DNA from: a virus
Reading direction: 5' to 3' (one strand)
Length of the DNA stretch: 64,000 nt
Virus record (IMG/VR): IMGVR_UViG_3300046787_000206
Coordinates: 30,963 to 94,962 of that record
The notes beneath the pieces are model-generated. The model did not search any database. It was given only the letters and a program-made list of their open reading frames with translations, and was not told the DNA's origin. How positions within the stretch are numbered: the first letter of the stretch is position 1; each line of letters starts with the position of its first letter. A program made the translations under genes and the position numbers. Below are positions 1 to 64,000 of the stretch, in pieces.

Positions 1-708
1 GGTGGCGGTGGCGGTGGCGGTTCAGCCGCAGGTTCTGCGGGCGGCTCTGGCGGTGGCGGTACAGGTAACTATGGCTCTCCTACTGCAGGTGCAAGTAATA
101 CAGGCTCAGGCGGTGGAGGTTCCTATACTGTTAGTGGAGGTGCTGGAGGTTCTGGTATTGTCATTGTGCGCTATGAAAAAACAGCTGTGCAAGCGTCTAC
201 TAGTGCTTATGAGCTTATTGGAACTATTTCTCTAACCTCTGCACAAACGTCAGTAACTTTTTCTGGAATTCCTGGTAGCTATAAGCACCTGCAGGTAAGG
301 ATGCTAACTAGAAGTGATTTTGGTAGCACAAGCGACGCTCTGAATATACAAGTAAATGGAGATACAACTGCTTCATATAGCCGCCACTGGCTTGAAGGTA
401 ACGGCTCTAGTGTTGGCGGATTTGTTGACACCTCTGCCACTAAAGCCTGGCTGGGCCGAACTGTTGCGGATGGAAATACAGCAAATGTTTACACTCCCTG
501 GATTGTCGACATTTTGGACTACGCACAAACAAATAAAAATACCACGATACGCAGCTTTAGTGGCAATGTGGTAGGCACAATTAACTATGTGACATTTGCA
601 TCGGGGCTTTGGTATAAAACACCTGCGGTTACATCGTTGACATTCTTAAACAATACTGGTGGATATAAATCTGGTTCACGCTTTTCACTTTATGGGATAC
701 GAGGTTAG
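1..708 (+). CDS. Gly-rich fibre/virion protein, 5'-truncated by the window edge
   Basis: Frame of the 166..708 ORF is open back to base 1 (GGGGGGGSAAGSAGG...GGSGIVIVRY), followed by a beta-rich domain ending FSLYGI that is paralogous to 712..1209 and to the N-terminus of 1206..2603. Confidence 0.7.
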   Translation, partial: GGGGGGGSAAGSAGGSGGGGTGNYGSPTAGASNTGSGGGGSYTVSGGAGGSGIVIVRYEKTAVQASTSAYELIGTISLTSAQTSVTFSGIPGSYKHLQVRMLTRSDFGSTSDALNIQVNGDTTASYSRHWLEGNGSSVGGFVDTSATKAWLGRTVADGNTANVYTPWIVDILDYAQTNKNTTIRSFSGNVVGTINYVTFASGLWYKTPAVTSLTFLNNTGGYKSGSRFSLYGIRG

Positions 709-711
709 TCC

Positions 712-1209
712 ATGGCAGACGCATTAGTACAGTTGGCTACTATCACCCTTACATCTGCGCAGTCTTCGGTGGTGTTTTCTAACATACCTACAAATGGATT
801 TAAGGATTTACACCTTGTCTGTAAGCTGGGAGTATCTAGCGCCAACGGTGGTGGATTTATTTTTAATAATGACACTACTAGTGGAAACTACTCTTGGGTT
901 CAAATGCTTGGTAGTGGCTCGTCTACCTTATCTAACTCAGGTGCTCTAGCTAACAATAGTATGGCTATTTCACCAAACTACAACTTACCTACATCTTTAA
1001 GTTTAAATTTTACAATGGACATTATGGATTACTCTGCGACTGATAGACATAAGACTATGATTTGGCGAGCAGACGACGCAGCTCAAAATACCCTAGCGAT
1101 TGTTGGGCGCTGGGCAAGCACGAATGCCATTACTAAAATTGACTTGTCAGCTAACGTCACTACCTGGCTTGCTGGAAGCACCTTCTCTTTGTACGGAGTA
1201 GTAGCGTGA
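712..1209 (+). CDS. Minor tail/fibre-associated beta-sandwich protein (paralogue of neighbours)
   Basis: Same pattern as flanking genes (LATITLTSAQSSVVFSNIP...FSLYGV); GAGG RBS upstream. Confidence 0.65.
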   Translation: MADALVQLATITLTSAQSSVVFSNIPTNGFKDLHLVCKLGVSSANGGGFIFNNDTTSGNYSWVQMLGSGSSTLSNSGALANNSMAISPNYNLPTSLSLNFTMDIMDYSATDRHKTMIWRADDAAQNTLAIVGRWASTNAITKIDLSANVTTWLAGSTFSLYGVVA

Positions 1210-2603
1210 GTTATACCTTAATTTCTACACAGACTGTCGGAGCTGGTGGAGCTGCAAGCATTGATTTTACAAGCATTCCTCAGACTTACACTGATTTGAT
1301 TGTTGTCTTTTCTCTACGAGGAACAGTGTCTGCGGGAGTTAGCAACGTAAAGCTTACATTTAATGGTTCAACAACAGGCTATTCTGGTAGAACACTTATG
1401 GGCTTTGGCTCTGGAGCAGGTTACTCTGAAACAAACGTTGACCAGTATTCAACTCCGTGGCCTTTTATCAATCTTTATGCCAATGTCGGCAGCACATCTA
1501 CAGCCAGCACCTTTTCAAATGGTTCACTATTAGTGCCTAATTATACGGGAAGCGCTAATAAGTCTGTAAGCATCGATTGGGTAAATGAGACTAATGCGAC
1601 TGCAGCTTGGTCTGGTATTAACGCAGGGCTCTGGTCTAACACCTCAGCAATTACCTCACTCAGTCTCGGTGCCTACTCTGGAAACTTTGTGCAATACTCA
1701 ACCGCATCACTTTACGGTATAAACCGTATTCCTACAGCTACTCTAGGAACTACTCCTACAGTTGACTACCTGGTAGTCGCTGGTGGAGGTACTGGCGGAG
1801 GCTATGTAGGTGGTGGCGGTGGAGCTGGCGGTCTTCTAACTGGTTCGGCTTTTTCCGTTGCTTCAGGCTCACCTATTACCATCACCGTAGGTGCGGGTGG
1901 TGCAGGTGGCGCTGGCTCGGTCAGCAATGGTAGCAGCTCTACCTTCAGCTCAGTAACTGCCGTTGGTGGTGGACGTGGTGGTCAGGGTGGTGGCGGTGGC
2001 CAAGGTCCCGCAACCTCTGGTGGTTCAGGCGGTGGTGGTGGTTCGTCTACAGCTTCACCATCGACGCTGGTTGGTGGTGCTGGAACTTCTGGTCAAGGAT
2101 TTGCTGGCGGTAATTCTGGAGGCATGGGTGGCTCGTATCCATCTGGTGGTGGTGGTGGAGCTGCTGCAGTAGGAGTATCTCCAGCATCGACTAGTACAGG
2201 CGGTGGAAACGGTGGGGCGGGTGCAGTTAGCACTCTTACTGGTACTACTATGTACTACGCAGGTGGTGGCGGTGGAGCTAACTCTAACGCTAGCGTTTAC
2301 TTGCCTGGAACTGGTGGTCTTGGTGGTGGAGGAAATGGTGCACTGCATAGCAACGCCGATGGTTCGGTGGTTACTCCTGCTACAGCTGGACTAGCAAACA
2401 CTGGCGGTGGCGGCGGTGGCGGAGGCTCTGCGGTCGGTAGTGGTAGCTCAAATACTTCTCTAAGTGGTGGTTCTGGTGTGGTTATTATCCGCTACCCAGA
2501 TACTTACAACCCACCTTCAGCTACTACAGGTTCCCCATCTGTCAAGTACATCAATGGTTACAGGGTGTATACCTGGACCGCATCTGGTTCAATTACTTTC
2601 TAG
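1206..2603 (+). CDS. Gly-rich fibre-like virion protein
   Basis: N-terminal paralogous beta domain, then VDYLVVAGGG...GGSGVVIIRY Gly-rich domain. Confidence 0.7.
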   Translation: MSYTLISTQTVGAGGAASIDFTSIPQTYTDLIVVFSLRGTVSAGVSNVKLTFNGSTTGYSGRTLMGFGSGAGYSETNVDQYSTPWPFINLYANVGSTSTASTFSNGSLLVPNYTGSANKSVSIDWVNETNATAAWSGINAGLWSNTSAITSLSLGAYSGNFVQYSTASLYGINRIPTATLGTTPTVDYLVVAGGGTGGGYVGGGGGAGGLLTGSAFSVASGSPITITVGAGGAGGAGSVSNGSSSTFSSVTAVGGGRGGQGGGGGQGPATSGGSGGGGGSSTASPSTLVGGAGTSGQGFAGGNSGGMGGSYPSGGGGGAAAVGVSPASTSTGGGNGGAGAVSTLTGTTMYYAGGGGGANSNASVYLPGTGGLGGGGNGALHSNADGSVVTPATAGLANTGGGGGGGGSAVGSGSSNTSLSGGSGVVIIRYPDTYNPPSATTGSPSVKYINGYRVYTWTASGSITF

Positions 2604-2613
2604 GAGATAAATA

Positions 2614-2847
2614 ATGACTGAAATTCTAACTAAGGCCGTATGGAATGGCGACACTGGCGAGACTGAGATTGTCCCGCTTAGTGCAGAAGAGCTAGCTCAG
2701 CGTGAGCTGGACATCGCTGCTGCAGCTACTGCAGAAGAAGAGCGTTTAGCGGCTATTGCTGCTGAAGAGCTCGCTAAGGCTGATGCTATTGCTGAGCTAA
2801 AGGCTCTAGGCCTAAGCGACGCTGCTATCGCAGCCCTTACTAAATAG
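2614..2847 (+). CDS. Small helical protein, possible fibre assembly chaperone
   Basis: AGGAG RBS; acidic Ala-rich helix; directly after fibre genes. Confidence 0.5.
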   Translation: MTEILTKAVWNGDTGETEIVPLSAEELAQRELDIAAAATAEEERLAAIAAEELAKADAIAELKALGLSDAAIAALTK

Positions 2848-2893
2848 GCTTACCTGGCTGCAGGTAGGAACACAAAACCCCGACAAGGTTAAG

Positions 2894-2925
2894 GTAATGG
2901 CCCCGTTTAATTATGGGGCCATTAC
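2894..2925 (+). terminator. Intergenic hairpin, probable terminator
   Basis: GTAATGGCCCC / GGGGCCATTAC perfect 11-bp inverted repeat. Confidence 0.6.
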
Positions 2926-2984
2926 TCATTTAGCCCGCAATCTACCCTGCGATAAGGGAAAATAGAACTCTACGGAGGTTTCTC

Positions 2985-4316
2985 TTGCCAGGTTCAGTAA
3001 AAATTAGTGGTGCTCAGCGCACTGTCGCTGCCCCTTACGTAAAAGTAAATGGTACTTGGCGTACTGCAAGCATTGCTTACACTAAGGTAGCTGGAACTTG
3101 GCGTCAGTGGTATGCCGCTAGCATTACTGATGACTTTAACCGTGCAGATGCAGCTTCCCTTGGGACCGTAAGTAACGGAGTTACCTCCTGGACAAATACT
3201 AGAGGCACATGGGCAATCGTATCCAATGCTGCTGTTGGTTCTGGAACTACTCCGCTAGCCTCTGTAACTAACCCGCTGCAGTCTTCTAACTACGAGCTAA
3301 AGCTAGACCTACCGTCTGGCTCAGGCTCAGGCCTTGCCTTCTGGGTGACAGACGCAGACAACTGGTACGGCGTAGTAAGCGGAGCTACAAGCACAACTAC
3401 TTACTCTTGCCCTAATGGCGGAACACTATCAGGCACTACCTGTAGTGGTACCAGTACCTATGCGGCTAGCTCTTCTACTACCACTGTCTCAGACCCTATG
3501 TACTACAGCTGTCCATCAGGCGGCTCACTAAGCGGCACTACTTGTTACACCACCAGTACTTATGGCGCTCAGATTAACTGTTCTGGCCCGTACTACTACA
3601 ACCCTGGCGGCTCTAGTACCTACAACGCAGGCCCAGCAACCTACAGCGGCGATACCTTTGCTAAGTCTAGCGGCGGCAATTGCGCTAACTGCAGTTCAGG
3701 CCAAAACTGTTACAGCGGAGGCTGCTACAACCGTGGGTACTACTGGTGTCCTGGTGGCGGTGTCGCTATTAACATGGACTGCTACATAACTACCACCACT
3801 CCTGCAGGGTGCAGTTCTGGTAGCCAAGGCACCCCTTGTGGTAGCGGTTGCTACAGCTACAGCTACAGCTGCCCATCTGGCGGAACTCTAAGCGGCAGCA
3901 CCTGTACTGCTAACGGCTCGTACTCAGCACAGGCTAATTATCCAACTCACCAAGAGACCACTTACTCTTGCAACTCTGGGGACACTCTTAACGGGACTAC
4001 CTGTACTCACCCATTCTCGTACTCAGCCACTGGCACCACCGTTTACGATTACTTCTACAAGGTAGTTCGCATGGCTGCTGGAACCCTGTCTACTTTGGTT
4101 CAGTACACAACTCCATCAAGAGTTGCTAGTCTTAAAGTATCCACCTCTAATAGCTCTATTACAGCAGTTGCCTACACGGGAGCAGCTCAGACAGGTACTG
4201 TTATAACAAATAGTTATACAGCTACGTCTCCTGCTCTTACAGCGGTTGCTGGAATTGTTGGAGTAGGAGCTGGGTACCAATCAAGCAACACCGTGGATAA
4301 CTTCAACCTTAAGTAG
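2985..4316 (+). CDS. Cys/Ser/Thr-rich fibre or receptor-binding protein
   Basis: TTG start with GGAGG RBS; YVKVNGTWR/YTKVAGTWR N-terminal repeats; four YSCxxGxxLxGxTC repeats. Confidence 0.65.
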   Translation: MPGSVKISGAQRTVAAPYVKVNGTWRTASIAYTKVAGTWRQWYAASITDDFNRADAASLGTVSNGVTSWTNTRGTWAIVSNAAVGSGTTPLASVTNPLQSSNYELKLDLPSGSGSGLAFWVTDADNWYGVVSGATSTTTYSCPNGGTLSGTTCSGTSTYAASSSTTTVSDPMYYSCPSGGSLSGTTCYTTSTYGAQINCSGPYYYNPGGSSTYNAGPATYSGDTFAKSSGGNCANCSSGQNCYSGGCYNRGYYWCPGGGVAINMDCYITTTTPAGCSSGSQGTPCGSGCYSYSYSCPSGGTLSGSTCTANGSYSAQANYPTHQETTYSCNSGDTLNGTTCTHPFSYSATGTTVYDYFYKVVRMAAGTLSTLVQYTTPSRVASLKVSTSNSSITAVAYTGAAQTGTVITNSYTATSPALTAVAGIVGVGAGYQSSNTVDNFNLK

Positions 4317-4322
4317 GACTAC

Positions 4323-4481
4323 ATGGAACCTGTAAAAATCGAAGACCCAAAAGAACGATACGAAATCTGCAAGTCTTGCCCTGAATTCTTTAAGCCAACC
4401 AGACAGTGCCGTGAGTGCATGTGCTTCATGTCGGTAAAGACTAAAGTACACGAGGCTACTTGCCCACTAGGAAAATGGTAA
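4323..4481 (+). CDS. 52-aa Cys-rich protein (DUF6171-like); not in ORF track
   Basis: AGGA RBS; MEPVKIEDPKERYEICKSCPEFFKPTRQCRECMCFMSVKTKVHEATCPLGKW. Confidence 0.75.
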   Translation: MEPVKIEDPKERYEICKSCPEFFKPTRQCRECMCFMSVKTKVHEATCPLGKW

Positions 4482-4486
4482 CCAAT

Positions 4487-4786
4487 ATGGACTACACACT
4501 AATCCGCACTGCACACGGCCCAGCTGTTCTAGGAGATGGAGAGGTTCTCTTCCTCAACCAGTTCCAGCAGCTAGTTGACTATATTGATGCTGACCCTAAC
4601 TTCCTGGAGAATGCCAAGAAGTTTGTTTCAGATGAGATTCGTCAGCTAGGTAACGACATCGCTGATAGTTTCTACAAGCCAGTGCTTGGAGGAGACCTTA
4701 CTCAGCTATTGCACATGTATTTGAACTCGGTACAGCTTATCGCTCAGCTAGAGCACAACTTTATCCCGAGTCTGCAGCACCGCTAG
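4487..4786 (+). CDS. Hypothetical protein
   Basis: ATG at 4487 just after the upstream stop; fills the operon gap. Confidence 0.65.
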   Translation: MDYTLIRTAHGPAVLGDGEVLFLNQFQQLVDYIDADPNFLENAKKFVSDEIRQLGNDIADSFYKPVLGGDLTQLLHMYLNSVQLIAQLEHNFIPSLQHR

Positions 4787-4798
4787 AAAGGTTCCCAC

Positions 4799-5374
4799 AT
4801 GCGTGGAGGTAACGAAGGAAGCGATAGAAGTAGTCGCTTCGGCATGGACTACGAAGCTAAGTCTATCTACGAAGGTATGGCCGAAGAGCTTGGTGGTACC
4901 GTAGGCGTAGATGTTGACTGGTTCCGTTGGCAAGAATACTGGCTAGACGATAATTATGTTGATGTCGTAGATGACATCTATGATGTATCTAGCTCAGAGC
5001 CTGGCAAGGGCCGCCGATGGATGCTTCCATTTAAGATGCCTGCAATCATGGCGCAGTTTATTCGTGGTAGTAACATCATGAACGAACGTGGTTTCTACGT
5101 AGCTGACACCCTGCGCCTAGTACTAAACGTAGGCGACGTACAGCGCCTAGTTCCTGGTTTGATTACCGATTCAAACACGCACATTAAAGATAGAATAATC
5201 TACCGTGGTGAAGTCTTTACTCCTACACGAGTTCTACCTCGTGGAGCTTTTGGTTACAAGTTTGCTGTCGTAACTATCGACTGCAACCAGGTAAACCCTG
5301 AGGAACTAGTGAACGACCCACAATTCACTAAGTACGCATCGTTCCCTAAGACAGAGCGCAGAAATGCCGTTTAA
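4799..5374 (+). CDS. Probable head closure/neck protein
   Basis: C-terminal KDRIIYRGEVFTPTRV pattern typical of head-tail connector beta folds; position upstream of tail genes. Confidence 0.5.
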   Translation: MRGGNEGSDRSSRFGMDYEAKSIYEGMAEELGGTVGVDVDWFRWQEYWLDDNYVDVVDDIYDVSSSEPGKGRRWMLPFKMPAIMAQFIRGSNIMNERGFYVADTLRLVLNVGDVQRLVPGLITDSNTHIKDRIIYRGEVFTPTRVLPRGAFGYKFAVVTIDCNQVNPEELVNDPQFTKYASFPKTERRNAV

Positions 5375-5489
5375 GTCCCTAGCTCAGATGCGTCTGATGT
5401 ACTCTAAAAATCCTAAGATGGCCAAAGAGTGGGCATCTAAGACCCCCAATATTAAATCTCTACCAGAAAAGGCAAGTAAGAATGGCTGA
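5364..5489 (+). CDS. 41-aa basic protein; not in ORF track
   Basis: MPFKSLAQMRLMYSKNPKMAKEWASKTPNIKSLPEKASKNG; overlaps both neighbours. Confidence 0.7.
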   Translation: MPFKSLAQMRLMYSKNPKMAKEWASKTPNIKSLPEKASKNG

Positions 5490-5784
5490 AAAGAAAAAGG
5501 AAACCTCTAAGAAGGACCCTCGTCTAGCCCGTGCTGGAGTTACTGGATACAACAAGCCTAAGCGTACGCCTGGGGCCGCAAAGTCACACGTAGTTGTGGC
5601 TAAGGAAGGTGACCAGATTAAGACTATCCGCTTTGGTCAGCAGGGCGTATCAGGCTCTCCTGAGAAGAAGGGCGAGTCTGAGGCATATCGCAAGCGCCGT
5701 GAATCATTCAAGGCTCGTCACGCCAAGAACATCGCTAAGGGAAAGATGTCAGCTGCTTACTGGGCTGACAAGGTTAAGTGGTAA
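5482..5784 (+). CDS. Small Lys/Arg-rich phage protein
   Basis: KTIRFGQQG...SFKARH...SAAYWADKVKW; TAATG overlap with next gene. Confidence 0.8.
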   Translation: MAEKKKETSKKDPRLARAGVTGYNKPKRTPGAAKSHVVVAKEGDQIKTIRFGQQGVSGSPEKKGESEAYRKRRESFKARHAKNIAKGKMSAAYWADKVKW

Positions 5785-5978
5785 TGGCTGAGAAGAAAAA
5801 GGCTACTAAGTCTAAGGTCAACGAGGCAGGCAACTACACTAAGCCTGGTCTTCGTAAGACTATTTTTAACCAAATCAAAGCTGGCTCTAAAGGTGGCGAC
5901 CCAGGTGAATGGTCTGCCCGTAAGGCCCAGCTTCTCGCTGCTGAGTATAAGAAGCGTGGCGGAGGATACAAGGACTAA
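5784..5978 (+). CDS. Basic protein, N-terminal half of a DUF5872-like family
   Basis: NYTKPGLRK...KGGDPGEWSARKAQLLAAEYKKRGGGY; TAATG coupling on both sides. Confidence 0.7.
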   Translation: MAEKKKATKSKVNEAGNYTKPGLRKTIFNQIKAGSKGGDPGEWSARKAQLLAAEYKKRGGGYKD

Positions 5979-6223
5979 TGGCTAAAGCAAAGTCCCAACA
6001 GTCTTTAGATAAGTGGACAGACGAGAAGTGGAAGACCTCCGACGGTAAGCCGTCTAATGGTAAGAAGCGGTATCTTCCTGAAAAGGCCTGGGAGAACTTG
6101 AGCCCTGCTGAGAAGAAGGCTACGAATGCCGCTAAAGCTAAGGGCAATAAGAAGGGTGAGCAGTTTGTAGCTCAACCTAAGAAGATTGCCAAGAAGACTG
6201 CCGCCTATAGAAAGGCAAAGTAA
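5978..6223 (+). CDS. Basic protein, C-terminal half of a DUF5872-like family
   Basis: QQSLDKWTDEKWKT...KRYLPEKAWENLS...GEQFV. Confidence 0.7.
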   Translation: MAKAKSQQSLDKWTDEKWKTSDGKPSNGKKRYLPEKAWENLSPAEKKATNAAKAKGNKKGEQFVAQPKKIAKKTAAYRKAK

Positions 6224-6516
6224 TGACAGTACCTGTAGGAACCCGCAAGAAGTTCGGGCCATACAAAGGCTCCGCTCAGAATGGTGGGCGTGAAATCTAC
6301 GTCTGGAAGACCAAGACCAAAGATGGCTGGAAGACCGAGTCAAGCAACAAGGCTCGTGTAGACCACGAAGAAAATACTGGCCGTAAGCTGCCTAAGAATG
6401 TTGATGTTGACCACAAGGACAACAACAAGAAGAACGACTCTAAGGGTAACCTTAGAGCCATGTCACACGGCAAGAATGTTGCTAAGGAAAACAAGCGTAG
6501 AGCAGGTAAAAAGTAA
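6223..6516 (+). CDS. Small HNH-motif protein
   Basis: VDVDHKDNNKKNDSKGNLRAMSHGKN matches the HNH core. Confidence 0.7.
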   Translation: MTVPVGTRKKFGPYKGSAQNGGREIYVWKTKTKDGWKTESSNKARVDHEENTGRKLPKNVDVDHKDNNKKNDSKGNLRAMSHGKNVAKENKRRAGKK

Positions 6517-6647
6517 TGGCTGAGAAGAAGAAACCAACAGTACCTAAGCTGCCTGAGCTACCTAAGCTCAAGAATCCAGCTATGGCCCGTGACCAAAGAC
6601 TGTCTGTCCGTAAAGCTAACTCTCAAGGAAAGAAGAAAAGCAAATGA
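6516..6647 (+). CDS. 43-aa Lys/Pro-rich protein; not in ORF track
   Basis: MAEKKKPTVPKLPELPKLKNPAMARDQRLSVRKANSQGKKKSK; TAATG overlap upstream. Confidence 0.7.
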   Translation: MAEKKKPTVPKLPELPKLKNPAMARDQRLSVRKANSQGKKKSK

Positions 6648-6688
6648 ACGAATGTAAGTGCGAAAACTGTAAGTGCGGTAAGAACTAA
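6644..6688 (+). CDS. 14-aa Cys-rich micropeptide MNECKCENCKCGKN
   Basis: ATGA overlap with the upstream stop and TAATG overlap with the downstream start; exactly fills the gap. Confidence 0.55.
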   Translation: MNECKCENCKCGKN

Positions 6689-7002
6689 TGGCGGGTAAGC
6701 CCGCCTTCCTCAAGGGCAAGTACACTGAGGAAAAGGACAAGAAGAAGGATGCCCAGATGACCAAGGGCCTAACCCCAGCTGAGAAGCGTAAGTTTGAGGC
6801 TGAGGACAAGAAGCACGGCGACAAGAAGAAGCCTAAGACCATGGCTGAAGACAAGAAGATTGACGCCAAGATTATCAAGGGCATCAAGAAGCACTCAGCT
6901 CACGAGAAGGCTGAAGGCAAGGCTGGCGAGAAGCGTGAGAAGGCTGCGTGTTCATGCGGCAAGTGCGCATCATGTAAGGGCAAGAAAGCAGGAAAGAAGT
7001 AA
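6688..7002 (+). CDS. Lys-rich protein with C-terminal CxCxxCxxC motif
   Basis: Highly charged; ends ACSCGKCASCKGKKAGKK. Confidence 0.75.
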   Translation: MAGKPAFLKGKYTEEKDKKKDAQMTKGLTPAEKRKFEAEDKKHGDKKKPKTMAEDKKIDAKIIKGIKKHSAHEKAEGKAGEKREKAACSCGKCASCKGKKAGKK

Positions 7003-7172
7003 TGGGTACTCCAATTTATGACAAGATGGTAGCCGAGCGTTCAGCTAAGAAAGCTGCGGCTTCGAAGCCTGCTCCTAAGGCAAAGCCTGTTACTAAGAAA
7101 GCCGCTGCTGCTGCGAAGCCTGCCCCTAAGGCAAAGCCTTTAAAGGCAAAGAAGTCTCCAGGTAGTTATTAA
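7002..7172 (+). CDS. 56-aa histone H1-like Lys/Ala/Pro protein; not in ORF track
   Basis: MGTPIYDKMVAERSAKKAAASKPAPKAKPVTKKAAAAAKPAPKAKPLKAKKSPGSY; internal duplication of KKAAA..KPAPKAKP. Confidence 0.7.
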   Translation: MGTPIYDKMVAERSAKKAAASKPAPKAKPVTKKAAAAAKPAPKAKPLKAKKSPGSY

Positions 7173-7191
7173 CTCAACACAAACAAAGTTT

Positions 7192-7219
7192 AGCCCTGCT
7201 TTTTGCAGGGCTTTTCTTT
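7192..7219 (+). terminator. Intrinsic terminator
   Basis: AGCCCTGC-TTTTT-GCAGGGCT followed by TTTCTTT. Confidence 0.75.
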
Positions 7220-7296
7220 ATCCTTAGAGGTGTAGTAACCGTGCGGAAACTACCTAGCTTTTGCTAGACCCTGCGCCTGTAAAAAGGATTTTGCTG

Positions 7297-7506
7297 ATGC
7301 CTCCTGCAAACTTTAAGCCCTGGTGGGAACAAGTTGCAAATTTTGAGAATGGACAAGACCAAGAAGAGTTTCTTCGTGGTGTCTACCAAGGTTTGACTAC
7401 TAGTCGCCCTGCCCAGCGCCAGTCCTATCTTATGGGTCTAGTCGCAGGCTACAAAAACAGGAAGTTCGCACAGCCAGAATCTTTTACAGGTAAGCCTAAG
7501 CAGTGA
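7297..7506 (+). CDS. Hypothetical protein
   Basis: ATG at 7297 has an AAGGA RBS; GTGA overlap with next gene. Confidence 0.6.
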   Translation: MPPANFKPWWEQVANFENGQDQEEFLRGVYQGLTTSRPAQRQSYLMGLVAGYKNRKFAQPESFTGKPKQ

Positions 7507-7814
7507 AGCACTTCACCAACTCAGTAATCAAAGCAGCCCACACTGCGGCATCTCAGATGACCGCAGATATTCGTGCGTCTGCTTTGGCGAAGGGCTGGCA
7601 CCCTGATGTCGTAGACAACATGCAGGTCAAGTACCACGAGGGTACTTTTAAAGTAGACATTCACCCAGACTACAAGGACCGTGCCTTCACTCACGAGTAC
7701 GGCAATGAGTCTACCCGTCCTACCGCCGTTCTCCGTAACCACGAAGGTCAGACTCACAAGTCTGAGCAGGTATTCGCTAAGAGCCTAAAGTCACACCTTG
7801 GAGGTAAGCTATGA
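7503..7814 (+). CDS. Possible neck/tail completion protein (HK97 gp10-like)
   Basis: HEYG....RP motif near C-terminus; position before tail terminator and sheath. Confidence 0.45.
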   Translation: MKHFTNSVIKAAHTAASQMTADIRASALAKGWHPDVVDNMQVKYHEGTFKVDIHPDYKDRAFTHEYGNESTRPTAVLRNHEGQTHKSEQVFAKSLKSHLGGKL

Positions 7815-8458
7815 CCTTTATTCTTTCAGAGGACAAGGCTCTTCGACAGAAGCTACAGACTATTACTGTAACTGACCAGAAGGCCGATGCAGAAGACACT
7901 CCACGACAGGTGGGCGTATGGTTTGGCCAGCCTGACCAAGAGCTACGCCCTCAGTCATACCCTTACATCACTATTGACCTAGTAAATGTGCAGCGTGACC
8001 CAGTTCGTGAAATGCGCTCAGACTTCATGGCACCTACTTACCTACAGCCAGAGAATCTTGCGCCTAACCAAAAGTTCATTGCTTCTGAGCTCGTGCCAGT
8101 GAGCTTGACCTATCAAGTAACTACCTACGCACGTAACCCTCGCCATGACCGACAGATTATCAGTCAGCTTCTTGGTCGAGTTCTACCTATTAGATTTGGC
8201 ACCCTTGACGTGGATGACAACACCATCCGACGTTTGGATGTCGTAAATATCTCTAAAAGAGATATGACTGAGCAGGCAAAACGCTTGTTCATGAATGCAA
8301 TTACAGTGCAGGTTTCAAGTGAAATCACACTGGGAACACTACAGAACATCTATCAGGTTCTAGAAGTACACATCGACAATCCTACCGACGTACGTGCTGG
8401 TGGCCACCCTGGCGACCCGTACTTCGAAGGTCTTGGTCCGACTATTATCACGGAATAA
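7811..8458 (+). CDS. Probable tail terminator/cap protein
   Basis: YPYITIDL and VSLTYQVTTYAR motifs; immediately upstream of sheath. Confidence 0.55.
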   Translation: MTFILSEDKALRQKLQTITVTDQKADAEDTPRQVGVWFGQPDQELRPQSYPYITIDLVNVQRDPVREMRSDFMAPTYLQPENLAPNQKFIASELVPVSLTYQVTTYARNPRHDRQIISQLLGRVLPIRFGTLDVDDNTIRRLDVVNISKRDMTEQAKRLFMNAITVQVSSEITLGTLQNIYQVLEVHIDNPTDVRAGGHPGDPYFEGLGPTIITE

Positions 8459-8500
8459 TTCGTAACCCTTAGAAATAATCAACCTAGTTAGGAGATACCA

Positions 8501-10009
8501 ATGACGTATGAACGTCCTGGCGTTTACATTAATGAGCGCCTACTTCCTGCTCCAATCGCTTCAGCTGGCTCAGCAAATGCTGCTGGTGCGGTTATCGGAG
8601 CTTTCGGTCAGGGCCCTGAGGCTGTAACCCGTGTCACTTCGTGGTACGACTTCGTAAAGAAGTTCGGTGGCTACAACGCTATCTACCCTGCAACTTTCGG
8701 TATCGGCATGTTCTTCCAGAATGGCGGAAGTGAACTTTACGTTCGCCGCATTCTTGCTGACGACGCTGTAGCTGCAAGCGCATCAATTCCAAAGGCTGTT
8801 GGCTCAGGTACCGTAGGTACCGTTACTTCCAAGGACCGTGGAACTGATGGTAACAACCTACGCATTCAGCTAACCGCTGCTTCTCGTGCAGGTTACTACA
8901 ACCTAGTTGTTTACAAGGAAACCGTTGCTGGAACTGGTTCAAACGTTGCTAACGACGTTGTACTAGAGCAGTTCAACAACCTAGTAGTAGACAACGTACT
9001 TTCGTCAGACTACGCTGCCACTGTGGTTAACCAGAGCTCTCTGTACATCACTTTGACCATCACTGACTCAGTAAACGCACCTGCAACCTCAGTTGTACCT
9101 CTTACTGGTGGAAGCAACTCGACTAGCTCAACTGCTCCAACAGCTGTTGACTACACTGCTGCTTTGGCTGACTTCGAGACCCTTAACCGCCCTCTAGTAA
9201 TCTTCTCTCCAGAAGTTGTTTACTACTTGGGTGAGGCTGACGGTCAGGACGTCCAGAACGCAATGATTGAGTGGGCTGCACTTAACAACAGCTTCGCTGT
9301 AGTAGACACTGCTGCAGACCTAACTGTTGCTGCTGCTCTTTCATACGCAGCAGGACTAACCAAGTCTAGCCACGGTGCTGCTTACTACCCACAGGTCTAC
9401 ATCTCAGACCCAGTAGGTCGTAGCTCATCTGCTCTACGTAAGGTTGGTGTTGCTGGTGCAGTTGCTGGTCTTTACCTACAGACCGACAAGACAGTTGGTC
9501 CATTCAAGGCTCCAGCTGGTGTTTACGCAAGCATCCGTGGTGCCGTAGCTCTAGAGCGTTCTTTGTCAGCTACTGACCTAGACGACCTAAACAGCGCAGC
9601 TGCTCCATTGAACGCAATCCGTAACCTTCCAGGTGCTGGCGTTGTTTCTATGGGTGCTCGCACACTTCTTCAAGATGGAACCGCAAACCGCTACGTCAAC
9701 ATGCGTCGTTCTTTGAACTACATCAAGAAGGAAGTAAACGACATCTCTACCTTTGCATTGTTTGAGAACAATGACGAGCGTCTATGGGGTCGTCTACGTG
9801 CAGTAATCGGCAACTTCCTAAACGACTACCGCAACCAGGGCGGTCTCCGTGGAGACACTCCTGCGCTTGCTTACTACGTGAAGATTGACGCTGAGAACAA
9901 CACCGTTGACTCAATCGCTAATGGTGAAGTACACATCGAAATCGGTGTAGCTCTACAGTACCCTGCTGAGTTCATCGTAATTACCCTCAGTCAGAAGACT
10001 GCAGTTTAA
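8501..10009 (+). CDS. Contractile tail sheath protein
   Basis: N-terminal YERPGVYINE; GPFKAPAG, GART, RYVNMRR, FENND and PAEFIVI motifs. Confidence 0.95.
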   Translation: MTYERPGVYINERLLPAPIASAGSANAAGAVIGAFGQGPEAVTRVTSWYDFVKKFGGYNAIYPATFGIGMFFQNGGSELYVRRILADDAVAASASIPKAVGSGTVGTVTSKDRGTDGNNLRIQLTAASRAGYYNLVVYKETVAGTGSNVANDVVLEQFNNLVVDNVLSSDYAATVVNQSSLYITLTITDSVNAPATSVVPLTGGSNSTSSTAPTAVDYTAALADFETLNRPLVIFSPEVVYYLGEADGQDVQNAMIEWAALNNSFAVVDTAADLTVAAALSYAAGLTKSSHGAAYYPQVYISDPVGRSSSALRKVGVAGAVAGLYLQTDKTVGPFKAPAGVYASIRGAVALERSLSATDLDDLNSAAAPLNAIRNLPGAGVVSMGARTLLQDGTANRYVNMRRSLNYIKKEVNDISTFALFENNDERLWGRLRAVIGNFLNDYRNQGGLRGDTPALAYYVKIDAENNTVDSIANGEVHIEIGVALQYPAEFIVITLSQKTAV

Positions 10010-10028
10010 CCCGAAGGAGCTATAGACA

Positions 10029-10649
10029 ATGGCAACTATTATCAATAACCGCTCAACTCTTGAGACTGACCCGATTAGAAACTTCCGATTCCTCGTGACT
10101 TTCAAGCCAATCGGTGGCGGTAGCTGGCTAGCAAATGCGCCTAAGAACGTAACTGTTGGCTTTACCTCAGTCTCAGGTCTGTCAGTAACCACTGACTCAA
10201 TCCCTTACCGTGAAGGTGGCTATAACACCACTGTCCACCAGATTCCTGGACAGACCACCTTTGCTCCAATCACCCTTCAGCGTGGTGTAGTACTAGGTAC
10301 TTCACAGCACTGGGACTGGATGCGTAAATTGTTCGCAACCGTACAGGGCGGTACCAACCGCACTGCTGGTGAGAACTTCCGCTCTGACATTGAGATTAAG
10401 GTGCTATCACACCCAATCCCAGGTTCAGCAGGTAGCGAAAACTCAACTATTGCTGGAGCATCTGCTGGAGATGACCACGTTGCAATGCGTTTCTACGTAT
10501 ACAACGCATGGCCAACCTCAGTAGCGTACTCTGACCTTAACGCAGGTGACAACGCTATTTTCGTAGAGCAGCTAACTCTAGTTCACGAAGGTTTCGACGT
10601 TAACTGGGCTACTGACCTAACTAAGGCAAACGAAGCAAAAGAATTCTAA
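10029..10649 (+). CDS. Tail tube protein (T4 gp19-like)
   Basis: DPIRNFRF, GFTSVSGL, YREGG, ITLQRGV, NAWP, EQLTLVHEG motifs. Confidence 0.92.
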   Translation: MATIINNRSTLETDPIRNFRFLVTFKPIGGGSWLANAPKNVTVGFTSVSGLSVTTDSIPYREGGYNTTVHQIPGQTTFAPITLQRGVVLGTSQHWDWMRKLFATVQGGTNRTAGENFRSDIEIKVLSHPIPGSAGSENSTIAGASAGDDHVAMRFYVYNAWPTSVAYSDLNAGDNAIFVEQLTLVHEGFDVNWATDLTKANEAKEF

Positions 10650-10673
10650 GACAGAATCTAAAAGGAAAATAAT

Positions 10674-11489
10674 ATGGCTACTACAACAACGATTAAAGCT
10701 GCAACTAACCCAGGTCTTGCAAACGACCTAATTAAAAAGGCTACTGCAGAAAAACAACAAACCGTACAACCTGCTGAGATTACCCCTCCTTCGGACACAT
10801 TGGTGCTCCTCCCTGCTGGCTATGTAACAGACAGCGGGGAGGTCATCAATACCGCAGAGGTACGTGAGCTCACTGGACGAGATGAAGAAGCAATTGCAAA
10901 GAACCCTGCCACTGGTAAGGCTCTAGCAACCATCCTCTCTCGTGCAGTGGTTTCCGTAGGTCACCTAAAAGCAACCGATGAAATCCTTGACCGCCTACTT
11001 GCAGGAGACCGAGACGCACTGCTTCTTGGAATCTACAAGGCAACTTTTGGCAAGACTGCCAAGATTCTGTCTTACTGCATGGGATGTCAGGACGACAAAA
11101 CTGTAGAAATCGACATTGACCAGGACATCACTACCAAGGCCCTAGTCAACCCTCTTACTGACCGCCACTTCGTTGTGAGCGGAAAGCACGAGTATGAAGT
11201 AAGCCTCCCAGATGGACGTATCCAGCGAGAGATTACTACTAACACAGACAAGACTGTGGCAGAGCTAACGACTTTGCTACTAGAGCGAACCATTACTTCA
11301 ATTGATGGTTCACCTGTTTACAGCAAGACCCAGGTGCAGAATATCGGCATCATGGACCGTCGTTTGATTGGCGAAGAACTAGCCAATCGTGCTGTAGGCC
11401 CACAGTTAGAAAATCTAGAGGTCTCTTGCCCAGACTGCGATGGAAAGGTAGAAGTTCCGATTAATTTCGGCACTTTGTTTCGATTCTAA
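10674..11489 (+). CDS. Tail assembly chaperone / baseplate hub assembly protein (T4 gp26-like)
   Basis: VRELTGRDEE, GDRDALLL, two CxxC pairs; lies between tube and tape measure. Confidence 0.75.
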   Translation: MATTTTIKAATNPGLANDLIKKATAEKQQTVQPAEITPPSDTLVLLPAGYVTDSGEVINTAEVRELTGRDEEAIAKNPATGKALATILSRAVVSVGHLKATDEILDRLLAGDRDALLLGIYKATFGKTAKILSYCMGCQDDKTVEIDIDQDITTKALVNPLTDRHFVVSGKHEYEVSLPDGRIQREITTNTDKTVAELTTLLLERTITSIDGSPVYSKTQVQNIGIMDRRLIGEELANRAVGPQLENLEVSCPDCDGKVEVPINFGTLFRF

Positions 11490-11511
11490 CGTAGCGGGGT
11501 ATCATCACCTC

Positions 11512-11643
11512 ATGACCCAGTGGTCAGCCATAGCTAAGTACTTTACTGGCTGGTCACTAGATGAAATTAAAGAGCTCAGCCCGAGAGAAAGATTTAACTG
11601 GTTAGAGATAATCAGAGAGTCTAAAGGAATAGTAAGGAAGTGA
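11512..11643 (+). CDS. Short chaperone-extension ORF (DUF6760/gp51-like), possibly reached by frameshift
   Basis: MTQWSAIAKYFTGWSLDEIKELSPRERFNWLEII; frame stays open upstream into the chaperone 3' end. Confidence 0.7.
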   Translation: MTQWSAIAKYFTGWSLDEIKELSPRERFNWLEIIRESKGIVRK

Positions 11644-11644
11644 C

Positions 11645-14200
11645 ATGGATTTTGACCCAACCCTAAAGGGCGTATCCAAGGACCTCGAAAAGATTGTTTC
11701 TCTCCTCGGCAAATGGAGCGACATCAACAAGCGTGTTGCCGAAAGCACTAAGAAGGTTGTTCAAAGTGCTAACGGTGACGGCAAGATTGGTGTAGGAACT
11801 AACCGCATGATGGATGGCGCTATGGCGTCGTTCAGCGGTCTTGGCGACCAGTACAAACCTACCCGCAACTTGTTGCAGGCAGCAATGCCTTCAGCAAGTG
11901 CGGGGAAGGTCGCCATGGTCACTTCTGCTATTGGAAATGCTCCGCAAATCCTTGGTGGAATGAACCAAATGATGCCTGACGTAGGCGAGACGTTTAACCG
12001 TATGCGTACGTCGTACAGCGCTCAGGTAGCTGGAGGATTTGCCAGCCGAAAGATGTTTGAGTCTGCTACATTTAGCGCAATTGGGCAGAACAACCAGACT
12101 GGCCTTAACTCTGATGTACAGACTGGCCAGTACCTTGTAGGTAGAGGAATGAGCATTGGCTCTTCCACATTCAACCAGACACTTAAAACTGTCGGTGGAG
12201 TCTCGCAGTTCATGGGCATGTCTAACCAGGCTGCGGGAGCTGCCGTTGAAGGCCTGAGCTCAGGAGCTGGTTCTGCTGGTCTCCTTAAGAACTTTGGAAT
12301 CTATACTGGAAATCCAGCTACTGGAGAATCTCTAAGTCCTAATCAGATTATCCAGCAAATTAAAGGCCGCTTGACTCAAGGTCGAGGAAAGTACACTACT
12401 GCAGACGTCCAGGACTCTCTACGTAAGGGTTCTCTTGGAGTAACCCTCCAGAACAGTGGACTTACTCCTGACCAGCAGTCAATGGTTGTTGCTGGACTTA
12501 TGGGTGACGCAACAGACTCTACTACTGGCTCGATTGACTTCGACAGCCAGGAATCAATGAGTGCTGCGTCTAAGAAACTTGGCGGTAACCCAGACCAGCC
12601 ATTCATGAAGATTTTTGGTTCTCAGAACAAGGCCATGGGCAAGGCTGAGGACGCCTACGCAGCTGGCGCAGACGTAGCCGCTGCGAGCCTCACAGCCCTT
12701 AACGAGGCTGCTGGAACACTTGCACAGACATTCGGTGGCCTTACTGCAGCTATGGCCGTATTCGGCGGCGCACAGGTAGGTCAGGGAGCCATGAGCTTGC
12801 TCGGCGGAGCTGGTAATGTTGGCGCTACTGGCCTAATGAGCAAATATGGCGGAAAGCTCGGTGGCGCTGCTGGCGGAGCGGGTGGAATTGGCGGTATGCT
12901 CGGAAAGGCTGGCGGAGTTCTGAAGGGGGCTGGAGCAGTCGGTGGAGCTATTGGTGTTGGAGTAAATGCCATGAGCGCTTACGACAGTGCTAAGCAGGGC
13001 GCTGATGGTTGGAGTGTCGCAGGAAGTGCTCTAAGCGGAGCTGCTAGCGGTGCTTTAATGGGCGCAACTATCGGAAGTATCATCCCTGGTGTTGGAACCG
13101 CTGCTGGTGCCATTGCTGGAGGAATTATTGGCGCTGGAGCTAGCCTAATTGGCTCTTCTATGGGTGGTGCAGAACACGATGCTGCTGCGGGCACTGGAGC
13201 TGGTGGTGGACGTGCGAGCCTTATGGGCGGCGGATACACAGGTGTTGGTGGTGGCGATAGCCAGGTAAACGGAACTAGCACCAAGCCGTTCCGCCTAGCT
13301 GTACCAGTTCGTAAGAACACTACCCCTACAGCTACCTTCGGACAAAAGGAGTATCAGGGCCAGACTCTATGGCCTAACGGCCACAACGGTGTTGACTACC
13401 CAGTAGGAGAAGGCACCCCAATCTACGCCTCGGCTGATGGAGAGGTCTCCTTTGCTGGAGGAGGCCAGGGAGCTCAACTGGGTTTCCACATTATGATTAA
13501 GCACCCTAACAGCCCTGGCGGAAACATGCACACCGTGTATGCTCACTTGAGCTCCGTCCAGGTTACCCAGGGACAGCAAGTTATGGCTGGCAGCCTAATC
13601 GGTCTTTCTGGAAAATCGGGTACCAAGATTACTGGTGCCCACTTGCACTTTGGTTTGTGTAGAAACGGAAACACCGCAAACTCACTTGACCCAGCCCCTT
13701 ACATGGGTGGCGCAGTTCCCGCCAACACTCAAGAGGATACAGGACCAGCAGCAGCGGATTCTAACGCAGCAGCAGCTTCTGGAAGCGCTGGCAGCGGTAC
13801 TGGAGCTATGTCTACCTCTCGTGACAGCCTTCCTGCCGCAAACGTTATCGGAAGCTCAGTGACATCTGGTGTATCAGGCATCTCTGGCAGCGCAACAACA
13901 ATTGCAGGATTGATTGGTAGTAGCGGAGGCTCTACTGCTGGCGGAAGCATGTACGACGTTCCTGACGGAGCTGGTGCTGGTGGCGACAGCATGGCTGCTG
14001 GCGTTGCTGAAAGCTACGCTGGCTCTGGGGTTAGCTTGTCTTCCATGTCTGGTCGCAAATCATCTGGAGGTGGCGGTAACAACGTCACTATTAATCTGAC
14101 CATTGGGCAGGCCTCTGAGGCAGAGGCCAGAAGGTTTGCAAAGCTAGTCAAGGGAATGCTTGAAAGCGAAGAACAACTTATGAGAGTAGGACGTGCGTAA
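11645..14200 (+). CDS. Tape measure protein with M23 peptidase domain
   Basis: Long Ala/Gly-rich body; M23 zinc motifs HNGVD, YAHL and HLHF. Confidence 0.85.
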   Translation: MDFDPTLKGVSKDLEKIVSLLGKWSDINKRVAESTKKVVQSANGDGKIGVGTNRMMDGAMASFSGLGDQYKPTRNLLQAAMPSASAGKVAMVTSAIGNAPQILGGMNQMMPDVGETFNRMRTSYSAQVAGGFASRKMFESATFSAIGQNNQTGLNSDVQTGQYLVGRGMSIGSSTFNQTLKTVGGVSQFMGMSNQAAGAAVEGLSSGAGSAGLLKNFGIYTGNPATGESLSPNQIIQQIKGRLTQGRGKYTTADVQDSLRKGSLGVTLQNSGLTPDQQSMVVAGLMGDATDSTTGSIDFDSQESMSAASKKLGGNPDQPFMKIFGSQNKAMGKAEDAYAAGADVAAASLTALNEAAGTLAQTFGGLTAAMAVFGGAQVGQGAMSLLGGAGNVGATGLMSKYGGKLGGAAGGAGGIGGMLGKAGGVLKGAGAVGGAIGVGVNAMSAYDSAKQGADGWSVAGSALSGAASGALMGATIGSIIPGVGTAAGAIAGGIIGAGASLIGSSMGGAEHDAAAGTGAGGGRASLMGGGYTGVGGGDSQVNGTSTKPFRLAVPVRKNTTPTATFGQKEYQGQTLWPNGHNGVDYPVGEGTPIYASADGEVSFAGGGQGAQLGFHIMIKHPNSPGGNMHTVYAHLSSVQVTQGQQVMAGSLIGLSGKSGTKITGAHLHFGLCRNGNTANSLDPAPYMGGAVPANTQEDTGPAAADSNAAAASGSAGSGTGAMSTSRDSLPAANVIGSSVTSGVSGISGSATTIAGLIGSSGGSTAGGSMYDVPDGAGAGGDSMAAGVAESYAGSGVSLSSMSGRKSSGGGGNNVTINLTIGQASEAEARRFAKLVKGMLESEEQLMRVGRA

Positions 14201-15552
14201 TGGCCGATAGTCTACAAGACAATCTACGAAAGCTTAAAGCTGCGGGTGCTAAGAACGACTTGGTAGCAGCGTCTACTGACGCACGAGTTAAGCAAGCACA
14301 GTACTACCAGGTTCAGCCGCAGATTAATCAGCTCAACATACAATTGCAGCAGTATCAGGATAGTAAGGTTGCTTCTGACAACACTGTACAGAACTACAAT
14401 GCGCAAATTGCAGTGGCAGCCACTCCAGAAGAGAAGGCAGCACTAATCTCGGCGCAGGCCCCATACATACAGGCTTCAGGAGTATGGAAAGAAGCTATCG
14501 ATGTGCTAAACAAGTACATCGGAGAAGTAAAGGCCAGCAATCGACCTCTCAAAAAAGAGACTCTGGCTAAGTTCGATAAATACATGGCTTCTGCTCCGCT
14601 TAAGACCATCATTAGAAATGATGTACCACAGATTAAGTACAATGTGGGCAGCGTTAGAGAAGCCTACTTTAGTGGTAAAGAAGAGTTTATGGACGAACTC
14701 TCACCGCAGCCTGGAAACACCCCTGTCCAAGTCCGAAATGCTGTGAACTTGTGGGCTGGAGGTAAGGCAAACAAGGGTATGATTCAAACCTGGACGCCTC
14801 CTTCTACTAACATCGGAATGAACGGGTCAGAGACCCCAGACATGATTGGTAAGCAGACCGCTCTGCGAGAGCCTCACGGGTTCCAGTTCCAGTACAATCC
14901 AACTAACATTTCTATGAGCTATCTAGGAAGTCCCTCGGTAGATATTACTTACCTAGCAAGCGGTAAAGACAAGTTTAACTTCATGGGAACTGGAGCGACT
15001 CAGAGCACCATTGGTTTCCAGATTTTGTTGAACCGAGTGTATGACATGAAGTACTACACCCCTGGCGGAAAGCTTCTTCCAAGCGCAAAGAACATATACT
15101 CTCCTCGTCAGCCAGATGAGGCTGAGCAAAAAGAGATTTATAACAAGGGCACCATGTACGACCTCGAGTTCTTGCTGCGCACACTTCTCGGAATAACTAT
15201 GCCTAGCTACATGCGTGGCGGGGAGACTGCTGATATGGGCTTCGTGGCCGCTGTCCCAGTAGAGCTGCACTTGGGGCAGAGCCTTCGTTATTTGGTTTGG
15301 ATTGGTGGCCTGACAGTAAATCACGTACTATTCAACGAGCGCATGGTTCCGCTATTCAGTACAGTCGATATTAGCTGTAACCGTATGCCTGACTTTGCTG
15401 CACTTAAAAGCGATAGTAACCCTGTGGCAAAGCTTGATGCTAATGGAATGGCTGATGCCATGCAAAGAAACAAAGACGCTGCAGCTGACTTCCTTAAGGG
15501 ACGAAATGGCAAGAGTACGTTTGTTAGCGCTAGTGACGCTACTGATAGCTAA
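14200..15552 (+). CDS. Baseplate/tail tube initiator-type protein
   Basis: N-terminal coiled coil, FQFQYNPTNI motif; follows tape measure. Confidence 0.6.
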   Translation: MADSLQDNLRKLKAAGAKNDLVAASTDARVKQAQYYQVQPQINQLNIQLQQYQDSKVASDNTVQNYNAQIAVAATPEEKAALISAQAPYIQASGVWKEAIDVLNKYIGEVKASNRPLKKETLAKFDKYMASAPLKTIIRNDVPQIKYNVGSVREAYFSGKEEFMDELSPQPGNTPVQVRNAVNLWAGGKANKGMIQTWTPPSTNIGMNGSETPDMIGKQTALREPHGFQFQYNPTNISMSYLGSPSVDITYLASGKDKFNFMGTGATQSTIGFQILLNRVYDMKYYTPGGKLLPSAKNIYSPRQPDEAEQKEIYNKGTMYDLEFLLRTLLGITMPSYMRGGETADMGFVAAVPVELHLGQSLRYLVWIGGLTVNHVLFNERMVPLFSTVDISCNRMPDFAALKSDSNPVAKLDANGMADAMQRNKDAAADFLKGRNGKSTFVSASDATDS

Positions 15553-15566
15553 GGAAGGTAACTAAC

Positions 15567-15842
15567 TTGATTTATACCGATAGCCGATACGCTAGTGGAT
15601 TAATTTTTAAAGCGTACGACTCTAGAAAAGAGCAGTATTCTGCGACTGTTCTCAGGCAGTTTCCTATTCAATCATCAGGGTTTTACCACTATACATGGAC
15701 AGAACGAGACCGAATTGATGAGGTTGCACAGGAGTTTCTTGGCTCTGCATCATTCTGGTGGGTAATTATGGATTTCAATCCTGAGGTAATCGACCCATTT
15801 GATATTCCATTGGGAACAGTAATAAGGATTCCTAGTGTATAG
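15567..15842 (+). CDS. Baseplate wedge LysM-like protein (P2 gpX/T4 gp53-like)
   Basis: DRIDEVAQEFLGSASFWWVIMDFNP...GTVIRIP. Confidence 0.8.
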   Translation: MIYTDSRYASGLIFKAYDSRKEQYSATVLRQFPIQSSGFYHYTWTERDRIDEVAQEFLGSASFWWVIMDFNPEVIDPFDIPLGTVIRIPSV

Positions 15843-17127
15843 CACCTCTTTTAAAAACTATAAGAGTACTGATTTTGAGATTGTGTTTCCTACGTTACCT
15901 GGATTTGACACAAAACCAGTTCAGGTAGACCTTCATCAGGGTGCGTATAAGCACGACATCATGCTAGTTCAGTTTCCTCAGGTAAGTGCTTTTTGGTTCA
16001 AGAGCCTTAATACTGGCGTACCAGTAATCTTTAGATGGTCTCAGGGAATACTTAAGAGGTCTTGGCAAGGATATGTGCATTCTGTATCTAAGAGTGTTGC
16101 TGGTCAACGTGATGCTCCATTTGAGCTAATGCTTATCGGTGCATCGATGCCTTTGAAAAACAGAGTTCAGAGAACCTTTAGAAATAAGACCATCCCGGAA
16201 GTGGCTGCTTTGATTGCTAGGGAGTTTAACTTGGCGTTTAGCATAGACGCTCATCCTAGACGCTTCTCTTACTTGGCTATCTCAGGGGAATCCTACTGGG
16301 AATGGCTATGTAAGTACGCACAGCAAATTGGCTACCACGTATATGTGGACAACGCCACTCTGTTCTTTAAAAAAATAGATAACATACTTGATGAACGGTC
16401 TAAAGACGTAGCCATTATGAGTATGGCTTCTCCAGCTTTACCTATCAATAACCATCTTGTGGATAGAACTCTGTACAACTTTAAGGTTACTAACGGTGAC
16501 TATATTGAAGGTACCGATGAAACTAGGGCCAATAAAGTAGTGTCGGGAGTAAACCCAATTACTAGCGCTCAGGTAACGTCTGTATACAGCCCTCGAGCTG
16601 TTGGAAAAGCTGTTAGGACCCAGCCTAAGGCCGTAATCTTTGATGACTATAAAACTGACTTAGTCTCTAACGATACCTCAGCCACAAAGGCAAATGCAGA
16701 AGGCTCGGCTTTGATGGCTAAAATGAACCTGCCAGCTAAGGTATTGGGTCAAGGAGACCCACGACTATCCCCATACTCTCTTGTGCAAATCACTGGTACT
16801 GGCGAACAAACCGATGGGTTCTGGGTCGTTAAAAACGTTAAGCACACTTTTGGTCGTGGAAGAAGCTACGACGTTGAGATTGACGTACTCAGTGATGGAT
16901 TTGGCCCTAATGCCGTCAGCTCGTTTAGAGCTGGAAACGCAACTAAAATTGGGATAATTGATGTAGACGCCATACTAGCTTCAGATGTGCCAACAACTAA
17001 CGTAAGTAGAGTTGCTGCCACTATAAAGAACAAGCTTCCAATAATCATGGAGCAAGCAGTATCTTTTGAAGACAACCCAGTTATGTGGCAAGCAACATAC
17101 GTGAGTCGGGAAGGATGCTGTAACTAA
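15835..17127 (+). CDS. Baseplate hub protein (T4 gp27/P2 gpD-like)
   Basis: ESYWEWLCKYAQQIGY, GDPRL, DGFWVVKNVKHTF motifs. Confidence 0.8.
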   Translation: MYSTSFKNYKSTDFEIVFPTLPGFDTKPVQVDLHQGAYKHDIMLVQFPQVSAFWFKSLNTGVPVIFRWSQGILKRSWQGYVHSVSKSVAGQRDAPFELMLIGASMPLKNRVQRTFRNKTIPEVAALIAREFNLAFSIDAHPRRFSYLAISGESYWEWLCKYAQQIGYHVYVDNATLFFKKIDNILDERSKDVAIMSMASPALPINNHLVDRTLYNFKVTNGDYIEGTDETRANKVVSGVNPITSAQVTSVYSPRAVGKAVRTQPKAVIFDDYKTDLVSNDTSATKANAEGSALMAKMNLPAKVLGQGDPRLSPYSLVQITGTGEQTDGFWVVKNVKHTFGRGRSYDVEIDVLSDGFGPNAVSSFRAGNATKIGIIDVDAILASDVPTTNVSRVAATIKNKLPIIMEQAVSFEDNPVMWQATYVSREGCCN

Positions 17128-17543
17128 TGGCTATAACGTCGAAACTAGAGTCAGCAGTGTCACTGCCGTTTGCCCTAGACGCATACGGAAATGTAAAAAA
17201 GACCTATGACCAATCCAAGATTTGGGCAGATAGAGTACACACAGTTATAGGTACTCTTAAAAAGGAAAGAGTCATGATTCCTGGATTTGGCACAGACATG
17301 CCAGGAAGCCTGTTTGAGACTCAGACCGTTACTGAAGACATCATTAAACGAGAAGTTTTTAGTGCATTTGTTAACCATCTTGAGCAGCTAACTTTAGACA
17401 GTGTCGAAGTAGTCTTTGATGAGTACAACGACGCTATCACAGCGGAAATAACTTACAGCCTTCCTAACCAGGAAAAGCTTATGACCACAATCGGTGTGGC
17501 AACAATTTCAGGAAACAAACTTATCGGTGAGGAACAAATATGA
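17127..17543 (+). CDS. Baseplate gp25-like sheath initiator
   Basis: SLPF and TLKKERVMIPGFGT motifs. Confidence 0.85.
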   Translation: MAITSKLESAVSLPFALDAYGNVKKTYDQSKIWADRVHTVIGTLKKERVMIPGFGTDMPGSLFETQTVTEDIIKREVFSAFVNHLEQLTLDSVEVVFDEYNDAITAEITYSLPNQEKLMTTIGVATISGNKLIGEEQI

Positions 17544-19393
17544 CCGCTGGAGTAAACCCAACACCACTATCCGTCGACTACACCAGTCGTGATTACTACG
17601 CCCTTCGTAATGACTTGATTACTCGTATGAAGAGCAGACTCAGCGACTGGACTGGGGATGACCCAGCCGACTTTGGTCTAGCTATCATTGAGAGCTTTGC
17701 TTACATGGGTGACCTAATCAACTACTACATCGACCGTGTAGCAAACGAATCATTGATTGGAACAGCTACTCAGCGTCAGAGCATCATCAATATTGCTAAG
17801 ACCTATGGATACTCTCCTTCAGGCTATCGTGCTGCGTACATAGGCGTAGAGTTTAGCAATAGCGGAACTGTTGCTTACCTGGTACCTAAGGGAACTCAGC
17901 TTACTGCCAACGTTGCGTACAACGACTCTGTAGTTCAGGTACTCTTTACTACGTTGAGTGATGCAACAGTTCTTCCTGGGGACATCACTGAGGTTCAAGC
18001 TATCCAAGCAGAAGACATTTCTACTCGTGTTGAAAATTATGACGCCAACCTAAGTGGTGAAAGACTAGGTGCTTCTGACGGTCAGCCAGACCAACAGTTT
18101 ACTCTAAGTGAAAACAGGGTGGTGGATGACTCTGTAGAGGTCTGGGTTAAGAATGGAAACGTCTACGAAAAGTGGACCTCTGTTACCCACCTGACTGACT
18201 ATGGACCAAAGGATTCTGTTTACCACCTTACTACTGACTCTAACAACTATGTTTGTGTTAACTTTGGTGACGGTATCTCTGGAGCCATCCCTCCTAAGGA
18301 TTCGGTTATCCGTGCTGTTTACAACAAGGGTGGCGGAGTAGTCGGTAACATTCCAGAGCGTTCGGTTCTAGACATCCACCAGCTATTCGACGTAGATGTC
18401 AACTTAGAGTATGAAATCCGTACTTACGTCACCGCAGCGGCTTCTTCCAAAGGTGCGGGAGGTACGGACCCTGAGGACAACGACAGCATCCGTAAGAATG
18501 CTCCACGTCTTCTAACCGCCCTTAATCGTGCAGTGTCTCTAAAGGACTTCGGCACTTTGGCTCTGGCAGTATCTAACGTAGGTAAGGCCAGCTCAGATGC
18601 TGCTATCTGGAACTCAGTTACCGTGTACATTGCTCCTCAGCAAACCTCTACTAGCTCGGATTTGTATCCAGGATACAACGGTACTCCTAACGTTATTGGG
18701 AACCTAACCCCATCATTCCTAGCTATGCAAGAGGCAGTAAAAAGCTATCTGAGTGACAAAGTTCAGATTGGGGCATCAGTAACTGTAAGCCCACCTACTT
18801 ACGTACCAGTGGCTACGACTATTGAGTACACAAAGAAGCCTGGATACACTGCTGAAAAAGTAGAGGCTAACATTCGTTACGCTATTGCTAATACCTTCTC
18901 TTACAACGACATCGAGTTTGGTCAGGTAATCAGTGCTGAAGAAGTCGAGTCTCGTCTTCGTTACACTGATGGAGTAGCGACTCTTCGCCTTAAGTACTTG
19001 TACCGACTTGCTAGCGGAGTTATGAGCCGCTCAGTTCTAGTTGGAGCTAAGAATGAAATCTTTTCATTCAGCGACGGTGACGTAACTATTGATGAGCTAT
19101 CGTCTGACTCTCTACTAGCAGCTACTACGGGACTTGTAAGCAGTACTGGTGCATTGAACCCTGCGTTCGTGCCTACTTTCTACAACTACAACATTACGTC
19201 TACCACAGCGACAATTACTTTGACACCTACTAGCGCAACTGCTGGCCAGATTATCACAGTAAATGGAACTGTGGCTACTTCTGGTAGCGCAGTCACCATC
19301 AATACTCCTACAGGACTAACAGTAGTTACTGTGACAGTCCTTGCAGCTGATGGAATTACTAACACTACCTACGTAGTCAACATCACTCGATAG
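17540..19393 (+). CDS. Baseplate J / T4 gp6-like wedge protein with C-terminal cadherin-like beta-sandwich
   Basis: VDYTSRDY, FGDGISGAIPP, GGTDPE, RAVSLKDF; C-terminal LNPAF...VTVLAADGITNTTYVVNITR. Confidence 0.9.
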   Translation: MTAGVNPTPLSVDYTSRDYYALRNDLITRMKSRLSDWTGDDPADFGLAIIESFAYMGDLINYYIDRVANESLIGTATQRQSIINIAKTYGYSPSGYRAAYIGVEFSNSGTVAYLVPKGTQLTANVAYNDSVVQVLFTTLSDATVLPGDITEVQAIQAEDISTRVENYDANLSGERLGASDGQPDQQFTLSENRVVDDSVEVWVKNGNVYEKWTSVTHLTDYGPKDSVYHLTTDSNNYVCVNFGDGISGAIPPKDSVIRAVYNKGGGVVGNIPERSVLDIHQLFDVDVNLEYEIRTYVTAAASSKGAGGTDPEDNDSIRKNAPRLLTALNRAVSLKDFGTLALAVSNVGKASSDAAIWNSVTVYIAPQQTSTSSDLYPGYNGTPNVIGNLTPSFLAMQEAVKSYLSDKVQIGASVTVSPPTYVPVATTIEYTKKPGYTAEKVEANIRYAIANTFSYNDIEFGQVISAEEVESRLRYTDGVATLRLKYLYRLASGVMSRSVLVGAKNEIFSFSDGDVTIDELSSDSLLAATTGLVSSTGALNPAFVPTFYNYNITSTTATITLTPTSATAGQIITVNGTVATSGSAVTINTPTGLTVVTVTVLAADGITNTTYVVNITR

Positions 19394-19398
19394 GAATC

Positions 19399-20235
19399 AT
19401 GAGCCACTCAAGAGAACACGGTAGGTTCTACGGGACCTACCGTGGAATCGTATTTGACAACAGGGACCCGTCTAACCTGGGTCGCCTGCGAGTCACTATA
19501 CCTCAGCTCCTTGGCTCTACTCCGACTGAGTGGGCCTGGCCTAAAGAAACCTCTTATCTAAAACCTGAAAAGCCACCCGTAGGTCAGGGTGTGTGGATTG
19601 CGTTTGAAGGTGGAGACCCACTATTCCCTGTATGGATTGGTACGTTCGGAAAGAACAACCAAGATAACAAGCCGCTGTATCTAAAACCACTTGATAACTC
19701 AGAAGACATTTCAGATGTAACTGACCTTCTCGCACTTAACAACAGCGATAGAGAAGTAGACGTTACTCAAACACTGCTGAACATTGCTAGAAACCGTTAC
19801 TACGGGTCGTTTTACAGCACAGCCTCACAGACAGCTGTGCTGGCAAACTCAGCGTATGCGGTGCCACTTAACGTAGTAGATGCAGCAAATGGAATAAGTC
19901 TTGTAAACGGAAACACTGTTCGGATAGAGCACAATGGCGTATACAACATGGCTTTCTCCATCCAGTTTGCTGCAAGCAATAGCTCAGAACACACAGTGAA
20001 CATTTGGCTTAGACACCAGGGCGTAGACGTCCCATTCTCAGCATCTAGAATCTTGTTTAAGGGCCATACGATTGCTGCTTGGAACTTCTTCCTAACCAAC
20101 GATACTGAGCCACAGGATTGGCAGCTCATGTGGTCTTGTGGAACCGCAGATGCGGTGTCAATCTCTACTATCGCCGCATCAGGACCTGTGCCAGAAATTC
20201 CTGGAGTCATCATGACGGTCAACAAAGTCAGGTAG
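19399..20235 (+). CDS. Baseplate spike (gp5/gpV OB-fold) with C-terminal beta-jellyroll domain
   Basis: FYGTYRGIV, DPSNLGRLRVTIP, GVWIAFEGGDPLFPVWIG. Confidence 0.85.
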   Translation: MSHSREHGRFYGTYRGIVFDNRDPSNLGRLRVTIPQLLGSTPTEWAWPKETSYLKPEKPPVGQGVWIAFEGGDPLFPVWIGTFGKNNQDNKPLYLKPLDNSEDISDVTDLLALNNSDREVDVTQTLLNIARNRYYGSFYSTASQTAVLANSAYAVPLNVVDAANGISLVNGNTVRIEHNGVYNMAFSIQFAASNSSEHTVNIWLRHQGVDVPFSASRILFKGHTIAAWNFFLTNDTEPQDWQLMWSCGTADAVSISTIAASGPVPEIPGVIMTVNKVR

Positions 20236-20295
20236 TTGAGCCAGTAACTGGAGGGCAAACCAGAGAAAATAGAAGTTGAAACTTAAGGAGCCGAG

Positions 20296-21093
20296 ATGGC
20301 AGCTAGATACCCAAGCGCAGCAATGCAGTTTGACTATCGTCAAAATGTCACAGACCTAATTCAGGCGCAAGATGTTAACGTCCTTTATGACGAGGCGATA
20401 GCTGTAGGTACCGTACTTGGCCTTACCCCTAACGTAAGCGACACCTGGGGCAGCGGCTCATTTGTCTCTACAACTACTTCTTGGACTACTGTAAAGGCTC
20501 GTCTACAGAACATCGAATACGGAGTATTCACCGCATTTAACAGCCGTGTAAAGACTGACGGTGGAAGCACCATTACTCCAGGAGCAGTGGGAACCAAGGG
20601 CCTAGTAATCAAGGCACAATCTGGACAGACCGCTAACCTGTTCGAGTCTCAGGCCTCAGGCTCAACTACAGCTGTAACAGCAATCAATAGCTCGGGTGTT
20701 TTGTACCACAATGGAGCTGTAGTAGCTACTTTGAGCAACGCAGAAACTTTGAGCAACAAGACTCTTTCTAGCTCGGTTATTAGCGGCTCTACTAATACCT
20801 TCTCAAACATTCCAGTAGCAGCAGTAATCACCTCTGGAACCACAAACATTCAGCAGTATGTAGATGCCAAGGCCAACATCTTCTGGCAGACTTCAGCACC
20901 TACCAGCCCTAAGGATGGCGACATCTGGGTTGACAGTGACTCGACTCCTAGCGCATTCGATGCTACCTCGTTCCTAACCGCAACAAGTCCATCAGTCACT
21001 ACTGGCTTTGGTTACCGACGAATTACAGCATCTACCTCAGCACCACTTTCATCTGACGGAGCAGACGGCGACGTCTGGCTTCAGTATATCTAG
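20296..21093 (+). CDS. Minor tail / fibre protein
   Basis: ETLSNKTL and APT..KDGDIW/DGDVW motifs common in fibre proteins. Confidence 0.65.
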   Translation: MAARYPSAAMQFDYRQNVTDLIQAQDVNVLYDEAIAVGTVLGLTPNVSDTWGSGSFVSTTTSWTTVKARLQNIEYGVFTAFNSRVKTDGGSTITPGAVGTKGLVIKAQSGQTANLFESQASGSTTAVTAINSSGVLYHNGAVVATLSNAETLSNKTLSSSVISGSTNTFSNIPVAAVITSGTTNIQQYVDAKANIFWQTSAPTSPKDGDIWVDSDSTPSAFDATSFLTATSPSVTTGFGYRRITASTSAPLSSDGADGDVWLQYI

Positions 21094-21102
21094 GAGATAT
21101 AA

Positions 21103-21420
21103 ATGGCAAAATACGCATACGTATGGAACTCAGCAACATCTTCGTGGGAGTCTCTGGCTACTCAGCTTCCTAAGGTACCTGTTGCCACCAAGTCTGGCTC
21201 AGAAAGTGTAGCTATTACAGCTAACCCAACGACCAGCACCATCTCCTTGGGAAGCGGCACGTTCACTATTGCCCCACTAATCTTTACTCAGCTGACTTCA
21301 ACAGCTGGAGTGACTATTTCAGTTACTGCAAAAACCACAACAAGTTTCACTGTTTCAATTGCTGGCCAGACCAGCGGCACAGCTACTTTTGACTGGTTCG
21401 CAGTACAGCAGACTGCATAG
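21103..21420 (+). CDS. Small fibre-tip/lectin-like beta protein
   Basis: Thr/Ser-rich; ends TTTSFTV...FDWFAV. Confidence 0.55.
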   Translation: MAKYAYVWNSATSSWESLATQLPKVPVATKSGSESVAITANPTTSTISLGSGTFTIAPLIFTQLTSTAGVTISVTAKTTTSFTVSIAGQTSGTATFDWFAVQQTA

Positions 21421-21432
21421 GAGTAACTTCTC

Positions 21433-23436
21433 TTGACTAGGTATAGTAATGCCAATTATCAGGAAGCTTACTATGGAGATAATTCTTCAAAGCTAACTAA
21501 CTCCGTAGAGCCACTTTACTCAGTAGCTACCAGCTACTCTTCTGTTAGCTTGTCTTGGTCTTCTCCTAAGGGAGCTAATACAGAGTTTATTGCTTTGAGA
21601 CTAGTTCGAAATCAAGACGCATACCCAGAGACCGAGGAAGACGGTGCAATCATCTGGAGCTGGAGAGGCGAAGTAAGTCTCGACACTTCATTTGAAGACG
21701 GTGTTCAGTACAATGAGATTCCGCTATCAGCTGGCCGTTACGTGTACTACACCATGTGGCTACAGAAGATGGATAGCTCTTGGGCTGAGGCTGGAACATC
21801 ATTTACTCTTTTGCCAAAAGCTCACGGAACCGCAGGCGCTCCAGGAGAGCAGCTACTAACTACGCACGACAAATTCATGGACCTTCTTCCTCGTATGTAC
21901 ACTTCAGCGAGCCAGAGCCCACTAGATGAGGTAGATACTGAATCTACTCTTTACAAGTTCTTGTCTGCCATGTCGTTTACGATGGATGAGCACCTTACCT
22001 TCATCGACCTGCTACTACCAGACGCATCTGGTCGCTATTCAAACCCAGGACTTCTAGTAGCTCAAGCAGACCAGTTCGGCATTACTCAGAGCACCTCACA
22101 GGTGTCTAAGAGTGAGAAGCGAATGGTTCGTGAAGCCCTTTACACTTACAGCCGAAAAGGCACTCTAAAGTCGCTAAGTACTTTAGTAGAGAGTGTTACT
22201 GGATTTGCTCCAACAATTACGTTGAGCCCAAACCTTATTCTGACTAATCAGGACAGCACGTTCCACGGAAGCACTGGTTCTTGGCTGGCTGTGGGTGACT
22301 GCGTCATTTCTCACACAAATACCGTGTACCCACCGACTACTGAATCTCTTGCTATCGACATGAACTACACAGGCAAAGTAGTAGTAGCTACAGCTGGTGC
22401 AAAGATTGTAAATGGAGAGTTCTCTCCTACCCACTACGGTGTACCTGTACAGCCTGAGACTGAGTACTCATTCACTGGTTACGTGCAGAAAAGCACTACT
22501 TCTGGAAATGTCACGCTAGCCATTAAGTGGCACGATTTTAATGGAGCAGTCATCAGCACGTCTGCTGGCACCGCAAGTTCAGCAACCACTTCGTGGTCAA
22601 AAAAGACGGTTACAGCAACCTCTCCTGTAGGAGCTGTTTATGCCAGTATCTCGATTACGTTTGCTGCTGCTGGAACTTACTACCTAGACATGCTACAGCT
22701 TGCTGTGTCCTCTGTCCTTGAGTTTAATGAAGCTCGTGGAGTTCGAATTTTCTTGAACCCTAAGAAGTCTAACTACCTAGAAAACCCGTCGTTCTTCCCT
22801 ACAGTTGACACCGATGATACCGACTGGATGCTCAACGGAGTTGCTCCTGTATCAGGCAATTTTGTAACTCCTACGACGCTCACTGGAATCTACGATGGCT
22901 CTCACATGCTTGAGTTTACCATCCCTAACTCACTTACTTCTCATAGTGAGCCAGGGATGCAGCCAGCTTTTTACACGTTCTCTATTTATGCGAAGGCGTC
23001 TGGACCTCGACCATTCGCAGTCACTTTGTCTGCACTAGATGCTACTACTGCAGCGGTTCTAGCCACTAAGACTGAAACAGTGACTGTGACCACATCATGG
23101 GAACGGTACCAAGTTACCCTCGATGCTTCTTCAGTTCCTGCTGGATTTAAGATGTCGGTAGAGTTCAACAATACTTGGAGTTCGTCTGCAACGATTAACG
23201 TAGATGCTGCTCAGCTAGAGCAGTCTTACTCCGCAACAGACTACTTCGACGGAAACATCGCTACTGCTGGAGCTGTGTGGGAAGGTCTTGAGGACGACTC
23301 TCCCTCTCACCTTTACCCAGGAAAGACTGTAAAGATTCCTCGTCTGGTACGAGAGGTCTACAACAGCCTCCCAATTAATACTCCATATTCAATTGAATTG
23401 TACGGTTCAGAACCTGCGATTGGATTTACGAAGTAA
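21433..23436 (+). CDS. Baseplate wedge (P2 gpI-like) protein with carbohydrate-binding-like domains
   Basis: LLPRMY, YSRKGTLKSL...VTGF core; two CBM-like repeats (YSFTGYVQ, YTFSIYAK). Confidence 0.65.
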   Translation: MTRYSNANYQEAYYGDNSSKLTNSVEPLYSVATSYSSVSLSWSSPKGANTEFIALRLVRNQDAYPETEEDGAIIWSWRGEVSLDTSFEDGVQYNEIPLSAGRYVYYTMWLQKMDSSWAEAGTSFTLLPKAHGTAGAPGEQLLTTHDKFMDLLPRMYTSASQSPLDEVDTESTLYKFLSAMSFTMDEHLTFIDLLLPDASGRYSNPGLLVAQADQFGITQSTSQVSKSEKRMVREALYTYSRKGTLKSLSTLVESVTGFAPTITLSPNLILTNQDSTFHGSTGSWLAVGDCVISHTNTVYPPTTESLAIDMNYTGKVVVATAGAKIVNGEFSPTHYGVPVQPETEYSFTGYVQKSTTSGNVTLAIKWHDFNGAVISTSAGTASSATTSWSKKTVTATSPVGAVYASISITFAAAGTYYLDMLQLAVSSVLEFNEARGVRIFLNPKKSNYLENPSFFPTVDTDDTDWMLNGVAPVSGNFVTPTTLTGIYDGSHMLEFTIPNSLTSHSEPGMQPAFYTFSIYAKASGPRPFAVTLSALDATTAAVLATKTETVTVTTSWERYQVTLDASSVPAGFKMSVEFNNTWSSSATINVDAAQLEQSYSATDYFDGNIATAGAVWEGLEDDSPSHLYPGKTVKIPRLVREVYNSLPINTPYSIELYGSEPAIGFTK

Positions 23437-23445
23437 ACTGTCCCT
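23434..23445 (+). promoter_or_regulatory. Possible -10 element for a leaderless mRNA
   Basis: TAAACT-N6-ATG(23446), no SD sequence. Confidence 0.45.
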
Positions 23446-23715
23446 ATGGACACATTAATCGACATCATTATTTCGGGAATCGCTGTCAGCTTCATTGTTG
23501 AGTACCTAATCATGGTAACTGGCGGCCTATTCAATGCTCGAATCGTACGAGCAATTCTAACCCTACCCTTAAGCGCAATTGCCTGTTGGTATCTGGATAT
23601 CTTCGGATTTGAGCTAATTGTTGCTGCGCCCGCTTCCGCTTTCCTATCTCTTGCTGCTACACTTCTTGTGAATCGACCTACAGAAGTTACGCAGGTCGTT
23701 TCACGACGACGATAG
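23446..23715 (+). CDS. Membrane protein, holin-like candidate
   Basis: Three hydrophobic segments and a basic C-terminus (SRRR). Confidence 0.5.
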   Translation: MDTLIDIIISGIAVSFIVEYLIMVTGGLFNARIVRAILTLPLSAIACWYLDIFGFELIVAAPASAFLSLAATLLVNRPTEVTQVVSRRR

Positions 23716-23722
23716 AGGGCAA

Positions 23723-24742
23723 ATGCAAGTTCCAGAAGAGGTGTTAGACAAAGGTCTGACACCTAGGCAGTATTTCCTGCTCGCTCACCTATACCGCAAC
23801 GTTGACCGTTGGGGTGAAGTTCACCTAACTTCAGAAGAGCTAGAGCAGTTGACTAACACTAGTCGCACGACCGTTTGGCGTGACATGACTGTTCTGGAAG
23901 ACCTTGGTTTGGTAGACACTTATCGCACTAAACGAAACTACGGCAAGCTACACAAGAACGTGTATAAGCTAATCTCACCATGTTTCCAGCCAGAAACATT
24001 GCCCGAAGAACCATGTTTCACACCAGAAACATCGGAGCCTGAGGGTAAATCTCTATGTTTCCCGCCAGAAACATCAACAGCTGACCAAGGTAGTCATAAG
24101 CTATTAACTACTACTACAGTTAAAGAATTAAATACTTCGTATTTAATTTACACCGACGCCCCTGGCGTCGTTGTCAAAAAGAAATCTAGGAGGGAGAATA
24201 AACCTATGAACAAATGGCAAGACGATGATGACATCGGCGGATTCGGACTACTGGAGGGTGAAGTTCCTGCAGCACAGCGCCAGAAGCCTGTGAGCAAGAG
24301 GGACCCTAGGACTCGTGTAAACCGTCCACAGCATGAATGGACTGCACAGGATGTAGCCTCAGAGTTTGCTGCACGGATGTACGACAAGGTCCGTGGAGTA
24401 CCGAACCTGGTGAACGTTGGAAAGTTGGCAATCATCATTGCCAGCTATCGCAAAAAGTATGGGCTAACTCCGTTGCTGGAACTGGACGTCTTGGACATGA
24501 TGATGTCTGACGACCGCCGTATCGGAAGCATCAAGAAGCAGCCAACGGACGCTTACAAGATGTTTTTGAAGATGCTCGCAACCCACAACCAGAAGGCCGT
24601 TCAGAATCTCGGGCTAGAGAATCTTGACTCACCGACCGTAGACGAGTATGTTTATGCTTCAGACGGAAAACGTTTCGATAACTCGATGTTTGGTCGCAAG
24701 GCCATGAAGAGTTACGAAGAACAACTAGGGACAAACGCATGA
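23723..24742 (+). CDS. Replication initiator (N-terminal winged HTH)
   Basis: HTH (LEQLTNTSRTTVWRDMTVLEDLGLV); internal iterons; upstream of DnaC-like loader. Confidence 0.75.
   Translation: MQVPEEVLDKGLTPRQYFLLAHLYRNVDRWGEVHLTSEELEQLTNTSRTTVWRDMTVLEDLGLVDTYRTKRNYGKLHKNVYKLISPCFQPETLPEEPCFTPETSEPEGKSLCFPPETSTADQGSHKLLTTTTVKELNTSYLIYTDAPGVVVKKKSRRENKPMNKWQDDDDIGGFGLLEGEVPAAQRQKPVSKRDPRTRVNRPQHEWTAQDVASEFAARMYDKVRGVPNLVNVGKLAIIIASYRKKYGLTPLLELDVLDMMMSDDRRIGSIKKQPTDAYKMFLKMLATHNQKAVQNLGLENLDSPTVDEYVYASDGKRFDNSMFGRKAMKSYEEQLGTNA
23980..24170. repeat. Putative replication origin: three iterons plus AT-rich palindrome
   Basis: ATGTTTC-NNN-CCAGAAACAT at 23980, 24013 and 24055; AATTAAATAC-TTC-GTATTTAATT at 24126-24148. 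Confidence 0.7.
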
Positions 24743-25464
24743 CTTACAAACTAGAAGGGCTGACGCCAATCAAGCGTCACTGGCTATCAGCCAACTCCAA
24801 CATCCCTCACCGCTTCCTGGGCCTAGAGCCTAGCGACATCGCAGAGGACGTTGGCTCGTTCCCACCAGAGATTAACTACTGGCTAGACACAGTGCTGTCT
24901 GGCAAGGTAATTAAGAACCAGGGCGGGCTGGGCACCACAGGCGTAGGTCTGCTCTTCGCAGGACAACCAGGCCTAGGCAAGACAACCCACGCTGTAACGA
25001 CGCTCATGGAGCTCGTACGCCGTCTGCCAGACAACGCCAAGGAGATGGCAAACATCTTCAAGTACAGCCTTGAGGACCTCAGCCTAAACGCTCGACCAAT
25101 CTACTACTTGACTTACCCAGAGTTCCTGAGTCTTAAGAAGTCTCAATTCGACGCTGACGAGGATACCAAGCGCAAGCTGTTCCTTCAGGTCGAAGGTCTC
25201 CATGGGCGTGCCACAGAGGACCGAATGAATGTCCGTGTGTTGGTTCTAGACGACCTAGGAAAAGAGCACACATCAGACTTTAATGACGCTTCATTTGACG
25301 AGGTGCTGCGAGCACGATACGATAAAGGCTTACCGACAATTATCACGACTAACAAGAATCGTGATTCATGGGCAGGGCAATACGGTAAGGCTATGGGGAG
25401 TTTCGTATACGAAGCGTTCCAAAGTGTGTCTATTATTGGAGAGGATTTGAGGACGGGCAAATGA
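24739..25464 (+). CDS. DnaC/IstB-like helicase loader ATPase
   Basis: Walker A GQPGLGKT, Walker B LVLDDLG, PTIITTN. Confidence 0.85.
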   Translation: MTYKLEGLTPIKRHWLSANSNIPHRFLGLEPSDIAEDVGSFPPEINYWLDTVLSGKVIKNQGGLGTTGVGLLFAGQPGLGKTTHAVTTLMELVRRLPDNAKEMANIFKYSLEDLSLNARPIYYLTYPEFLSLKKSQFDADEDTKRKLFLQVEGLHGRATEDRMNVRVLVLDDLGKEHTSDFNDASFDEVLRARYDKGLPTIITTNKNRDSWAGQYGKAMGSFVYEAFQSVSIIGEDLRTGK

Positions 25465-25769
25465 AAGGTTTAGACATGGATATTAAGTGGCGTACAGTGC
25501 AATTCTTTATGTCATTGGAAGGCATCTCAGAAGTTGAGGTAGACGCAGACAACCCACAGAAGGTTCGCTGCTCCTGCACTCAGTTCAACAACTCAGGTCG
25601 CTGCAAGCACAGCAAGTTCATCAAGAAGCAGATGGATGAGAATGATGGTCACTACAACATTCAAATTCCAGCTAACGTTACTGACGAAGAGGCAATCGCA
25701 GCAATCGGTAGCCCAGAGGCATTCCGCAGTTTCATCTTGAAGTACGCCAAGGTAGAAGTAATTGATTAA
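25461..25769 (+). CDS. SWIM zinc-finger protein
   Basis: CSC...CKH motif. Confidence 0.7.
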   Translation: MKGLDMDIKWRTVQFFMSLEGISEVEVDADNPQKVRCSCTQFNNSGRCKHSKFIKKQMDENDGHYNIQIPANVTDEEAIAAIGSPEAFRSFILKYAKVEVID

Positions 25770-26178
25770 TGGAGACATCTCTAACGAGACCCCTCCACGC
25801 ATCATTGTAGTAATTGACGTTGTAGTTCAGGCAGAGGTCGAAGAGACAAAGAAGCTTCTTCGCTCTGTGTCTGAACGCAAAGTCTCAAAACTTAAGAACG
25901 CACAGCTATCTCATCTGTGGAACCTATCTTTCAAGTATGGGCTTTCGGTGGAACTGGCTGCTTTCCAGAGCGAACTTTGGACGCAGACCCACCTAGATAA
26001 CTTGATGGATAAGTTAGACCGTCGAGGGGGAAATCCCTTCAACTACGCAGAGCTGTACAATGACATCGAAGATTTCATTGGAGAATTGCCTTATAGGACA
26101 AACCTAAAAGGCGTGGTAGATTTACGAGAACGGGTAGCACGTTACGGTTCCTGGGGAATCGAACTAGACAACCTATAA
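25762..26178 (+). CDS. Hypothetical protein (possible HAD-like fold)
   Basis: Coupled ORF in the replication operon. Confidence 0.6.
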   Translation: MINGDISNETPPRIIVVIDVVVQAEVEETKKLLRSVSERKVSKLKNAQLSHLWNLSFKYGLSVELAAFQSELWTQTHLDNLMDKLDRRGGNPFNYAELYNDIEDFIGELPYRTNLKGVVDLRERVARYGSWGIELDNL

Positions 26179-26193
26179 AGATTAGAGGGCATC

Positions 26194-27477
26194 ATGGCAG
26201 CGGACAACGAGTACCGTTTAGTCAGTAAGGTCATTAGCGACCGCAACATCATTCCTGTGCTTGAGCGAGGAATTAAGGACGACTGGATTGTAGACGACGA
26301 CTTGCGTCGTATCTGGAAGTTCGTTCGTGAGCACTACGTAAACTACCGTGAAGTTCCTACGGCAGTTACTGTTAGCGACCACTTCCCTAACTTTAAAGTC
26401 CTTAAGGTCGAAGACACAATCGACTACCTTATCGACACTATGGTTGCCTTCCGCCGTAACCTACTCACTCGTAATGGTGTACAAGATGTTGTACAAATCA
26501 TGGCGAAGAACGACCACGAGGCAGCCCTGCTCGAACTGAGCAAGATTGTCACCGTAGTCAATGACCAAGGTGTCATCGGCACTACCCACCTAGATGTTAC
26601 CCAGGACCCAGATAAGTTCTGGGAGGACTACACCAGCATCCAGAATCACAAGCTTCTGGGGGTACCTACAGGTTTCAAGAACATCGATGAGGCAACAGCT
26701 GGTCTGCAAGGCGGACAGCTAATCACAGTGATTGCTCCACCTAAGACTGGTAAGTCGCAGATTAGCCTCCGCATTGCTGCCAACTGTCACGAAGCAGGAA
26801 TGGTGCCAATGTTCCAGTCCTTCGAAATGAATAACCACGAACAGTCTCAGCGCTATCTATCCATGACTGCGCACATTTCTAGCAACAACTTGCGTCGTGG
26901 AAAACTAGACAAAGAAGAAGAGCGCCGTCTAAAGGACCGCATCGAAGACCTGAAGGAAGAACAGCCTTTCCACTTCGTGGACGCAGTCAACGGTCTGACT
27001 ATTGACTCTCTAATGGCTAAGGCAGAGCAGCTAAAGCCAGACGTACTATTCGTTGATGGTGTGTACCTTATGTTGGACCAGGTTACTGGTGAGGCCAACA
27101 CCCCGCAGGCTCTGACTAACATTACTCGTGGCTTGAAGCGTGTCGCACAGCGCCTGAACATCCCTGTAATTATTTCTACCCAGACTCTCCTATGGAAGAT
27201 GAAGGGCGGAAAGGTTTCTGCTGACTCAATCGGTTACTCATCATCATTCTTCCAGGACTCAGACGTAATCCTAGGGCTAGAGCCAGTAGAAGAAGACCCT
27301 AGTGTTCGTCTGCTTAAGGTAGTTCAGGCACGTAACTGCGGTCCAGCAGAGGCTCCATTGACTTGGAACTGGGACACTGGTTGCTTCCACGATGAGCCAG
27401 ACCCAATCACTGGCGCTGGAACTTGTACTTTCTGCAGCCCTGCCACTGCTTCATTCCCGAATGCGCCACGTCTATGA
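26194..27477 (+). CDS. dnaB: DnaB-like replicative helicase
   Basis: GVPTGF, APPKTGKS, SFEM, FVDGVYLM, QDSD motifs. Confidence 0.9.
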   Translation: MAADNEYRLVSKVISDRNIIPVLERGIKDDWIVDDDLRRIWKFVREHYVNYREVPTAVTVSDHFPNFKVLKVEDTIDYLIDTMVAFRRNLLTRNGVQDVVQIMAKNDHEAALLELSKIVTVVNDQGVIGTTHLDVTQDPDKFWEDYTSIQNHKLLGVPTGFKNIDEATAGLQGGQLITVIAPPKTGKSQISLRIAANCHEAGMVPMFQSFEMNNHEQSQRYLSMTAHISSNNLRRGKLDKEEERRLKDRIEDLKEEQPFHFVDAVNGLTIDSLMAKAEQLKPDVLFVDGVYLMLDQVTGEANTPQALTNITRGLKRVAQRLNIPVIISTQTLLWKMKGGKVSADSIGYSSSFFQDSDVILGLEPVEEDPSVRLLKVVQARNCGPAEAPLTWNWDTGCFHDEPDPITGAGTCTFCSPATASFPNAPRL

Positions 27478-28463
27478 TGATTGATGTCCTAGAGGTCATT
27501 GAAGCACTTGGCCTAGATTACTCGGAACACGGTCACGAGGCTAACGCCCTATGCCCACAGCACTTGCAGCGAACAGGTAAGTCTGACAACTCACCGTCTT
27601 GGTGGATTAACCTCGACACGGGACAGCACATCTGTTTCTCTTGTGGGTACAAGGGCAACATTCTACAACTAGTCTGTGACATTAATGAGTTCTACCTAAA
27701 GAACTGGGGAGACACCTACTCCTACGACTACGCTACTGCGGAGACCTGGCTAGGCAATGTATCCCAGATTCCTATGGAGCAGCTAGAGGAGATGCTGTCA
27801 AAGCTTCCTTCTTACGTAGGGGCTGTGCCGAAGCCACTAGATATGTCGGAGTCACGCCTTGCTGTTTTTGTGGAGCCACCTCAGTCTGCTCTTGACGCAA
27901 GAAACCTGACCCCAGAAGCTTCGGCAGAGTACAGCCTTTTGTGGGACGCCCCTAAGTCCACATGGATTCTTCCGCTTCGTGAGCCTCACTTCAACCGACT
28001 AATGGGATGGCAGGAGAAGGGGACTGTGCACCGCACTTTCTTTAATCGCCCACCAGGACTCCAGAAGTCAAAAACCCTATTTGGAATCGAGAACCAAAAT
28101 GAGCATCTGGCTATTGTTGTTGAATCTCCTCTTGATTGTGTTCGTATTGCTTCCGCTGGTATTCATGGCGCTGTGGCTACTTGCGGCGCATCTCCTTCTG
28201 AGGAGCAAATCAAGCTCCTCCGATACTCGCAGAAGATTGTAGTAGCGTTCGACAACCCAGCAATCGATAAAGCAGGAGAAAAAGCCTGTAAAGCAATGCT
28301 AGACTGGGGACGTAAATACGGTCTTAATCTCTTCTACTTCAACTATGGTAGTAGTAGTAAAAAAGACCCAGGAGACATGACTGATGAAGAGATTCTCTGG
28401 GGTATTGAGAATGCCAAACCATCAGTACTTGGAGAACTAGCCTATGTTCAAGGGAACGCTTAA
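27474..28463 (+). CDS. DNA primase (CHC2 zinc finger + TOPRIM)
   Basis: CPQH...CFSCG zinc finger; VESPLD and AFDN TOPRIM; KDPGD. Confidence 0.88.
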   Translation: MMIDVLEVIEALGLDYSEHGHEANALCPQHLQRTGKSDNSPSWWINLDTGQHICFSCGYKGNILQLVCDINEFYLKNWGDTYSYDYATAETWLGNVSQIPMEQLEEMLSKLPSYVGAVPKPLDMSESRLAVFVEPPQSALDARNLTPEASAEYSLLWDAPKSTWILPLREPHFNRLMGWQEKGTVHRTFFNRPPGLQKSKTLFGIENQNEHLAIVVESPLDCVRIASAGIHGAVATCGASPSEEQIKLLRYSQKIVVAFDNPAIDKAGEKACKAMLDWGRKYGLNLFYFNYGSSSKKDPGDMTDEEILWGIENAKPSVLGELAYVQGNA

Positions 28464-30012
28464 GCCTTATCAGGTCGAAGCCGTCGAAAAGATGGTGGAG
28501 AAAAAGAGCATTCTCGTAGCATACGAGATGGGTCTAGGTAAGACTCCTATGACAATCGCTGCCGTAGAGGCTTTGCGAGATGCGGGCCAGACTAACGGAA
28601 CCACGCTAGTGCTTTGTCTTGCCAGCCTTAAGTACCAATGGCAAAAAGAAATCCTGAAGTTCAGCGACTCTACTGTAGAGGTCATCGACGGCACCAAAGC
28701 TCAGCGAGCTAAGCAATACGATGAGTGGGATACTTTCGATTATGTAGTTATGAACTACGAGCAGGTTGTCAACGACTGGGAGATTATCAAGGCCAAGCAT
28801 CCTGTCGCCATCATCTGTGACGAGGCTACAGCTATTAAGGGGTTCAAGGCTAAGCGAGCAAAGAAGGTAAAGGAGCTCGCTAAAAGTATTCCCATTAGGT
28901 TTGCTCTAACAGGAACCCCAATCGAGAACGGTAAGCCTGAAGAGGTGTTCTCCATCATGCAGTTTGTTAATCCTAAAGTACTTGGCCGCTTTGACTTGTT
29001 CGATAAGGCGTTCATCGTTCGCAATCACTTCGGTGGAGTACAGCGATACAGGAACATCCCCACCTTACACAAAGCTCTGATGGATTACACGGTCCGTAAG
29101 TCTCAGAAAGATGAGGATGTAAAGCCCTATCTACCAGACGCTGTTTATCGTGAGCCGCTCATCATCAGCTTGGATTCGAAGTCCCAGCGTCTATACAACC
29201 AGATTGCTCTAGACCTTCAAGAGCTTCTATCAGAAGCCAGCGAAGCATTTGGAAGTAACTTCAATCTTGCTGCACACTACGGTCAGACCTATGACCCAGG
29301 CGACCCAGCCAACCAGATGCGTGGAGAAATTATGTCTCGCATCTCCGCATTGCGTATGTTGTGCTCAGGTCCAAACCTGTTGAAAATTAGTCACGACCTA
29401 TTTGAGGGTCACACAGGTAAAGGCAGTGCGTACATACACTCTCTAGGAGAGCTAGTGGAGGACGTCACTAAGAACCCTAAACGAGACGCTTTAATCTCGT
29501 ATCTATCTGACCATTTAGGCATCGACGAATCCTACAAAGCTGTAGTATTTTCTTCCTACTTAACATCGGTCTACGACATTGTTTCCGAGCTCGCTGCCAA
29601 AGGCATCGAAGCGGTTGCATATACAGGAGAAATGAATGCTAAACAAAAAGAAGAAGCCAAAGTCAAATTTCAGACTACAGCTGCTTGTAGGGTACTTGTT
29701 AGTAGTGATGCTGGTGGATACGGTGTGGACCTTCCTCAAGCAAACTTGCTTGTCAATTATGACCAGCCTTGGTCTTCTGGCCTCGCTGTCCAGCGAAACG
29801 GACGAATCAACCGTACGTCGTCCACGTGGGAAACAATAACCGTACAAGACATCCTTGTAAAAAATTCCATTGAACAGCGTCAGTATGATATGCTCAAGCA
29901 AAAGGGCAACGTTGCAGGAGCAATTCTCGACGGCGCTAACATTAATGAAAAAGGTGGAGTAGACTTAACAGTCGGAAGTCTAATGAACTTCCTCACCAAT
30001 AAACTAATCTAG
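28444..30012 (+). CDS. SNF2-family helicase
   Basis: EMGLGKT, ICDEA, LTGTPIEN, GVDL, QRNGRINR. Confidence 0.9.
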   Translation: MFKGTLKPYQVEAVEKMVEKKSILVAYEMGLGKTPMTIAAVEALRDAGQTNGTTLVLCLASLKYQWQKEILKFSDSTVEVIDGTKAQRAKQYDEWDTFDYVVMNYEQVVNDWEIIKAKHPVAIICDEATAIKGFKAKRAKKVKELAKSIPIRFALTGTPIENGKPEEVFSIMQFVNPKVLGRFDLFDKAFIVRNHFGGVQRYRNIPTLHKALMDYTVRKSQKDEDVKPYLPDAVYREPLIISLDSKSQRLYNQIALDLQELLSEASEAFGSNFNLAAHYGQTYDPGDPANQMRGEIMSRISALRMLCSGPNLLKISHDLFEGHTGKGSAYIHSLGELVEDVTKNPKRDALISYLSDHLGIDESYKAVVFSSYLTSVYDIVSELAAKGIEAVAYTGEMNAKQKEEAKVKFQTTAACRVLVSSDAGGYGVDLPQANLLVNYDQPWSSGLAVQRNGRINRTSSTWETITVQDILVKNSIEQRQYDMLKQKGNVAGAILDGANINEKGGVDLTVGSLMNFLTNKLI

Positions 30013-30019
30013 GAGAGCA

Positions 30020-30148
30020 ATGGCTAAGGGAAAGGGCGGAGCACCAGCTCCTGCCAGCAAAAGCAACGACCGCCAAAATGGCAAGGCTTCTAAGAAGCAC
30101 CCAAAAACTTTTGACGCTACCAAGCGTCGTCTAGTGAGCGTGAAATAA
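30020..30148 (+). CDS. 42-aa basic protein; not in ORF track
   Basis: AGGAG RBS; MAKGKGGAPAPASKSNDRQNGKASKKHPKTFDATKRRLVSVK; TAATG overlap. Confidence 0.7.
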   Translation: MAKGKGGAPAPASKSNDRQNGKASKKHPKTFDATKRRLVSVK

Positions 30149-30588
30149 TGGCAAACCGCATTGACGAAGAAATTAACGTAGCAGACCCTAACGACCCTGC
30201 AAGCCAGATTCGTGAGTATGTAAAGCTAAAGGCAACAGAGTCAGTTCTAAAGGCTCGTGCAGAAGAACTTCGTGTCACCATCTTTGCACGCATGGAAGAG
30301 GCTGGCTACGAAGATGACAAAGGCAACATTCAGCTAGACCTAGACCAGCCAGTAGATGGTGTGGTTCGTCTTGAGAAGCAGCGCCGTGCTACCCGAAAGC
30401 TCAACGAGCCTAAGGCAGAAGAGATTCTTACAGCACTAGGTATTTACGATGAAGTATTCGTAATGAAGCCAGTGCTTGACGAAGACGCTCTAATGGCCGC
30501 ATACTTTGAAAACAAGATTACTGAAGAGCAACTTGACGAGATGTTCCCAACCAATGTAGTCTGGGCACTACGAGTTCTTAAGAAGTAA
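30148..30588 (+). CDS. Hypothetical helical protein
   Basis: Coupled ORF, acidic. Confidence 0.7.
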   Translation: MANRIDEEINVADPNDPASQIREYVKLKATESVLKARAEELRVTIFARMEEAGYEDDKGNIQLDLDQPVDGVVRLEKQRRATRKLNEPKAEEILTALGIYDEVFVMKPVLDEDALMAAYFENKITEEQLDEMFPTNVVWALRVLKK

Positions 30589-30590
30589 TC

Positions 30591-31076
30591 ATGGCAGGTA
30601 TGCGAAGCGAAGACGAAATCCTCAAAGCCTTTGAGGGTCTAGACCGTGTACCTGGCTCGAAGCAACCACGTCGTCCGTCTACCGAAGAGGCAGACAAGCG
30701 CCGTGCAAAAGCCATGGGTGAGTCTAACGGATGGGATGCAAATCCAATCATCAAGACTCTCCGTGGGGTAGAGACCGAAGTGTTTACAATTGCCGCTCTT
30801 GCAGCTGCTCTTGAAAAGCAAGTCGTAACTATCCGACTCTGGGAAAAAAAGGGATATATCCCAATTGCTCCCTACCGTTTGCGTTCTAAGAGTCTTAATG
30901 GTAAAAAAGTAAATGGTAATCGTGTTTACACACGAGAGCTAATTGAAATTACCGTTGAAGAGTTCAACAGGCGTGGACTTTTAGGTTCTGCTCGTGTAGA
31001 GTGGAATCAGCTGGAGGACCTAACAGAAGTTCTAGTAACTCGCTGGAAGGAAGCCCTGCAACCCCGAGAGCAGTAA
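30591..31076 (+). CDS. MerR-like HTH DNA-binding protein
   Basis: FTIAALAAALEKQVVTIRLWEKKGYIP...RVYT. Confidence 0.75.
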   Translation: MAGMRSEDEILKAFEGLDRVPGSKQPRRPSTEEADKRRAKAMGESNGWDANPIIKTLRGVETEVFTIAALAAALEKQVVTIRLWEKKGYIPIAPYRLRSKSLNGKKVNGNRVYTRELIEITVEEFNRRGLLGSARVEWNQLEDLTEVLVTRWKEALQPREQ

Positions 31077-31116
31077 TGCCTCATTACCGATAGAGAGCCG
31101 TAGGCCTCATTACCGA
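31066..31116 (+). repeat. Imperfect tandem repeat in the SSB leader
   Basis: GAGAGCAGTAATGCCTCATTACCGA and GAGAGCCGTAGGCCTCATTACCGA. Confidence 0.8.
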
Positions 31117-31129
31117 AAGAAGATACACC

Positions 31130-31792
31130 ATGGCAATTAACCGCCCATCAGTCGACGCAGACAACTACATGGTAGAAGACAGCGAAGACATCGCACCAAA
31201 GCACGGAACCACCGTTCAGGCTGGTTGGGGTGCAGCAGCTGCAGCCCTAAAGCCAAAGGAGAAGTCAACCGACTACCCTAACGACTTCCGCATCAGCGAG
31301 CAGGCTCAGCTTGTCCGCTTCCTAGAGGCAGAGCCATTTGCTGTCTACGAACTGCACTGGATTGACGCTATCAAGGAAGGCAAGCGTTCGTTTGTCTGCC
31401 TAGGTGACGAGTGCCCACTTTGCACCGTTGCTGGTGACAAGCCACGTGCTAAGTTCGCTTTCAACGTTCTAGTCGCTAGCGACGAGAACCCTTCAGTACA
31501 GATTCTCACTGCGCCACCTTCATTCGCACGCCAGCTACAGGCAGCGAACGAGGACCCACGCCGTGGTCCATTGACCAAGTACTACTGGTCAATTTCTCGC
31601 CAGGGTTCAGGCCCACAGACACAGTACACTTTGGACCGTGTCCGTGCCACTGACTTGGCGGAGGACTGGGAGCTTGACGCTGAGGAGCTAGACGCTGCAT
31701 CAGAAGGTGCAGCACTTTACGACACCAGTGCCGTCTACGTTAGCCCATTCGAAGACGTACTAAAGGTTGCTCGTACTCTAGTTTCTGCATAG
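31130..31792 (+). CDS. Single-stranded DNA-binding protein (T4 gp32-like)
   Basis: LVRFL, HW...C....CPLC zinc site, ISRQGSGPQTQY, acidic C-terminal region. Confidence 0.75.
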   Translation: MAINRPSVDADNYMVEDSEDIAPKHGTTVQAGWGAAAAALKPKEKSTDYPNDFRISEQAQLVRFLEAEPFAVYELHWIDAIKEGKRSFVCLGDECPLCTVAGDKPRAKFAFNVLVASDENPSVQILTAPPSFARQLQAANEDPRRGPLTKYYWSISRQGSGPQTQYTLDRVRATDLAEDWELDAEELDAASEGAALYDTSAVYVSPFEDVLKVARTLVSA

Positions 31793-31804
31793 TCACCACC
31801 CACC

Positions 31805-31854
31805 GTATAGGGAGCCAGAGTTTTTCCCCCCTAGTTTTCTCTGGCTCCCTATAC
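31805..31854. terminator. Long hairpin between SSB and polymerase
   Basis: GTATAGGGAGCCAGAG / CTCTGGCTCCCTATAC perfect 16-bp stem. Confidence 0.6.
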
Positions 31855-31873
31855 CCATCTCTTAGGGCATAAA

Positions 31874-33877
31874 TTGAATATCATCACCACCAAACAGCAG
31901 CTGGACGAATTTGTCGCTGCATACTCTAAAGTAGACGCCTTTGCATGGGACGTCGAAACTATTGGCGAAGACCGCCTTTACCCAGTCATTAACGATGTCT
32001 GCTGGATTTCTTTTGCGACCGAAGGACGTGTAGACGTCATTCCTATGGGCCACCCTAATGGAGACTTTGAGTCCTGGGATAAGCCACTGCTACTAGAGGG
32101 CCAGCGCCGTCTAGCAGCGGGCAAAGAACTTACTGACGCACACTACTCAAAAGCTGAGAGCAAGTGGACCGCTAAGTTCGGTCCTGCACCAGAGCAACTA
32201 CTTCCTGGAGATGTCTTTGCTGCAATCAAACCAATTATGTTTGGCCCTGCACTAAAGATTGCGCACAACGCTAAGTTTGACCTTAAGTCTGTAGCTAAGT
32301 ACTACAAGGGACAGGTTCCTGCTAAGCCACACTTTGACACTCTTATGGCTGCCTTCATCATCAACAACCAGAACAAGCACGCACTAGGACTAGCCGCCTG
32401 TGTGAAGCGTGAGTTGGGAATTGACGTAGAAAAGGGCGTGGGAGAGAACGTTGCCCTGCACTCTTTCGGAGATGTAGCGAAGTACTCAGGCATCGATGCT
32501 GAGGTCACCTGGGAGCTCTACAAGGCCTTAGCGCCAAAGATTACTGGTAGCCTCACTAAGGTCTGGAAACTCGAAACTGACGTACTTGCAGCCCTCTGCG
32601 ACATGGAATTGACGGGTGCCTACATTGACCAGGACGCTCTAGAAATTCTGGCTGAGGAAATCTCTGCGGGTAAAGAAGCAGCGGAAGCTAAGGCATACAA
32701 GATTGCTGGAAAAGCTTTTGCTATTAACTCAGTACCAGCTAAGCAGAAGCTTTTGTTTGGTGTAGAAGACGGTGCGGTCAAGGCTCGTCTAAAGCCAAAC
32801 CCTAAGTTCAAAAACGTACTCACCCCAAAGGGACTAGATGTTTACCGTGCAGGAGAAGACCTCACCGAAGCTCACTTCTCTTGCTCTGCAGACGCTCTAG
32901 AGTACTACCGTGGTAAGGATGAGCTAGTAGACGCTCTACTAGAGTATGCGGACTTGAACAAGCTGATGACTACCTATGTAACTCCATACACTGGTGGAAC
33001 CGTGACTCGCACCACGAACGGAAAAATCACACAGACTGAGCGCAAGTCTCTTCTAATCAATGGTCGTGTACACACTAACTTCAAGGCACACGGTGCTGAG
33101 ACTGGGCGCTTCTCATCAAGCGAGCCTAACCTACAGAACATCCCATCATCAGGAGAGTACGGAAAGCTAGTACGTAACCTATTCGTAGCTCCTCCAGGCC
33201 ACAAGCTTGTGGTTGCTGACTACTCTCAAATTGAGCCACGAGTCATTGCAGCTTTCTCACGTGACCCACTACTGATGAACAACTACCTGACTGGTGGAGA
33301 CATCTACACCACTATCGGTGACACTATGGGTGTAGACCGCAAGGCAGGTAAGGTTCTTGTGCTTGCCATCTCTTACGGTGTAGGTCCTGACAAGATTGCG
33401 GCTTCTATCGGATGTTCTGTAAAGGAGGCCAAGGACTTGATGAATAACTTTGAGAAGAAGTTCTCTTCTATTCAGAAGTACAAAGCCGCTGTAATCCGAC
33501 GTGCACGCAACGCTGGGCCTATTCCTTTTGTTGAAACTATCTTCGGTCGCCGCCGTTACATCCCCGACCTAAAGAGCAACGACACTGGTCTACTTGCTCG
33601 TGCAGAGCGCCAAGCGTTCAACACAATGATTCAGGGGTCTGCTGCAGACGTAATGAAGCTTGCATTAGTTCGTGCCCACTCTTGCTTTACTGACGAACCA
33701 TCCATTAATGTTATTCTTACAGTACATGACGAGTTGGTAACCATTGCCCCAGAAGACCGTGCAGAAGAAACTGCTGAGGCCATCAGGGAGTCTATGGAAG
33801 GCATCCGTCTCCAGGCGCTACAAATCCCGCTAATTGCCGATGTAAAGATTGTCGATAAATGGGGAGAGGCAAAGTAA
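31874..33877 (+). CDS. polA: Family A DNA polymerase with 3'-5' exonuclease
   Basis: WDVET, HNAKFD; TGRFSSSEPNLQNIP, DYSQIE, AISYG, IQGSAAD, VHDEL. Confidence 0.95.
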   Translation: MNIITTKQQLDEFVAAYSKVDAFAWDVETIGEDRLYPVINDVCWISFATEGRVDVIPMGHPNGDFESWDKPLLLEGQRRLAAGKELTDAHYSKAESKWTAKFGPAPEQLLPGDVFAAIKPIMFGPALKIAHNAKFDLKSVAKYYKGQVPAKPHFDTLMAAFIINNQNKHALGLAACVKRELGIDVEKGVGENVALHSFGDVAKYSGIDAEVTWELYKALAPKITGSLTKVWKLETDVLAALCDMELTGAYIDQDALEILAEEISAGKEAAEAKAYKIAGKAFAINSVPAKQKLLFGVEDGAVKARLKPNPKFKNVLTPKGLDVYRAGEDLTEAHFSCSADALEYYRGKDELVDALLEYADLNKLMTTYVTPYTGGTVTRTTNGKITQTERKSLLINGRVHTNFKAHGAETGRFSSSEPNLQNIPSSGEYGKLVRNLFVAPPGHKLVVADYSQIEPRVIAAFSRDPLLMNNYLTGGDIYTTIGDTMGVDRKAGKVLVLAISYGVGPDKIAASIGCSVKEAKDLMNNFEKKFSSIQKYKAAVIRRARNAGPIPFVETIFGRRRYIPDLKSNDTGLLARAERQAFNTMIQGSAADVMKLALVRAHSCFTDEPSINVILTVHDELVTIAPEDRAEETAEAIRESMEGIRLQALQIPLIADVKIVDKWGEAK

Positions 33878-34284
33878 TGTTTAAAAAGAAACGTCCAAAG
33901 GACGTAACCCTAGGTGAGCTGAACAGCCGTCTTCGTGGATACATCTTGGACTCTCAAATCCAGAACGGTCACGAGCTAAGTGTCCTTCTAGGTTGCACCT
34001 CTCTAAGCGATGAAGTAGCTGAGCGTGAGGAAGAGGAGAGCGACAAGCGTTTGGAAAGGATTAGTTATCTAGTTCCTTTGCTGTACGCATATTCACACAC
34101 TCTTTCAGAAGGAGCAGTGGAGTACCAGCGCCAGAACCTACCAGCAGAACTGAAGGAGCTCCCAGATGAGCTCTGGACAGCTAGCCGTAGGATGATGGAG
34201 CAAGTCACGATGTCTGCCCTAATGGGTGCGGTATCACAGCTAATTGATATGGGTCTACTAGAAGTACCAAGGAAGATGAAATGA
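33877..34284 (+). CDS. Hypothetical protein
   Basis: TAATG-coupled to polA. Confidence 0.7.
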   Translation: MFKKKRPKDVTLGELNSRLRGYILDSQIQNGHELSVLLGCTSLSDEVAEREEEESDKRLERISYLVPLLYAYSHTLSEGAVEYQRQNLPAELKELPDELWTASRRMMEQVTMSALMGAVSQLIDMGLLEVPRKMK

Positions 34285-34667
34285 GTAATGCAGATTGGTG
34301 GGCAAACAAACTAGCCCAGTCTCAGCCACAGGCACCAGCCCAGCCAGGTCGTCCAATGAACCTGCCTGCTATGCCTCCATCACAAGTCCCTATGCAGCCG
34401 ATGCCTTCCTTTCAAAGTCCGCAGACGGAGCGTGCGCAGTCAGCTAAACAGACTGCTACGTGTCCTGACTGCGGGTCGGTTAATTACATGGCGGTTGCCA
34501 ATGCGGCACCACGCTGCTATGACTGCGGGTACCCTATTGCGCAGTCAGGCTCACGGTACGGAAACCTAGCAGGAGCACATGTCGAAGGGGCTGCAAAGCA
34601 AGCTGCAGGAAATGATACTCAAAGCAACTGGAACCCACAAGGGATTATCGGAAGGATTGATGGCTAA
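34281..34667 (+). CDS. Zinc-ribbon protein
   Basis: CPDC...CYDC; Pro/Gln-rich N-terminus. Confidence 0.7.
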   Translation: MSNADWWANKLAQSQPQAPAQPGRPMNLPAMPPSQVPMQPMPSFQSPQTERAQSAKQTATCPDCGSVNYMAVANAAPRCYDCGYPIAQSGSRYGNLAGAHVEGAAKQAAGNDTQSNWNPQGIIGRIDG

Positions 34668-34840
34668 TGTGGATTAGCAAGAAGAAGTACGAGCGAGAGA
34701 TTTGGGAAACCAAGCTCAAATCTATTGACAACCATCGTGAGGCCGAGCAGTCGGACAAGATTTGGGAGTTAGAACAAGACGTAAAGAAGCTAAAGAAGAA
34801 GCTTCTTAAACTAGAAGGGATGATTAAAAATGGCTATTAA
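34667..34840 (+). CDS. 57-aa coiled-coil protein; not in ORF track
   Basis: MWISKKKYEREIWETK...LEGMIKNGY; TAATG overlap. Confidence 0.65.
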   Translation: MWISKKKYEREIWETKLKSIDNHREAEQSDKIWELEQDVKKLKKKLLKLEGMIKNGY

Positions 34841-35879
34841 TGCCGAAGCACGAAAGATTATGGCCCAGATTAACAAGAAGCTGGGTACGGATGCTGTAGT
34901 TATTGGCGGAGACATTCGTGGAGAACTAATCCCCCGCATGACTACTGGCTCCACTACGCTGGACTATGTTCTAGGTGGCGGGTTCCCAGCCAACCAGTGG
35001 AACGAGCTGCGTGGTGAGCCGTCACACGGCAAGACTGCTATTGCTCTAAAGACCATCGCCGCTAACCAGGCCAAGGACCCAGAGTTCACAGCCGTATGGG
35101 TAGCTGCTGAGCAGTGGGTCCCAGAGTACGCAGAGATGTGTGGTGTGGATACCTCACGAGTAATCGTTATTGAGACCAACATCATGGAGGAAGCGTACGA
35201 TGCAGTAATTGCCTTCGCTGAATCCAAGTCTGTTGACGCTATTGTTATTGACTCGCTACCAGCTCTTGTTCCATCTGCTGAAGATGACAAGAACATGGAG
35301 GAGTTCACTGTTGGTCGTGGAGCTCTACTAACTAACAAGTTCTTCCGCAAGGCGGGAGCTGCAATGAAGCGGTCCCTAACTGAAGCAGAACGCCCTATCC
35401 TAGGCCTAATCATTAACCAGTTCCGTATGAAGATTGGTGTAATGCACGGAGACCCCCGCACTACTCCTGGCGGTGTCGGTAAGGACTATGCTTACTTCAC
35501 TATCGCTGAGGTTCGCCGTGACGAGTGGATTGAGACTGGTTCAGGAAACAACAAGGTTCGTGTAGGCCAGCGTATCAAGGTTCGTGTAACCAAGAACAAG
35601 ACTGCCCCACCACAGCAGGTAGCATTCATTGATTACTACTTCAAGGACCACAGCATCTATTCAGCGGGTGACTACGACACTGCCAAGGAAGTTGCAGCGA
35701 TGGCAATCGTCAAGCAGATTGTGGACCGCAAGGGCGGATGGATTTACTACGGTGAGCGTAAGTGGCAGGGCCAAGAGGCACTTGTTAATTCACTACGTGA
35801 AGAGGTAGACTTCTATGAGGAGCTTCGTGAGAAGGTTCTTTCAACCCCAGATAACTTTGGAGTAATGACTGATGAGTAA
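34830..35879 (+). CDS. recA: RecA recombinase
   Basis: TGSTTLD, GEPSHGKT, IVIDSL, INQFRMKIGVMHGDPRTTPGG, KNKTAPP. Confidence 0.95.
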   Translation: MAINAEARKIMAQINKKLGTDAVVIGGDIRGELIPRMTTGSTTLDYVLGGGFPANQWNELRGEPSHGKTAIALKTIAANQAKDPEFTAVWVAAEQWVPEYAEMCGVDTSRVIVIETNIMEEAYDAVIAFAESKSVDAIVIDSLPALVPSAEDDKNMEEFTVGRGALLTNKFFRKAGAAMKRSLTEAERPILGLIINQFRMKIGVMHGDPRTTPGGVGKDYAYFTIAEVRRDEWIETGSGNNKVRVGQRIKVRVTKNKTAPPQQVAFIDYYFKDHSIYSAGDYDTAKEVAAMAIVKQIVDRKGGWIYYGERKWQGQEALVNSLREEVDFYEELREKVLSTPDNFGVMTDE

Positions 35880-36087
35880 GATGAACGAAATGTCAATCGA
35901 CGCCCAAGAAGCCGCTTTCGAGCGGATGGTAGAGCAGGAGCGTAACGAACTCCGCCTAGAAGGCGCAGAAGAACTTCGCTATGAAATTCGCCGTATCATT
36001 CGTACCCATATGGAGTATGAGCCAGACGGCCTCTACCTTAAAGGTATGGCCAAGGCTCTTGCCATCGTAGAGGGTGTAGAACTGTAG
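35872..36087 (+). CDS. Hypothetical protein
   Basis: Coupled small ORF. Confidence 0.65.
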   Translation: MSKMNEMSIDAQEAAFERMVEQERNELRLEGAEELRYEIRRIIRTHMEYEPDGLYLKGMAKALAIVEGVEL

Positions 36088-36500
36088 TGAAGAGCGAAGG
36101 CCTTGATGCCAGGTTTCTAGCACAGGTAGTGGAAGACCCTACTACCTCGTGCTGGAACTGGTCGGGTTACTTGATGCGAGGATATGGGCAATATCACCCA
36201 ACTCATGGCACCACAGTCAAGGCCCACAGGTATTCCTATGAGATGACAGTAGGTCCGATTCCTGAAGGCTTGACTATTGACCACTTGTGTACCAATAAAG
36301 CCTGTGTAAACCCAGAGCACCTAGAGCCAGTTACTCGTGGAGAAAACGTTCGACGACATTACTCCTCACAGGAGAAGTGCGAAAAAGGACTTCACTTTTG
36401 GACTGAGGACAACACACACGTCCGTCCCAATGGACGACGTCAGTGCAAGGCGTGTTCTACAGACTACCGTAAAAAGTACTACACTATAAAGGGTGTTTAA
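36087..36500 (+). CDS. Free-standing HNH homing endonuclease
   Basis: CWNW, AHRYSY, IDHLCTNKACVNPEHL, C-terminal C..GH...CKAC. Confidence 0.9.
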   Translation: MKSEGLDARFLAQVVEDPTTSCWNWSGYLMRGYGQYHPTHGTTVKAHRYSYEMTVGPIPEGLTIDHLCTNKACVNPEHLEPVTRGENVRRHYSSQEKCEKGLHFWTEDNTHVRPNGRRQCKACSTDYRKKYYTIKGV

Positions 36501-36833
36501 ATGACAAAATCAGTAGGCCAAAAGGAATCCCAGAAGCACGAGAAACGAATCGCAAAAGCCATTGGAGGGCAAACCACGGCAGCTTCTGGGGCCTTCTGGT
36601 CCCGCAAAGGGGACGTACGCAGTGCGGACCTGCTTATTGAACACAAGTGGACTGGTAAGAAAACCAAAACTATCAGTGCACTAGAGCTAGAAAAAATCAC
36701 CAACGAGGCCATCATGGATGGTCGAACACCTGTTTTTGGGATTCACCTAAATGGAGAAGATTACGTAATCCTACTTGAAACGGACTTTCTTGAGATGGCC
36801 CGAGATTTAGGAAAACTAAACGTTAATGACTAA
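36501..36833 (+). CDS. Holliday junction resolvase-like PD-(D/E)xK nuclease
   Basis: HEKRIAK, SGA, KGDV, LLIEHK. Confidence 0.75.
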   Translation: MTKSVGQKESQKHEKRIAKAIGGQTTAASGAFWSRKGDVRSADLLIEHKWTGKKTKTISALELEKITNEAIMDGRTPVFGIHLNGEDYVILLETDFLEMARDLGKLNVND

Positions 36834-37197
36834 CTTCTTCAATGGAGAACACTGGACCTCGCAGTCAAACTGCGCAGGGATAGACACGGAAATATTCTTT
36901 CCACCTAGAGACAAAACTCAGTACAAAGTTATAGCTGACCAAGCAAAGGTCTACTGCTTCGGCGGTAGAGACCAGCAGGGTCAAGAAGTTCCTCCGTGCC
37001 CTGTTAGACTCAACTGTCTTTGGTACGCCATAGACGGAGACGAGCAGCACGGTATATGGGGAGGGCTCTCACATAGAGAGCGAAACGCCCTGGTACGTAA
37101 GTGGCAAAAGCAATACAAGAGCAGCATGACGCTGAAGGAATACGTCTTTCAGCTAAATAAGAAGGGCAAGTTATGGCAGTCATCAAGTCAGACCTAA
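36826..37197 (+). CDS. whiB: WhiB-family Fe-S transcription factor
   Basis: Four Cys, IFFP, GIWGGLSHRER. Confidence 0.9.
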   Translation: MTNFFNGEHWTSQSNCAGIDTEIFFPPRDKTQYKVIADQAKVYCFGGRDQQGQEVPPCPVRLNCLWYAIDGDEQHGIWGGLSHRERNALVRKWQKQYKSSMTLKEYVFQLNKKGKLWQSSSQT

Positions 37198-38045
37198 AGA
37201 AGTTTCTAGACGCCAAGAAGAGCAACAACCGTCTACTAGGTGACATTGAGCGCCATCTACAGGCCCGCCCAGTAGGTGACCGTGACTACACTGTCCTTCA
37301 CCCGTCTGAAATCATTAAGAAGGACCACTGCTGGCGAGCATCTTACTTCCTTCTACGTGGGCACCCAAGAGTGGCGGATAAGCCAGGCCTACGACTTCAG
37401 AACATCTTTGATGAAGGCCACTACATCCACGCTAAGTGGCAACGATGGTTCCAGGAAATGGGAGTCATTCATGGGCAGTTCAAGTGCCAGGTTTGTGACC
37501 ACATTACCTGGGGCACCTCTCCACAGGAGTGTGAGGTCTGCCAGGCATCGTGGGAAAAGCTGCTCTACTCTGAAGTAACTATGCGCCACGACAAGCTTCG
37601 TATCAAGGGCCACACCGATGGCTGGATAAAGGGAATCGGAAACGACACTCTTATCGAGATTAAATCAATCGGAGAAGGCACCATCCGTTCAGAGCAGCCT
37701 GGCCTTCTAATGGACGCCGATGGAGACTTCATGAAGGCGTGGAAGAACGTTCGTCGCCCATTCGGTGGACACATCCTCCAGGGCCAGATGTACCTGGAGC
37801 TCATGGACCGCATGGGTATGGTAGGTGAAAACGGTGAGCCACTTGATGAGATTGTTTTTATCTATGAGCTAAAGGCTAACCAGGACTTCAAGGAGTTCTC
37901 TATCAAGCGTGACTTCGAATTGGTTCGTCATGTTTTTGACGCAGCTAAAGAAGTAGTAGAATGTGTAGAGGACAACTATGTTCCGCCATGTAACAACAAC
38001 CCTGGTGGTACCTGCAAGCAGTGTGCACCATACAAGGAGGACTAA
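37173..38045 (+). CDS. Cas4-like / PD-(D/E)xK exonuclease
   Basis: HPSE, GHTDG, IEIKS, QGQMY, terminal C...CKQC. Confidence 0.8.
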   Translation: MAVIKSDLKKFLDAKKSNNRLLGDIERHLQARPVGDRDYTVLHPSEIIKKDHCWRASYFLLRGHPRVADKPGLRLQNIFDEGHYIHAKWQRWFQEMGVIHGQFKCQVCDHITWGTSPQECEVCQASWEKLLYSEVTMRHDKLRIKGHTDGWIKGIGNDTLIEIKSIGEGTIRSEQPGLLMDADGDFMKAWKNVRRPFGGHILQGQMYLELMDRMGMVGENGEPLDEIVFIYELKANQDFKEFSIKRDFELVRHVFDAAKEVVECVEDNYVPPCNNNPGGTCKQCAPYKED

Positions 38046-38047
38046 TA

Positions 38048-38512
38048 ATGGGCGCATTAGAGAAATTTTCTGGGTGGGGTCTCCACTTTTCTAAACCAAG
38101 CGATGAGCAGGTGACCCTTCCTAGGGACATTACTACGGTCAACTCAGAAGAGCTGGGAGAGCTGTTTACTCAGCTAACTGCATGGGCGGACTATATTGCT
38201 TCTCAGCTAGTTATGGCTCAACTAGAAGAGCGAGCAGCACTCCGAGCCAAGGAGTCACTAGAGAACAGCATGACCTTTAAGCGGCTAGGTGCGCAGGTCA
38301 AGGGTGAGCGAGTAACTGCTATTAAGGCAGAGATTGCTTCTCACCAAGACATTATTGACCTAGAGAATGACTACGAAGAAAAGTATGCCTACCGCAAACT
38401 CCTAGAGATGCTAATGAACAACCATGAGCGTGACCTACAGCTAGTCAGCCGTGAGATTACCCGTCGTTCAAACGACTCCCGTGCAACCCGTAAGGAATAC
38501 TTCAGTGCCTGA
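38048..38512 (+). CDS. UvsY-like recombination mediator (tentative)
   Basis: Helical protein ending VSREITRR near recA and exonuclease; GGAGG RBS before ATG 38048. Confidence 0.5.
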   Translation: MGALEKFSGWGLHFSKPSDEQVTLPRDITTVNSEELGELFTQLTAWADYIASQLVMAQLEERAALRAKESLENSMTFKRLGAQVKGERVTAIKAEIASHQDIIDLENDYEEKYAYRKLLEMLMNNHERDLQLVSREITRRSNDSRATRKEYFSA

Positions 38513-39212
38513 TATCCAGTTCCGTTCTGATATGACAGTAGAGCTAATTGACTCGATGGCTAAGGACTCTAATGTAGCGATGGCTGCTCGTGTCTCTACC
38601 GTAAGCGGTACCCACGAAAATGTCGTGGACCTTACTAAGGATGCAGGCCTAATCAACTACCTGATGCGTGACCGTCATGGTTCGCCGTTCGAGCATAACG
38701 CCTTTACCTTCTACATTGAAGCCCCGCTATTCGTGTTCCGAGAGTTCCAGCGCCACCGCATCGCAAGCTACAACGAAGAATCAGGCCGTTACAAGGAGCT
38801 GGAGCCAGTATTCTACGTCCCCAACTCTGACCGTAAGCTAGTGCAGGTGGGCAAGGCGGGGGCGTATACCTTCGAAGAAGGAGACTACTCTCAGAAGATG
38901 ACTGTTCCTGCAGAGCTCATGCGTACCAGTGACGACGCTTACTTAGCATACAAGCGTATGCTGAACTACGGCATTGCTCGTGAGGTAGCCCGTATGGTGA
39001 TGCCACTAAACGTCTACAGCTCTATGTACGTAACTATGAACGCCCGCTCACTGATGAACTTCCTAAGCCTACGCTCACTGGAGCAAGGCACCTACCCGTC
39101 ATTCCCTCAGTGGGAAATTGCTGACGTAGCCACTCAGATGGAGCTAATCTTCAGCGAAAAGATGCCCCTCACTTACAATGCTTTTGTTAGCAACGGACGA
39201 GTGGCCCCCTAG
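38505..39212 (+). CDS. thyX: FAD-dependent thymidylate synthase
   Basis: AARVS, HGSPFEH, RHRIASYNEESGRY, REVAR; GTG 38505 has an AAGGA RBS. Confidence 0.95.
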   Translation: MPDIQFRSDMTVELIDSMAKDSNVAMAARVSTVSGTHENVVDLTKDAGLINYLMRDRHGSPFEHNAFTFYIEAPLFVFREFQRHRIASYNEESGRYKELEPVFYVPNSDRKLVQVGKAGAYTFEEGDYSQKMTVPAELMRTSDDAYLAYKRMLNYGIAREVARMVMPLNVYSSMYVTMNARSLMNFLSLRSLEQGTYPSFPQWEIADVATQMELIFSEKMPLTYNAFVSNGRVAP

Positions 39213-39287
39213 TGGGTATACTGACAGTTCTACTTTTAGTAGTCACCCTTTTATTAATGAACTCCATATGGGGAAAGCGATAGAATT

Positions 39288-39533
39288 ATGCAAATCACTG
39301 TTTACAGCAACCCAAACTGCGTCCAATGCGAGCAGACCAAGAAGTGGCTAACTCGTAACGAGCTTCGCTTCGACGCAAAGATGATTGAGGACAGCCCAGA
39401 AGTACAGGCACTTATCGCAGAGCACAAGTTTCAATCAGCTCCAGTAGTTGTAGCAGGGGACAAAGTTTGGTCAGGGTTCCGCCTAGACCACCTAAAGGAC
39501 ATCGCCCACGAAATTGCGGCTAAGGAGCGGTAA
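39288..39533 (+). CDS. nrdH: NrdH-like glutaredoxin
   Basis: CVQC, APVV, WSGFR motifs. Confidence 0.9.
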   Translation: MQITVYSNPNCVQCEQTKKWLTRNELRFDAKMIEDSPEVQALIAEHKFQSAPVVVAGDKVWSGFRLDHLKDIAHEIAAKER

Positions 39534-40102
39534 TGATTATTGGACTAAGCGGGTATGCCAGAACTGGCAAGGACACGGTCGCAAACATTCTAGTAGAGCA
39601 GCATGGGTTTACAAAGCTAGCCTTTGCAGACCCTATGCGTGAGGCGTTGCTACGCTTAAACCCTTTTATTGAAGTGAATGACATCCAGCACATGCCACTA
39701 GACCAAGCTCTACGGGTATACAGCTGGGAAGACCTAAAGAGCGAAAGCCCAGATATCCGAGGACTGATGCAGCGCATCGGTACTGAGGTTGGCCGTCAGA
39801 TGTTCGGTGAGAACGTATGGGTTGACCTAGCGATGAAAGAGGCAGCAAAGTACGAGAACGTAGTGTTCTCCGATGTTAGGTTCCTAAACGAGGCTGATGC
39901 ACTTCGTAACGCTGGAGGCTCTATCTGGAGGATTGAGCGCCCAGGCATCGAAGCGGCTAACGACCACATCTCAGAGACTGGTTTAGACGACTACTCTTTT
40001 AATGCTGTTTTGTCTAACGATAGGGGCACAGAAGAGCTAGTTGACACCGTAGCTAGCGGCATTGAGTTCGAGCACTTGTTAGACAGCCTAAAGCGTGGCT
40101 GA
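39533..40102 (+). CDS. Deoxynucleoside monophosphate kinase
   Basis: GLSGYARTGKDT, FADP, QRIGTEVGR, DVRFLNE, HISE. Confidence 0.9.
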   Translation: MIIGLSGYARTGKDTVANILVEQHGFTKLAFADPMREALLRLNPFIEVNDIQHMPLDQALRVYSWEDLKSESPDIRGLMQRIGTEVGRQMFGENVWVDLAMKEAAKYENVVFSDVRFLNEADALRNAGGSIWRIERPGIEAANDHISETGLDDYSFNAVLSNDRGTEELVDTVASGIEFEHLLDSLKRG

Positions 40103-40685
40103 AAAAGTATTTGATGGTGGCCTACTCCCTGGGGCAATTGCCCTAGGGATAGACCAGTCCCTAACAGGGTTTGCTTTGACGGCCCTTAACGTGGGGCGTC
40201 CAGAGTGTTACGAGACTTGGGTGTACAAGTCTCCATATAAAGGTATACAAAGACTAGCTGACATTAGATTTTGGCTAAGAGGAAAGATTATGTGGCTGGC
40301 CTTAGAGGGCCATGAGTTCCACGATATTGCTATGGAGGGCACCGTCCTAGCTAGCCATTCGGCGCTAGTGCTAGGCGAATTAGCTGCCACAGTAAAGCTG
40401 ACTCTATGGGACCAGTTCGAAGACACCATGGTAGAGCACTGCAGAACCCCATTGCAAATTCCCCCTATGACATTAAAGAAGTATGCTGCAGGAAAGGGCA
40501 ATGCCAAAAAGCAAGAAATGCTTATGCAAATTTATAAGCGTTGGGGTATCGAGTTTAACGATGACAACGCAGCAGACTCATACGCTCTCGCAAGACTGGC
40601 GTCAGGCTCAATTACAGGGGAAATAGAAAAAGCTATTATAGAGCAAGTTAAAGACGTAAAGTACAGGGATTCACTGTACCCTTAG
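40095..40685 (+). CDS. RuvC-like resolvase
   Basis: GIDQSLTG, AMEG, LKKYAAGKGNAKK, DNAADS. Confidence 0.85.
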   Translation: MAEKVFDGGLLPGAIALGIDQSLTGFALTALNVGRPECYETWVYKSPYKGIQRLADIRFWLRGKIMWLALEGHEFHDIAMEGTVLASHSALVLGELAATVKLTLWDQFEDTMVEHCRTPLQIPPMTLKKYAAGKGNAKKQEMLMQIYKRWGIEFNDDNAADSYALARLASGSITGEIEKAIIEQVKDVKYRDSLYP

Positions 40686-40723
40686 TAGTTGAGGCAGGGC
40701 ACGACTATTAAGGAATACAAATC

Positions 40724-41020
40724 GTGACCGAAGAAACAACAAACGTAGCATCAACAGAAGAGCCGTTCCTACGAGTATCAGCTGGGTCTAACCCGCAGTC
40801 AGTAGCATCGGCAATTGCCCACGCCATTTACGACAACCGAGCTGTTAAGCTCCGTGCCGTTGGCGCAGGCGCAGTAAACCAAGCGGTTAAAGCACTAGCA
40901 ATTGCTCGTGGTTATGTAGCTCCACGTGGTCTAGACCTGACTTGCAAGCCAGGATTCACCACAATTGAGTCTCGTGACGGAGAAATTTCTGCTATTGTGT
41001 TTGCCATTTCAGCAAGCTAA
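40724..41020 (+). CDS. spoVS: SpoVS-family (Alba-like) nucleic-acid-binding protein
   Basis: LRVSAGSNPQSVASAIA...AVGAGAVNQAVKALAIARGYVAPRGLDLTCKPGF closely matches the SpoVS consensus. Confidence 0.9.
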   Translation: MTEETTNVASTEEPFLRVSAGSNPQSVASAIAHAIYDNRAVKLRAVGAGAVNQAVKALAIARGYVAPRGLDLTCKPGFTTIESRDGEISAIVFAISAS

Positions 41021-41057
41021 AAAAGCCTTACTCTAGTAGTAAGTAAAAGGAGTTTCC

Positions 41058-41495
41058 ATGGCATCTTGGACAAGTCTAGGACACGGTATGCGTCGTCGCA
41101 TCGGTGCTCCATCAAACCATCTAGAATCGGCAGGTCACGAAATGGCAGAACGTAATCACTCAACCTCAGACGAGGCACACGAGGCTGCAAAGTCAGCTGG
41201 TAGCCACCGTATTGCAATCGGCAACGATGCATACGCAGCCGCACCAGCACCAGCACTTCAGGGTACTCTAGTACCTAAGAAGAACGTTCAGGCAGGTGAC
41301 CCTACCGCAGGCGGTAAGGCAAACCGTGCGAACATCGAAAAGGTGGGCGCTTCATACCGCATCACCCCAAAGACTGCTTCACAGCTTGTTGACCCAGCAG
41401 TAGGCCCAACCATGGCTAACGCTCGAATTGTTCCATCGGTAGCGGGCCGTGCGAACCCTAACTTCGAAGCTGGTATCCAGGCTAGTTCTCTCTAA
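41058..41495 (+). CDS. Ala-rich hypothetical protein
   Basis: AAGGAG RBS. Confidence 0.75.
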   Translation: MASWTSLGHGMRRRIGAPSNHLESAGHEMAERNHSTSDEAHEAAKSAGSHRIAIGNDAYAAAPAPALQGTLVPKKNVQAGDPTAGGKANRANIEKVGASYRITPKTASQLVDPAVGPTMANARIVPSVAGRANPNFEAGIQASSL

Positions 41496-41513
41496 ACAGA
41501 GTAGGTTCTACTA

Positions 41514-41750
41514 ATGGATGCTCCTTACAGCGTTCGCCCACTGGGTAACCCAATACGCTCCAACAACAGCAACTCTCAGTTCGCTAAGGTTGGAGCGGGC
41601 GCTGCCGCTAACTTCGGTAGTCAGCGTGCAATGGCATGGGGAGTCCAACGTGGAGCTGACGCTCCTGTAGAGTCTCTAAACGCACTCAACGCTGGAAGCT
41701 ACCGTAAGTTCGAAACAGGCCCTGGGTTCCAACCAGTAGAAGCGAGATAG
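41514..41750 (+). CDS. Hypothetical protein
   Basis: In-operon ORF. Confidence 0.65.
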   Translation: MDAPYSVRPLGNPIRSNNSNSQFAKVGAGAAANFGSQRAMAWGVQRGADAPVESLNALNAGSYRKFETGPGFQPVEAR

Positions 41751-41753
41751 CTC

Positions 41754-42287
41754 ATGGCTGGTGCAGCAAATAACTTCTCACCACAGCAAAACTGGCAGTC
41801 CCTGGGGGCTGGCGGTTTTTACGGCTACAATAACCAGGGCGGACAGGGAACTCCTGTAGCTCGTGGTGACCTTGATGCTATCCGCATTGGAACTGGTCGA
41901 GTACCTTCAGCAGAGTATCCAGATGGTTATCTGGGAACTATTCGCTCACGTCGTGACGACCGTCTCCTTGACTCCGTTAAAAGCCGTATTGGACAGAAGG
42001 CGTACCAGCGTGGTGTCCACAAGGGTGAGCGTATTGAGCCTAACGCCTACTACTGGCCTATGGAGTTCAACGACCAACAGGGTATCAAGCGCCAGATGAA
42101 GGCCAAGCAAGTTAATGTAAACGGAGTCACTGTTTACCAGATTCCACGTAGCGCCCCTAATATCATGCTGACCCCAGCCCCTCACCTAGTTAACGACGGT
42201 AAGTCGAACCTAGTGTCTGACTCTCCAGGGCAGATGAACGTAATGCGAGCCAACCAGCTCTCCTACTTGAAGCCAGTGTATAGATAA
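41754..42287 (+). CDS. Gly/Gln/Asn-rich hypothetical protein
   Basis: In-operon ORF, TAATG coupling downstream. Confidence 0.75.
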   Translation: MAGAANNFSPQQNWQSLGAGGFYGYNNQGGQGTPVARGDLDAIRIGTGRVPSAEYPDGYLGTIRSRRDDRLLDSVKSRIGQKAYQRGVHKGERIEPNAYYWPMEFNDQQGIKRQMKAKQVNVNGVTVYQIPRSAPNIMLTPAPHLVNDGKSNLVSDSPGQMNVMRANQLSYLKPVYR

Positions 42288-42649
42288 TGGCAAACGAGTT
42301 TGATGGAAATTACGACAATACAAAGCCGTGGAGAAACAACCAGACTGACCAGCAAGGTCGTCCTAAGTGGACCTATAACGGCCCATGGTCGTCTAACGAA
42401 GAGCGACTAACACAGCAGGCGCTGATGGTAGCAACCATTCCTGGAGCTCAAATCCAGCAGATGGTACGCCCAAACCTGCCACAACTTCAACTTTTCCCAC
42501 CACGTTTTGGTTATGGACCTCGTCTACAACCAGAGATTGATGACGTGGTATCTCTCGACCGTGTATATACAGAGCCCCGAGTTTCGTGGTTCTCAGGAGG
42601 CCCAGCAGGGTATTCTGGTAGTAGTAGAAATGACCTAGGAGCTAACTAA
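42287..42649 (+). CDS. Pro/Gln-rich hypothetical protein
   Basis: TAATG coupling on both sides. Confidence 0.75.
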   Translation: MANEFDGNYDNTKPWRNNQTDQQGRPKWTYNGPWSSNEERLTQQALMVATIPGAQIQQMVRPNLPQLQLFPPRFGYGPRLQPEIDDVVSLDRVYTEPRVSWFSGGPAGYSGSSRNDLGAN

Positions 42650-43923
42650 TGGCTGGAAATCAAAACGCATTTGCTGCAGGACATGGTGGAGCTGGTGGAG
42701 CACCAGTAAACCGTGATTCTGGAGAAGTCCAGGTATACGACGAACAAGGCCGTAAAACCACAGCCCCAGAGGGCAGCGGTGTAACCATTGGCGGAAAGAC
42801 CCTTTCACACGAGGAGTTCGCTGACCTAGCCCGCACTAACCCAGAAATGCACCGTCAGATTTCACAGTTGCGTGAGACTGGTCGAGTCGCTCAGGTTCGT
42901 GAGAACGAGAAGGCCTCTAAGGCAGACGTTATTACCGCTGGTGGAACAGTAGGTACGGGGGAAGTACACCCAGAAGTTCAAAAAGAGCTAGATAAGATTA
43001 AGGCTGCAGCTACCCGTGCTCCTCGCACACCTGCAGCAGAGTCAACTCCTAAACCAAGTCGTACTCCTGCCAACCGTATTCGTGGCGCAGTAGTACTGCC
43101 TACCCTTCCAGGACGTGCGCTGGTCAACCACGCAGACAAGACTCACCGTCAATACGATACTATTGCTCGAACGATGGCTGTATCTAAAGACCCAGTTGTT
43201 TCTGACATGGGGTTCACTGCTCTAGACCACCTGAGTAAGGCCAAGCCTCTTATCGAAGAAGCTAAAGTCCTACACGACCAGGGCGGCGACGCCCAAGAGT
43301 TGGGCAATGAAAGAGTTATCTCTGCTCACCCACACATTCAGGCTGCCCACGACACTTTAAACAATGAGTACATCAAGTCCTATGGAGAACGTGCGGGAGT
43401 AAACACAGAGCTCCCACAGGAGTCCCTCGACAAGCTAACAGAGGGAGTACGTACTACTCCAGTACTCAAGAAAGCCAAAGCAATGCCTGACATTAACTTT
43501 GGTGGACAGAGCCGTCGTTTGGATGACCCTGCAATTAAGGAAGCTGAAAAGCGTGCCCGCACCGACGAATCTCCAGCAGCTCAGGCCGCTGGTGCAAAAA
43601 TTCGTACCGCTAAGCGAGGAACTCCTCGCATGTACGCCGCAGAGCGCAACACTCCAGTACCTGGTTCTGTTACAGGTGAAGACATGGAAGCAACCACCCC
43701 AATGGGAGCAGGACGCAACGGCCGTGGCCCTCGTGCAAAGAAGCCTGTATCTTCAAACCCAGGAGTAGCACCAATCACCCGTGTACGCACACCAGCTAGC
43801 AAGGCTACTCCTAAGACCGCTATTTCAAATGGTAGCCGTGTAGGGCTTACCCCTAAGTTCGACGCAACTTCAGCCGTAGAAGGCGGAGACGCTGGAATGG
43901 CTCCAAAGAAGGGTAAGAAGTAA
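42649..43923 (+). CDS. Large low-complexity basic protein
   Basis: 424-aa ORF, Ala/Pro/Lys/Arg-rich. Confidence 0.8.
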   Translation: MAGNQNAFAAGHGGAGGAPVNRDSGEVQVYDEQGRKTTAPEGSGVTIGGKTLSHEEFADLARTNPEMHRQISQLRETGRVAQVRENEKASKADVITAGGTVGTGEVHPEVQKELDKIKAAATRAPRTPAAESTPKPSRTPANRIRGAVVLPTLPGRALVNHADKTHRQYDTIARTMAVSKDPVVSDMGFTALDHLSKAKPLIEEAKVLHDQGGDAQELGNERVISAHPHIQAAHDTLNNEYIKSYGERAGVNTELPQESLDKLTEGVRTTPVLKKAKAMPDINFGGQSRRLDDPAIKEAEKRARTDESPAAQAAGAKIRTAKRGTPRMYAAERNTPVPGSVTGEDMEATTPMGAGRNGRGPRAKKPVSSNPGVAPITRVRTPASKATPKTAISNGSRVGLTPKFDATSAVEGGDAGMAPKKGKK

Positions 43924-44498
43924 TGGCACAGAAGAGAAGCACTAATAAGGCTGCAATCCGCTCCACCGCAGCTGCCAGCAAGGTTGTTAACGCAGCCGAT
44001 GCAGCCGCAGCAGAGGTCCCAGTAGCTAAGAACCCTAAGCGTGTTCGCCCGCCTAAGGCCAAGCCGTTCTCACTTAACCCACAGGGGGATGCAGCAGACG
44101 CCGCACGCCCACACCGTCGTGCAGGGTTTGACCGTGAGTCACGTCGAGCAGCAATTCAGACTGCAGCTAACAATGCCCGTGCAATTCCTCTAGGAGATGA
44201 GCTAACTAGAAACGCTCAGCGTCTAGTAGACTCTCACACCCGTGAAGTAATGGCAATGAAGCAGAAGTACCCTCATGTCCAGGCCATTCAAGAGCAGCGA
44301 CCAATTACGCTGGAAGAAGCTCGAGCACGCCTCGCAGGACAGCCAAAGCCAAAGGGAACTGTAACTAATGCAGCTCCAGGAGCCAAGCCTGTAAAGGCAG
44401 ACACTAAGGCTACGGAACTAAACGCCCGTGCAAAATCTAACAAGAACATCATCGGTAACGATGGCATCATGAAGACATTCAGTGAGTTGGATAACTAA
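43923..44498 (+). CDS. Ala/Arg/Lys-rich protein
   Basis: TAATG coupling. Confidence 0.75.
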   Translation: MAQKRSTNKAAIRSTAAASKVVNAADAAAAEVPVAKNPKRVRPPKAKPFSLNPQGDAADAARPHRRAGFDRESRRAAIQTAANNARAIPLGDELTRNAQRLVDSHTREVMAMKQKYPHVQAIQEQRPITLEEARARLAGQPKPKGTVTNAAPGAKPVKADTKATELNARAKSNKNIIGNDGIMKTFSELDN

Positions 44499-45724
44499 TG
44501 GCCAGCAACCCAGAAATCCTAAAGGAAGCCAAGCAGCTTAAAGCTGCAGGCAAAAAGTTAAAGCCGCACCACCAAGCTGCGCTAGACAAAGCCCAGCGTG
44601 CAGTAGATGCCAAGCGTGCAAAGCGCCAAACAGCGTCTGCCGAGAAGCCAACCGCATCAAAGATTGCAGATGCCGCACTATCCAAGGGCCCAGCAGCATT
44701 GGTTCGTCAAACTCCTAGTTACGACACCTCAAAGACTAATGAAGTTCCTGTAACTACTGAGTCTATTAGCGGAGACCTCCGTCACCACGACGCAATCCGA
44801 GAGCTAGCTGACCACATCTCAGACCGACTTTCTGAAGTAGAGACTCCAGCGAACAGCATTGGCGTGGGTAGAATCGCTCAGCACCTCAACAATACTTACA
44901 AGATGTTGGATGCGCATCAGTACAAGCACAAAACTGGTGACGTTCCTGCAGCAACCCTGGGCCTATCAAAGGCATCAGAATACCTGGGTCACGCTGAGAA
45001 AGAGTTCAAGAACACTTTCTCAGGAGAAAAGCTAGTAAGTTCTCCAGTACCTATGGCAGAAGTTGCCACAGACATCGCTAAGCAGTACGCAACTAGCGAC
45101 ACCCCAGGCGTGGGCAGTGAGCCAGACACGGGTGTTAAAGTAGCGATTCCTAAGGAAAGGCGAATTACTAAGGAAGAGAAATCCGCCAGAGAGGCTGCAC
45201 TTGAAGCAGCCAAGCCTGCATCAGTAAAGCGATTTGCTGAGCTGACCCCAGACATGATGGCCGCTAACAAAGAGGCCTTTAAGCGGAGTAACCCATCGCC
45301 AGTGGCTACACCAGCTAACGACCGTATGCTACGTGAAGCTAATAGAGCAAAGCTAAGTGCAATCGCAGACATCAAACGACGTTACCCAGAGGCCCCTAAC
45401 GGAGCCCCTCAGGCAACATTTGATTACCACGTGAACAAGGCAACTGAAGCATTGCACGCAGGACAACCACTAGCGCAGGACACCAAGAGTTTCCTGGGAA
45501 ATGATGTTATTTTCCACGTTAAGCGTGCAGTTCAGCAGGCCAAGCTGTCAGGCGGAATTAAGGCCACTAACATTGATTCCGACATGGGTGAAGATACAGC
45601 AAAGCCTATTGAGAACGAAGTAAAGATTCCTTCATCAGAGGATGCTCCAGGAGAGGCCACCCTACGTCCAGGACGTGGTGCTCGTGGCGGTTCTATGGAC
45701 GAGTTCACGAATGGTCGTGGCTAA
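44498..45724 (+). CDS. Large low-complexity Ala/Lys-rich protein
   Basis: 408-aa ORF, TAATG coupling. Confidence 0.8.
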   Translation: MASNPEILKEAKQLKAAGKKLKPHHQAALDKAQRAVDAKRAKRQTASAEKPTASKIADAALSKGPAALVRQTPSYDTSKTNEVPVTTESISGDLRHHDAIRELADHISDRLSEVETPANSIGVGRIAQHLNNTYKMLDAHQYKHKTGDVPAATLGLSKASEYLGHAEKEFKNTFSGEKLVSSPVPMAEVATDIAKQYATSDTPGVGSEPDTGVKVAIPKERRITKEEKSAREAALEAAKPASVKRFAELTPDMMAANKEAFKRSNPSPVATPANDRMLREANRAKLSAIADIKRRYPEAPNGAPQATFDYHVNKATEALHAGQPLAQDTKSFLGNDVIFHVKRAVQQAKLSGGIKATNIDSDMGEDTAKPIENEVKIPSSEDAPGEATLRPGRGARGGSMDEFTNGRG

Positions 45725-45924
45725 TGTTTGATGGAGACGGCGGAGAAATTCTAGAGCTTCAGGCTGCTAGAATCGCTCAAAATGCTACCATTTATAAAGG
45801 GTCAGCACCATGTCCTTTATGTGGAGTAGTAGTAAACCCTACAGAGTTCATGTACAACAAAGGTCTGTGCACACCTTGTCACCACGACAAGATGGCAAAG
45901 CGAGTTAAAGGAAAGATGGCATAA
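45724..45924 (+). CDS. Small zinc-finger protein
   Basis: CPLC...CTPC. Confidence 0.7.
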   Translation: MFDGDGGEILELQAARIAQNATIYKGSAPCPLCGVVVNPTEFMYNKGLCTPCHHDKMAKRVKGKMA

Positions 45925-46136
45925 TGGCTGTTAATACATCACGTTCAATGAACGCAAGCCTCAACGAAGGCGCAACTGACGGCAAGTACCGCAAGACTCG
46001 CCCAGACACCGAGGTCCTAGACCACGAAGGTCACGAGAAGACTATGGACAACCGTCAGTCACTACACCCATTCTTCGGTTACGGTTTCACTACTAGTGAG
46101 TACCCAACTGACGCTCAGGTAAACCCAGGGAAGTAA
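45924..46136 (+). CDS. Hypothetical protein
   Basis: TAATG coupling. Confidence 0.7.
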   Translation: MAVNTSRSMNASLNEGATDGKYRKTRPDTEVLDHEGHEKTMDNRQSLHPFFGYGFTTSEYPTDAQVNPGK

Positions 46137-46138
46137 TT

Positions 46139-46537
46139 ATGCCAATTAATCCACGTCAATTTGTAAACCAGATGAAGCAACGCCGTACAGCAGTCCAGGA
46201 CCTACGTCGTGGTGCTGTAGGTGCAGGTATCCAGGAACGCATGGGTGCTGGAATTCACGGAGGGGGGGCCCTGGGAGCAGCCAACGCCAGCCACACCTAC
46301 TCTAACGCAGGCGACCCATTCTCACCACAGCGTACAGCCTGGAACGCAAGTCCTAGGGACCAGATGAACGAAGCAAAATCAGGCGCAATGAAGTCAGGTC
46401 TTAGCGCAAAAAAGGTTGACAAGGTAGTTAACCGCAGCATGAAGAAGGCTGCCAAAGCAGGCACGTTTAACAAAGCTGAGATTGAAGGACGTAAAATGGG
46501 TGGCCACAGCACTAAGCTAAACCCATTCCGTGGCTAA
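46139..46537 (+). CDS. Basic hypothetical protein
   Basis: Last ORF before terminator. Confidence 0.7.
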   Translation: MPINPRQFVNQMKQRRTAVQDLRRGAVGAGIQERMGAGIHGGGALGAANASHTYSNAGDPFSPQRTAWNASPRDQMNEAKSGAMKSGLSAKKVDKVVNRSMKKAAKAGTFNKAEIEGRKMGGHSTKLNPFRG

Positions 46538-46556
46538 TAAAAAGTTTTAAGTATAG

Positions 46557-46582
46557 AACCCTCGCCAATGGCGGGGGTTTTG
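46557..46582 (+). terminator. Intrinsic terminator
   Basis: AACCCTCGCC-AAT-GGCGGGGGTT then TT. Confidence 0.75.
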
Positions 46583-46616
46583 TATTAGGATAGTTATTAC
46601 ACAATAAGGAGTAAAC

Positions 46617-47198
46617 ATGAGTGGATTGATTTCACCTGATGGTAAACCACTAATTGGTTCTAAAAAGATTGAGGGACCAGTAATCCGTCTGTTGCTGTGC
46701 CTCGAGTGCAAGACACTCGAAGAGCTGCCAGACTACGAGGGCCCAAGCAACCACGACTACCTGTTGGAGATTGCTGTAGAGAAGCACAAGAGCCCATACT
46801 CAGGAGAACCTCACAACGGGAAGCTGTTCAAGCTGCCAGTCAAGGTCTGGGGTAATGGAGAGCAGCGTGAGGCAATTCTAAAGGAGTTGTCTGACGGAGC
46901 CCGTGGTCTAAACGCACTGAACCCAGACGATGACCCAGAAAAGAGCTTCTACCAAGTCAAGATGCAGTTTGCGGAAGACGCAATGGCGTGCTGGATGAAG
47001 CACAACCAGCCAAAGAATGACTGCGATGACTACCAGAAGCCCTCCAAGCGCCTACTACCAGACACCGCAAAGGAACGTGGTGAACTAGGTCTGCCTAAGC
47101 CAGAGCACCTGGAAGGCCCAAAGATTTACACATGCAATTTCTGCCCGTATCACGGAGAAGTTGTACAACGTAAACGTCGCATCCTCGGATTATATTAG
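46617..47198 (+). CDS. Cys/His-rich metal-binding protein
   Basis: AAGGAG RBS; CLEC, CWMKH...CDDY, CNFCPYH. Confidence 0.75.
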   Translation: MSGLISPDGKPLIGSKKIEGPVIRLLLCLECKTLEELPDYEGPSNHDYLLEIAVEKHKSPYSGEPHNGKLFKLPVKVWGNGEQREAILKELSDGARGLNALNPDDDPEKSFYQVKMQFAEDAMACWMKHNQPKNDCDDYQKPSKRLLPDTAKERGELGLPKPEHLEGPKIYTCNFCPYHGEVVQRKRRILGLY

Positions 47199-47206
47199 GA
47201 GTAACA

Positions 47207-47500
47207 ATGTCACAAGCAGAAACATATTTTCTAGTAGTAGTAAACGAAGATGGTACATTCACCACATATGCGGAGATTCCATCAGAGCTGCCAGCGGTAA
47301 CCCGCCGAGCAACAAACTACGAGGTGTACCAGACCTGTAAGTCAATCGCAGAAGAGTTTGACACCCAGATTCTAGTAGACCGCATCACCAAATCAGTGGT
47401 AGGAACGCTAATGCCACAGACACAGACCGTGGCTGATGTAGTAAAGGACAAGCTCAAGGAACGTGGGATTGACCCAGAAAGCGTAACCCCAGCAGAATAG
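47207..47500 (+). CDS. Hypothetical protein
   Basis: AGGAG RBS. Confidence 0.75.
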   Translation: MSQAETYFLVVVNEDGTFTTYAEIPSELPAVTRRATNYEVYQTCKSIAEEFDTQILVDRITKSVVGTLMPQTQTVADVVKDKLKERGIDPESVTPAE

Positions 47501-47509
47501 AATAGTCTT
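47498..47509 (+). promoter_or_regulatory. Possible -10 element for a leaderless mRNA
   Basis: TAGAAT-N6-ATG(47510), no SD sequence. Confidence 0.55.
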
Positions 47510-48415
47510 ATGACTATTTCTGGTGGCAACCCAACATCATACTTCAGCGCACCCTCGTCAACCTTGGACCCAAAGTTGTTCGAAGGTCGTGCGATTAAGT
47601 CGTGGGCCAGAACTGGAATTCTAAGTATCCTAGGAGATTTCCTCTCACTACGTTACCGACACCAAGACCTGTGGGCCCATGCGTGGCTCGCAGGTTCTGG
47701 TGTTTCGTACCAGTGGGAGTCTGCTAGAGAGCCAGGAGACCTAGATTGCCTAGTAGGCGTAAACTACGTTCAATTCCGTAAGGCTAACCCTACATTTGCA
47801 GGTCTAACTGACAAAGAGATTGCAGACCAACTAAACGAAGAGTTTAGAGATGAGTTGTACGGTCAGACAGAGCACTGGAATGGTTACGAGCTGACGTTTT
47901 ACGTCAACCCAGGGGCGTCGGACATTCGAACCATCAAGCCATACGCAGCGTACGACCTAAAGTACAACGAATGGACAGTGTACCCAGACCCACAGCAGTC
48001 AGCACCGACGAACCAGGAATGGGAGTCAGTAGTAGCGGCGGACAAGTCTAAGGCAGACCAGGCCTCCATTAGATTTACTGGAGCGTTAAACGCCCTACAG
48101 GTAGCGCACAACGACGCACTGCGACGCAATGCAGAGTCAAAGATGTGGGCTGCTGGACACCAGGCCCTGGCAATGTACCAGGAGATTCACACGAATCGTA
48201 GTATGGCATTTTCTCCACAAGGAAGTGGTTATGGAGATTTCCATAACTACCGTTGGCAAGCAGCCAAGCGTGAAGGCACAATCAATACGCTGCGCACGAT
48301 TCGTGAGCACCTAAAAAATATTAGTTCAGCAAGTGCATCCTCCACCTATGGAGTAGATTTGCCATCAGCGGACGTATTAGTTCGTAGAGCAGCAATCTAC
48401 AGGAACACCATTTGA
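47510..48415 (+). CDS. Pol-beta-superfamily nucleotidyltransferase
   Basis: LAGS...PGDLDCLV (hGS-x-DhD) with a later acidic residue in YELTFYV. Confidence 0.75.
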   Translation: MTISGGNPTSYFSAPSSTLDPKLFEGRAIKSWARTGILSILGDFLSLRYRHQDLWAHAWLAGSGVSYQWESAREPGDLDCLVGVNYVQFRKANPTFAGLTDKEIADQLNEEFRDELYGQTEHWNGYELTFYVNPGASDIRTIKPYAAYDLKYNEWTVYPDPQQSAPTNQEWESVVAADKSKADQASIRFTGALNALQVAHNDALRRNAESKMWAAGHQALAMYQEIHTNRSMAFSPQGSGYGDFHNYRWQAAKREGTINTLRTIREHLKNISSASASSTYGVDLPSADVLVRRAAIYRNTI

Positions 48416-48510
48416 CACTTAGTTATTGCATTATTTGCAGACACCTATTGGAATTCGGTTTATGTACCGATGAAGATTGCACATGCGATTGTCCAGAGGA
48501 TAAATATTAG
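48412..48510 (+). CDS. 32-aa Cys-rich micro-protein; not in ORF track
   Basis: TTG start overlapping the NTase stop (TTGA), AGGA RBS; MTLSYCIICRHLLEFGLCTDEDCTCDCPEDKY. Confidence 0.55.
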   Translation: MTLSYCIICRHLLEFGLCTDEDCTCDCPEDKY

Positions 48511-48519
48511 GAACAGCCA

Positions 48520-49005
48520 ATGCACATACTCGTAGAACTAGATGGCGTATTAAGAAGTAGGACCCAAGAGCCTATCGCCACTGGTATTCAGATGGTAGGC
48601 GCACTAAGTGCGTACAATCAAATCTCCTTAATGACAGATGCCTCCACCGCAGAGGTTACGCAGTGGTTGGATGTCAACAAAGTTGTAGATTTTGACAATG
48701 TGTTCGACGCATCCCTGAGCCTAGCGGGAGATGAGCTGCAGCACAGGCAGATTAAGTTTGCCCGAAGCAAAGGTAAAGTAGACCTATTCATCACTAATAA
48801 CCCCCTATTGTGGGCATATGCGTTTGATTTAGGTATCCCAAGCATTATGTTCGGAGTTCCGTCATACACACGGCCAGAGTTCCGCCCAGATGCACCACGT
48901 AAAGTACGTGCCTGGAATGAGATTGAAGAAGCAATCGAAAAGCAGAATGCCATGAGAACCCAGGATGCCAGACTCACACGCACAGAGGCGTTGAATTTTG
49001 AGTAA
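48520..49005 (+). CDS. HAD-fold protein (motif I degenerate)
   Basis: ILVELDGVL resembles hhhDxDGVL with D replaced by E. Confidence 0.65.
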   Translation: MHILVELDGVLRSRTQEPIATGIQMVGALSAYNQISLMTDASTAEVTQWLDVNKVVDFDNVFDASLSLAGDELQHRQIKFARSKGKVDLFITNNPLLWAYAFDLGIPSIMFGVPSYTRPEFRPDAPRKVRAWNEIEEAIEKQNAMRTQDARLTRTEALNFE

Positions 49006-50491
49006 AGTCATATTCGCTGGATGTGAAATTCCATCAAACCGCACACTACTGGAGCGTAGTGGAGTGGAGAATGTAATGTTGTCATACTGGGGCCTCCGTA
49101 AGCGTGGGTTGCCAAAGACAAAAGCGTACCTAATCGGAGAGCAGTTCGAACCCCACCTGAAGGTGTGGGTTGATAGTGGAGCAACGCAGGCAGACCAGGC
49201 AAACCTAAGTCGCCAAGAGCTGGAAGACTACGCCGCAGATTACGAAGAGTTTATCGCCATGAATTATGAGCGTATCGAAGGCTGGGTAGAGTTTGATTCC
49301 CAAGTTCTAGGTTTGCCGTGGATTCAGCAGCAGCGAGCAGCGTTCGAGAACGACCCGAAGATGTGGGTAGTGTGGCATGAGCAGTATAGTACCGCCCTCC
49401 TACAGAAGTGGGCAGAAGAATACCAAAACATAGCCATTACAGGGGCCGCAGTGGAGGCTGTGACGTCGCTGAGCGCCATTACACGGAGTCTAGGAGCAAA
49501 GTATCCAGTACAGTTCCATGGGCTCGCTGTGGCGAAGCCAGACAACCTCCGACAGATTCCATTTGCCACTACCAGCACATTAAGTTGGTTGTCACCAATG
49601 CGTCGTGGGGAAACAATTATATGGGACGGCATGAAGTTGGCCCGTTACCCAAAAAAGATGAAAGCCCAAGCACGACCAAGGTACAAGTCGGTAGTGGAGA
49701 AGGCTGGTTTAGATTTCAAGAAGTTCGTAGACGATGACACAACGGAAGCCACAAGGGTAGCCGTTTGGTCCTATTTACAGTTAGAGGTAGCAATGGATAA
49801 GGATAGACCTAAGTTCGGAGTCATCAAAGGTGGCAAAGTATCTGATAACAGTGATGACACCCTATACACTGGTTTGATGGAAATGGAGGGGTACCTGTCT
49901 AATAACAGTGACTCAGACATGCGGAAACTAGAACGGTCAGAAGTTATCGAAAGAGACCCATCTGAGGTAGTTTCAATGCCAGTTGTAGGCTACCAAATGA
50001 AGACCGTAGTAGAGACTGAAAATGGCATAGATGTACTAAAGGATGTCGCTGTTGTACAGTCTAATTCGACGTCGTTAAGACAGTGTGACACCTGTTTCGT
50101 AGCGGCAAACTGCCCCGCATTTAAGCCTCAAAACACCTGTGCGTTTAGTCTGCCAATAGAGGTAAAGACCCCAGAGCAGTTAAAGTCGTTGAATACCGCA
50201 TTATTAGAGATGCAGGCCCAGAGAGTAATGTTTATGCGGTTTGCAGAAGAATTGAATGGTGGATATGCGGACCCGAATGTGTCGCAAGAGATTGACCGTT
50301 ACCAAAAGATGTTAAAGAACATGAAGGAGTTGGATGAGCAAAAGGAGTTCATCCAAATCACTGGGTCACGTAGTTCGAGTGGCGGAGTATTGTCCGCTAT
50401 TTTTGGCGATAAAGTTCAAGCCATGAAAGAGTATCCAACACCGATTTCAGAGGAGCAAACTACGTACGTTATCAAAGATAAACTAGAGTAG
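48998..50491 (+). CDS. TGT/DpdA-like TIM-barrel protein fused to a Cys4 helical C-terminal domain
   Basis: MLSYW, VWVDSGA, EFD, VVWH, FHGLA, STLSW motif order; C-terminal CDTC...CP...C. Confidence 0.6.
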   Translation: MSKVIFAGCEIPSNRTLLERSGVENVMLSYWGLRKRGLPKTKAYLIGEQFEPHLKVWVDSGATQADQANLSRQELEDYAADYEEFIAMNYERIEGWVEFDSQVLGLPWIQQQRAAFENDPKMWVVWHEQYSTALLQKWAEEYQNIAITGAAVEAVTSLSAITRSLGAKYPVQFHGLAVAKPDNLRQIPFATTSTLSWLSPMRRGETIIWDGMKLARYPKKMKAQARPRYKSVVEKAGLDFKKFVDDDTTEATRVAVWSYLQLEVAMDKDRPKFGVIKGGKVSDNSDDTLYTGLMEMEGYLSNNSDSDMRKLERSEVIERDPSEVVSMPVVGYQMKTVVETENGIDVLKDVAVVQSNSTSLRQCDTCFVAANCPAFKPQNTCAFSLPIEVKTPEQLKSLNTALLEMQAQRVMFMRFAEELNGGYADPNVSQEIDRYQKMLKNMKELDEQKEFIQITGSRSSSGGVLSAIFGDKVQAMKEYPTPISEEQTTYVIKDKLE

Positions 50492-50549
50492 TTTTATCTG
50501 ATAACAGTGTTACTCACGACATGAATCGTGTTGGACCTGTATATAGGGG

Positions 50550-50588
50550 GGTGTGGCCCCAACACAAACAACTGTGTTAGGGCCCACC
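50550..50588. terminator. Hairpin between convergent operons
   Basis: GGCCCCAACACA / TGTGTTAGGGCC imperfect stem. Confidence 0.55.
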
Positions 50589-50592
50589 TCCT

Positions 50593-51117
50593 TTAGTTTT
50601 TATACCCTGCTACTAGACGGCGTAGGCTACCAGAGAAAGAGTCTTTGGTTACTCCAGCCATGTCAGCTAACTCAGCCAAACTAAGGGTGGGGTTGTCTAA
50701 ACGTAGCTGTGCTGCTTTGAGAGTTGCTTCAGGCACATTACCATTAGCTAACTTAAGTGCGGCTTCAATCTTGCCCCTGGCCGCTTCACCAGACTTTGCA
50801 GCACGTAGGCTGTTAGACCTTGCTAACGCAATCTCCTTGTTACCTGTCTTAGGTAGTTCGTCCTCATGAATACGGCGCTTTGTACGCACACGACGAACGA
50901 CGCCCGTACGCTCTGATGTAGTGAGGCCTCCCCAAATACCCTCGTACTGATTGTCTATTGCTACCTGCAGGCAGTCAAACTTGATGCTGCAAGTAGCGCA
51001 TACCTTCTTGGCACGCTCTACTGTTCCGTAATAATCAGTAAACGGCTCAGGGAAAAACAACTCTGGGTCAGCGTTCTTACACGCAGCCTGAGTCATGTCT
51101 AACTCTTCTATGTTCAT
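50593..51117 (-). CDS. WhiB-family domain fused to WhiA-like C-terminal HTH
   Basis: N-terminal AAC..ADPELFFP, C..C.....C, GIWGG; C-terminal VPEATLKAAQLRLDNPTLSLAELA...TKDSFSGSLRRL matches the WhiA HTH pattern. Confidence 0.8.
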   Translation of the reverse strand: MNIEELDMTQAACKNADPELFFPEPFTDYYGTVERAKKVCATCSIKFDCLQVAIDNQYEGIWGGLTTSERTGVVRRVRTKRRIHEDELPKTGNKEIALARSNSLRAAKSGEAARGKIEAALKLANGNVPEATLKAAQLRLDNPTLSLAELADMAGVTKDSFSGSLRRLVAGYKN

Positions 51118-51338
51118 CGGCGCTTTGCCTTTCTTGATAGTTCAATGAATCCGTTATTTCTTAAATCTCGTTTTATGTTTTTCAAGGCACGGATGTCCGA
51201 AGGGGTTTGCGCAGAGAAAAAGAACCTTCCTAATGGAGATTGCCATTTAAAATGGCCTCCATTAGTTAGTTCTACCTGCCAACCTTGCTCTCTTGCTTGT
51301 CTTACTAGCAAGGATAGTTCTTTGTTACTTATCTTCAT
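51114..51338 (-). CDS. HicA-like (dsRBD-fold) toxin candidate
   Basis: GWQVELTNGGHFKWQSPLG...TPSDIRALKNIKRDL; ATG 51338 is the more plausible start. Confidence 0.6.
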   Translation of the reverse strand: MKISNKELSLLVRQAREQGWQVELTNGGHFKWQSPLGRFFFSAQTPSDIRALKNIKRDLRNNGFIELSRKAKRR

Positions 51339-51492
51339 AATGCTGTTCTTTCCATGCCTCATACATGTTGTCGCAGGCACATGGGTAGTAGTTGCATACG
51401 CTACACAACTCTTCGTGCTCCGTGCACTCCTGTTCACAATCCTCGCACTCGTCACAGGCCAGGTTGTTATCCATCCAGTCATTCCATCCCAT
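51325..51492 (-). CDS. 55-aa acidic protein with 8 Cys; not in ORF track
   Basis: MGWNDWMDNNLACDECEDCEQECTEHEELCSVCNYYPCACDNMYEAWKEQHYEDK. Confidence 0.6.
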   Translation of the reverse strand: MGWNDWMDNNLACDECEDCEQECTEHEELCSVCNYYPCACDNMYEAWKEQHYEDK

Positions 51493-51497
51493 GATTA

Positions 51498-51671
51498 CTA
51501 GATGCCCTTTACTGCTTCAATTGCTTCTGAAATGGTAAGCACGTTAGCCATAGAGTACTCGGTGTCAGTAGCGTCGTTAGACTTCATTGACTTGAACATG
51601 GCAACTACTTCTTCTTGCATTACTTTCTTACCCATACGGATACCCTGGGCTAGAGTTTCTGATTCAGTCAT
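51498..51671 (-). CDS. 57-aa hypothetical protein; not in ORF track
   Basis: AAGGA RBS; MTESETLAQGIRMGKK... Confidence 0.6.
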   Translation of the reverse strand: MTESETLAQGIRMGKKVMQEEVVAMFKSMKSNDATDTEYSMANVLTISEAIEAVKGI

Positions 51672-51846
51672 TTGTTTTTTCCTTTACTTGTCCATAGGTG
51701 AACACTTGTTTATGTAACTCGTTATATATTTTGGCTAGTTCCTTGCAGGCCTTCCATTCACCTGCGTGTGTGTATGCTGACTCTGCCTGCTTGAGTGCAG
51801 GGAACAGCAACTCTACCTGTTGCTTAGTTAGTTCTAGTTCAATCAC
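51664..51846 (-). CDS. Hypothetical protein
   Basis: AAGGAG RBS; overlap-coupled. Confidence 0.65.
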   Translation of the reverse strand: MIELELTKQQVELLFPALKQAESAYTHAGEWKACKELAKIYNELHKQVFTYGQVKEKTND

Positions 51847-52217
51847 AACTTATCTCCTTCTAGCCATACCTTGAATGATGCTTTATCAATCTCCCGAAGG
51901 TCATACGCCATCTTCTTAGCGGCATCCTGAAGGTGGCTTGCAGCTGCTTGCCAGCCTTTCTTGTAAGCCTTGGTTTCTTTGGCACCTGCTTCAGGATTTG
52001 CGGTCAACTCTGCAACTTGTGCTTCTAGTTGAGTAATGCGAGCATTCCGTTTAGCCAGGGTTGCTTGCAGTCCTTCAATGTGAATGTGCAGGTTTTCTAA
52101 CTTCATGTCTTGCTTACTAGGTGGTCCATCACGCCATTCATCGAAACTAATGCCGCATAGACCACAACGGTTGGCTTCTTTGTCTTCTTGTGTTACATAC
52201 ATGTGGTCGCAGTTCAT
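51843..52217 (-). CDS. Zn-finger plus coiled-coil protein
   Basis: CDH...CGLC then heptad repeats. Confidence 0.7.
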   Translation of the reverse strand: MNCDHMYVTQEDKEANRCGLCGISFDEWRDGPPSKQDMKLENLHIHIEGLQATLAKRNARITQLEAQVAELTANPEAGAKETKAYKKGWQAAASHLQDAAKKMAYDLREIDKASFKVWLEGDKL

Positions 52218-52390
52218 TTGTTCTTCTCTTCTCTTATATATCGTTCAATAACTTCTTGGGTAGCCGCATAGCGGTAGTCATCTTTATCCCAACGGTTTAC
52301 ATACTCACCATCAGGTGTAATGCCAATACTCCAACCGTCGTACACTCCACGGACTTCTATGAGGTATACATAGTCTTCTATTAGGCTCAT

Positions 52391-52621
52391 TTACTTCTCT
52401 CCTTTGATAAGAGCGATAAGCCCTTGAGTGTAGCCCCCATCGCTCAGCCCATATTTGCTGATGATGTCCTGTAGCAGTTTAATAATTCGCTGTTCTGCTA
52501 AAGACTCTCCATAACAGACAGGGCATACATCTTCATCTACATTAGTGAAGTCCCAGCCATGCTCATCACACACATACCAAGTAGAGTGCTTACCTACTAC
52601 CTCACGCATACGTTCAGCCAC
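52391..52621 (-). CDS. Small zinc-binding protein
   Basis: CDEH...CPVC; AGGAG RBS. Confidence 0.7.
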   Translation of the reverse strand: MAERMREVVGKHSTWYVCDEHGWDFTNVDEDVCPVCYGESLAEQRIIKLLQDIISKYGLSDGGYTQGLIALIKGEK

Positions 52622-52775
52622 GTTTATCTCCTATCATCCATAAGATAATACTTACACTAACTAGTACTACTGACAATGGCCAGGCATTACCGTCTATAGC
52701 CATTCCCCACACACCTACGAAGCCTACGCCTACGGCTAAGCCACGCCACACGGCTTGTTTGTGTTGGCTCATCAT
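52614..52775 (-). CDS. 53-aa two-helix membrane protein; not in ORF track
   Basis: GAGG RBS; MMSQHKQAVWRGLAVGVGFVGVWGMAIDGNAWPLSVVLVSVSIILWMIGDKRG. Confidence 0.6.
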   Translation of the reverse strand: MMSQHKQAVWRGLAVGVGFVGVWGMAIDGNAWPLSVVLVSVSIILWMIGDKRG

Positions 52776-52947
52776 GCCTCGTTCACATAGTAGTTACCAG
52801 TCAAGCCCTCGGACTCTGTGTCGTATTCGATATAGGCAAGTTCTCCCATTACAACCTTGTGTGCGGTGTCATAAGCGTCGTCTACGTTGTCTGCTTCTAC
52901 TTCTACTCTATGAGATATCAACTCATAGATGATTACTTCGTACTCCA

Positions 52948-53163
52948 TCACTCTGTTTCTACTTCATACTCTCCGTATACCTTGTGGTATGGGAAGTCAT
53001 CTTCTTGTTCTTCAATCCACACACGACTGATTTCTCCGCCATCCATGTCTTTAGTCCAGTCGTCAATCCATGCTTGTGCATCCGCTTCGTTATCGAATAT
53101 GGGTGCGTAACGTACATCTCCAGGACCATCACAATCTATGGCCCAAATTACAAACTTACTCAT
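52948..53163 (-). CDS. Small acidic protein
   Basis: AAGGAG RBS; TAATG coupling. Confidence 0.7.
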   Translation of the reverse strand: MSKFVIWAIDCDGPGDVRYAPIFDNEADAQAWIDDWTKDMDGGEISRVWIEEQEDDFPYHKVYGEYEVETE

Positions 53164-53429
53164 TAGTTGTTCTCCTTTACTAGTTCGTATACCATCTCTT
53201 CAAAGTTAGTGGCTTCACCGTTGTTGTCAAAGAAGTAGCACCCATCTTCCAGTGCCTTATACATCCACCCTGCGTCTACGTCGCAAGGAAACTCTTCGAA
53301 GATAGGCTCTAGCGCTTCTTCTTCTATGCGAGTCAAGTACTTGCGGTTCTTCATTACCTTGTTAGACCAGAACTCTGCGCTAATACGTGCAGTGCTTTCT
53401 TCTACATCAAAGGTTATGTACTTATCCAT
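53163..53429 (-). CDS. Small acidic protein
   Basis: GGAGG RBS. Confidence 0.7.
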   Translation of the reverse strand: MDKYITFDVEESTARISAEFWSNKVMKNRKYLTRIEEEALEPIFEEFPCDVDAGWMYKALEDGCYFFDNNGEATNFEEMVYELVKENN

Positions 53430-53595
53430 TACTCATCCTCCATTACATCGAAGTCCCACTTGTTATCTACAATGTGGGGTTCAAAGTCATCAGCAATCCA
53501 TTCGCTAATGAACTCTAGCGCCCCCTGTTCATCTTCTGCTTCTACTTCAATCTCATAAGTAGTTGTTCTATATGCTTCTATTAGGTACTTAGCCA

Positions 53596-53829
53596 TTAGT
53601 TGTGCTCCTCTAGGTATGTATAGATTTCTTTAAGTAGTTCTGATGTGGTTAGGTCAAGTGCATTGGCCATACACTCTAGTAGTTCGCTTGATGCTCCCTT
53701 CTTACCTGTCTCTACTTCGGACCAATGTCCAATAGAGATGTACCTACGCCCTGCGGCTTCTCGCAAGGTAAGCCCTTGTTCTGTGCGAATTTTGCGCACT
53801 GTTGCTCCTATAGCGGTTTGTAGTTTCAT
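53596..53829 (-). CDS. XRE-family HTH regulator resembling actinobacterial ClgR
   Basis: AIGATVRKIRTEQGLTLRE...SIGHWSEVETGKKGASSELL. Confidence 0.8.
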   Translation of the reverse strand: MKLQTAIGATVRKIRTEQGLTLREAAGRRYISIGHWSEVETGKKGASSELLECMANALDLTTSELLKEIYTYLEEHN

Positions 53830-53831
53830 AA

Positions 53832-54098
53832 TTAGTCCTTGTCTACTAGGTGCTGACCTTCTAGTTGAGTACTAGACAACTTACAGATTTGACACTTACC
53901 TGTAAAGATGCGGTGTACGTTCAGGTTAAAGTGCTGGGCTAAGTCCATGCGCTCGCTGGATAGGCACTCATCAATCAACTTGAACATGCTATCTGTCCAG
54001 TGAGTTGTAGGGATAATGATGTGCGAAGTGCCTGCTTCTAGCGTTAGGTTATCTCGCTTACCCCAGTTACCGTTAGATTGAAAATAATACTGCGACAT
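53832..54098 (-). CDS. Hypothetical protein
   Basis: AAGGAG RBS. Confidence 0.7.
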   Translation of the reverse strand: MSQYYFQSNGNWGKRDNLTLEAGTSHIIIPTTHWTDSMFKLIDECLSSERMDLAQHFNLNVHRIFTGKCQICKLSSTQLEGQHLVDKD

Positions 54099-54177
54099 TA
54101 CTGCTCCTTTACAATGTGAATGAACTTGAAGTTATCTTCAGTTACTAGTGGTGTGCCACCTAAGGTGGCTTGTTTTA

Positions 54178-54531
54178 TTAGTTCAACTGCTGTTCGTTCA
54201 TCAGTTGCTGTGATTTTAAGTTCGCTGTATGAACTAACTCCGTCAACATGGAAGACGTAGACTGCCATGACTCCTCCTCTACCTTTGTATTTTTAGGTGG
54301 TACTTGTTTAGTAGCGACAGGTTTTGCTTTAGGTTTTGTCGCTGATTTTTTCTTCAACGCTGGCTTAGTTAATACCTTGTTGTGCTTAGCGTTGTACTCC
54401 TTAGTGAATAGAGTCATGTCTACGTGGCATAGACAATGGCAAGTGATTGGTTTGCCATACTCAAACTCTTTTGTACAGTTAGTGTGTTGCTCTATGTCCA
54501 TGTCTGGTAAACACCAGCCGAATAAAGCCAT
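54178..54531 (-). CDS. Cys/His N-terminal domain plus Lys-rich linker protein
   Basis: GGAGG RBS; GWC...H..C...CHCLCH. Confidence 0.7.
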   Translation of the reverse strand: MALFGWCLPDMDIEQHTNCTKEFEYGKPITCHCLCHVDMTLFTKEYNAKHNKVLTKPALKKKSATKPKAKPVATKQVPPKNTKVEEESWQSTSSMLTELVHTANLKSQQLMNEQQLN

Positions 54532-54561
54532 GATTGCCTCCTATAGGTTTGTTTGTGTTGG

Positions 54562-56499
54562 CTAGGCAGTCGCAAGGTTGCGAGCGATACCTACCTTGAC
54601 TAGTCGCTTGGCTAGACCGAACAACTGACTAGCCTCATTGACTAGCACTGCTACCTCGCAACCGTGAGTGTCAATAGTAATCTCGCTACGACTACGCTTG
54701 TAGTTCGGACCGTAATCAGCGTAACGCTCGTTCCACCAGTCGGTGTCATCTACATAGGCTAGTGCTGTAAGCACACCGCCCTTACGCAACTGACGCACGA
54801 TGTTGTCACACTCGTCACGCTGTGACCATGCTCCATCAGTAATGGAGATGATTAACTTAACGGCTCGCCTAGACTCGGCAAGAACATACTTGGCATACTT
54901 GAGAGCCTTGAGTGGCTCGGTGCCACGACCCATGTCAGTAACACGCTTCTGGTATGTAGCACGTTCATTGGCTGAGTAAAGAACACGTGCCGCATCGTCA
55001 AAGGCAATGACTGTAGTAGAGGCGTTGATTTTATCCATAGCCCGCTTGATAGCCCACATGTTGTCGTAAGCCTTGTTGATAGTCCATGACATAGAAGGAG
55101 ATGTGTCTAATAGAATGACACACTCAATGTCTACTGCGTCTTCACGACCTAGTTCCCAACGGTCAAACGCTTCGTCTACGTCACAACCAACACCGTAGCG
55201 TAGGACATTGAGTTTGCCACTGTCTTGACGCTTGTCCCACGCTGGGTCGTACTCACCCTTAAGCAACTCTAGTTCGCCACCGAATGACTTGGAGGCGGTG
55301 ACTGCTTCGAATGGCACGTCACTGTTGTATGACTCAGCCTTAGTAGGAGTAGCGACAGCATTGCTACTAAGTTCTGCTTCGCCATTGAACTGACGTATGG
55401 TGTTGTCAATGTCGTCAGACAACCTGTCCATAGCGTTGTAGAGCGTGTCTTCTAGAAGTTCATCTAGAATCTCACGGTCTTGACGGTTGTCGTCACCACG
55501 ACCTGCTTGCTTGCTACTGGCATCACTGTCAGGGGTAGGAGTGCGGTCTGACTGACCCTCTGATTGCTCGCTGTCAGACTGCTCTGACTGCTGACGTTTC
55601 ATACGGTCAATGATGTCTTGCTGTTCGCCCTTAGACATAGGCTTGCTAGTAGAGGAGGACTTGAGTTCGCCCTCTTTGCGCTGGTCGTGACCACTAGGGT
55701 CTTGGATACGTTGCCAACCAGTTGCTCGGTCATAAGCGTCAGTAGGGTTTGCTGGCTGTAGTTGCTTGACTAGTTCGTCATAACGCTGGATAAGTGGCTG
55801 TGCTAGGTTACACTGCGCTGGGTCAGCAAGGTTGAGCATTACGTACTGGTCTACGATAGATGTCATCTCCGACACACTGGCTGGGTCTTCGTATACCTGA
55901 GCGACAGCGTTACGCAACTCTATAGGCAGGTACTTACGACCTACGATGATAGGGAACGCTACTGAATACTGCTTAGGGTTGTTGAGCAAGTGCTGAGCAA
56001 TAAGAGCGACCATCCACTCGGTAATGCTTGGATACTTAGTGGTCATCATGGTCTCGATACGCATGTCTTCTAGCGCATTGAACGAACGCCATAGGTCATT
56101 CTGACGAACCCAAGTGCCTAGGTTAGAGCCAACACGAGGAGTCATAAGAATGTGGCAAATCTCGTGGAGAGATAGACCCTTGATAGCAGTAATAACCTTA
56201 GGGTCATTCAACTTACCTAACTTGCCAGTAGCAAACCAGATGTTGTCTGCGTCAGACCAAGCAGGTGCTGGAGCATTGAAGTCAGCGTCTAGGTGAACCT
56301 TGATGTGACGGAGAGTAAGGGTGCTAGCAAACTTACTGACTACCTGTGCCATACGGAGCATACGCTCGTGGTCACGATTGAGTGTGCCTGTATTAGACAA
56401 GGTAATAGTAGTTCCTACAGGAACTTCTATAGGCTCTGGCTCTGCGAATAAATCATCACCCTCGATGTCTAGTTCTAGAGGGTCTGTAAAAGCGGTCAC
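54562..56499 (-). CDS. vWA-domain protein with N-terminal HExxH metallopeptidase-like domain (CobT-like)
   Basis: HEICH and NALED; acidic linker; MIDAS DTSPS and ITDG; GTG 56499 has an AAAGG RBS. Confidence 0.85.
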   Translation of the reverse strand: MTAFTDPLELDIEGDDLFAEPEPIEVPVGTTITLSNTGTLNRDHERMLRMAQVVSKFASTLTLRHIKVHLDADFNAPAPAWSDADNIWFATGKLGKLNDPKVITAIKGLSLHEICHILMTPRVGSNLGTWVRQNDLWRSFNALEDMRIETMMTTKYPSITEWMVALIAQHLLNNPKQYSVAFPIIVGRKYLPIELRNAVAQVYEDPASVSEMTSIVDQYVMLNLADPAQCNLAQPLIQRYDELVKQLQPANPTDAYDRATGWQRIQDPSGHDQRKEGELKSSSTSKPMSKGEQQDIIDRMKRQQSEQSDSEQSEGQSDRTPTPDSDASSKQAGRGDDNRQDREILDELLEDTLYNAMDRLSDDIDNTIRQFNGEAELSSNAVATPTKAESYNSDVPFEAVTASKSFGGELELLKGEYDPAWDKRQDSGKLNVLRYGVGCDVDEAFDRWELGREDAVDIECVILLDTSPSMSWTINKAYDNMWAIKRAMDKINASTTVIAFDDAARVLYSANERATYQKRVTDMGRGTEPLKALKYAKYVLAESRRAVKLIISITDGAWSQRDECDNIVRQLRKGGVLTALAYVDDTDWWNERYADYGPNYKRSRSEITIDTHGCEVAVLVNEASQLFGLAKRLVKVGIARNLATA

Positions 56500-56540
56500 G
56501 ATGTGCCTTTCTATAGGTGCGGAATGTTTGTGTTGGAGCC

Positions 56541-56572
56541 ACACCCTAGGTAACTACTGCTACCTAGGGTGT
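56541..56572. promoter_or_regulatory. Intergenic hairpin between AAA+ and vWA genes
   Basis: ACACCCTAGGTA / TACCTAGGGTGT perfect 12-bp stem, loop ACTACTGC. Confidence 0.65.
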
Positions 56573-56581
56573 GTATAGCAA

Positions 56582-58009
56582 CTACTTGACTGAGTATGCG
56601 CCAGTAGAGACGTTGAGTTCCTGAGCAATCTTGTCGAACTCAGCGTCAAAGCGCATCTTGAGAGCCTCACGCTCACCGTCAGACTTAGGGAACGCATTGA
56701 GTAGTGCGGTCACTGCGAACTCAAAGTTAAGGTTGGTAGCCTGAGCAATGAAGTTCTTAAGCAAGCGGGTAGACATAGGTACTGAGAACTGGTCGCTCAT
56801 CTCGCTAGCCTGACGGATACTGTTAGCGAACAACAGCAAGGTAGGTGACTTGATGAACTTGGATTCAATCTTGTCGTCATACTTGAACTCCAACTTGACG
56901 TTGAAGCGGTCTAGTAGGGCGTTGTCCTGACGAACTGTGCCTGTATAACCTAGACCTGTGTTCTGGTCAGCAATAAAGATACATTCTGGGTGAACCTTGA
57001 TGACCTCGTTGAGTGGCTCGATAAGCAACTCACGCTCTTGTAGCAGACGTAGGAACAACGAAGCAGACTTGGCGTTCATACGGGTCAACTCGTTGATAAG
57101 GATTACTGACGGCTGTTGAATGGCTGTTGCCAACTGTGAGTAAGTCCAGCGCATACTGTTACCTACACCAGTTGGAACGTAACGACCCTGAGTAATACTC
57201 TGGTCAATCTGCTGTGTACATTCGATAGTGACGAACGGCAGGTTGTGCTTAGCGGCATAGTTTCTAGCACTACTGGTCTTACCTGTGCCAGCGTCACCAG
57301 TGAGTAGCACGTTCAACTGTGACTTGTGAGCCCAAGCGTATACCTGTGACTCCGTAACGCCGTTCCACTCACGCTCATAGTATTCTTCTACATCAGGTGT
57401 GTGTAGCACCGCTTGTGTAGTAACTTCTGTGGCTGGTGGAGAGATTAGTGTAGTCATCTCCATAACATTCTCCTTTACTGGTTCTGTAGTAGTGATGGAC
57501 AAGCCCATCAACTTGTCACGCAACTCTTCTAGCGTCTCCATAACAGGTTCGTCTACTGGCTCTACTACGGTCTCTACTACAGGCTGTGGTGTTACCTGAA
57601 TAGACGGGCTAACTACTACTGGTGACATAGCCTTGGTGTATTTCATAAGGCTTGCTGGGCTAGTTACTGCGTCACTCAAGATGTCGGTGTATACCTGCCC
57701 TAGAGTGTTAGGTGCTAGGACATACGCTTCATCTTTTACCTGACGCACTAGTTTCTGCATCAAGGTAGTAGGTGTTAGAGGGAACTGTAGGTCTCGGTAG
57801 TCACTAGGCGTAATGGAGATAGCCTTAGGGACACCTACAATGAACTCGTCTAGTGCTACTGCGTCAGGTGCGGTCTCTGACCAAGCCCCTGAGACACCAC
57901 GACCACCACCTACACGATTGAACACTCGGACTGACTTATCCATAAGTGGAACTACTGCGGTCTGTCGAACTCCATAAGGAGACTGCGACTGGATTATAAC
58001 TGCGAACAT
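56582..58009 (-). CDS. MoxR/CobS/CbbQ-type AAA+ ATPase
   Basis: GDAGTGKT Walker A, ILINE Walker B variant, ALLDRF arginine finger; likely start ATG 58009. Confidence 0.85.
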   Translation of the reverse strand: MFAVIIQSQSPYGVRQTAVVPLMDKSVRVFNRVGGGRGVSGAWSETAPDAVALDEFIVGVPKAISITPSDYRDLQFPLTPTTLMQKLVRQVKDEAYVLAPNTLGQVYTDILSDAVTSPASLMKYTKAMSPVVVSPSIQVTPQPVVETVVEPVDEPVMETLEELRDKLMGLSITTTEPVKENVMEMTTLISPPATEVTTQAVLHTPDVEEYYEREWNGVTESQVYAWAHKSQLNVLLTGDAGTGKTSSARNYAAKHNLPFVTIECTQQIDQSITQGRYVPTGVGNSMRWTYSQLATAIQQPSVILINELTRMNAKSASLFLRLLQERELLIEPLNEVIKVHPECIFIADQNTGLGYTGTVRQDNALLDRFNVKLEFKYDDKIESKFIKSPTLLLFANSIRQASEMSDQFSVPMSTRLLKNFIAQATNLNFEFAVTALLNAFPKSDGEREALKMRFDAEFDKIAQELNVSTGAYSVK

Positions 58010-58025
58010 ACTATTACTCTCTTTC

Positions 58026-58217
58026 TTATAGGGTGTTGCTGGTTTTGTTTGTGTTGGCACGCTCTGCGAGGAACTCTCGTAGAACTTCAGCGTAGATAGC
58101 GGCAACTTCTACATCTTCTAGATTCACTAGGTCACCGTCAGTCTCCTGTGGTCTGCTATCTACAGGTGGTAGGTAGGGCTCCATTAGACTCTTGATGAGT
58201 TCAATTGGGTCTGTCAT
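58026..58217 (-). CDS. Hypothetical protein
   Basis: AAGGAG RBS; ATGA overlap. Confidence 0.65.
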   Translation of the reverse strand: MTDPIELIKSLMEPYLPPVDSRPQETDGDLVNLEDVEVAAIYAEVLREFLAERANTNKTSNTL

Positions 58218-59020
58218 ACTGTCTCTCCTTCTAGTTGTGTTACTACATACTCAGGCTCATACTGCTTAGTGAGTAGTTCTACTCCAGCAATGGGGTCATA
58301 GCCTGAGAGGTCATTGGTTACTGCTTGCTGTGCGTCTTCTGCGCTACGAGCCTTAACAGTAAAGGTGGATACTAGTTTGACTTCGTATACTGTGTCGAAT
58401 GTCTTGCCAGGGCAATCGTCATACCAGTCATCAACATCATCAGTTTGCGAGCAATAGCAAGAGTCCACACGGTCAAGGTCTACATAGTCTTGGTGACTGC
58501 CTGGAATGTCCCACTCTTTAGTAGGGGTATAGACTCCGTTGTTATTCTTAGCCTCTGCGCCCCAGCCCTGCTCTTCTTCATAGGAGAAGTCAATGTCTAG
58601 AGTAGGGAACTGCTCACAGATAGCGTGGAACACTTCAATAGGAGCGCCCCAAGGACTGTCGAAGGTAACGCTTACAGACGCTCGGTTCTGGTCATCTCTA
58701 TAGATGTCTAGGTCAGCACTACCAGCATCCCACTTGACTCCCCAGTTAGAGCAGTTCCAGTTATACCAGTTGAACTCTGTATCACCTGTTCTGGTGAAGC
58801 CGCCTTTACCATCAGCCTTACTACCATTGGTCTCGTGATACTCGTCTCGGTGCTCTCTATCTAGAGTGATGAATGAGTGGTATGAGAACGACTTACCTGA
58901 CTCCCAGTCATCATCATTTAGAAACTCAGGCTTACTAGAGATGAGAGTAATAAATCGCTCCATCTCCTCTAGGTCGTTAGGTCCTGCTACCTGAACGCTG
59001 TTGTATACCCAGTTTGGCAT
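58214..59020 (-). CDS. DUF1281/YubB-like ferredoxin-fold protein
   Basis: MPNWVYN, WYNWNCSNWGVKWD, FDSPWGAP motifs. Confidence 0.8.
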   Translation of the reverse strand: MPNWVYNSVQVAGPNDLEEMERFITLISSKPEFLNDDDWESGKSFSYHSFITLDREHRDEYHETNGSKADGKGGFTRTGDTEFNWYNWNCSNWGVKWDAGSADLDIYRDDQNRASVSVTFDSPWGAPIEVFHAICEQFPTLDIDFSYEEEQGWGAEAKNNNGVYTPTKEWDIPGSHQDYVDLDRVDSCYCSQTDDVDDWYDDCPGKTFDTVYEVKLVSTFTVKARSAEDAQQAVTNDLSGYDPIAGVELLTKQYEPEYVVTQLEGETV

Positions 59021-59142
59021 TACTTGCTCCTTCTAACTAATACTGCCTGCCATACAGACAGTTGAATGACTACTAGGCTAATGAGCCTGATGAGCCAAGT
59101 GTTTAGTGTGTGGTTATAGCGGTGTTTGTGTTGGTTGCTCAT
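59020..59142 (-). CDS. 40-aa hydrophobic peptide; not in ORF track
   Basis: GGAGGAG RBS; MSNQHKHRYNHTLNTWLIRLISLVVIQLSVWQAVLVRRSK; TAATG overlap. Confidence 0.55.
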   Translation of the reverse strand: MSNQHKHRYNHTLNTWLIRLISLVVIQLSVWQAVLVRRSK

Positions 59143-59205
59143 AGCGTTGCTCCTCCATCTAGTTCTTACGAACTAATGCGCTCTCACTCATAGAGAGCAC
59201 ACTAG

Positions 59206-59250
59206 AAAATAAGAACGCCCCTGCTACACGTCTGTATAGCAGGGGCTTCT
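59206..59250 (-). terminator. Intrinsic terminator
   Basis: GCCCCTGCTA / TAGCAGGGGC stem with U-rich tail on minus strand. Confidence 0.7.
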
Positions 59251-59257
59251 CTCTTAC

Positions 59258-59740
59258 TTATAGTGATGCGGTAATACGGTTGAACTCACTCACAGTGAAC
59301 TTAGTGCCTACTTCGATACAAGATAGCCACTCAATAGAGTTCTTTAGGTCGTGAATAACCTGGTCTACTGACTGCGTGCGCCCCTGACGGTCATACATAC
59401 GAGGGAACTCTACATACTTACGCTCTGGGTAAGTGTATAGGGTGTCCCAGTCAGGCTCGTTGTTCAAGACATCACTAGGTAGACGGAACTCTACTGTAGT
59501 GTCTCCACGATAGTTCTTACCCAGAGATAGGCTCTCTAGGTTGGCAGGCTTACGAAGATACTGCTTGATAGACCCTACTGCCCACTTGTGATACTCCTTC
59601 TTACGAGTCTCACGAATAGAGTCAGTCTCCTTACGGTAGTCCTCGTCATACTGCTTCTGCTCTGCCTGTAGTTTCTCTAGTAGAGCGATTTTTGCCTTAG
59701 CCTTGGCTATAACTGCTGGAAGGTTCATTTCGATTGCCAT
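59258..59740 (-). CDS. Hypothetical protein
   Basis: AAGGAG RBS. Confidence 0.75.
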   Translation of the reverse strand: MAIEMNLPAVIAKAKAKIALLEKLQAEQKQYDEDYRKETDSIRETRKKEYHKWAVGSIKQYLRKPANLESLSLGKNYRGDTTVEFRLPSDVLNNEPDWDTLYTYPERKYVEFPRMYDRQGRTQSVDQVIHDLKNSIEWLSCIEVGTKFTVSEFNRITASL

Positions 59741-59768
59741 TGTGTATCTCCTTAGTTGTTGTTTGGTG

Positions 59769-60059
59769 TTACTTGGTTACTTTTAGCCCACGGCGGGCAA
59801 TGCCAGTGTGAATACTTGTGGTCACACTGAACTTCTTGTCTGTTACCCAGATGTTTCTAGAGGTAACTACATCATTGTTCTCGTCATAGTCCTGTGTATA
59901 GGTGACTGTGGCGATAGGTTCGGCGTATGACATAACTACATACTGCCTAACGCTGTCTATAACGGTGTTATAGCCTCTTAGAGAGCCTGTAGAGAGGATA
60001 AAGTCTTGCTCATTAGCCACACGCTCTACAGCGTCTTTACGGTTTACTTTGATGCTCAT
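59769..60059 (-). CDS. Hypothetical protein
   Basis: AAGGAG RBS; SYAEPIA...FSVTTSIH motif. Confidence 0.75.
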   Translation of the reverse strand: MSIKVNRKDAVERVANEQDFILSTGSLRGYNTVIDSVRQYVVMSYAEPIATVTYTQDYDENNDVVTSRNIWVTDKKFSVTTSIHTGIARRGLKVTK

Positions 60060-60092
60060 TGTTTTGCTCCTTATAGGTTTGTTTGTGTTGGG

Positions 60093-60443
60093 CTAGCCGT
60101 AGATTACTTCACCGAAGCACGCTACTTGAATGATTACGTCATAGACTTCGCTATCCATACGGTGTGCGTCTTCGTAGTTCATAAGGTCTAGGGCGATAGC
60201 GTCTACTATGTCTGACCTAATGGCTACTTCTCTATCTAATAGAGACTGGATAGCCTTAGTAATGTCTGAGTAGTGAACTACATAGACCTTTCCATCTTCT
60301 CCATCAGTGATGGTATATGTCTGTGCGTCTTCGTCTACTACGGCTTTAGTTGCCCAGTAGTGGATACCATAGCCAGCCCCCTCAATGATGTCTTCAATCA
60401 TCTCGTGGGTTACTTCTACGTTCATACGGACTACATAAGTCAT
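60093..60443 (-). CDS. Acidic hypothetical protein
   Basis: GIHYWA...DVIIQVACFGEVIYG motif. Confidence 0.75.
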   Translation of the reverse strand: MTYVVRMNVEVTHEMIEDIIEGAGYGIHYWATKAVVDEDAQTYTITDGEDGKVYVVHYSDITKAIQSLLDREVAIRSDIVDAIALDLMNYEDAHRMDSEVYDVIIQVACFGEVIYG

Positions 60444-60542
60444 TAGTTACTCTTTCCTGTTACTTCTAGGCAGACGACACAGATTTGGTATAGGTCGCCA
60501 AGTTCTAGGTCGTCTACTGGGTCAATGAATGTGTGAATGTGC

Positions 60543-60755
60543 TTAGGCATACATAACCTTCATCTCGTAGTCATAGGCATAACGCTCTGCGTCACTCCAA
60601 GCCATCTCTCCATAGAACAACTTGGTCTTCTTATCACTGGTTACTACCTTGAAATAGTCATCATCAAAGACTGCTGTGCCTACATAGATGCTGTAGTCAT
60701 TCGTCTCGTCTTGTAGTTCCCACTCTTTTACTAGGGCTACGCTCGGCTTGCTCAT
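60543..60755 (-). CDS. Hypothetical protein
   Basis: AAGGAG RBS. Confidence 0.7.
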   Translation of the reverse strand: MSKPSVALVKEWELQDETNDYSIYVGTAVFDDDYFKVVTSDKKTKLFYGEMAWSDAERYAYDYEMKVMYA

Positions 60756-60882
60756 TACTTGCTCTCCTTCTTGAATAGGGCTACGGCTTCACGCTTGGTG
60801 TAGCCATAGTATTGCTTAGTTACTAAGTAGCCGTTCACTACGTCACTAATGACATAGGCACCGCTATAGTTCTTCTCTATGC

Positions 60883-61068
60883 TCACTTGTTCATCTCCTT
60901 TACATAGGCTAGACGGCGTAGTGCCTGCTCTAGTTCATACCTGACTCCTGTTACAGCCTCGTCTAACTGTGCCGTAGGGTGCCCAGCCATAGTTCTTAGG
61001 CTTAGATACTGGGATAACTTACGCTGTAACCCTGCTATCTGTGCTTTGACTTCATCTTCTTTATACAT
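60883..61068 (-). CDS. Hypothetical helical protein
   Basis: AAGGAGG RBS. Confidence 0.7.
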   Translation of the reverse strand: MYKEDEVKAQIAGLQRKLSQYLSLRTMAGHPTAQLDEAVTGVRYELEQALRRLAYVKEMNK

Positions 61069-61309
61069 AACAGCCTCCTTAGGCTATACATAAAACGCCC
61101 CTGCCGAGTGGCAGAGGCTATGGGGGGGTCTAAGGGGGGGCTACGCCCTCCCCTTTAGAAGAAAAGACCTGTGATGGTCTTTAGAAGAGAGAGAAGAATA
61201 ACTATAGAGAAGAAACACATAGATAGATACATACTCTCTCCCTTGGCTTGTGTGACTTATAGGTGCCGTTTGTTTGTGTCGGTCACCTATAGCCCAAGAA
61301 CTTCTAGGT

Positions 61310-61520
61310 CCTCCTTTAGGACTTGCTCTTGGTCTTTGTGTGGGTGTCTTCTAGAGGAGAGTTAGCCCACTCTTCAAACTTCTTACTGGCTTCCTCATAG
61401 CATTCAGGACAAGAAGGAACATACCTGTGAATGTCCTTTACCTCTATAGAGCAGGCTTGGTTACACTCGATACATACGTATTGAAACATCTTGACCTCCT
61501 TTAGGTCTTGCTCTTGGTCT
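61310..61520. repeat. 26-bp direct repeat flanking the zinc-ribbon gene
   Basis: CCTCCTTTAGG(A/T)CTTGCTCTTGGTCT at 61310-61335 and 61495-61520. Confidence 0.85.
61316..61489 (-). CDS. 57-aa zinc-ribbon protein; not in ORF track
   Basis: AAGGAGG RBS; MFQYVCIECNQ...SCPECYEE. Confidence 0.7.
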   Translation of the reverse strand: MFQYVCIECNQACSIEVKDIHRYVPSCPECYEEASKKFEEWANSPLEDTHTKTKSKS

Positions 61521-61532
61521 CTCCAAGAAGCA

Positions 61533-61565
61533 GAAAACCCTACCAGCAGGGGATACTGATAGGGC
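61533..61565 (-). terminator. Probable intrinsic terminator
   Basis: Minus strand CCCTATCAG...CTGGTAGGG-TTTTCT. Confidence 0.55.
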
Positions 61566-61658
61566 TTCCTATTACTTGGTATTAGTGAAGGGGGGGTCTG
61601 TTTGACCTGGTCTTACCAGCCATTGACCCCCCCTATCACTTTGGCAGTAGCCTAACTA

Positions 61659-62096
61659 CTAGCCAAGTAGGGCACGAAGGTCTTTAGTTGCTAGTGAGAA
61701 CTTCTCACCGTTAGCAACTTTGCCCTTCTGAATCTTGCGGAGAACATCCCACGCTTCGCCCTGCTCTGCCAATAGGGCAGGGGTCTCTTCGATAGCCCAA
61801 ACAGTGCCAGTCTTCTCGTTGACGCCAGCCTTAGCCTTAGTGGCTAGGGTGTTAAGGGCTACCATAGCAACCTTGCTAAGGGTCATTAGAGAGCCGTCGG
61901 CAAACTCGAAGTGGGTCTGCTTAGAGTAGGCAATGGCTTCGGCGTTCTGAGCCTTAGCAAAAGACGCCTTGGCTTCGGCTCGCTCGGCTATAACTTGGAA
62001 CGAGATGTTACGGGTCTGCTCATCCTGAGACTTGCTTAGAGTCTTGACGGTAGCGTCATCTAGAGATGAGACGATTTCAATGGTCAATAGAGACAT
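61659..62096 (-). CDS. Ala/Lys-rich hypothetical protein, first gene of the minus-strand operon
   Basis: 145-aa ORF with TAGGT RBS-like sequence. Confidence 0.75.
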   Translation of the reverse strand: MSLLTIEIVSSLDDATVKTLSKSQDEQTRNISFQVIAERAEAKASFAKAQNAEAIAYSKQTHFEFADGSLMTLSKVAMVALNTLATKAKAGVNEKTGTVWAIEETPALLAEQGEAWDVLRKIQKGKVANGEKFSLATKDLRALLG

Positions 62097-62119
62097 TATG
62101 TAACCTAACTGTTAGTGAA

Positions 62120-62600
62120 CGAATGGGGTTATGGAGTCATAGCCCCTAACCCGCCACCCTAGGGGGATAGGGTGACGAGATAGCGGTTATGGTTACTAGG
62201 GGGGCAGGGATAGCACGGGTTAGGTGATAGCAAGTTAGGCGAACCTAAGCCCTGCCCCCTAGCAACGGTATAGACACGGCGTTAGCCGTGAATAGGTCAC
62301 TAAGTCATAGGGTTGCCTAGCACAGTCATTAGCGGAATGGTCACGCTAGAGGTCATCAGGGCATAGGTTGCCCGAACGCCTATCGGCTAGGGGGGTCAAG
62401 CCAGTGGACAACAACTAACTACTGCCTAGTTGCTCTCAATCACTCGGTGTTGATTAGTTGAACACTAACAGACCCCTAATCTGATAAGTGACTACCCCTG
62501 CCATAGGGCATCAACCGCAATGGTGACGGGGAAGTGGCCAGGTGAGAAACACGGTTGGGGCCTATCAAGTCAAGGCAGTAGCCTAAACAGGGGTAGTCAA
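62120..62600. ncRNA. Candidate large structured non-coding RNA (strand unresolved)
   Basis: No ORF in the track; at least eight consecutive or nested stems and a loop complementary to a distal 8-mer. Confidence 0.5.
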
Positions 62601-62633
62601 GATGGCTAAGAGGGCTGTGATAGCATAAGTGAC

Positions 62634-62828
62634 ATGAATGAACTATTTACTGCCGCCACTGGCTATAAAGCAGACCCGCTCCACTTCGCTATGCTCGACT
62701 TGTACGTACGAGCGGGTGCCGAGGGAGACATCCTCGAACAGATTGCTGACATGAGCACGTTCTACCCTGAGCCAGACTTGGCCGAGGTGGGCTTTGTTGT
62801 CGTCTGGGACGCCATGCTGAAGGGCTAA
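62634..62828 (+). CDS. Hypothetical protein, probably leaderless
   Basis: TAGCAT-N7-ATG upstream. Confidence 0.55.
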   Translation: MNELFTAATGYKADPLHFAMLDLYVRAGAEGDILEQIADMSTFYPEPDLAEVGFVVVWDAMLKG

Positions 62829-62990
62829 GTGTCGCTTTTCCCCAAGGAACAAACACCCGTTTTCGTGCGTACGGACGAATTGCTTACACTACAGGGCCCC
62901 CTGTATACAATTCGTACGCCTTTTCGTGAGTACTGACTAATTTTTCAAAGTTAGCCCTAAAACGCCCCAGCTCCCTGCCATACTATCTTC

Positions 62991-63239
62991 ATGAGTAAAT
63001 TTACTAAGAGCCTCAAGACCAGTGTCACCAACGGAGCTTTGGGTACAGCTGCAGTCACCACGGCCATGACCCCAGACCACGGGAACCCTTTGGTCAATCT
63101 TGCCGTAGGTGCAGTCGCTGGAGGTGTCGTCGCAGGGGTTCACAAGTTCATCAACTACGACTCATCGAAGCCTGCGACCAAGTCAATGTTCCAGGAAGAG
63201 CCAAAAGGCAACCGAAATCTAGGCAAGCAGTTCAAGTAA
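62991..63239 (+). CDS. Small Gly/Ala-rich, possibly membrane-associated protein
   Basis: Hydrophobic GxxxG-like segments; followed by terminator. Confidence 0.6.
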   Translation: MSKFTKSLKTSVTNGALGTAAVTTAMTPDHGNPLVNLAVGAVAGGVVAGVHKFINYDSSKPATKSMFQEEPKGNRNLGKQFK

Positions 63240-63260
63240 GCCAAATCAGCTGTTTTTAAC

Positions 63261-63300
63261 GAAAAATGCCCTCACAGGATGACTGTAGAGGGCATTTCTC
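63261..63300. terminator. Bidirectional terminator between convergent genes
   Basis: AAATGCCCTC-ACAG / CTGT-A-GAGGGCATTT. Confidence 0.7.
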
Positions 63301-63395
63301 TTATATGGGTGAGTGATTGGTCATTCGAGGGGTCAAATGGTCACCACGAGGCGCATGTGGCGGCTCAGGCCACTCATCTCAAGGCAGGGGCGTTC

Positions 63396-63884
63396 TTAGG
63401 GTAAAAATTCTTCCAAATGCTTCTTTTCGAGCAAAACTGCCACCGCAGCGTTGATTCCGAGCTTAAATTCGTCAGAAAATTCGTCTCCGACTTCAACAAG
63501 CTGCTCTTGGAGGATTTCAAGGTCGTACATACTTCCACCAGCAGCATTCTTTTTGCAGAGAGAAGCAAACCTCTGTAGAGCATCACCTTCAAAGGTGACC
63601 GTAGTCTTCATGTTTTGGCCTTGAGCACCAGCCGTGATTTCAATCTCCGTGGCTGTTAGGCGCAACATAGCGTTAAGCGCATCCATAGGGATGAGCGCAT
63701 CAGGCTTTAAACCCATCGGAATATTGTTAGTAAGCCAGTTTGACCAGGTGTTGGGGTCTACTACGCTCTTGTTGCTCTGGTTTAGGTGTACATGAGCGCC
63801 TGAAGAAGGCTGCTTTGAGCCAGGGTGGACATCTTGGCCCTTGTGAGCCGATTTGAAGGGTGGGAACTCCATGCGTTTTCTCAT
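63396..63884 (-). CDS. Hypothetical protein, leaderless
   Basis: 162-aa ORF starting 6 nt after a -10 hexamer. Confidence 0.7.
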   Translation of the reverse strand: MRKRMEFPPFKSAHKGQDVHPGSKQPSSGAHVHLNQSNKSVVDPNTWSNWLTNNIPMGLKPDALIPMDALNAMLRLTATEIEITAGAQGQNMKTTVTFEGDALQRFASLCKKNAAGGSMYDLEILQEQLVEVGDEFSDEFKLGINAAVAVLLEKKHLEEFLP

Positions 63885-63920
63885 AAAGCTAGGTTACAGG
63901 GGCGTTTTACGGGTTGTCAA
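63885..63920 (-). promoter_or_regulatory. Sigma-A-type promoter for a leaderless mRNA
   Basis: Minus strand TTGACA-N18-TAACCT-N6-ATG. Confidence 0.75.
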
Positions 63921-64000
63921 GGGGCGATTAAGGGTAAAATTGGCCTCGTCGGGAAAAAATGCCTCGTCGTCGGATAGGAACTCATGGCACAGAATAACTT

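Follow-up and report, generated by a model that had tools for sequence, protein, structure and literature searches.

Phage DpdA1 proteins, such as those of Enterobacteria phage 9g and Pseudomonas phage Iggy, insert preQ0 into DNA. A long-form DpdA is encoded by Bacillus phage BCD7 (gp21, YP_007005872), where it lies within a FolE/QueD/QueE/QueC cluster. In the DpdA of S. Montevideo, three active-site Asp residues are invariant, with roles as acid/base, as nucleophile, and in base recognition (PMC10164549). In a 2019 survey of phage 7-deazaguanine genes, DpdA-only phages formed the largest group, and host-supplied preQ0 was proposed for them (Hutinet 2019). The Streptomyces phages BRock and GiJojo belong to this DpdA-only class (group 3), and BRock gp36 is listed as a DpdA homologue with its modification status left open (Hutinet 2019). 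In the literature that we searched, we found no mention of the partner genes or of the lost Asp that are described below, and no published description of the four-gene unit reported here.

Here, we analyze a DpdA-like protein and the genes transcribed with it in an actinophage (IMG/VR record IMGVR_UViG_3300046787_000206). The window, i.e. the whole stretch of DNA analyzed, comprises 64,000 nt (record positions 30,963 to 94,962), and all coordinates refer to it. The unit of this actinophage probably does something other than known 7-deazaguanine DNA modification.

Layout, promoter and conservation of the unit

Judged from its sequence, the region 47498–50600 is one transcription unit, consisting of a -10 hexamer, four ORFs and a strong terminator hairpin. 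All four ORFs are present where an earlier, sequence-only reading of this DNA had placed them. The features are as follows:

46617..47500, + strand: two upstream syntenic genes, encoding a 193-aa Cys6 protein and a 97-aa protein, which precede the unit's promoter
47498..47503, + strand: -10-like hexamer TAGAAT, 6 nt 5′ of the nucleotidyltransferase (NTase) ATG; candidate promoter for leaderless transcription
47510..48415, + strand: NTase of the Pol-beta superfamily (ORF1), 301 aa, assigned by motif conservation and an AF2 model
48412..48510, + strand: Cys6/His micro-protein (ORF2), 32 aa, assigned as a conserved ORF with Cys/His spacing
48520..49005, + strand: HAD-like protein (ORF3), 161 aa, assigned by a degenerate motif I (E-L-D) and structural neighbors
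48998..50491, + strand: long-form DpdA/TGT-like protein (ORF4), 497 aa, assigned by phrog_887 and hhalign to DpdA1
50545..50600, + strand: terminator-like hairpin (~20 bp) with a U-rich tract after it, located where the DpdA-like and WhiB genes converge

No Shine–Dalgarno sequence was found before the NTase ATG. A TANNNT hexamer ends 6–7 nt before it in 28/28 distinct related loci, and likewise in deep relatives (TAAACT-N6 in BRock, TAGACT-N7 in GiJojo and TAGAAT-N6 in L050). This strict arrangement is rare in the phage's own genome (4/159 ORFs), and the leaderless-type -10 element of the sequence-only reading is borne out by its conserved spacing. Downstream, the DpdA-like gene has a TTG start and overlaps the HAD-like gene by 8 nt, and the region 50488–50600, which holds the terminal hairpin, folds at -45.8 kcal/mol (z -4.5), with none of 200 shuffled sequences being as stable.

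The micro-protein, previously noticed as a hidden 32-aa Cys6/His ORF, recurs as a 30–36 aa ORF in the same slot of 17/33 loci (15 distinct sequences). Its pattern is C-x2-C-x-H-x6-8-C-x4-C-x-C-x-C with an acidic tail, in which all six Cys residues and the His are conserved and the remaining positions vary. It is missing, with no gap left, from the rest of the 33 loci and from BRock-like phages. The micro-gene is a real but optional part of the unit.

The NTase, HAD-like and DpdA-like genes are collinear in 32/33 environmental loci, as well as in BRock, GiJojo, L050, L051 and L054. Their linkage persists at 25–37% protein identity in three deep lineages, and when searched against 50,697 phage records, each of the three proteins matches exactly the same five Streptomyces phages. 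The genes are thus linked in relatives, a point on which the sequence-only reading had staked its proposal. In all loci examined, the HAD-like gene directly precedes the DpdA-like gene or is separated from it by a single inserted ORF. Five actinobacterial prophage-like loci carry only this pair, with no NTase within 6 kb, and therefore the pair can work without the NTase. Across 27 sequences each, identity per column averages 75% in the DpdA-like and 66% in the HAD-like protein, and the alignments indicate that both genes are under strong purifying selection rather than decaying.

These data bear on whether the genes belong together at all. The NTase, a hydrolase-like protein and a decaying DpdA could be neighbors without a common function, kept by shared phage ancestry, as the five prophage-like loci lacking the NTase and the unrelated ORFs inserted between genes in several loci might suggest. 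We consider this highly improbable: co-occurrence extends over the three deep lineages with gene order and promoter position conserved, the HAD-like gene stays next to or near its DpdA-like neighbor throughout, and the selection on the pair rules out decay.

The two upstream genes are collinear in 30–31/33 loci. Their products have no family match, and the 193-aa Cys6 protein resembles BRock gp42 (E 6e-29). The wider neighborhood encodes DnaB, primase, PolA, RecA, a Cas4-like exonuclease, ThyX, dNMP kinase and RuvC, placing the unit at the end of a replication and nucleotide-metabolism arm and not among the early genes.

The DpdA-like protein and its HAD-like neighbor

The DpdA-like protein consists of a barrel-like N-domain (~1–265), a variable acidic/Ser-rich linker, and a C-terminal Cys4 and helical domain that starts at about nt 50048. 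Its homology to DpdA/TGT proteins is established by a match to phrog_887 (E 1e-62), by hhalign against six phage DpdA1 sequences (probability 84.7%, E 6.7e-6, 199 columns), and by its link to BCD7 gp21. The Pfam TGT and DpdA models gave no match, profile searches did not reach the TGT/DpdA entries of the PDB, and the single-sequence AF2 model has a pLDDT of only 33. Instead of the structural Zn site that DpdA/TGT enzymes carry on the barrel (C-x-C-x2-C-x22-H), which is missing, the protein has an invariant Cys4 motif (C363-x2-C366-x5-C372-x8-C381) in a separable C-terminal domain; in Bacteroides phage BS162P1, the two modules are separate genes.

The DSGA motif named by the sequence-only reading is present as V-D59-S-G-A. 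Its Asp aligns with D72 of the 9g DpdA and is found in 24/27 sequences, with Glu in the other three. D72 and D215 (9g numbering) are the only invariant Asp residues in the six-sequence DpdA1 alignment, and the second of these (D-S-S-S-W in DpdA1) is lost from the DpdA-like protein. The residue four positions before the Trp of S-x-S-W is Asp in BCD7 and all six DpdA1 proteins, all from phages with preQ0 genes. The same position is Ser193 in 27/27 close relatives; BRock and four prophages have Ser there as well, and GiJojo and L050 have Ala. Ser193 would correspond to the nucleophile Asp256 of the S. Montevideo enzyme, a correspondence drawn from motif order and spacing rather than direct alignment. 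Position 63, four after the DSG Asp, is T/V/A/M/I in this family, while the stacking aromatic F76 is invariant in DpdA1. The Gly-Gly loop (G162-G163, invariant in DpdA1) is likewise gone, with G/Y/S/N at position 149. What the protein retains is the DSG Asp, the EFD Asp, a His, a Trp, and the Cys4 domain. A barrel lacking its catalytic residues was a state of affairs that the sequence-only reading had counted against itself, and it applies in part, with one of the two DpdA1-invariant Asp residues lost and the DSG Asp kept.

A pathway for making the modified base is also missing. The absence of the genes folE, queD, queE and queC, first noted in the window, extends to the whole 94,962-bp phage record (99% complete by CheckV), in which no Pfam match to QueC, PTPS (QueD), GTP cyclohydrolase I or radical-SAM was found. 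No que genes were found in BRock or GiJojo either, so the pathway expected of phage 7-deazaguanine DNA modification is lacking from all three genomes. Among five prophage hosts, TGT was found in none and true QueC in three. Because the genome has no que pathway, the chemistry is probably unlike that of standard DpdA systems. This part of the sequence-only reading stands, together with the conserved and separately promoted unit; the specific chemistries that it offered, base exchange and the making and removal of a nucleotide signal (with a phosphatase step), are not supported.

Base exchange deserves separate consideration. The DpdA-like protein could still exchange bases, placing 7-deazaguanine made by the host, or some other base, in DNA or tRNA, with a relocated acid such as Glu205 (G-[ED]-T) in place of the lost Asp. 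Asp/Glu59 (DSG), Asp100, His174 and Trp197 are retained, and an acidic residue at 205 is conserved in close relatives, BRock, prophages and BCD7. Three of the five prophage hosts have true QueC, and the host-supplied preQ0 proposed for DpdA-only phages (Hutinet 2019) would fit as well. However, BCD7, which has preQ0 genes, carries both Glu205 and the Asp, and therefore Glu205 is not a replacement. Ser or Ala at the second-Asp position speaks against base exchange of any kind, the DNA/RNA exchange of the sequence-only reading included. Furthermore, neither the stacking aromatic nor the Gly-Gly loop is retained, QueC is absent from two and TGT from all five of the prophage hosts, and the nucleophile-less clade coincides exactly with the absence of que genes. 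We therefore consider continued base exchange unlikely.

A hydrolytic reaction is another option. With its general acid/base Asp kept and its covalent nucleophile lost, the protein could be a DNA glycosylase or abasic-site former, in which Asp59 activates water, an Fe-S Cys4 domain scans the DNA and the NTase processes ends; such an enzyme would attack host DNA or take part in repair. Within the Cys4 motif lies a C-x2-C-x5-C stretch like that in the cluster loop of EndoIII/MutY, and JGI labels two C-terminal fragments 'adenine-specific DNA glycosylase'. However, these labels are automatic and confined to the Cys region, Asp59 is Glu in three relatives, further pocket residues are eroded, and no PDB or Pfam glycosylase matches the DpdA-like protein, all of which makes this activity quite unlikely.

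The HAD-like protein carries V-E-L-D-G-V-L as motif I, with Glu in the nucleophile position, and lacks the D-x-D of HAD enzymes. The Asp-to-Glu change reported by the sequence-only reading is thus correct for the window, but it is not a fixed substitution: across 27 relatives, the first acidic position is E/D/Q/S and the second D/S/Q/E, and BRock and the prophages have V-V-E. Since both acidic positions drift, the protein is not a canonical phosphatase, and the making or removing of a nucleotide signal by a phosphatase step loses its support. Conservation is strongest in a C-terminal E-F-R-P-D-A-P...R-x-W block. The family (27 members) has no Pfam match and no PDB sequence match; its ESM Atlas neighbors, which include Hydrolase, HAD_PNKP and NT5C clusters, are weak (TM 0.52–0.62). 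The HAD-like protein is probably a pseudo-phosphatase and a partner of the DpdA-like protein.

The NTase and the proposed function

The NTase has an N-terminal minimal-NTase domain (~13–155) and a C-terminal helical bundle (~166–282). The motif expected of the Pol-beta superfamily is present as A-G62-S63-x13-D77-L-D79 with E127 as third carboxylate. The sequence-only assignment as a Pol-beta-like NTase is upheld by an alignment of 77 homologues, down to ~31% identity, in which D20, G62, S63, D77, D79, T129, Y145, H227 and R230 are invariant and E127 nearly so. The AF2 model (pLDDT 95.7, pTM 0.89) and matches of its N-domain show an alpha/beta NTase fold. These matches (VIA) have modest Z scores: 6.6–6.7 for 1ylq (88–89 residues, rmsd 3.2–3.5), 6.4 for 1no5 (21% identity), and 6.2 for the MNT 8xeo. 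One BFVD match carries an NTase annotation (E 5e-8), and no match was found in Pfam or among PDB sequences. The helical bundle has only generic helical structure matches, and its conserved residues are H227-x2-R230 rather than the R-x4-6-H of HEPN. The family is large (1,442 homologues at 90% clustering, 542 clusters at 50%). Going by conserved residues, the NTase is the sole enzyme of the unit with an intact catalytic center.

Our preferred reading, to which we give somewhat less than an even chance, is that a phage DpdA system gave rise to this unit, which has since diverged and lost the insertion of 7-deazaguanines. Together with its Cys4 domain, the DpdA-like protein would be a non-exchanging recognition subunit that binds nucleic acid (probably DNA), with the HAD-like protein as its obligate structural partner. 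The co-transcribed NTase would supply the chemistry, transferring an NMP onto a nucleic-acid end or base, a protein, or a small molecule. The unit closes the replication and nucleotide-metabolism arm, which suggests that the module works on DNA being replicated or just made, with protection or the countering of host defense as plausible purposes; that the target is DNA and not RNA is our guess from this genomic context. Such a recognition role would resemble that of QTRT2, the non-catalytic subunit of eukaryotic TGT, or of the repurposed TGT-like domain carried by ArcS. Alternatively, the NTase may have an independent function and simply share an operon with the HAD-like/DpdA-like pair.

It is improbable, in our estimate, that the non-exchanging TGT-fold protein presents a flipped base or DNA site to the MNT-type NTase, which nucleotidylates it to create a new DNA or RNA mark. 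If true, environmental and Streptomyces actinophages, a very abundant group, would carry a mark so far unseen. The HAD-like/DpdA-like pair might also consist of pure pseudoenzymes, acting as decoys or inhibitors that bind and block a host factor (a nuclease, a defense sensor or a nucleotide signal, for example) rather than acting on phage nucleic acid, as each protein lacks catalytic residues and is nonetheless strongly conserved. Domains of the NTase family are also found in giant phage proteins that combine them with ParB_N, GNAT and 2H domains (without a DpdA-like domain), which resemble injected 'polyvalent' counter-defense proteins. However, the Cys4 domain and the kept DSG and EFD motifs fit nucleic-acid binding more easily, and the genes lie in the replication arm rather than with early genes, making decoys very unlikely.

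On our preferred reading of a diverged, non-inserting system, the presence of DpdA in this actinophage branch would not be a signature of 7-deazaguanine DNA; the partners of the DpdA-like protein are always a probable pseudo-HAD and usually an intact NTase with its own conserved promoter. Cultivable Streptomyces phages of the branch (BRock, GiJojo, LuckySocke and Alone3) allow concrete knockouts and assays, and a new NTase-family activity, if found, would annotate thousands of phage genes.

Comparison with known systems

The NTase shares the GS...DxD...E motif with minimal NTases (the MNT of HEPN-MNT pairs, and HI0073), and its N-domain resembles their fold (Z 6.0–6.7). With ANT(6) aminoglycoside NTases it shares the layout of an NTase and a C-terminal helical domain, and ANT(6)-Ib is its top Foldseek match (E 0.04). 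Unlike both groups, it has its own conserved N-terminal T-S-Y-F-S-x-P...L-D-P-x-L-F segment, and in contrast to HEPN-MNT pairs, no HEPN partner gene was recognized nearby.

DpdA1 shows profile-profile homology to the window protein over residues 52–264, with D-S-G-A, HG and S-x-S-W in common. It differs in its size (~310 aa), in lacking the Cys4 domain, in adjoining FolE and QueD, and in having both invariant Asp residues (D72, D215), the second of which is Ser in the window protein. BCD7 gp21 has both modules of the window protein (barrel N-domain, E 4e-20; Cys4 C-terminal domain, E 2.5e-16) and shares its DSG, E-x-D, HG and S-x-x-W motifs. Unlike the window protein, it has retained the Asp (G-D-S-T-T-W), has an aromatic residue after DSGA, is 757 aa long with an extra middle segment (497 aa in the window), and has no HAD-like or window-type NTase neighbor.

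Closest to the window protein are BRock gp36 (APC46298) and GiJojo gp181, with 33% identity over 94–98% of the length. Their loci lack the micro-ORF, have V-V-E as HAD motif I, separate the HAD-like from the DpdA-like gene by an extra gene, and include an endolysin inside the wider block. As in the window, they combine the NTase/HAD-like/DpdA-like set and a leaderless -10 before the NTase with the lost Asp and a genome without que genes.

Gene order and transcription of the unit

The virus record is 94,962 bp long and 99% complete (CheckV), with the window covering its bases 30963-94962. The sequence-only reading had given positions for four ORFs, which are borne out and are listed here with the promoter-like element that precedes them:

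47498-47503, plus strand: -10-like TAGAAT, ending 6 nt before the ATG of the first gene, with no Shine-Dalgarno sequence
47510-48415, plus strand: nucleotidyltransferase (NTase)
48412-48510, plus strand: micro-ORF
48520-49005, plus strand: HAD-like protein
48998-50491, plus strand: DpdA-like protein (497 aa)

These genes lie at the 3′ end of a long plus-strand arm devoted to replication and nucleotide metabolism (DnaB, primase, SNF2 helicase, PolA, RecA, Cas4-like exonuclease, ThyX, dNMP kinase and RuvC), which converges on a minus-strand operon. Convergent with the DpdA-like gene is a gene (window 50593-51117, minus strand) encoding a WhiB domain (Pfam E 2e-17) and a WhiA-type C-terminal HTH (E 3e-8) in one protein. 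Together with the nearest cultured relatives, which are Streptomyces phages, and prophage-like relatives found in Streptomyces, Kitasatospora and Saccharothrix, this gene points to actinobacteria as the host group.

Because a generic promoter scan gave no excess over shuffles, TAGAAT as a single consensus match carries little weight. A TANNNT hexamer ending 6 or 7 nt before the NTase start is present in all 28 distinct related loci (most commonly TAAACT, TAGACT or TAGAAT), notwithstanding their differing upstream coding sequence. The same placement precedes the NTase genes of the Streptomyces phages BRock and GiJojo and of the deep-lineage relative L050, whose NTases share only ~35-40% identity with that of the window, while the strict arrangement occurs at only 4 of the 159 ORFs of this genome. 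After the last gene of the unit, a 20-bp hairpin is followed by a U-rich tract (fold z -4.5), and the unit is probably expressed as a discrete, leaderless transcript. Three further ORFs with TA[AG]A[AC]T-N6/7-start (window 23446-23715; genome 26691-27929 and 29407-29730; all plus strand) may be additional leaderless transcription units of this phage.

Gene order is the same in 32 of 33 IMG/VR loci whose DpdA-like genes are 60-84% identical: a 193-aa Cys protein, a ~100-aa protein, the NTase, an optional micro-ORF, the HAD-like protein and the DpdA-like protein; the lone exception has no upstream DNA. The NTase, HAD-like and DpdA-like genes are again found together in BRock-like phages and L050, and searches with each of the three match exactly the same five Streptomyces phages among 50,697 phage records. 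This recurrence argues against the rival reading of unrelated neighbour genes, on whose side stand the unrelated ORFs inserted now and then among the unit genes. Distant single NTase queries returned few new loci. Actinobacterial genomes contain five prophage-like loci in which the HAD-like gene lies directly upstream of the DpdA-like gene, with no NTase within 6 kb and with endolysin, HNH and SLT genes nearby. Since the pair persists there, we regard it as the core and the NTase as a frequent partner, predicted to be co-transcribed with the pair in virulent-looking phages.

The 193-aa protein (window 46617-47198, plus strand) matches no family and conserves six Cys (C-x2-C pairs, Y-T-C-N-F-C-P-Y-H); BRock gp42 is a homologue, and 31 of the 33 loci carry the gene alongside the unit. 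In one relative, a ParB-like ORF (G-H-H-R-L; L035:5587-5985) lies between the HAD-like and DpdA-like genes, and ParB-like genes directly precede the genuine DpdA1 (the ~310-aa form) of Arthrobacter phage Sonali and Fusobacterium phage phiFN37 (L040:587-1180 and L041:746-1231). These neighbours recall DpdB, the ParB-like partner of bacterial DpdA.

The nucleotidyltransferase, micro-protein and HAD-like protein

The NTase has no sequence match in Pfam, PHROG or PDB, and belongs to a family of 1,442 proteins in a 90%-clustered collection (E <= 1e-3), or 542 representatives in a 50%-clustered one. In a 77-member alignment with identity down to ~31%, strict conservation covers D20, G62, S63, D77, D79, T129, Y145, H227, R230, G238, G240 and G256, and E127 is nearly invariant; the conserved residues make up the signature hG[GS]...DxD...E of Pol-beta NTases. 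An AF2 model built with this alignment (pLDDT 95.7, pTM 0.89) has an N-terminal domain (~13-155) that aligns in VIA with minimal NTases: 1ylq (Z 6.6-6.7), HI0073/1no5 (Z 6.4, 21% identity) and the MNT antitoxin 8xeo (Z 6.2). The C-terminal domain (166-282) is modelled as a helical bundle with generic matches only, which dominate both VIA lists. Foldseek against PDB returned nothing at E <= 1e-3; its weak list is enriched in NTases with helical C-terminal domains (ANT(6)-Ib, LinB, AadA, CD-NTases), and the BFVD matches are uncultured phage proteins, one annotated as an NTase (E 5e-8). From the residues and the model, we conclude that this is a putatively active NTase with a minimal/KNTase-like layout.

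The domain also forms part of giant phage proteins (600-2,850 aa) that carry ParB_N, GNAT, 2H-phosphoesterase or DUF7178 domains as well; four of them (P0223, P0252, P0260 and P0228; 870-2,850 aa) look like phage 'polyvalent' proteins. Four other homologues (P0129, P0149, P0154 and P0162) carry a low-complexity Ser/Thr/Gly-rich insertion of 150-250 aa that interrupts the catalytic domain midway, immediately ahead of the conserved Y-E/S-V-T-F-Y-V strand.

Between the NTase and HAD-like genes, a micro-ORF of 30-36 aa fills the gap in 17 of the 33 loci (15 distinct sequences); loci lacking it have no gap, and BRock-like phages also lack it. Its product follows C-x2-C-x-H-x6-8-C-x4-C-x-C-x-C and ends in an acidic tail; all the Cys and the His are kept while other positions vary. 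Judging by this pattern, the micro-ORF is a real gene and an optional member of the unit.

The third ORF is HAD-like at best, because the fold call draws on neighbours in the ESM Atlas (Hydrolase, HAD_PNKP, NT5C and Acid_phosphat_B clusters, TM 0.52-0.62) and on depositors' labels of 'hydrolase' or 'phosphatase' for its relatives, while a Pfam scan of all 27 members found no HAD family and a PDB sequence search found nothing. Motif I, hhhDxDG in HAD enzymes, reads V-E-L-D-G-V-L in the window; the 27 relatives have E/D/Q/S at the first acidic position and D/S/Q/E at the second, and in BRock, GiJojo and the prophage copies the motif is V-V-E-G. The motif-IV region (F-I-T-N-N-P) is non-acidic in most members, and the most conserved block, the C-terminal E-F-R-P-D-A-P-x3-R-x-W, is no HAD motif. 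The protein is thus predicted not to be a canonical phosphatase. A tRNA-repair reading was dropped, the window having no tRNA genes and the HAD-like protein no catalytic acids.

The DpdA-like protein and precursor supply

Over its whole length, the DpdA-like protein matches phrog_887 ('queuine tRNA-ribosyltransferase', E 1e-62). It is 33% identical to gp36 of BRock, a phage among those encoding DpdA only (Hutinet et al. 2019), and is matched in its N- and C-terminal parts alike by gp21 of Bacillus phage BCD7, a long-form DpdA that sits inside a FolE/QueD/QueE/QueC cluster. Profile-profile comparison with six DpdA1 sequences (phages 9g, Iggy, Sonali, phiFN37, VpKK5 and Vid5) aligned residues 52-264 (probability 84.7%, E 6.7e-6). 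A single-sequence AF2 model (pLDDT 33) was unusable for the fold.

QueC, QueD/PTPS, FolE and radical-SAM proteins gave no matches in the whole genome, with positive search controls in well-known genomes. BRock and GiJojo likewise have no QueC or QueD, BCD7 being positive in the same search. Among the five actinobacterial genomes with prophage-like copies, Pfam TGT has no match in any and true QueC is present in only three; therefore, host-supplied 7-deazaguanine cannot be a general explanation. We regard a standard 7-deazaguanine system as unlikely here.

The only invariant aspartates of the DpdA1 alignment are D72 (D-S-G-A-F) and D215 (D-S-S-S-W), in 9g numbering. Two independent alignments place D59 of the window protein at D72 and Ser193 at D215.

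Residue at the D215 position
Asp: BCD7 and all six DpdA1 (phages with preQ0 genes)
Ser: 27 of 27 close relatives, BRock and four prophage copies
Ala: GiJojo and L050

The aromatic residue after DSGA is F in DpdA1 and Y in BCD7 and BRock, and is replaced by T/V/A/M/I in close relatives, where the Gly-Gly loop of DpdA1 is also not conserved. In the published S. Montevideo DpdA structure, Asp95 is assigned as the acid/base, Asp256 as the nucleophile and Asp130 as the base-recognition residue, all three invariant in DpdA and TGT (PMC10164549). Searches with 9g DpdA and the DpdA1 profile reached neither 7UI4 nor any TGT, so residues are not mapped directly onto this enzyme; D215/Ser193 would correspond to Asp256 by motif order and spacing (H196 to D215 in 9g, 19 residues; L236 to D256 in the bacterial enzyme, 20).

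The family keeps D/E59-S-G, E98-F-D100, H174, W197, E205 and four Cys. Less likely rival readings are pure decoys and an enzyme that still exchanges bases by means of a catalytic acid moved elsewhere. For the latter, Asp182 (K-P-D) was ruled out as the relocated nucleophile, prophage relatives having S-P-P there.

The four Cys belong to a separable C-terminal module (C-x2-C-x5-C-x8-C); profile searches of PDB sequences with the Cys4-domain, NTase, HAD-like and DpdA-like alignments gave nothing meaningful. In Bacteroides phage BS162P1, the putative barrel part and the Cys4 part are adjacent separate genes (L049:2851-3678 and 3728-4483). Short Cys4-domain relatives were mostly gene fragments on short contigs; two C-terminal fragments covering the Cys4 part (P0349 and P0354) are automatically annotated by JGI as 'adenine-specific DNA glycosylase', a weak hint that the Cys cluster may be similar to the MutY/EndoIII Fe-S loop. 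These labels speak for another, unlikely rival, a hydrolytic glycosylase.

A proposed role and known systems

The operon is conserved, its NTase is intact, two relatives of enzymes are catalytically eroded yet strongly conserved, and a 7-deazaguanine pathway is absent. Tentatively, we see it as a real possibility, just short of probable, that the DpdA-like/Cys4 protein and its HAD-like partner would form a non-exchanging nucleic-acid-binding unit, for which the NTase would supply the chemistry. Judging by its place in the replication arm, the unit may target DNA.

Both DpdA proteins and 'DpdA-only' phages have been described before; in the literature searched there is no account of the module, its lost aspartate, its linked NTase, its conserved leaderless promoter or a pseudo-HAD protein as obligate partner. 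TGT-fold proteins repurposed without the catalytic Asp have precedents in QTRT2, the non-catalytic subunit of eukaryotic TGT, and in archaeal ArcS.

Follow-up and report, generated by a model that had tools for sequence, protein, structure and literature searches.

A lineage-specific 12-base word at gene boundaries of uncultured actinobacterial phages, and its possible reading on the transcript

The window analysed here is a 64-kb stretch of DNA forming the right end of a 94,962-bp phage record, and its leftward arm carries repeated copies of a short word originally described as an 11-mer. The word actually comprises 12 bases (CCAACACAAACA): all 30 boundary copies compared, from six genomes, have A at the twelfth position, and no further conserved column was found from -60 to +60 around these copies. 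It is composed of C and A alone and has the general frame CCA-N4-AAACA. All nine sites of the original prediction were recovered with the same coordinates and strands, namely seven exact 11-mers (50559 on the plus strand; 52757, 54551, 56526, 58047, 59124, and 60081 on the minus strand) and two one-mismatch variants (61272, minus strand, CCGACACAAAC; 7174, plus strand, TCAACACAAAC). A search of the entire 94,962-bp genome added one exact plus-strand copy beyond the window (genome position 18792).

Copies in the leftward arm begin with the variant CCGACACAAACA (61271–61282, minus strand), shown in the loop of a hairpin at 61256–61292 (dG -17.3, z -4.7) and lying 154 nt upstream of an intrinsic terminator inside the arm (61097–61118, minus strand); no copy was found between this terminator and the five genes after it. 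The remaining minus-strand copies are exact 12-mers. The one at 60080–60091 sits 1 nt past the stop of a 116-aa gene, with AACCTATAAGGAG and then the ATG of a 96-aa gene after it. A second intrinsic terminator inside the arm (59217–59246, minus strand; 13-bp stem and T-rich tail) lies 83 nt upstream of the copy at 59123–59134, which occupies codons 3–6 of a 40-aa hydrophobic ORF (59020–59142), 103 nt before a DUF1281_C gene. The copy at 58046–58057 overlaps a 63-aa ORF at its 3′ end, with the likely ATG of a CobS-like AAA_5 ATPase ~40 nt downstream, while that at 56525–56536 is 25 nt before the GTG of a VWA (CobT-like) gene, with a 15-bp hairpin lacking a U-tract (56542–56571; dG -28.1, z -6.3) ending 5 nt before it. 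The TAG stop of the VWA gene is abutted by the copy at 54550–54561, after which come AACCTATAGGAGG and the start codon (ATG) of a 117-aa ORF. The last, at 52756–52767, takes up codons 3–6 of a hydrophobic ORF of 53 aa whose start codon shares bases with the preceding stop (ATGA). The earlier observation that two copies (59124 and 52757) fall inside small hydrophobic ORFs was borne out, both in the same frame (MSNQHKH... and MMSQHKQ..., respectively). Sigma-70-like promoters are scarce in this arm (7 against 16.7 expected).

On the plus strand, the exact 12-mer at 50559–50570 lies inside a bidirectional terminator hairpin (50545–50592; dG -33.4, z -4.7), its AACAC pairing with GUGUU downstream. 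This hairpin had been placed after the WhiB-WhiA gene, and it indeed separates the two arms, with a TGT/DpdA-like gene on the rightward side and the WhiB-WhiA gene on the leftward side; arm-junction copies also occur in three relatives (G001, G003, and G004). The window's other plus-strand copy, the variant TCAACACAAACA (7174–7185), is directly 3′ of the last head-operon gene and, in agreement with the original description, just ahead (6 nt) of an intrinsic terminator at 7192–7219. The equivalent site in G002, G003, G009, G415, G417, and G419 holds each relative's own version of the word.

A second box, CTATA(A/G), follows six of the seven minus-strand copies at 4–15 nt, as had been noted, with a chance probability of ~1e-12 given 72 such words in the genome; it takes the form CCTATA(A/G) at 61257–61263, 60071–60077, 58026–58032, 56511–56517, and 54541–54547, and CTATAA at 59114–59119 (all minus strand). 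Four of the boxes merge into the Shine-Dalgarno (SD) sequence, also as described. The box is specific to the source phage, its place in relatives being taken by CCTAAG, CTAAGG, or the ribosome-binding site (RBS) directly.

The word is far more frequent than expected, with nine occurrences against 1.47 ± 1.12 in shuffled sequences (maximum 4). It is the most frequent intergenic word of the source phage (G000), and the top intergenic 8-mer in G000, G001, G003, and G415 belongs to it. Gene boundaries, 29% of all positions, hold 41 of the 49 copies counted in eight genomes. A strand bias is evident among these 41, 37 being sense and four antisense; every antisense copy is at, or no more than ~1 kb from, a point where the genes change strand, which in three cases is the convergent junction of the arms. 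The proposal of a non-random, oriented regulatory signal in the leftward arm is upheld.

The bearers of the word are a large family of uncultured 90-kb actinobacterial phages. Lack of conservation in related phages had been named as grounds for discarding the motif, and the opposite was found: 11 of 14 large related records contain the exact word, 42 copies in all (reversed control, 0), even though the proteins neighbouring it are merely 40–60% identical between relatives. With a degenerate 12-variant pattern, 39 of 40 matches were canonical. One lineage has switched in concert: G417 has no canonical copies; CCAAGGCAAACA occurs there eight times, six times at gene boundaries and in settings like those of the canonical word, and ACAC has become AGGC throughout. 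The word of G419 is CCACAACAAACA, which gives three versions of the central four bases by lineage (ACAC, AGGC, and CAAC), and G420 has no word. Two complete relatives have few copies or none, and the signal is therefore dispensable.

The word is not a host element. In 401 Actinomycetota genomes, 49 matches were found, with a maximum of four per genome and, by a rough count, about as many for the reversed control; this is no enrichment. The Rhodococcus matches form a repeat that reads, from its translation, as NRPS-like coding sequence, and Rfam showed no rRNA there.

Four settings recur among the copies. In the first, the word precedes a start codon by 12–42 nt; it is without exception 5′ of the SD sequence, sometimes within the last codons of the preceding ORF, and stays with orthologous downstream genes despite differing gene order (G000 versus G001). 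In the second, it directly follows a covarying GC hairpin without a U-tract behind the capsid gene, as in 51 of 80 relatives; here the word is fused to the 3′ arm of the hairpin, the stem sequences vary freely, and compensatory change is seen at five of nine pairs. In the third, it stands 0–7 nt before the 5′ arm of intrinsic terminators, at the head-operon end and the arm junction. In the fourth, seen in five cases (G003 5955, G003 9342, G009 4693, and window positions 61272 and 50559), a long hairpin has the word as its loop. Flank-shuffle controls gave no sign of selection for accessibility of the word (native 0.733 versus shuffled 0.749, p 0.6), and it is unpaired because its composition is C and A only.

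The original prediction likened the (A/G)ACAC core to the WhiA GACAC site and suggested that the WhiB-WhiA(HTH) fusion may bind it; in this reading the fusion, or else host WhiA, would activate promoters of the arm from a WhiA-type box. The fusion is real, a single 174-aa protein matching WhiB (2.3e-17) and HTH_WhiA (2.9e-8), and the variant copy at 61272 does contain GACAC. However, canonical copies have AACAC instead of GACAC, and the G417 copies, having lost ACAC, have AGGC. The WhiA HTH (PF02650) is missing from nine related records, eight with the identical word and one (G417) with its variant; CheckV puts seven of the nine at 98% completeness or more, and the orthologues in these records are plain WhiB proteins of 70–90 aa. 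No -10 element occurs at a fixed distance, so the geometry of a promoter with a WhiA box is lacking, and since several copies end 12–16 nt before the start codon, there is no room for a -35-type activator site. With the WhiA HTH confined to the source phage, the WhiA reading fails, and we regard it as very improbable.

In phages, intergenic words that recur in one orientation without variation are usually promoters, and the T4 late promoter element TATAAATA is a model for a compact promoter needing a phage specificity factor. The word could accordingly be a compact phage-specific promoter, its 12 bp corresponding to about -12 to +1, with transcription starting at or just past it and with host RNA polymerase plus an unrecognised phage specificity factor, or an unrecognised phage polymerase, as the reader. 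Its position 12–42 nt before start codons, its tracking of the downstream gene, and the copy that follows the terminator at 59217–59246 would all fit, as would the concerted switch of central bases in G417; T7-group phage promoters differ among themselves in just this manner. On the other side, sigma-70 region 2 was not found, the two-barrel DxDGD motif occurs in no protein except a Cas4-like nuclease, and no large unassigned conserved ORF was seen among the phage proteins; PF00940 (T7-type polymerase) was unmatched in five records, but the search controls were silent too. The non-template strand has no T or G and hence no TANNNT -10 element, and a partner element at fixed spacing is absent. 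In five to six cases, with 2–5 nt between the word and the SD sequence, transcription would have to start within the conserved block. Moreover, conserved copies point straight into terminators or occupy hairpin loops, and genes following the terminator at 61097–61118 have no copy ahead of them. We consider a promoter unlikely, if a serious competitor.

A phage DNA-binding protein might instead recognise the word as an oriented site in double-stranded DNA and act as a stoperator-like roadblock or elongation switch, which seems to us rather improbable but is a serious competitor too. The word shares asymmetry, intergenic location, and orientation along transcription in both arms with L5 stoperators, and one candidate binder is a conserved 161-aa MerR-like HTH protein (window 30591–31076), present in all relatives examined with an almost invariant HTH-wing segment. 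Against this, the MerR-like protein shows no excess of G417-specific changes and is kept in G420, which has no word, and both the tight juxtaposition to hairpins and display in a loop would be meaningless for a duplex. Phage_integrase and Resolvase were not found in five records (controls positive), which, together with direct terminal repeats in complete relatives, points to lytic phages and counts against such a site.

Likeness to stoperators, and to start-associated sequences (SAS), had been suggested from the outset; it holds in form, all being short, asymmetric, and oriented elements at boundaries, but not for the RBS position of SAS, their extended partner, or the link to lysogeny. Cluster A stoperators, the sites of L5 gp71, which have been contrasted with SAS (PMC3203893), share with the word an asymmetric site of 12–13 bp (up to 17 bp), short intergenic gaps, presence in both arms, and orientation with transcription. 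They serve, however, in prophage silencing through the immunity repressor, whereas there is no sign of lysogeny here, and their sequences vary between immunity groups while the word is identical across very diverged phages. The SAS and ESAS of Cluster K mycobacteriophages and Cluster EF Microbacterium phages (PMC3203893, PMC7302621) resemble it in being short, asymmetric, and in a single orientation before many start codons, mostly among non-structural genes, in being kept across phages with differing neighbour genes, and in being essentially absent from host genomes. The SAS (GGGATAGGAGCCC), though, is the RBS itself, 3–7 bp from the start and containing AGGAG, whereas the word has no G and lies 12–42 nt upstream with a separate SD. 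Unlike SAS, the word also occurs without a gene, before terminators, and fused to hairpins. About half of SAS sites have an upstream 17-bp imperfect inverted repeat (ESAS), which the word lacks, the hairpins upstream of it being unrelated in sequence. Cluster EC/EI Microbacterium phages carry an 18-bp asymmetric intergenic motif in ~12 repeats (PMC7302621), likewise found in lytic phages and in short intergenic gaps, 22–30 bp upstream of starts. It is unlike the word in sequence and length, these phages encode a sigma factor while none was found here, and an association with hairpins or terminators, as seen for the word, is not described for it.

Could the word act in translation, as an enhancer, stand-by site, or operator in selected cistron leaders, through an unstructured C/A tract or repressor binding? 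CA-rich leaders enhance translation in bacteria, the word is always 5′ of the SD sequence before starts, and other leaders are CA-rich too, for example at window 59741–59768 and after the capsid hairpin in distant relatives. Yet lack of structure needs no letter-perfect 12 nt, a G is present in the G417 variant, and a concerted switch of this kind would be impossible for pairing with host rRNA. Pre-terminator copies serve no cistron, and the distance to the start codon spans -42 to +7. We give this explanation little credence.

The option of an RNA-level signal, also raised originally, fits the hairpin and terminator contexts best. We therefore favour, tentatively and at somewhat less than even chances, a lineage-specific signal read on the transcript by a putative, probably phage-encoded factor, with processing or read-through at cistron boundaries as the outcome. 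The intrinsic terminators within the leftward arm, its scarcity of sigma-70-like promoters, and the genes that follow 61097–61118 with no word in front, were counted in its favour. We infer action as RNA, a phage-encoded reader, and one of the two outcomes. In the working model, the word would be a cis-signal on polycistronic transcripts, recognised as exposed single-stranded RNA and marking cistron boundaries as punctuation. A sequence-specific factor that co-evolves with the phage, and is probably encoded by it, would act on the RNA beside hairpins, leaving upstream products with hairpin-protected 3′ ends (the capsid mRNA, for example) and downstream mRNAs starting with a short unstructured CA-rich leader ahead of the SD sequence. 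In a close variant, the bound factor would allow RNA polymerase through the terminators adjoining the signal. Each outcome meets an objection: a cut immediately before a terminator brings no obvious benefit, and a convergent junction is a place where a signal for read-through would do harm. Among the conserved proteins, no ribonuclease, antiterminator, or classic RNA-binding domain was found except SpoVS, which is nearly unchanged in G419 with its variant word and kept in G420 with none, and is thus a weak candidate for the specificity reader.

Transcript-borne signals beside hairpins that control read-through or cutting between cistrons include lambda nut, rrn boxA/boxC, and the T7 RNase III punctuation sites. 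In lambdoid phages, nut and N form specificity pairs that change from one lineage to another; an operon has a single nut site, however, whereas the word recurs every 1–2 kb. At T7 sites a host enzyme cuts hairpins, whereas the word is a single-stranded sequence. The suggested kinship with boxA fails, the word being unlike boxA (UGCUCUUUA), without U, and not enriched in hosts; binding of NusA to boxC requires AUA/AUU (PMC2724277).

The most far-reaching form of the transcript reading is a reprogrammable RNA 'punctuation code', in which a phage-encoded, sequence-specific single-strand RNA reader of CCA-N4-AAACA would cut or re-license polycistronic transcripts next to hairpins and between cistrons, and the central four bases would set lineage specificity. 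We regard this form as speculative and unlikely. If true, such a code would parallel nut/N pairs or tRNA punctuation as a viral, multi-copy system, and it would belong to the most abundant freshwater-type actinophage family.

Every site named in the original prediction is present in the sequence, and the 11-mer described there belongs to a 12-base word, CCAACACAAACA, whose 12th base is invariant in the alignment that defines the element (30 gene-boundary copies from six related genomes). Nine matches with at most one mismatch were counted against 1.47 expected, and one more exact copy lies beyond the window, at genome position 18792. The 13th base is A in 20 of the 30 aligned copies, and no other conserved column was found outside the word between -60 and +60. 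The second box, CTATA(A/G), does lie downstream of six of the seven minus-strand copies (chance ~1e-12) and is peculiar to this phage, its relatives carrying CCTAAG, CTAAGG or the ribosome-binding site (RBS) directly. The copies at 59124 and 52757 fall, as had been noticed, near the beginning of small hydrophobic ORFs, at codons 3-6 and in an identical reading frame. A literature search for the word returned only unrelated primers.

Related phages were recruited by three markers, an AAA ATPase, a post-capsid gene and a conserved MerR-like protein; 310 contigs were retrieved via the post-capsid gene and 319 via the MerR-like protein, and the family, with members of ~90-95 kb, is therefore large. 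Conservation in related phages, the point on which the motif had been staked, was found: 11 of 14 large records contain the exact 12-mer, with 42 copies in all, none contains the reversed control, and with a pattern permitting 12 variants the canonical word made up 39 of 40 matches (37 records). In four genomes it is the top intergenic 8-mer, outranking the RBS. Copies sit at gene boundaries in 41 of 49 cases across eight genomes, boundaries representing 29% of positions, and 37 of these 41 are aligned with the local gene direction; the four opposite-facing ones lie at a gene-strand switch or within ~1 kb of one, three being at the junction where the arms converge. As the proteins encoded next to the copies are merely 30-60% identical between genomes, comparison of the sequences argues that all 12 positions are under strong selection. 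The motif is a real, family-wide feature under strong selection.

The 94,962-bp IMG/VR record, of which the window forms positions 30,963-94,962, is 99% complete (CheckV) and, in gene calls made for the present analysis, consists of a long rightward arm and a 12-kb leftward, 'early' arm. The former runs from small genes and tRNAs through lysis, terminase/portal/capsid and tail genes to a replication module (DnaB, primase, SNF2, PolA, RecA, resolvases, two WhiB, SpoVS and a TGT/DpdA-like protein), and the latter, from window 62,096 down to 50,593, comprises ~30 mostly small ORFs, among whose products are a CobS-like AAA_5 ATPase, a CobT-like VWA protein, a DUF1281_C protein and an XRE-type HTH protein; its last gene encodes a WhiB-WhiA(HTH) fusion. 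Cellular WhiB relatives are found nearly all in Actinomycetota, which makes an actinobacterial host very likely. No integrase/resolvase was found in the phage records searched and complete relatives have direct terminal repeats, so that these phages look lytic. Megablast against GenBank phages gave zero matches. The AAA_5 ATPase and VWA protein (window 54562-58006, -) match a CobS/CobT-type pair (phrog_249, 'porphyrin biosynthesis'); this pair, which is unmatched in the relative G009, WhiB and DUF1281_C are the only arm genes kept in most relatives. A 497-aa protein (window 48998-50491, +) matches phage queuine tRNA-ribosyltransferase/DpdA-like proteins (phrog_887, 1e-62), and the phage DNA may thus carry a 7-deazaguanine-type modification. 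At window 40724-42649 (+), SpoVS precedes a conserved run of proteins that have no assignment. Two of these, a 177-aa protein rich in Gly/Asn/Gln and in Arg and a 120-aa one rich in Pro/Trp, show 66-86% identity between relatives and match nothing in Pfam or PHROG; ESM Atlas returned nothing for two conserved proteins, the 177-aa one among them.

Four settings of the word recur, at orthologous places. In leaders, it ends 12-42 nt upstream of the start codon, invariably 5' of the Shine-Dalgarno sequence, and often begins 0-5 nt past the preceding stop or within the final codons of the preceding ORF. Each leftward arm has three to seven such copies, spaced 1-2 kb apart in the window and ~3 kb apart in the relative G003, and the word tracks the CobS-like, CobT-like and DUF1281_C genes despite gene-order differences between genomes. 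A translational enhancer or operator, one reading of copies so placed, seems very improbable.

In the second setting the word follows the capsid gene, joined to a GC-rich hairpin that lacks a U-tract and whose stem is closed by the first two C of the word. The canonical word stands behind this stem in 51 of 80 relatives; the stem sequences are quite different, and compensatory changes are seen at five of nine pairs (RNAalifold). More distant relatives keep the hairpin, followed by degenerate CA-rich tracts or a real T-tract. At distant-relative loci L442-L447, L454, L456 and L457, upstream of the post-capsid gene, the hairpin loop is fixed as CATACTCCTTCTTTG, complementary to a Shine-Dalgarno sequence, and CCGCCACAAAAA follows in place of the 12-mer.

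The third setting places the word 0-7 nt ahead of intrinsic terminators. One such site, at the end of the head operon, lies at window 7174 and at the equivalent place in G002, G003, G009, G415, G417 and G419, and is degenerate in G001 and G420; a second lies at the convergent junction between the two arms. The spacer after the head operon (window 7186-7296, +) is conserved across relatives except for the covarying terminator stem; it reads AAAGTTTAGC ... CTTTTCTTTATCCTTA, then a second hairpin, and the following operon may have its start signals here. In the fourth setting a long hairpin has the word as its loop (G003 5955 and 9342, G009 4693, window 61272 and 50559). The 5' arm of the hairpin displaying the first copy (window 61284-61292, -) is CTATAGGTG, also the core of the published 18-bp motif TAGaCTATaGGTgTaAgC of Cluster EC Microbacterium phages, a single instance that is maybe coincidence. 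Comparison with shuffled flanks showed no indication that accessibility of the word is under selection.

We favour a reading in which the word is recognised in the transcript, exposed and single-stranded, because of the strict sense orientation, because placement tracks the downstream cistron and not non-coding space, and above all because of the repeated physical coupling to RNA hairpins, the word being fused to the 3' arm, abutting the 5' arm of a terminator or forming the loop. For mycobacterial RNA polymerase, a hairpin without a U-tract should not terminate alone; a protective role at the 3' end would suit the capsid hairpin only if the RNA were cut just downstream, exactly where the invariant word stands. 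The leftward arm, in turn, has two good intrinsic terminators (61097-61118 and, further along, 59217-59246, -), and the five genes past the first of them have no copy of the word ahead, so that read-through control or processing would be needed. The word could thus be a transcript 'punctuation' signal acting via processing or, as an alternative within the RNA-level reading, could license read-through; its putative reader is probably a phage-encoded factor, and no nuclease or antiterminator was found in the phage proteins. The RNA-level reading as a whole is offered tentatively, with chances somewhat short of even. Both arm terminators share a stem-tail word, GCAGGGGCGTT, and AGGGGCGTT occurs at five intergenic places in G009, which suggests a conserved terminator module.

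A compact promoter, ending at the start site, is considered unlikely. The two-part sigma-70-type form was rejected: no partner element keeps a fixed distance from the word, which has no T or G in its coding-sense strand, and sigma-70-like matches in the arm are rarer than expected. Neither a phage RNA polymerase nor a phage sigma factor was detected, the former carrying little weight as the controls of the PF00940 search were equally silent. The word might also be an oriented site read on duplex DNA, with the MerR-like protein (161 aa, window 30591-31076) as one possible binder; the HTH-wing segment of this protein is nearly invariant, and its profile found nothing significant in the PDB. The duplex-DNA reading we regard as quite unlikely.

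The proposal that the word is a WhiA box, and a target of the WhiB-WhiA fusion, had to be abandoned. Among ten records the WhiA HTH occurs in this phage only, and eight of the nine others keep the identical word, G417 having a variant; the canonical core is AACAC, not GACAC, and ACAC is entirely lost in G417. The fusion (window 50593-51117, -) was likewise found in this phage alone among the ten related records tested, and its HTH looks like a recent gain, since relatives have a plain 70-90-aa WhiB at the same arm end; a genome-contig scan with the protein returned zero host relatives. The supposed likeness to boxA sites also failed, as NusA boxC requires AUA/AUU (PMC2724277) and the word has no U. 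A word of C and A permits no wobble, so a pairing partner must be an exact complement; the sole complements are opposite-strand copies, and the one at the junction that could act on the early arm is absent from G009, G415 and G417. Pairing with 16S rRNA or with an antisense guide RNA was rejected on these grounds. As a host cis-element the 12-mer fares no better, being unenriched in 401 Actinomycetota genomes, a result independent of the one unpublished genome among them (G062). Five copies in a Rhodococcus draft, considered as rrn repeats, belong to a repeat at contig ends whose translation looks NRPS-like, and no rRNA was detected there by Rfam.

Three complete relatives, G417, G419 and G420, lack the canonical word. 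G417 carries eight copies of CCAAGGCAAACA, six of them at gene boundaries and in the same kinds of place (downstream of the capsid hairpin, ahead of the terminator that closes the head operon, and within leaders of the early arm), G419 has CCACAACAAACA at both late sites and CCGCAACAAACA in a single leader, and G420 retains only a decayed remnant; CCAAAGCAAACA occurs in two further contigs. An exact 14-mer scan of viral contigs for more GGC-type genomes gave only single chance matches. The G417, G419 and CCAAAGCAAACA variants delineate a constant frame, CCA-N4-AAACA, whose middle, on this comparison, switches in concert within a lineage. These concerted changes, together with the zero enrichment in the host-phylum genomes, point to a reader that co-evolves with the phage and is not a universal host factor; another explanation is that G417 may use a different host. 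Some relatives have repeats of other kinds. In G004 (L027-L029) a different, near-palindromic intergenic word, TGTATAACA/TGTTATACA, occurs six to seven times and looks like an operator, and G009 likewise has five occurrences of CAGCGAAC/GTTCGCTG. In G420 (L250-L251), the divergent inter-arm region holds a cluster of TAGATCCA/GATCCAGATC repeats that could be origin or operator repeats, and a long tandem repeat of CCAGAAGCAA-type units is read by us as a Lys/Pro/Glu/Ala-rich coding repeat (G420 repeat positions ~24,000-25,700 and 17,000-17,320).

SpoVS (window 40724-41020), with an Alba-like fold, is the most conserved protein of the family (82-92% identity) and is unusually diverged in G417 (73%), which fits co-variation with the word; as specificity reader it is contradicted by G419, where it is 92% identical beside a different word, and by G420, which retains it with the word absent. 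When positions that are otherwise invariant were screened for changes specific to G417, the top ranks went to a 135-aa basic/acidic helical protein (window 33877-34284), the CobS-like ATPase and SpoVS, and the MerR-like protein came out low; with a single variant lineage to draw on, these candidate readers are only a lead. Gene presence/absence against G420 yielded small uninformative genes only.

Conserved, oriented start-associated words are a recurrent and unexplained feature of actinobacteriophage genomes. The nearest described are the start-associated sequences (SAS) of Cluster K and Cluster EF phages (PMC3203893, PMC7302621), first described in 2011 and still purely in silico in analyses from 2025 (PMC12699233); near, too, are the asymmetric intergenic motifs of Cluster EC and EI Microbacterium phages (PMC7302621), their function likewise unexplained, and, in form, the stoperators of Cluster A phages. 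Asymmetry, orientation, start association and cluster-wide conservation are common to all of these and the word. However, SAS by definition occupy the RBS and contain AGGAG, whereas the word does neither, and the inverted-repeat extension of SAS (ESAS) has no counterpart beside it. Over and above these known elements, the word has its settings at hairpins and terminators and a concerted switch that is documented, and the phages carrying it show no sign of lysogeny. It thereby offers three handles: a letter-perfect word across a very large, diverged uncultured family; orthologous positions fixed beside covarying RNA hairpins and terminators; and a natural specificity swap in one lineage, CAC to GGC, a ready-made reciprocal test for the reader. 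If the word is a promoter, it would represent a new class of minimal promoter used by actinobacterial RNA polymerase; if it acts as RNA, it would show how long operons are expressed in large lytic actinophages that seem to have no polymerases or sigma factors of their own.

Follow-up and report, generated by a model that had tools for sequence, protein, structure and literature searches.

A single-chain fusion of a WhiB-like domain and the WhiA C-terminal helix-turn-helix encoded by an uncultured actinobacterial phage

Introduction

WhiA and WhiB are normally two separate actinobacterial proteins which jointly switch on cell-division genes, and both are essential regulators of cell division in Mycobacterium tuberculosis and Streptomyces; the mechanism of their cooperation was reportedly resolved only in 2023. 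To our knowledge, all the WhiB-like (Wbl) proteins studied dock on the principal sigma factor at its region 4.

In Streptomyces venezuelae (8DY7/8DY9), the N-terminal domain (NTD) of WhiA links WhiB with the WhiA C-terminal domain (CTD), and the contact of this NTD with the beta' dock is needed for activation; the orientation and spacing of the GACAC sites vary, owing to a long linker (PMC10243135). Other described systems combine a Wbl domain with a DNA-reading or promoter-reading module, or bring it into a phage: WhiB7, a Wbl domain with an AT-hook (7KIF/7KUF), which activates by means of the Wbl domain and this DNA tether (PMC10243135); WblP of plasmid SCP1, a Wbl domain joined to a sigma factor of the ECF type and the only fused form in a review of the Wbl proteins (PMC6282962); and the stand-alone WhiBs of phages such as mycobacteriophage TM4, whose WhiB is described as a dominant negative regulator of whiB2 (PMC8612146, PMC10202952). 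WhiA is unmentioned in a survey of the actinophage WhiBs (PMC8612146). Here we analyse a protein (P0001) encoded by an uncultured actinobacterial phage, in which a Wbl domain is joined to the C-terminal helix-turn-helix (HTH) of WhiA.

Results

Domains of the fusion protein

The stretch of DNA analysed (64,000 nucleotides, the window) corresponds to bases 30963-94962 of a 94,962-bp IMG/VR record rated 99% complete by CheckV. The fusion ORF lies on its minus strand, exactly where the first-pass annotation had placed it, and encodes 174 aa:

50593 to 51117, minus strand: whole ORF of P0001 (Wbl domain, linker, WhiA-type long helix and HTH)
50905 to 51093, minus strand: Wbl ([4Fe-4S]) domain, residues 9-71 (Pfam Whib, PDB profile, Foldseek)
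50845 to 50904, minus strand: end of a basic helix and flexible linker, residues 72-91 (RRVRTKRR..., followed by an acidic/Pro/Gly segment)
50746 to 50844, minus strand: long helix, residues 92-124, the counterpart of the "LH" of WhiA (about residues 216-250 in S. venezuelae; PDB profile, AlphaFold2, PMC10243135)
50605 to 50730, minus strand: three-helix HTH, residues 130-171 (Pfam, HMM alignment to 8dy9_I, conservation, mutagenesis data of PMC10243135)

Pfam places Whib (PF02467) on residues 9-71 (63.7 bits, E 2.3e-17, cut-off 23.6) and HTH_WhiA (PF02650) on residues 98-169 (34.5 bits, E 2.9e-8, cut-off 27), next to the boundaries proposed in the first-pass annotation (about 8-72 and about 95-172). 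The WhiB domain is complete, as had been claimed, with four Cys (C13, C40, C43, C49) and GIWGG at residues 60-64, and there is an FF pair at residues 21-22; the C-terminal peptide quoted in that annotation is also present in P0001. The C-terminal half is not a generic HTH lacking a preference for WhiA, a possibility which had been raised: the other HTH families are far weaker in Pfam (MarR_2 is the next best with 16.5 bits, HTH_Crp_2 reaches 13.2 bits), and WhiA is the sole non-Wbl family among the PDB profile matches. The Sigma70 families (region 2, region 4) gave no Pfam match on P0001 even at E-values up to 10.

The LAGLIDADG-like N-terminal domain of WhiA, described from the start as dropped, was not detected in P0001 by Pfam, and the full-length WhiA model TIGR00647 (NCBIfam) scores 20.8 bits against a cut-off of 44.1, covering profile positions 226-299 only; consequently, P0001 is a bearer of the WhiA CTD, not a WhiA. 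The PHROG models match the Wbl half only. No AT-hook RGR(P) motif follows the Wbl domain, where the sequence reads RRVRTKRRIHEDE...; the appendage of P0001 is an 80-residue, putatively sequence-specific HTH, in contrast to the short minor-groove AT-hook of WhiB7.

Structural comparisons

When all PDB sequences were searched with a profile built from the six closest homologues (A1), only Wbl proteins and WhiA were matched, and no other HTH protein. The Wbl matches were S. venezuelae WhiB (8dy7_H, E 1.5e-15), WhiB1 (5oay, E 2.3e-15), WhiB3, WhiB4 and WhiB7; the WhiA matches were residues 216-302 of the S. venezuelae protein (8dy9_I, E 2.1e-12) and the Thermotoga maritima protein (3hyi, E 4e-7). 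What in S. venezuelae is divided between two proteins (87 and about 330 aa) is found here in one phage polypeptide, which lacks the LAGLIDADG-like NTD and hence its contacts with WhiB, the beta' dock and omega.

The AlphaFold2 model, based on a 64-sequence alignment (mean pLDDT 92.9), consists of the Wbl domain, a low-confidence linker (residues 81-90, pLDDT 59), a 33-residue helix (92-124) and three short helices (130-171); in this model, the predicted layout of the C-terminal half is the "long helix plus HTH" of WhiA. The pTM is 0.58, and the model therefore assigns no fixed orientation to the domains; the linker also differs in length between homologues. Foldseek searches of the PDB returned, in this order, WhiB1:SigA4 (6onu, TMt 0.82), WhiB and WhiB3 (TMt 0.77-0.82 for WhiB1, WhiB and WhiB3), then WhiA (3hyi and 8dy9_I), before all the other HTH proteins. 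WhiA was the only non-Wbl family below E 0.1; sigma-4 domains were among the weak matches, ranked under WhiA.

Conserved contact residues

The four Cys of the Wbl domain are retained throughout the 64 fusion proteins assembled (three invariant, the fourth in 63), and F21, F22 and W62 are conserved in at least 90% of them. The FF pair and the W of GIWGG, which lie beside the cluster, form the sigma-A4 interface in the solved Wbl complexes (WhiB1:SigA4 structures). The conservation of these three aromatic residues suggests that P0001 may bind region 4 of sigma-A.

On the DNA-reading side, mutation of R266, L274, K287, R293 or R295 of S. venezuelae WhiA impairs sporulation septation, the R293 mutant having a partial phenotype: R266 is a backbone contact, L274 positions K287, K287 contacts the G opposite a C of the motif, and R295 makes a base-specific contact (PMC10243135). 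In the alignment of A1 to 8dy9_I, the equivalents in P0001 are R139 (R266), L147 (L274), K158 (K287), S164 (R293) and R166 (R295), with N102 corresponding to the long-helix contact N229. Four of the five mutationally validated DNA-contact residues are thus kept, the equivalent of R293 being Ser. The same four are invariant in the six close homologues; among the 64 fusion proteins, the R266 position is Arg in 59, L274 is Leu in 45, K287 is Lys in 57 (Arg in a further 7), R295 is Arg in 55 and N102 is Asn in 60. Since the GACAC-reading residues of WhiA are kept, we infer that the HTH should read a GACAC-like site; the specificity may differ from that of WhiA because R293 is replaced by Ser.

Family size and distribution

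Word-based searches retrieved seven fused relatives (44-50% identity). An exhaustive profile search was then made over 1.84 billion cluster representatives; among the best 150 matches taken, 57 were matched by both the N-half and the C-half HMMs in the same order (proteins of 159-260 aa), and the architecture occurs in at least 64 clusters at 50% identity. Pfam finds Whib in all 64 fused proteins and HTH_WhiA in 60 of the 64 (best E 4.6e-15); one member scores as Sigma70_r4 and another as HTH_3. An assembly or frameshift artefact is ruled out, because 63 other non-redundant proteins have both halves in the same order.

The distribution of the family points to viruses. Nine out of ten fused proteins whose sources were traced came from metagenome collections only (Logan, ENA, JGI), and the tenth is an NCBI record from a Pseudolysinimonas MAG (WP_449056040.1) named "DNA-binding protein WhiA", which is a misnomer. 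The ESM Atlas holds a 57-member cluster, automatically named for both domains and 100% viral. The N half of P0001 is 45-47% identical to the WhiBs of Microbacterium and Mycobacterium phages, whereas the C-terminal half of the fusion, unlike the phage-borne Wbl domain known from stand-alone WhiBs, had no match in 50,697 GenBank phage records (tblastn with four diverse members, at least 80% query coverage required). PF02650 was matched in 236 of 401 Actinomycetota genomes, exactly once per genome, the matches listed being canonical WhiA frames of at least 300 aa or frames truncated by the end of a contig; the 401 genomes yielded no additional HTH_WhiA copy, fused or otherwise, and the outcome is independent of the two unpublished genomes (G271 and G321) included in this tally. 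The search of viral contigs with A1, P0020 and P0004 gave one fused locus only, on an 8-kb contig (L002); the metagenome scan for relatives of the fusion gave plain WhiBs only among the matches listed, and the genome-contig scan with P0040 gave plain WhiBs and one true WhiA. Searches of limited sensitivity brought up no short protein consisting of the WhiA-type CTD alone.

In a quick, poorly resolved CTD tree, the cellular WhiA CTDs form one group, separate from all the fused CTDs, a grouping compatible with a single capture without proving one; the phage CTD scores best against WhiAs of the class Actinomycetes with a TKDA[VI]AG recognition helix. Full-text literature searches retrieved no paper describing the Wbl-WhiA(CTD) architecture. 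The first-pass annotation had considered that such a fusion might prove to be common and already characterised: the family comprises at least 64 clusters and is already labelled by automatic pipelines, but no paper characterising it was found. The fusion combines two well-known modules and is not unique, yet it is undescribed in the searchable literature, and the family appears to be virus-restricted, fairly diverse and uncharacterised.

Several related architectures were encountered in these searches. Two metagenomic proteins (P0023, 487 aa; P0039, 569 aa) carry 6-7 tandem repeats resembling the WhiA C-terminal HTH, without a Wbl domain (HTH_WhiA 101-108 bits); P0066 combines Whib, HTH_3 and a WhiA-like CTD; P0031 has two Whib domains; and ESM Atlas clusters of about 130-140 aa join Whib to HTH_23, HTH_7, HTH_8 or GerE. 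A Wbl domain with an appended HTH looks like a broader undescribed theme.

Genomic setting

The plus-strand genes run from the left end to window position 50491 and include those for the terminase, the portal and the major head protein, followed by replication and nucleotide-modification genes. A 13.4-kb minus-strand block runs from the right end down to 50593, the fusion being its last gene. The elements around the fusion, together with a second Wbl gene, are:

51114 to 51482, minus strand: ORF upstream of the fusion, without a Pfam match, whose stop overlaps the ATG of the fusion (ATGA)
50550 to 50588, between the convergent gene blocks: hairpin with a 17-bp stem (fold -43.9 kcal/mol, z -5.67)
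36826 to 37197, plus strand: stand-alone Wbl gene, 123 aa (Pfam Whib, 57.6 bits)

The ATGA overlap suggests that translation of the fusion is coupled to that of the preceding ORF, and the hairpin is a probable bidirectional terminator. The stand-alone WhiB, already reported at 36826 by the first-pass annotation, shares only 32% identity with the N-terminal half of P0001.

Other features of this region were noted. The C-terminal 70 residues of the protein encoded at 51114-51482 (..GGHFKWQSP..TPSD..) resemble, by eye, HicA-type small RNA-binding toxins. Adjoining the fusion gene are genes for small proteins rich in Cys (CxxC) that end in ...IKGE(N)K, one at window 52391-52621 (minus strand) and three paralogues at L002:880-1380. 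An AAA_5 (MoxR-like) ATPase gene and then a gene for a 660-aa VWA-domain protein occupy window 54562-58105 (minus strand), with a hairpin and the 11-mer described below before each. At its two ends, the record has an imperfect direct repeat of ~600 bp (window 63403-64000 versus genome 1-583, L023:1-583) with 98% identity over 117 bp, 92% over 299 bp and a diverged middle; it could be a terminal repeat or terminal redundancy overlooked by the IMG/VR end-repeat test.

Sigma-70-like promoters are depleted in window 50000-64000 (7 versus 16.7 expected), consistent with non-canonical promoters. A search for a T7-type RNA polymerase (PF00940), made with regard to the ...CCTATA[AG]G... elements, gave no match in the phage, and likewise none in the control genomes, and is accordingly uninformative.

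Candidate target sites

GACAC is not enriched in the intergenic DNA of the phage: 6 of its 149 copies are intergenic compared to about 11 expected, and none of them stands in a convincing promoter geometry. A pair of GACAC ~26 nt apart lies in window 48416-48519, upstream of the gene starting at 48520; it is the sole intergenic pair of this kind and may be due to chance.

Ten exact copies of the 11-mer CAACACAAACA are present in the 95-kb genome, where about 0.05 would be expected; one of them is at genome 18793 (L023:18793), and the window contains the following:

52756-52766, 54550-54560, 56525-56535, 58046-58056, 59123-59133 and 60080-60090, minus strand: exact copies of CAACACAAACA (candidate sites), each at a gene start or slightly upstream of one, in gene orientation
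61271 to 61281, minus strand: one-mismatch variant CGACACAAACA, which reads CGACAC, the only copy with canonical GACAC and the most upstream in the minus-strand block
7175-7185 and 50560-50570, plus strand: further exact copies of CAACACAAACA, the latter inside the stem of the terminator hairpin

Within the leftward block, a hairpin usually comes before the 11-mer, and CCTATA[AG] with a ribosome-binding site 3-14 nt after it. Its copies lie at -45 to +8 relative to the start codons; two are within coding sequence, in the first codons of small ORFs (..SQHKQ.., ..NQHKH..). Downstream of the major head gene, one copy comes after the hairpin. The 11-mer is absent from L002, the only other retrievable contig bearing the fusion; repeats found in that contig were rejected as sites, being the coding ends of paralogous small proteins. 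The placement of the copies and the one in the terminator stem are more in keeping with an element acting at the RNA level, or associated with starts, than with an activator site upstream.

Discussion

P0001 is best read as a single-chain regulator, tethered to sigma-A region 4 and sequence-specific, which most likely redirects the sigma-A holoenzyme to phage promoters; we estimate the probability of this reading at roughly 0.55. It is favoured because the covalent link does the linking job of the WhiA NTD. In the mechanism proposed, the fusion would be produced from the end of the 13-kb leftward operon, as its last gene and by coupled translation; its Wbl domain would carry a [4Fe-4S] cluster and bind to region 4 of the host's principal sigma factor (sigma-A), the flexible linker of about 20 residues would lead into the WhiA long helix and HTH, and the HTH would recognise a GACAC-like sequence immediately upstream of the -35 region. 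The linker would thereby stand in for the WhiA N-terminal adaptor, making the protein a "mini WhiA/B", and the holoenzyme would be redirected to phage promoters without a good -35 element. The expected geometry, with the Wbl domain on sigma-A4 and the HTH on the DNA just upstream, is that of the S. venezuelae complex, and by analogy the fusion may functionally resemble WhiB7, although its linker is without an RGR-type AT-hook. WblP offers another parallel, since there too a Wbl domain is naturally joined to a promoter-reading module of the sigma-4/HTH type; in that case the partner is an ECF sigma factor, whereas in P0001 it is the WhiA CTD, with no Sigma70_r2 or Sigma70_r4 match. Activation by the WhiA/WhiB route is not assured, since P0001 is without the WhiA NTD and its beta'-dock contact. 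The lack of GACAC enrichment in the intergenic DNA of the phage and the replacement of R293 by Ser also count against the model.

This same absence makes dominant interference a serious rival, possible though we would give it the smaller share of our belief: the fusion would occupy sigma-A region 4 and the host GACAC sites without activating, shutting down the host WhiA/WhiB division regulon, with filamentation and perhaps superinfection exclusion as the outcome, effects reported for the WhiB of TM4. The beta'-dock contact of the NTD, essential for activation in S. venezuelae (PMC10243135), is missing from a protein which keeps the GACAC-reading residues; the TM4 WhiB provides a phage precedent as a dominant negative regulator of whiB2 (PMC8612146, PMC10202952); and the lack of GACAC enrichment at phage intergenic sites indicates that the targets may be in the host. 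Nevertheless, WhiB7 activates with a Wbl domain and a DNA tether, and the NTD is thus not generally required for activation by Wbl proteins (PMC10243135); moreover, the second, plain WhiB of the phage could fill the interfering role.

As a sub-case of the sigma-A-redirection model, the fusion might read CAACACAAACA, through an [A/G]ACAC core, at gene starts and so control its own early operon, which we regard as doubtful. The excess of copies over expectation, the six exact copies and one variant in gene orientation in the minus-strand block, the GACAC of the variant CGACACAAACA and the presence in AACAC of both C's of the K287-contacted motif speak for it. However, positions from -45 to +8, some in coding sequence, are a misfit with a site upstream of -35, and at 0-45 nt from the start codons the 11-mer leaves no room downstream for a -35/-10 pair, which also counts against the sigma-A-redirection model as applied to it; most copies follow hairpins and one lies in a terminator stem, pointing to an element at the RNA level; chance alone is estimated to give about 3-6% of random 11-mers an overlap of 4-5 nt with GACAC; and L002 does without the motif.

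It is improbable that P0001 is a classical DNA-binding protein acting independently of sigma (a repressor or operator binder with the Wbl domain as redox or NO sensor), or that its HTH mimics sigma region 4. In favour of such readings, the CTD of WhiA resembles sigma region 4 in structure and the two read overlapping motifs (PMC10243135), sigma-4 domains give weak Foldseek matches under WhiA, Sigma70_r4 and HTH_3 are each scored by a single family member, other Wbl clusters bear HTH_23, HTH_7 or GerE, and WblP joins a Wbl domain to an ECF sigma (PMC6282962). Against them, P0001 itself has no Sigma70_r4 match at E up to 10, and the family conserves the cluster-adjacent aromatics (the FF pair and the W of GIWGG).

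Returning to the sigma-A-redirection model, its most far-reaching form is speculative: the fusion would be a widespread, phage-only "portable promoter-specificity factor", plugging into host sigma-A region 4 and retargeting the holoenzyme to a phage-specific [A/G]ACAC-core element, here CAACACAAACA. If true, this would be a third actinophage route to the takeover of transcription, besides phage sigma factors and phage RNA polymerases, and a natural demonstration that the homing-endonuclease domain of WhiA is an adaptor only.

That WhiB occurs in nature joined to no more than the DNA-reading end of WhiA provides independent "Rosetta-stone" evidence, from genomes, for the WhiA-WhiB partnership, and supplies a ready minimal construct with which to ask whether the WhiA N-terminal domain does more than linking. 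The fusion may also serve as a compact, sigma-A-tethered DNA-binding scaffold for actinobacterial synthetic biology. Because the family is apparently virus-restricted and diverse, it may be a means by which actinophages in general redirect or jam the transcription of their hosts.
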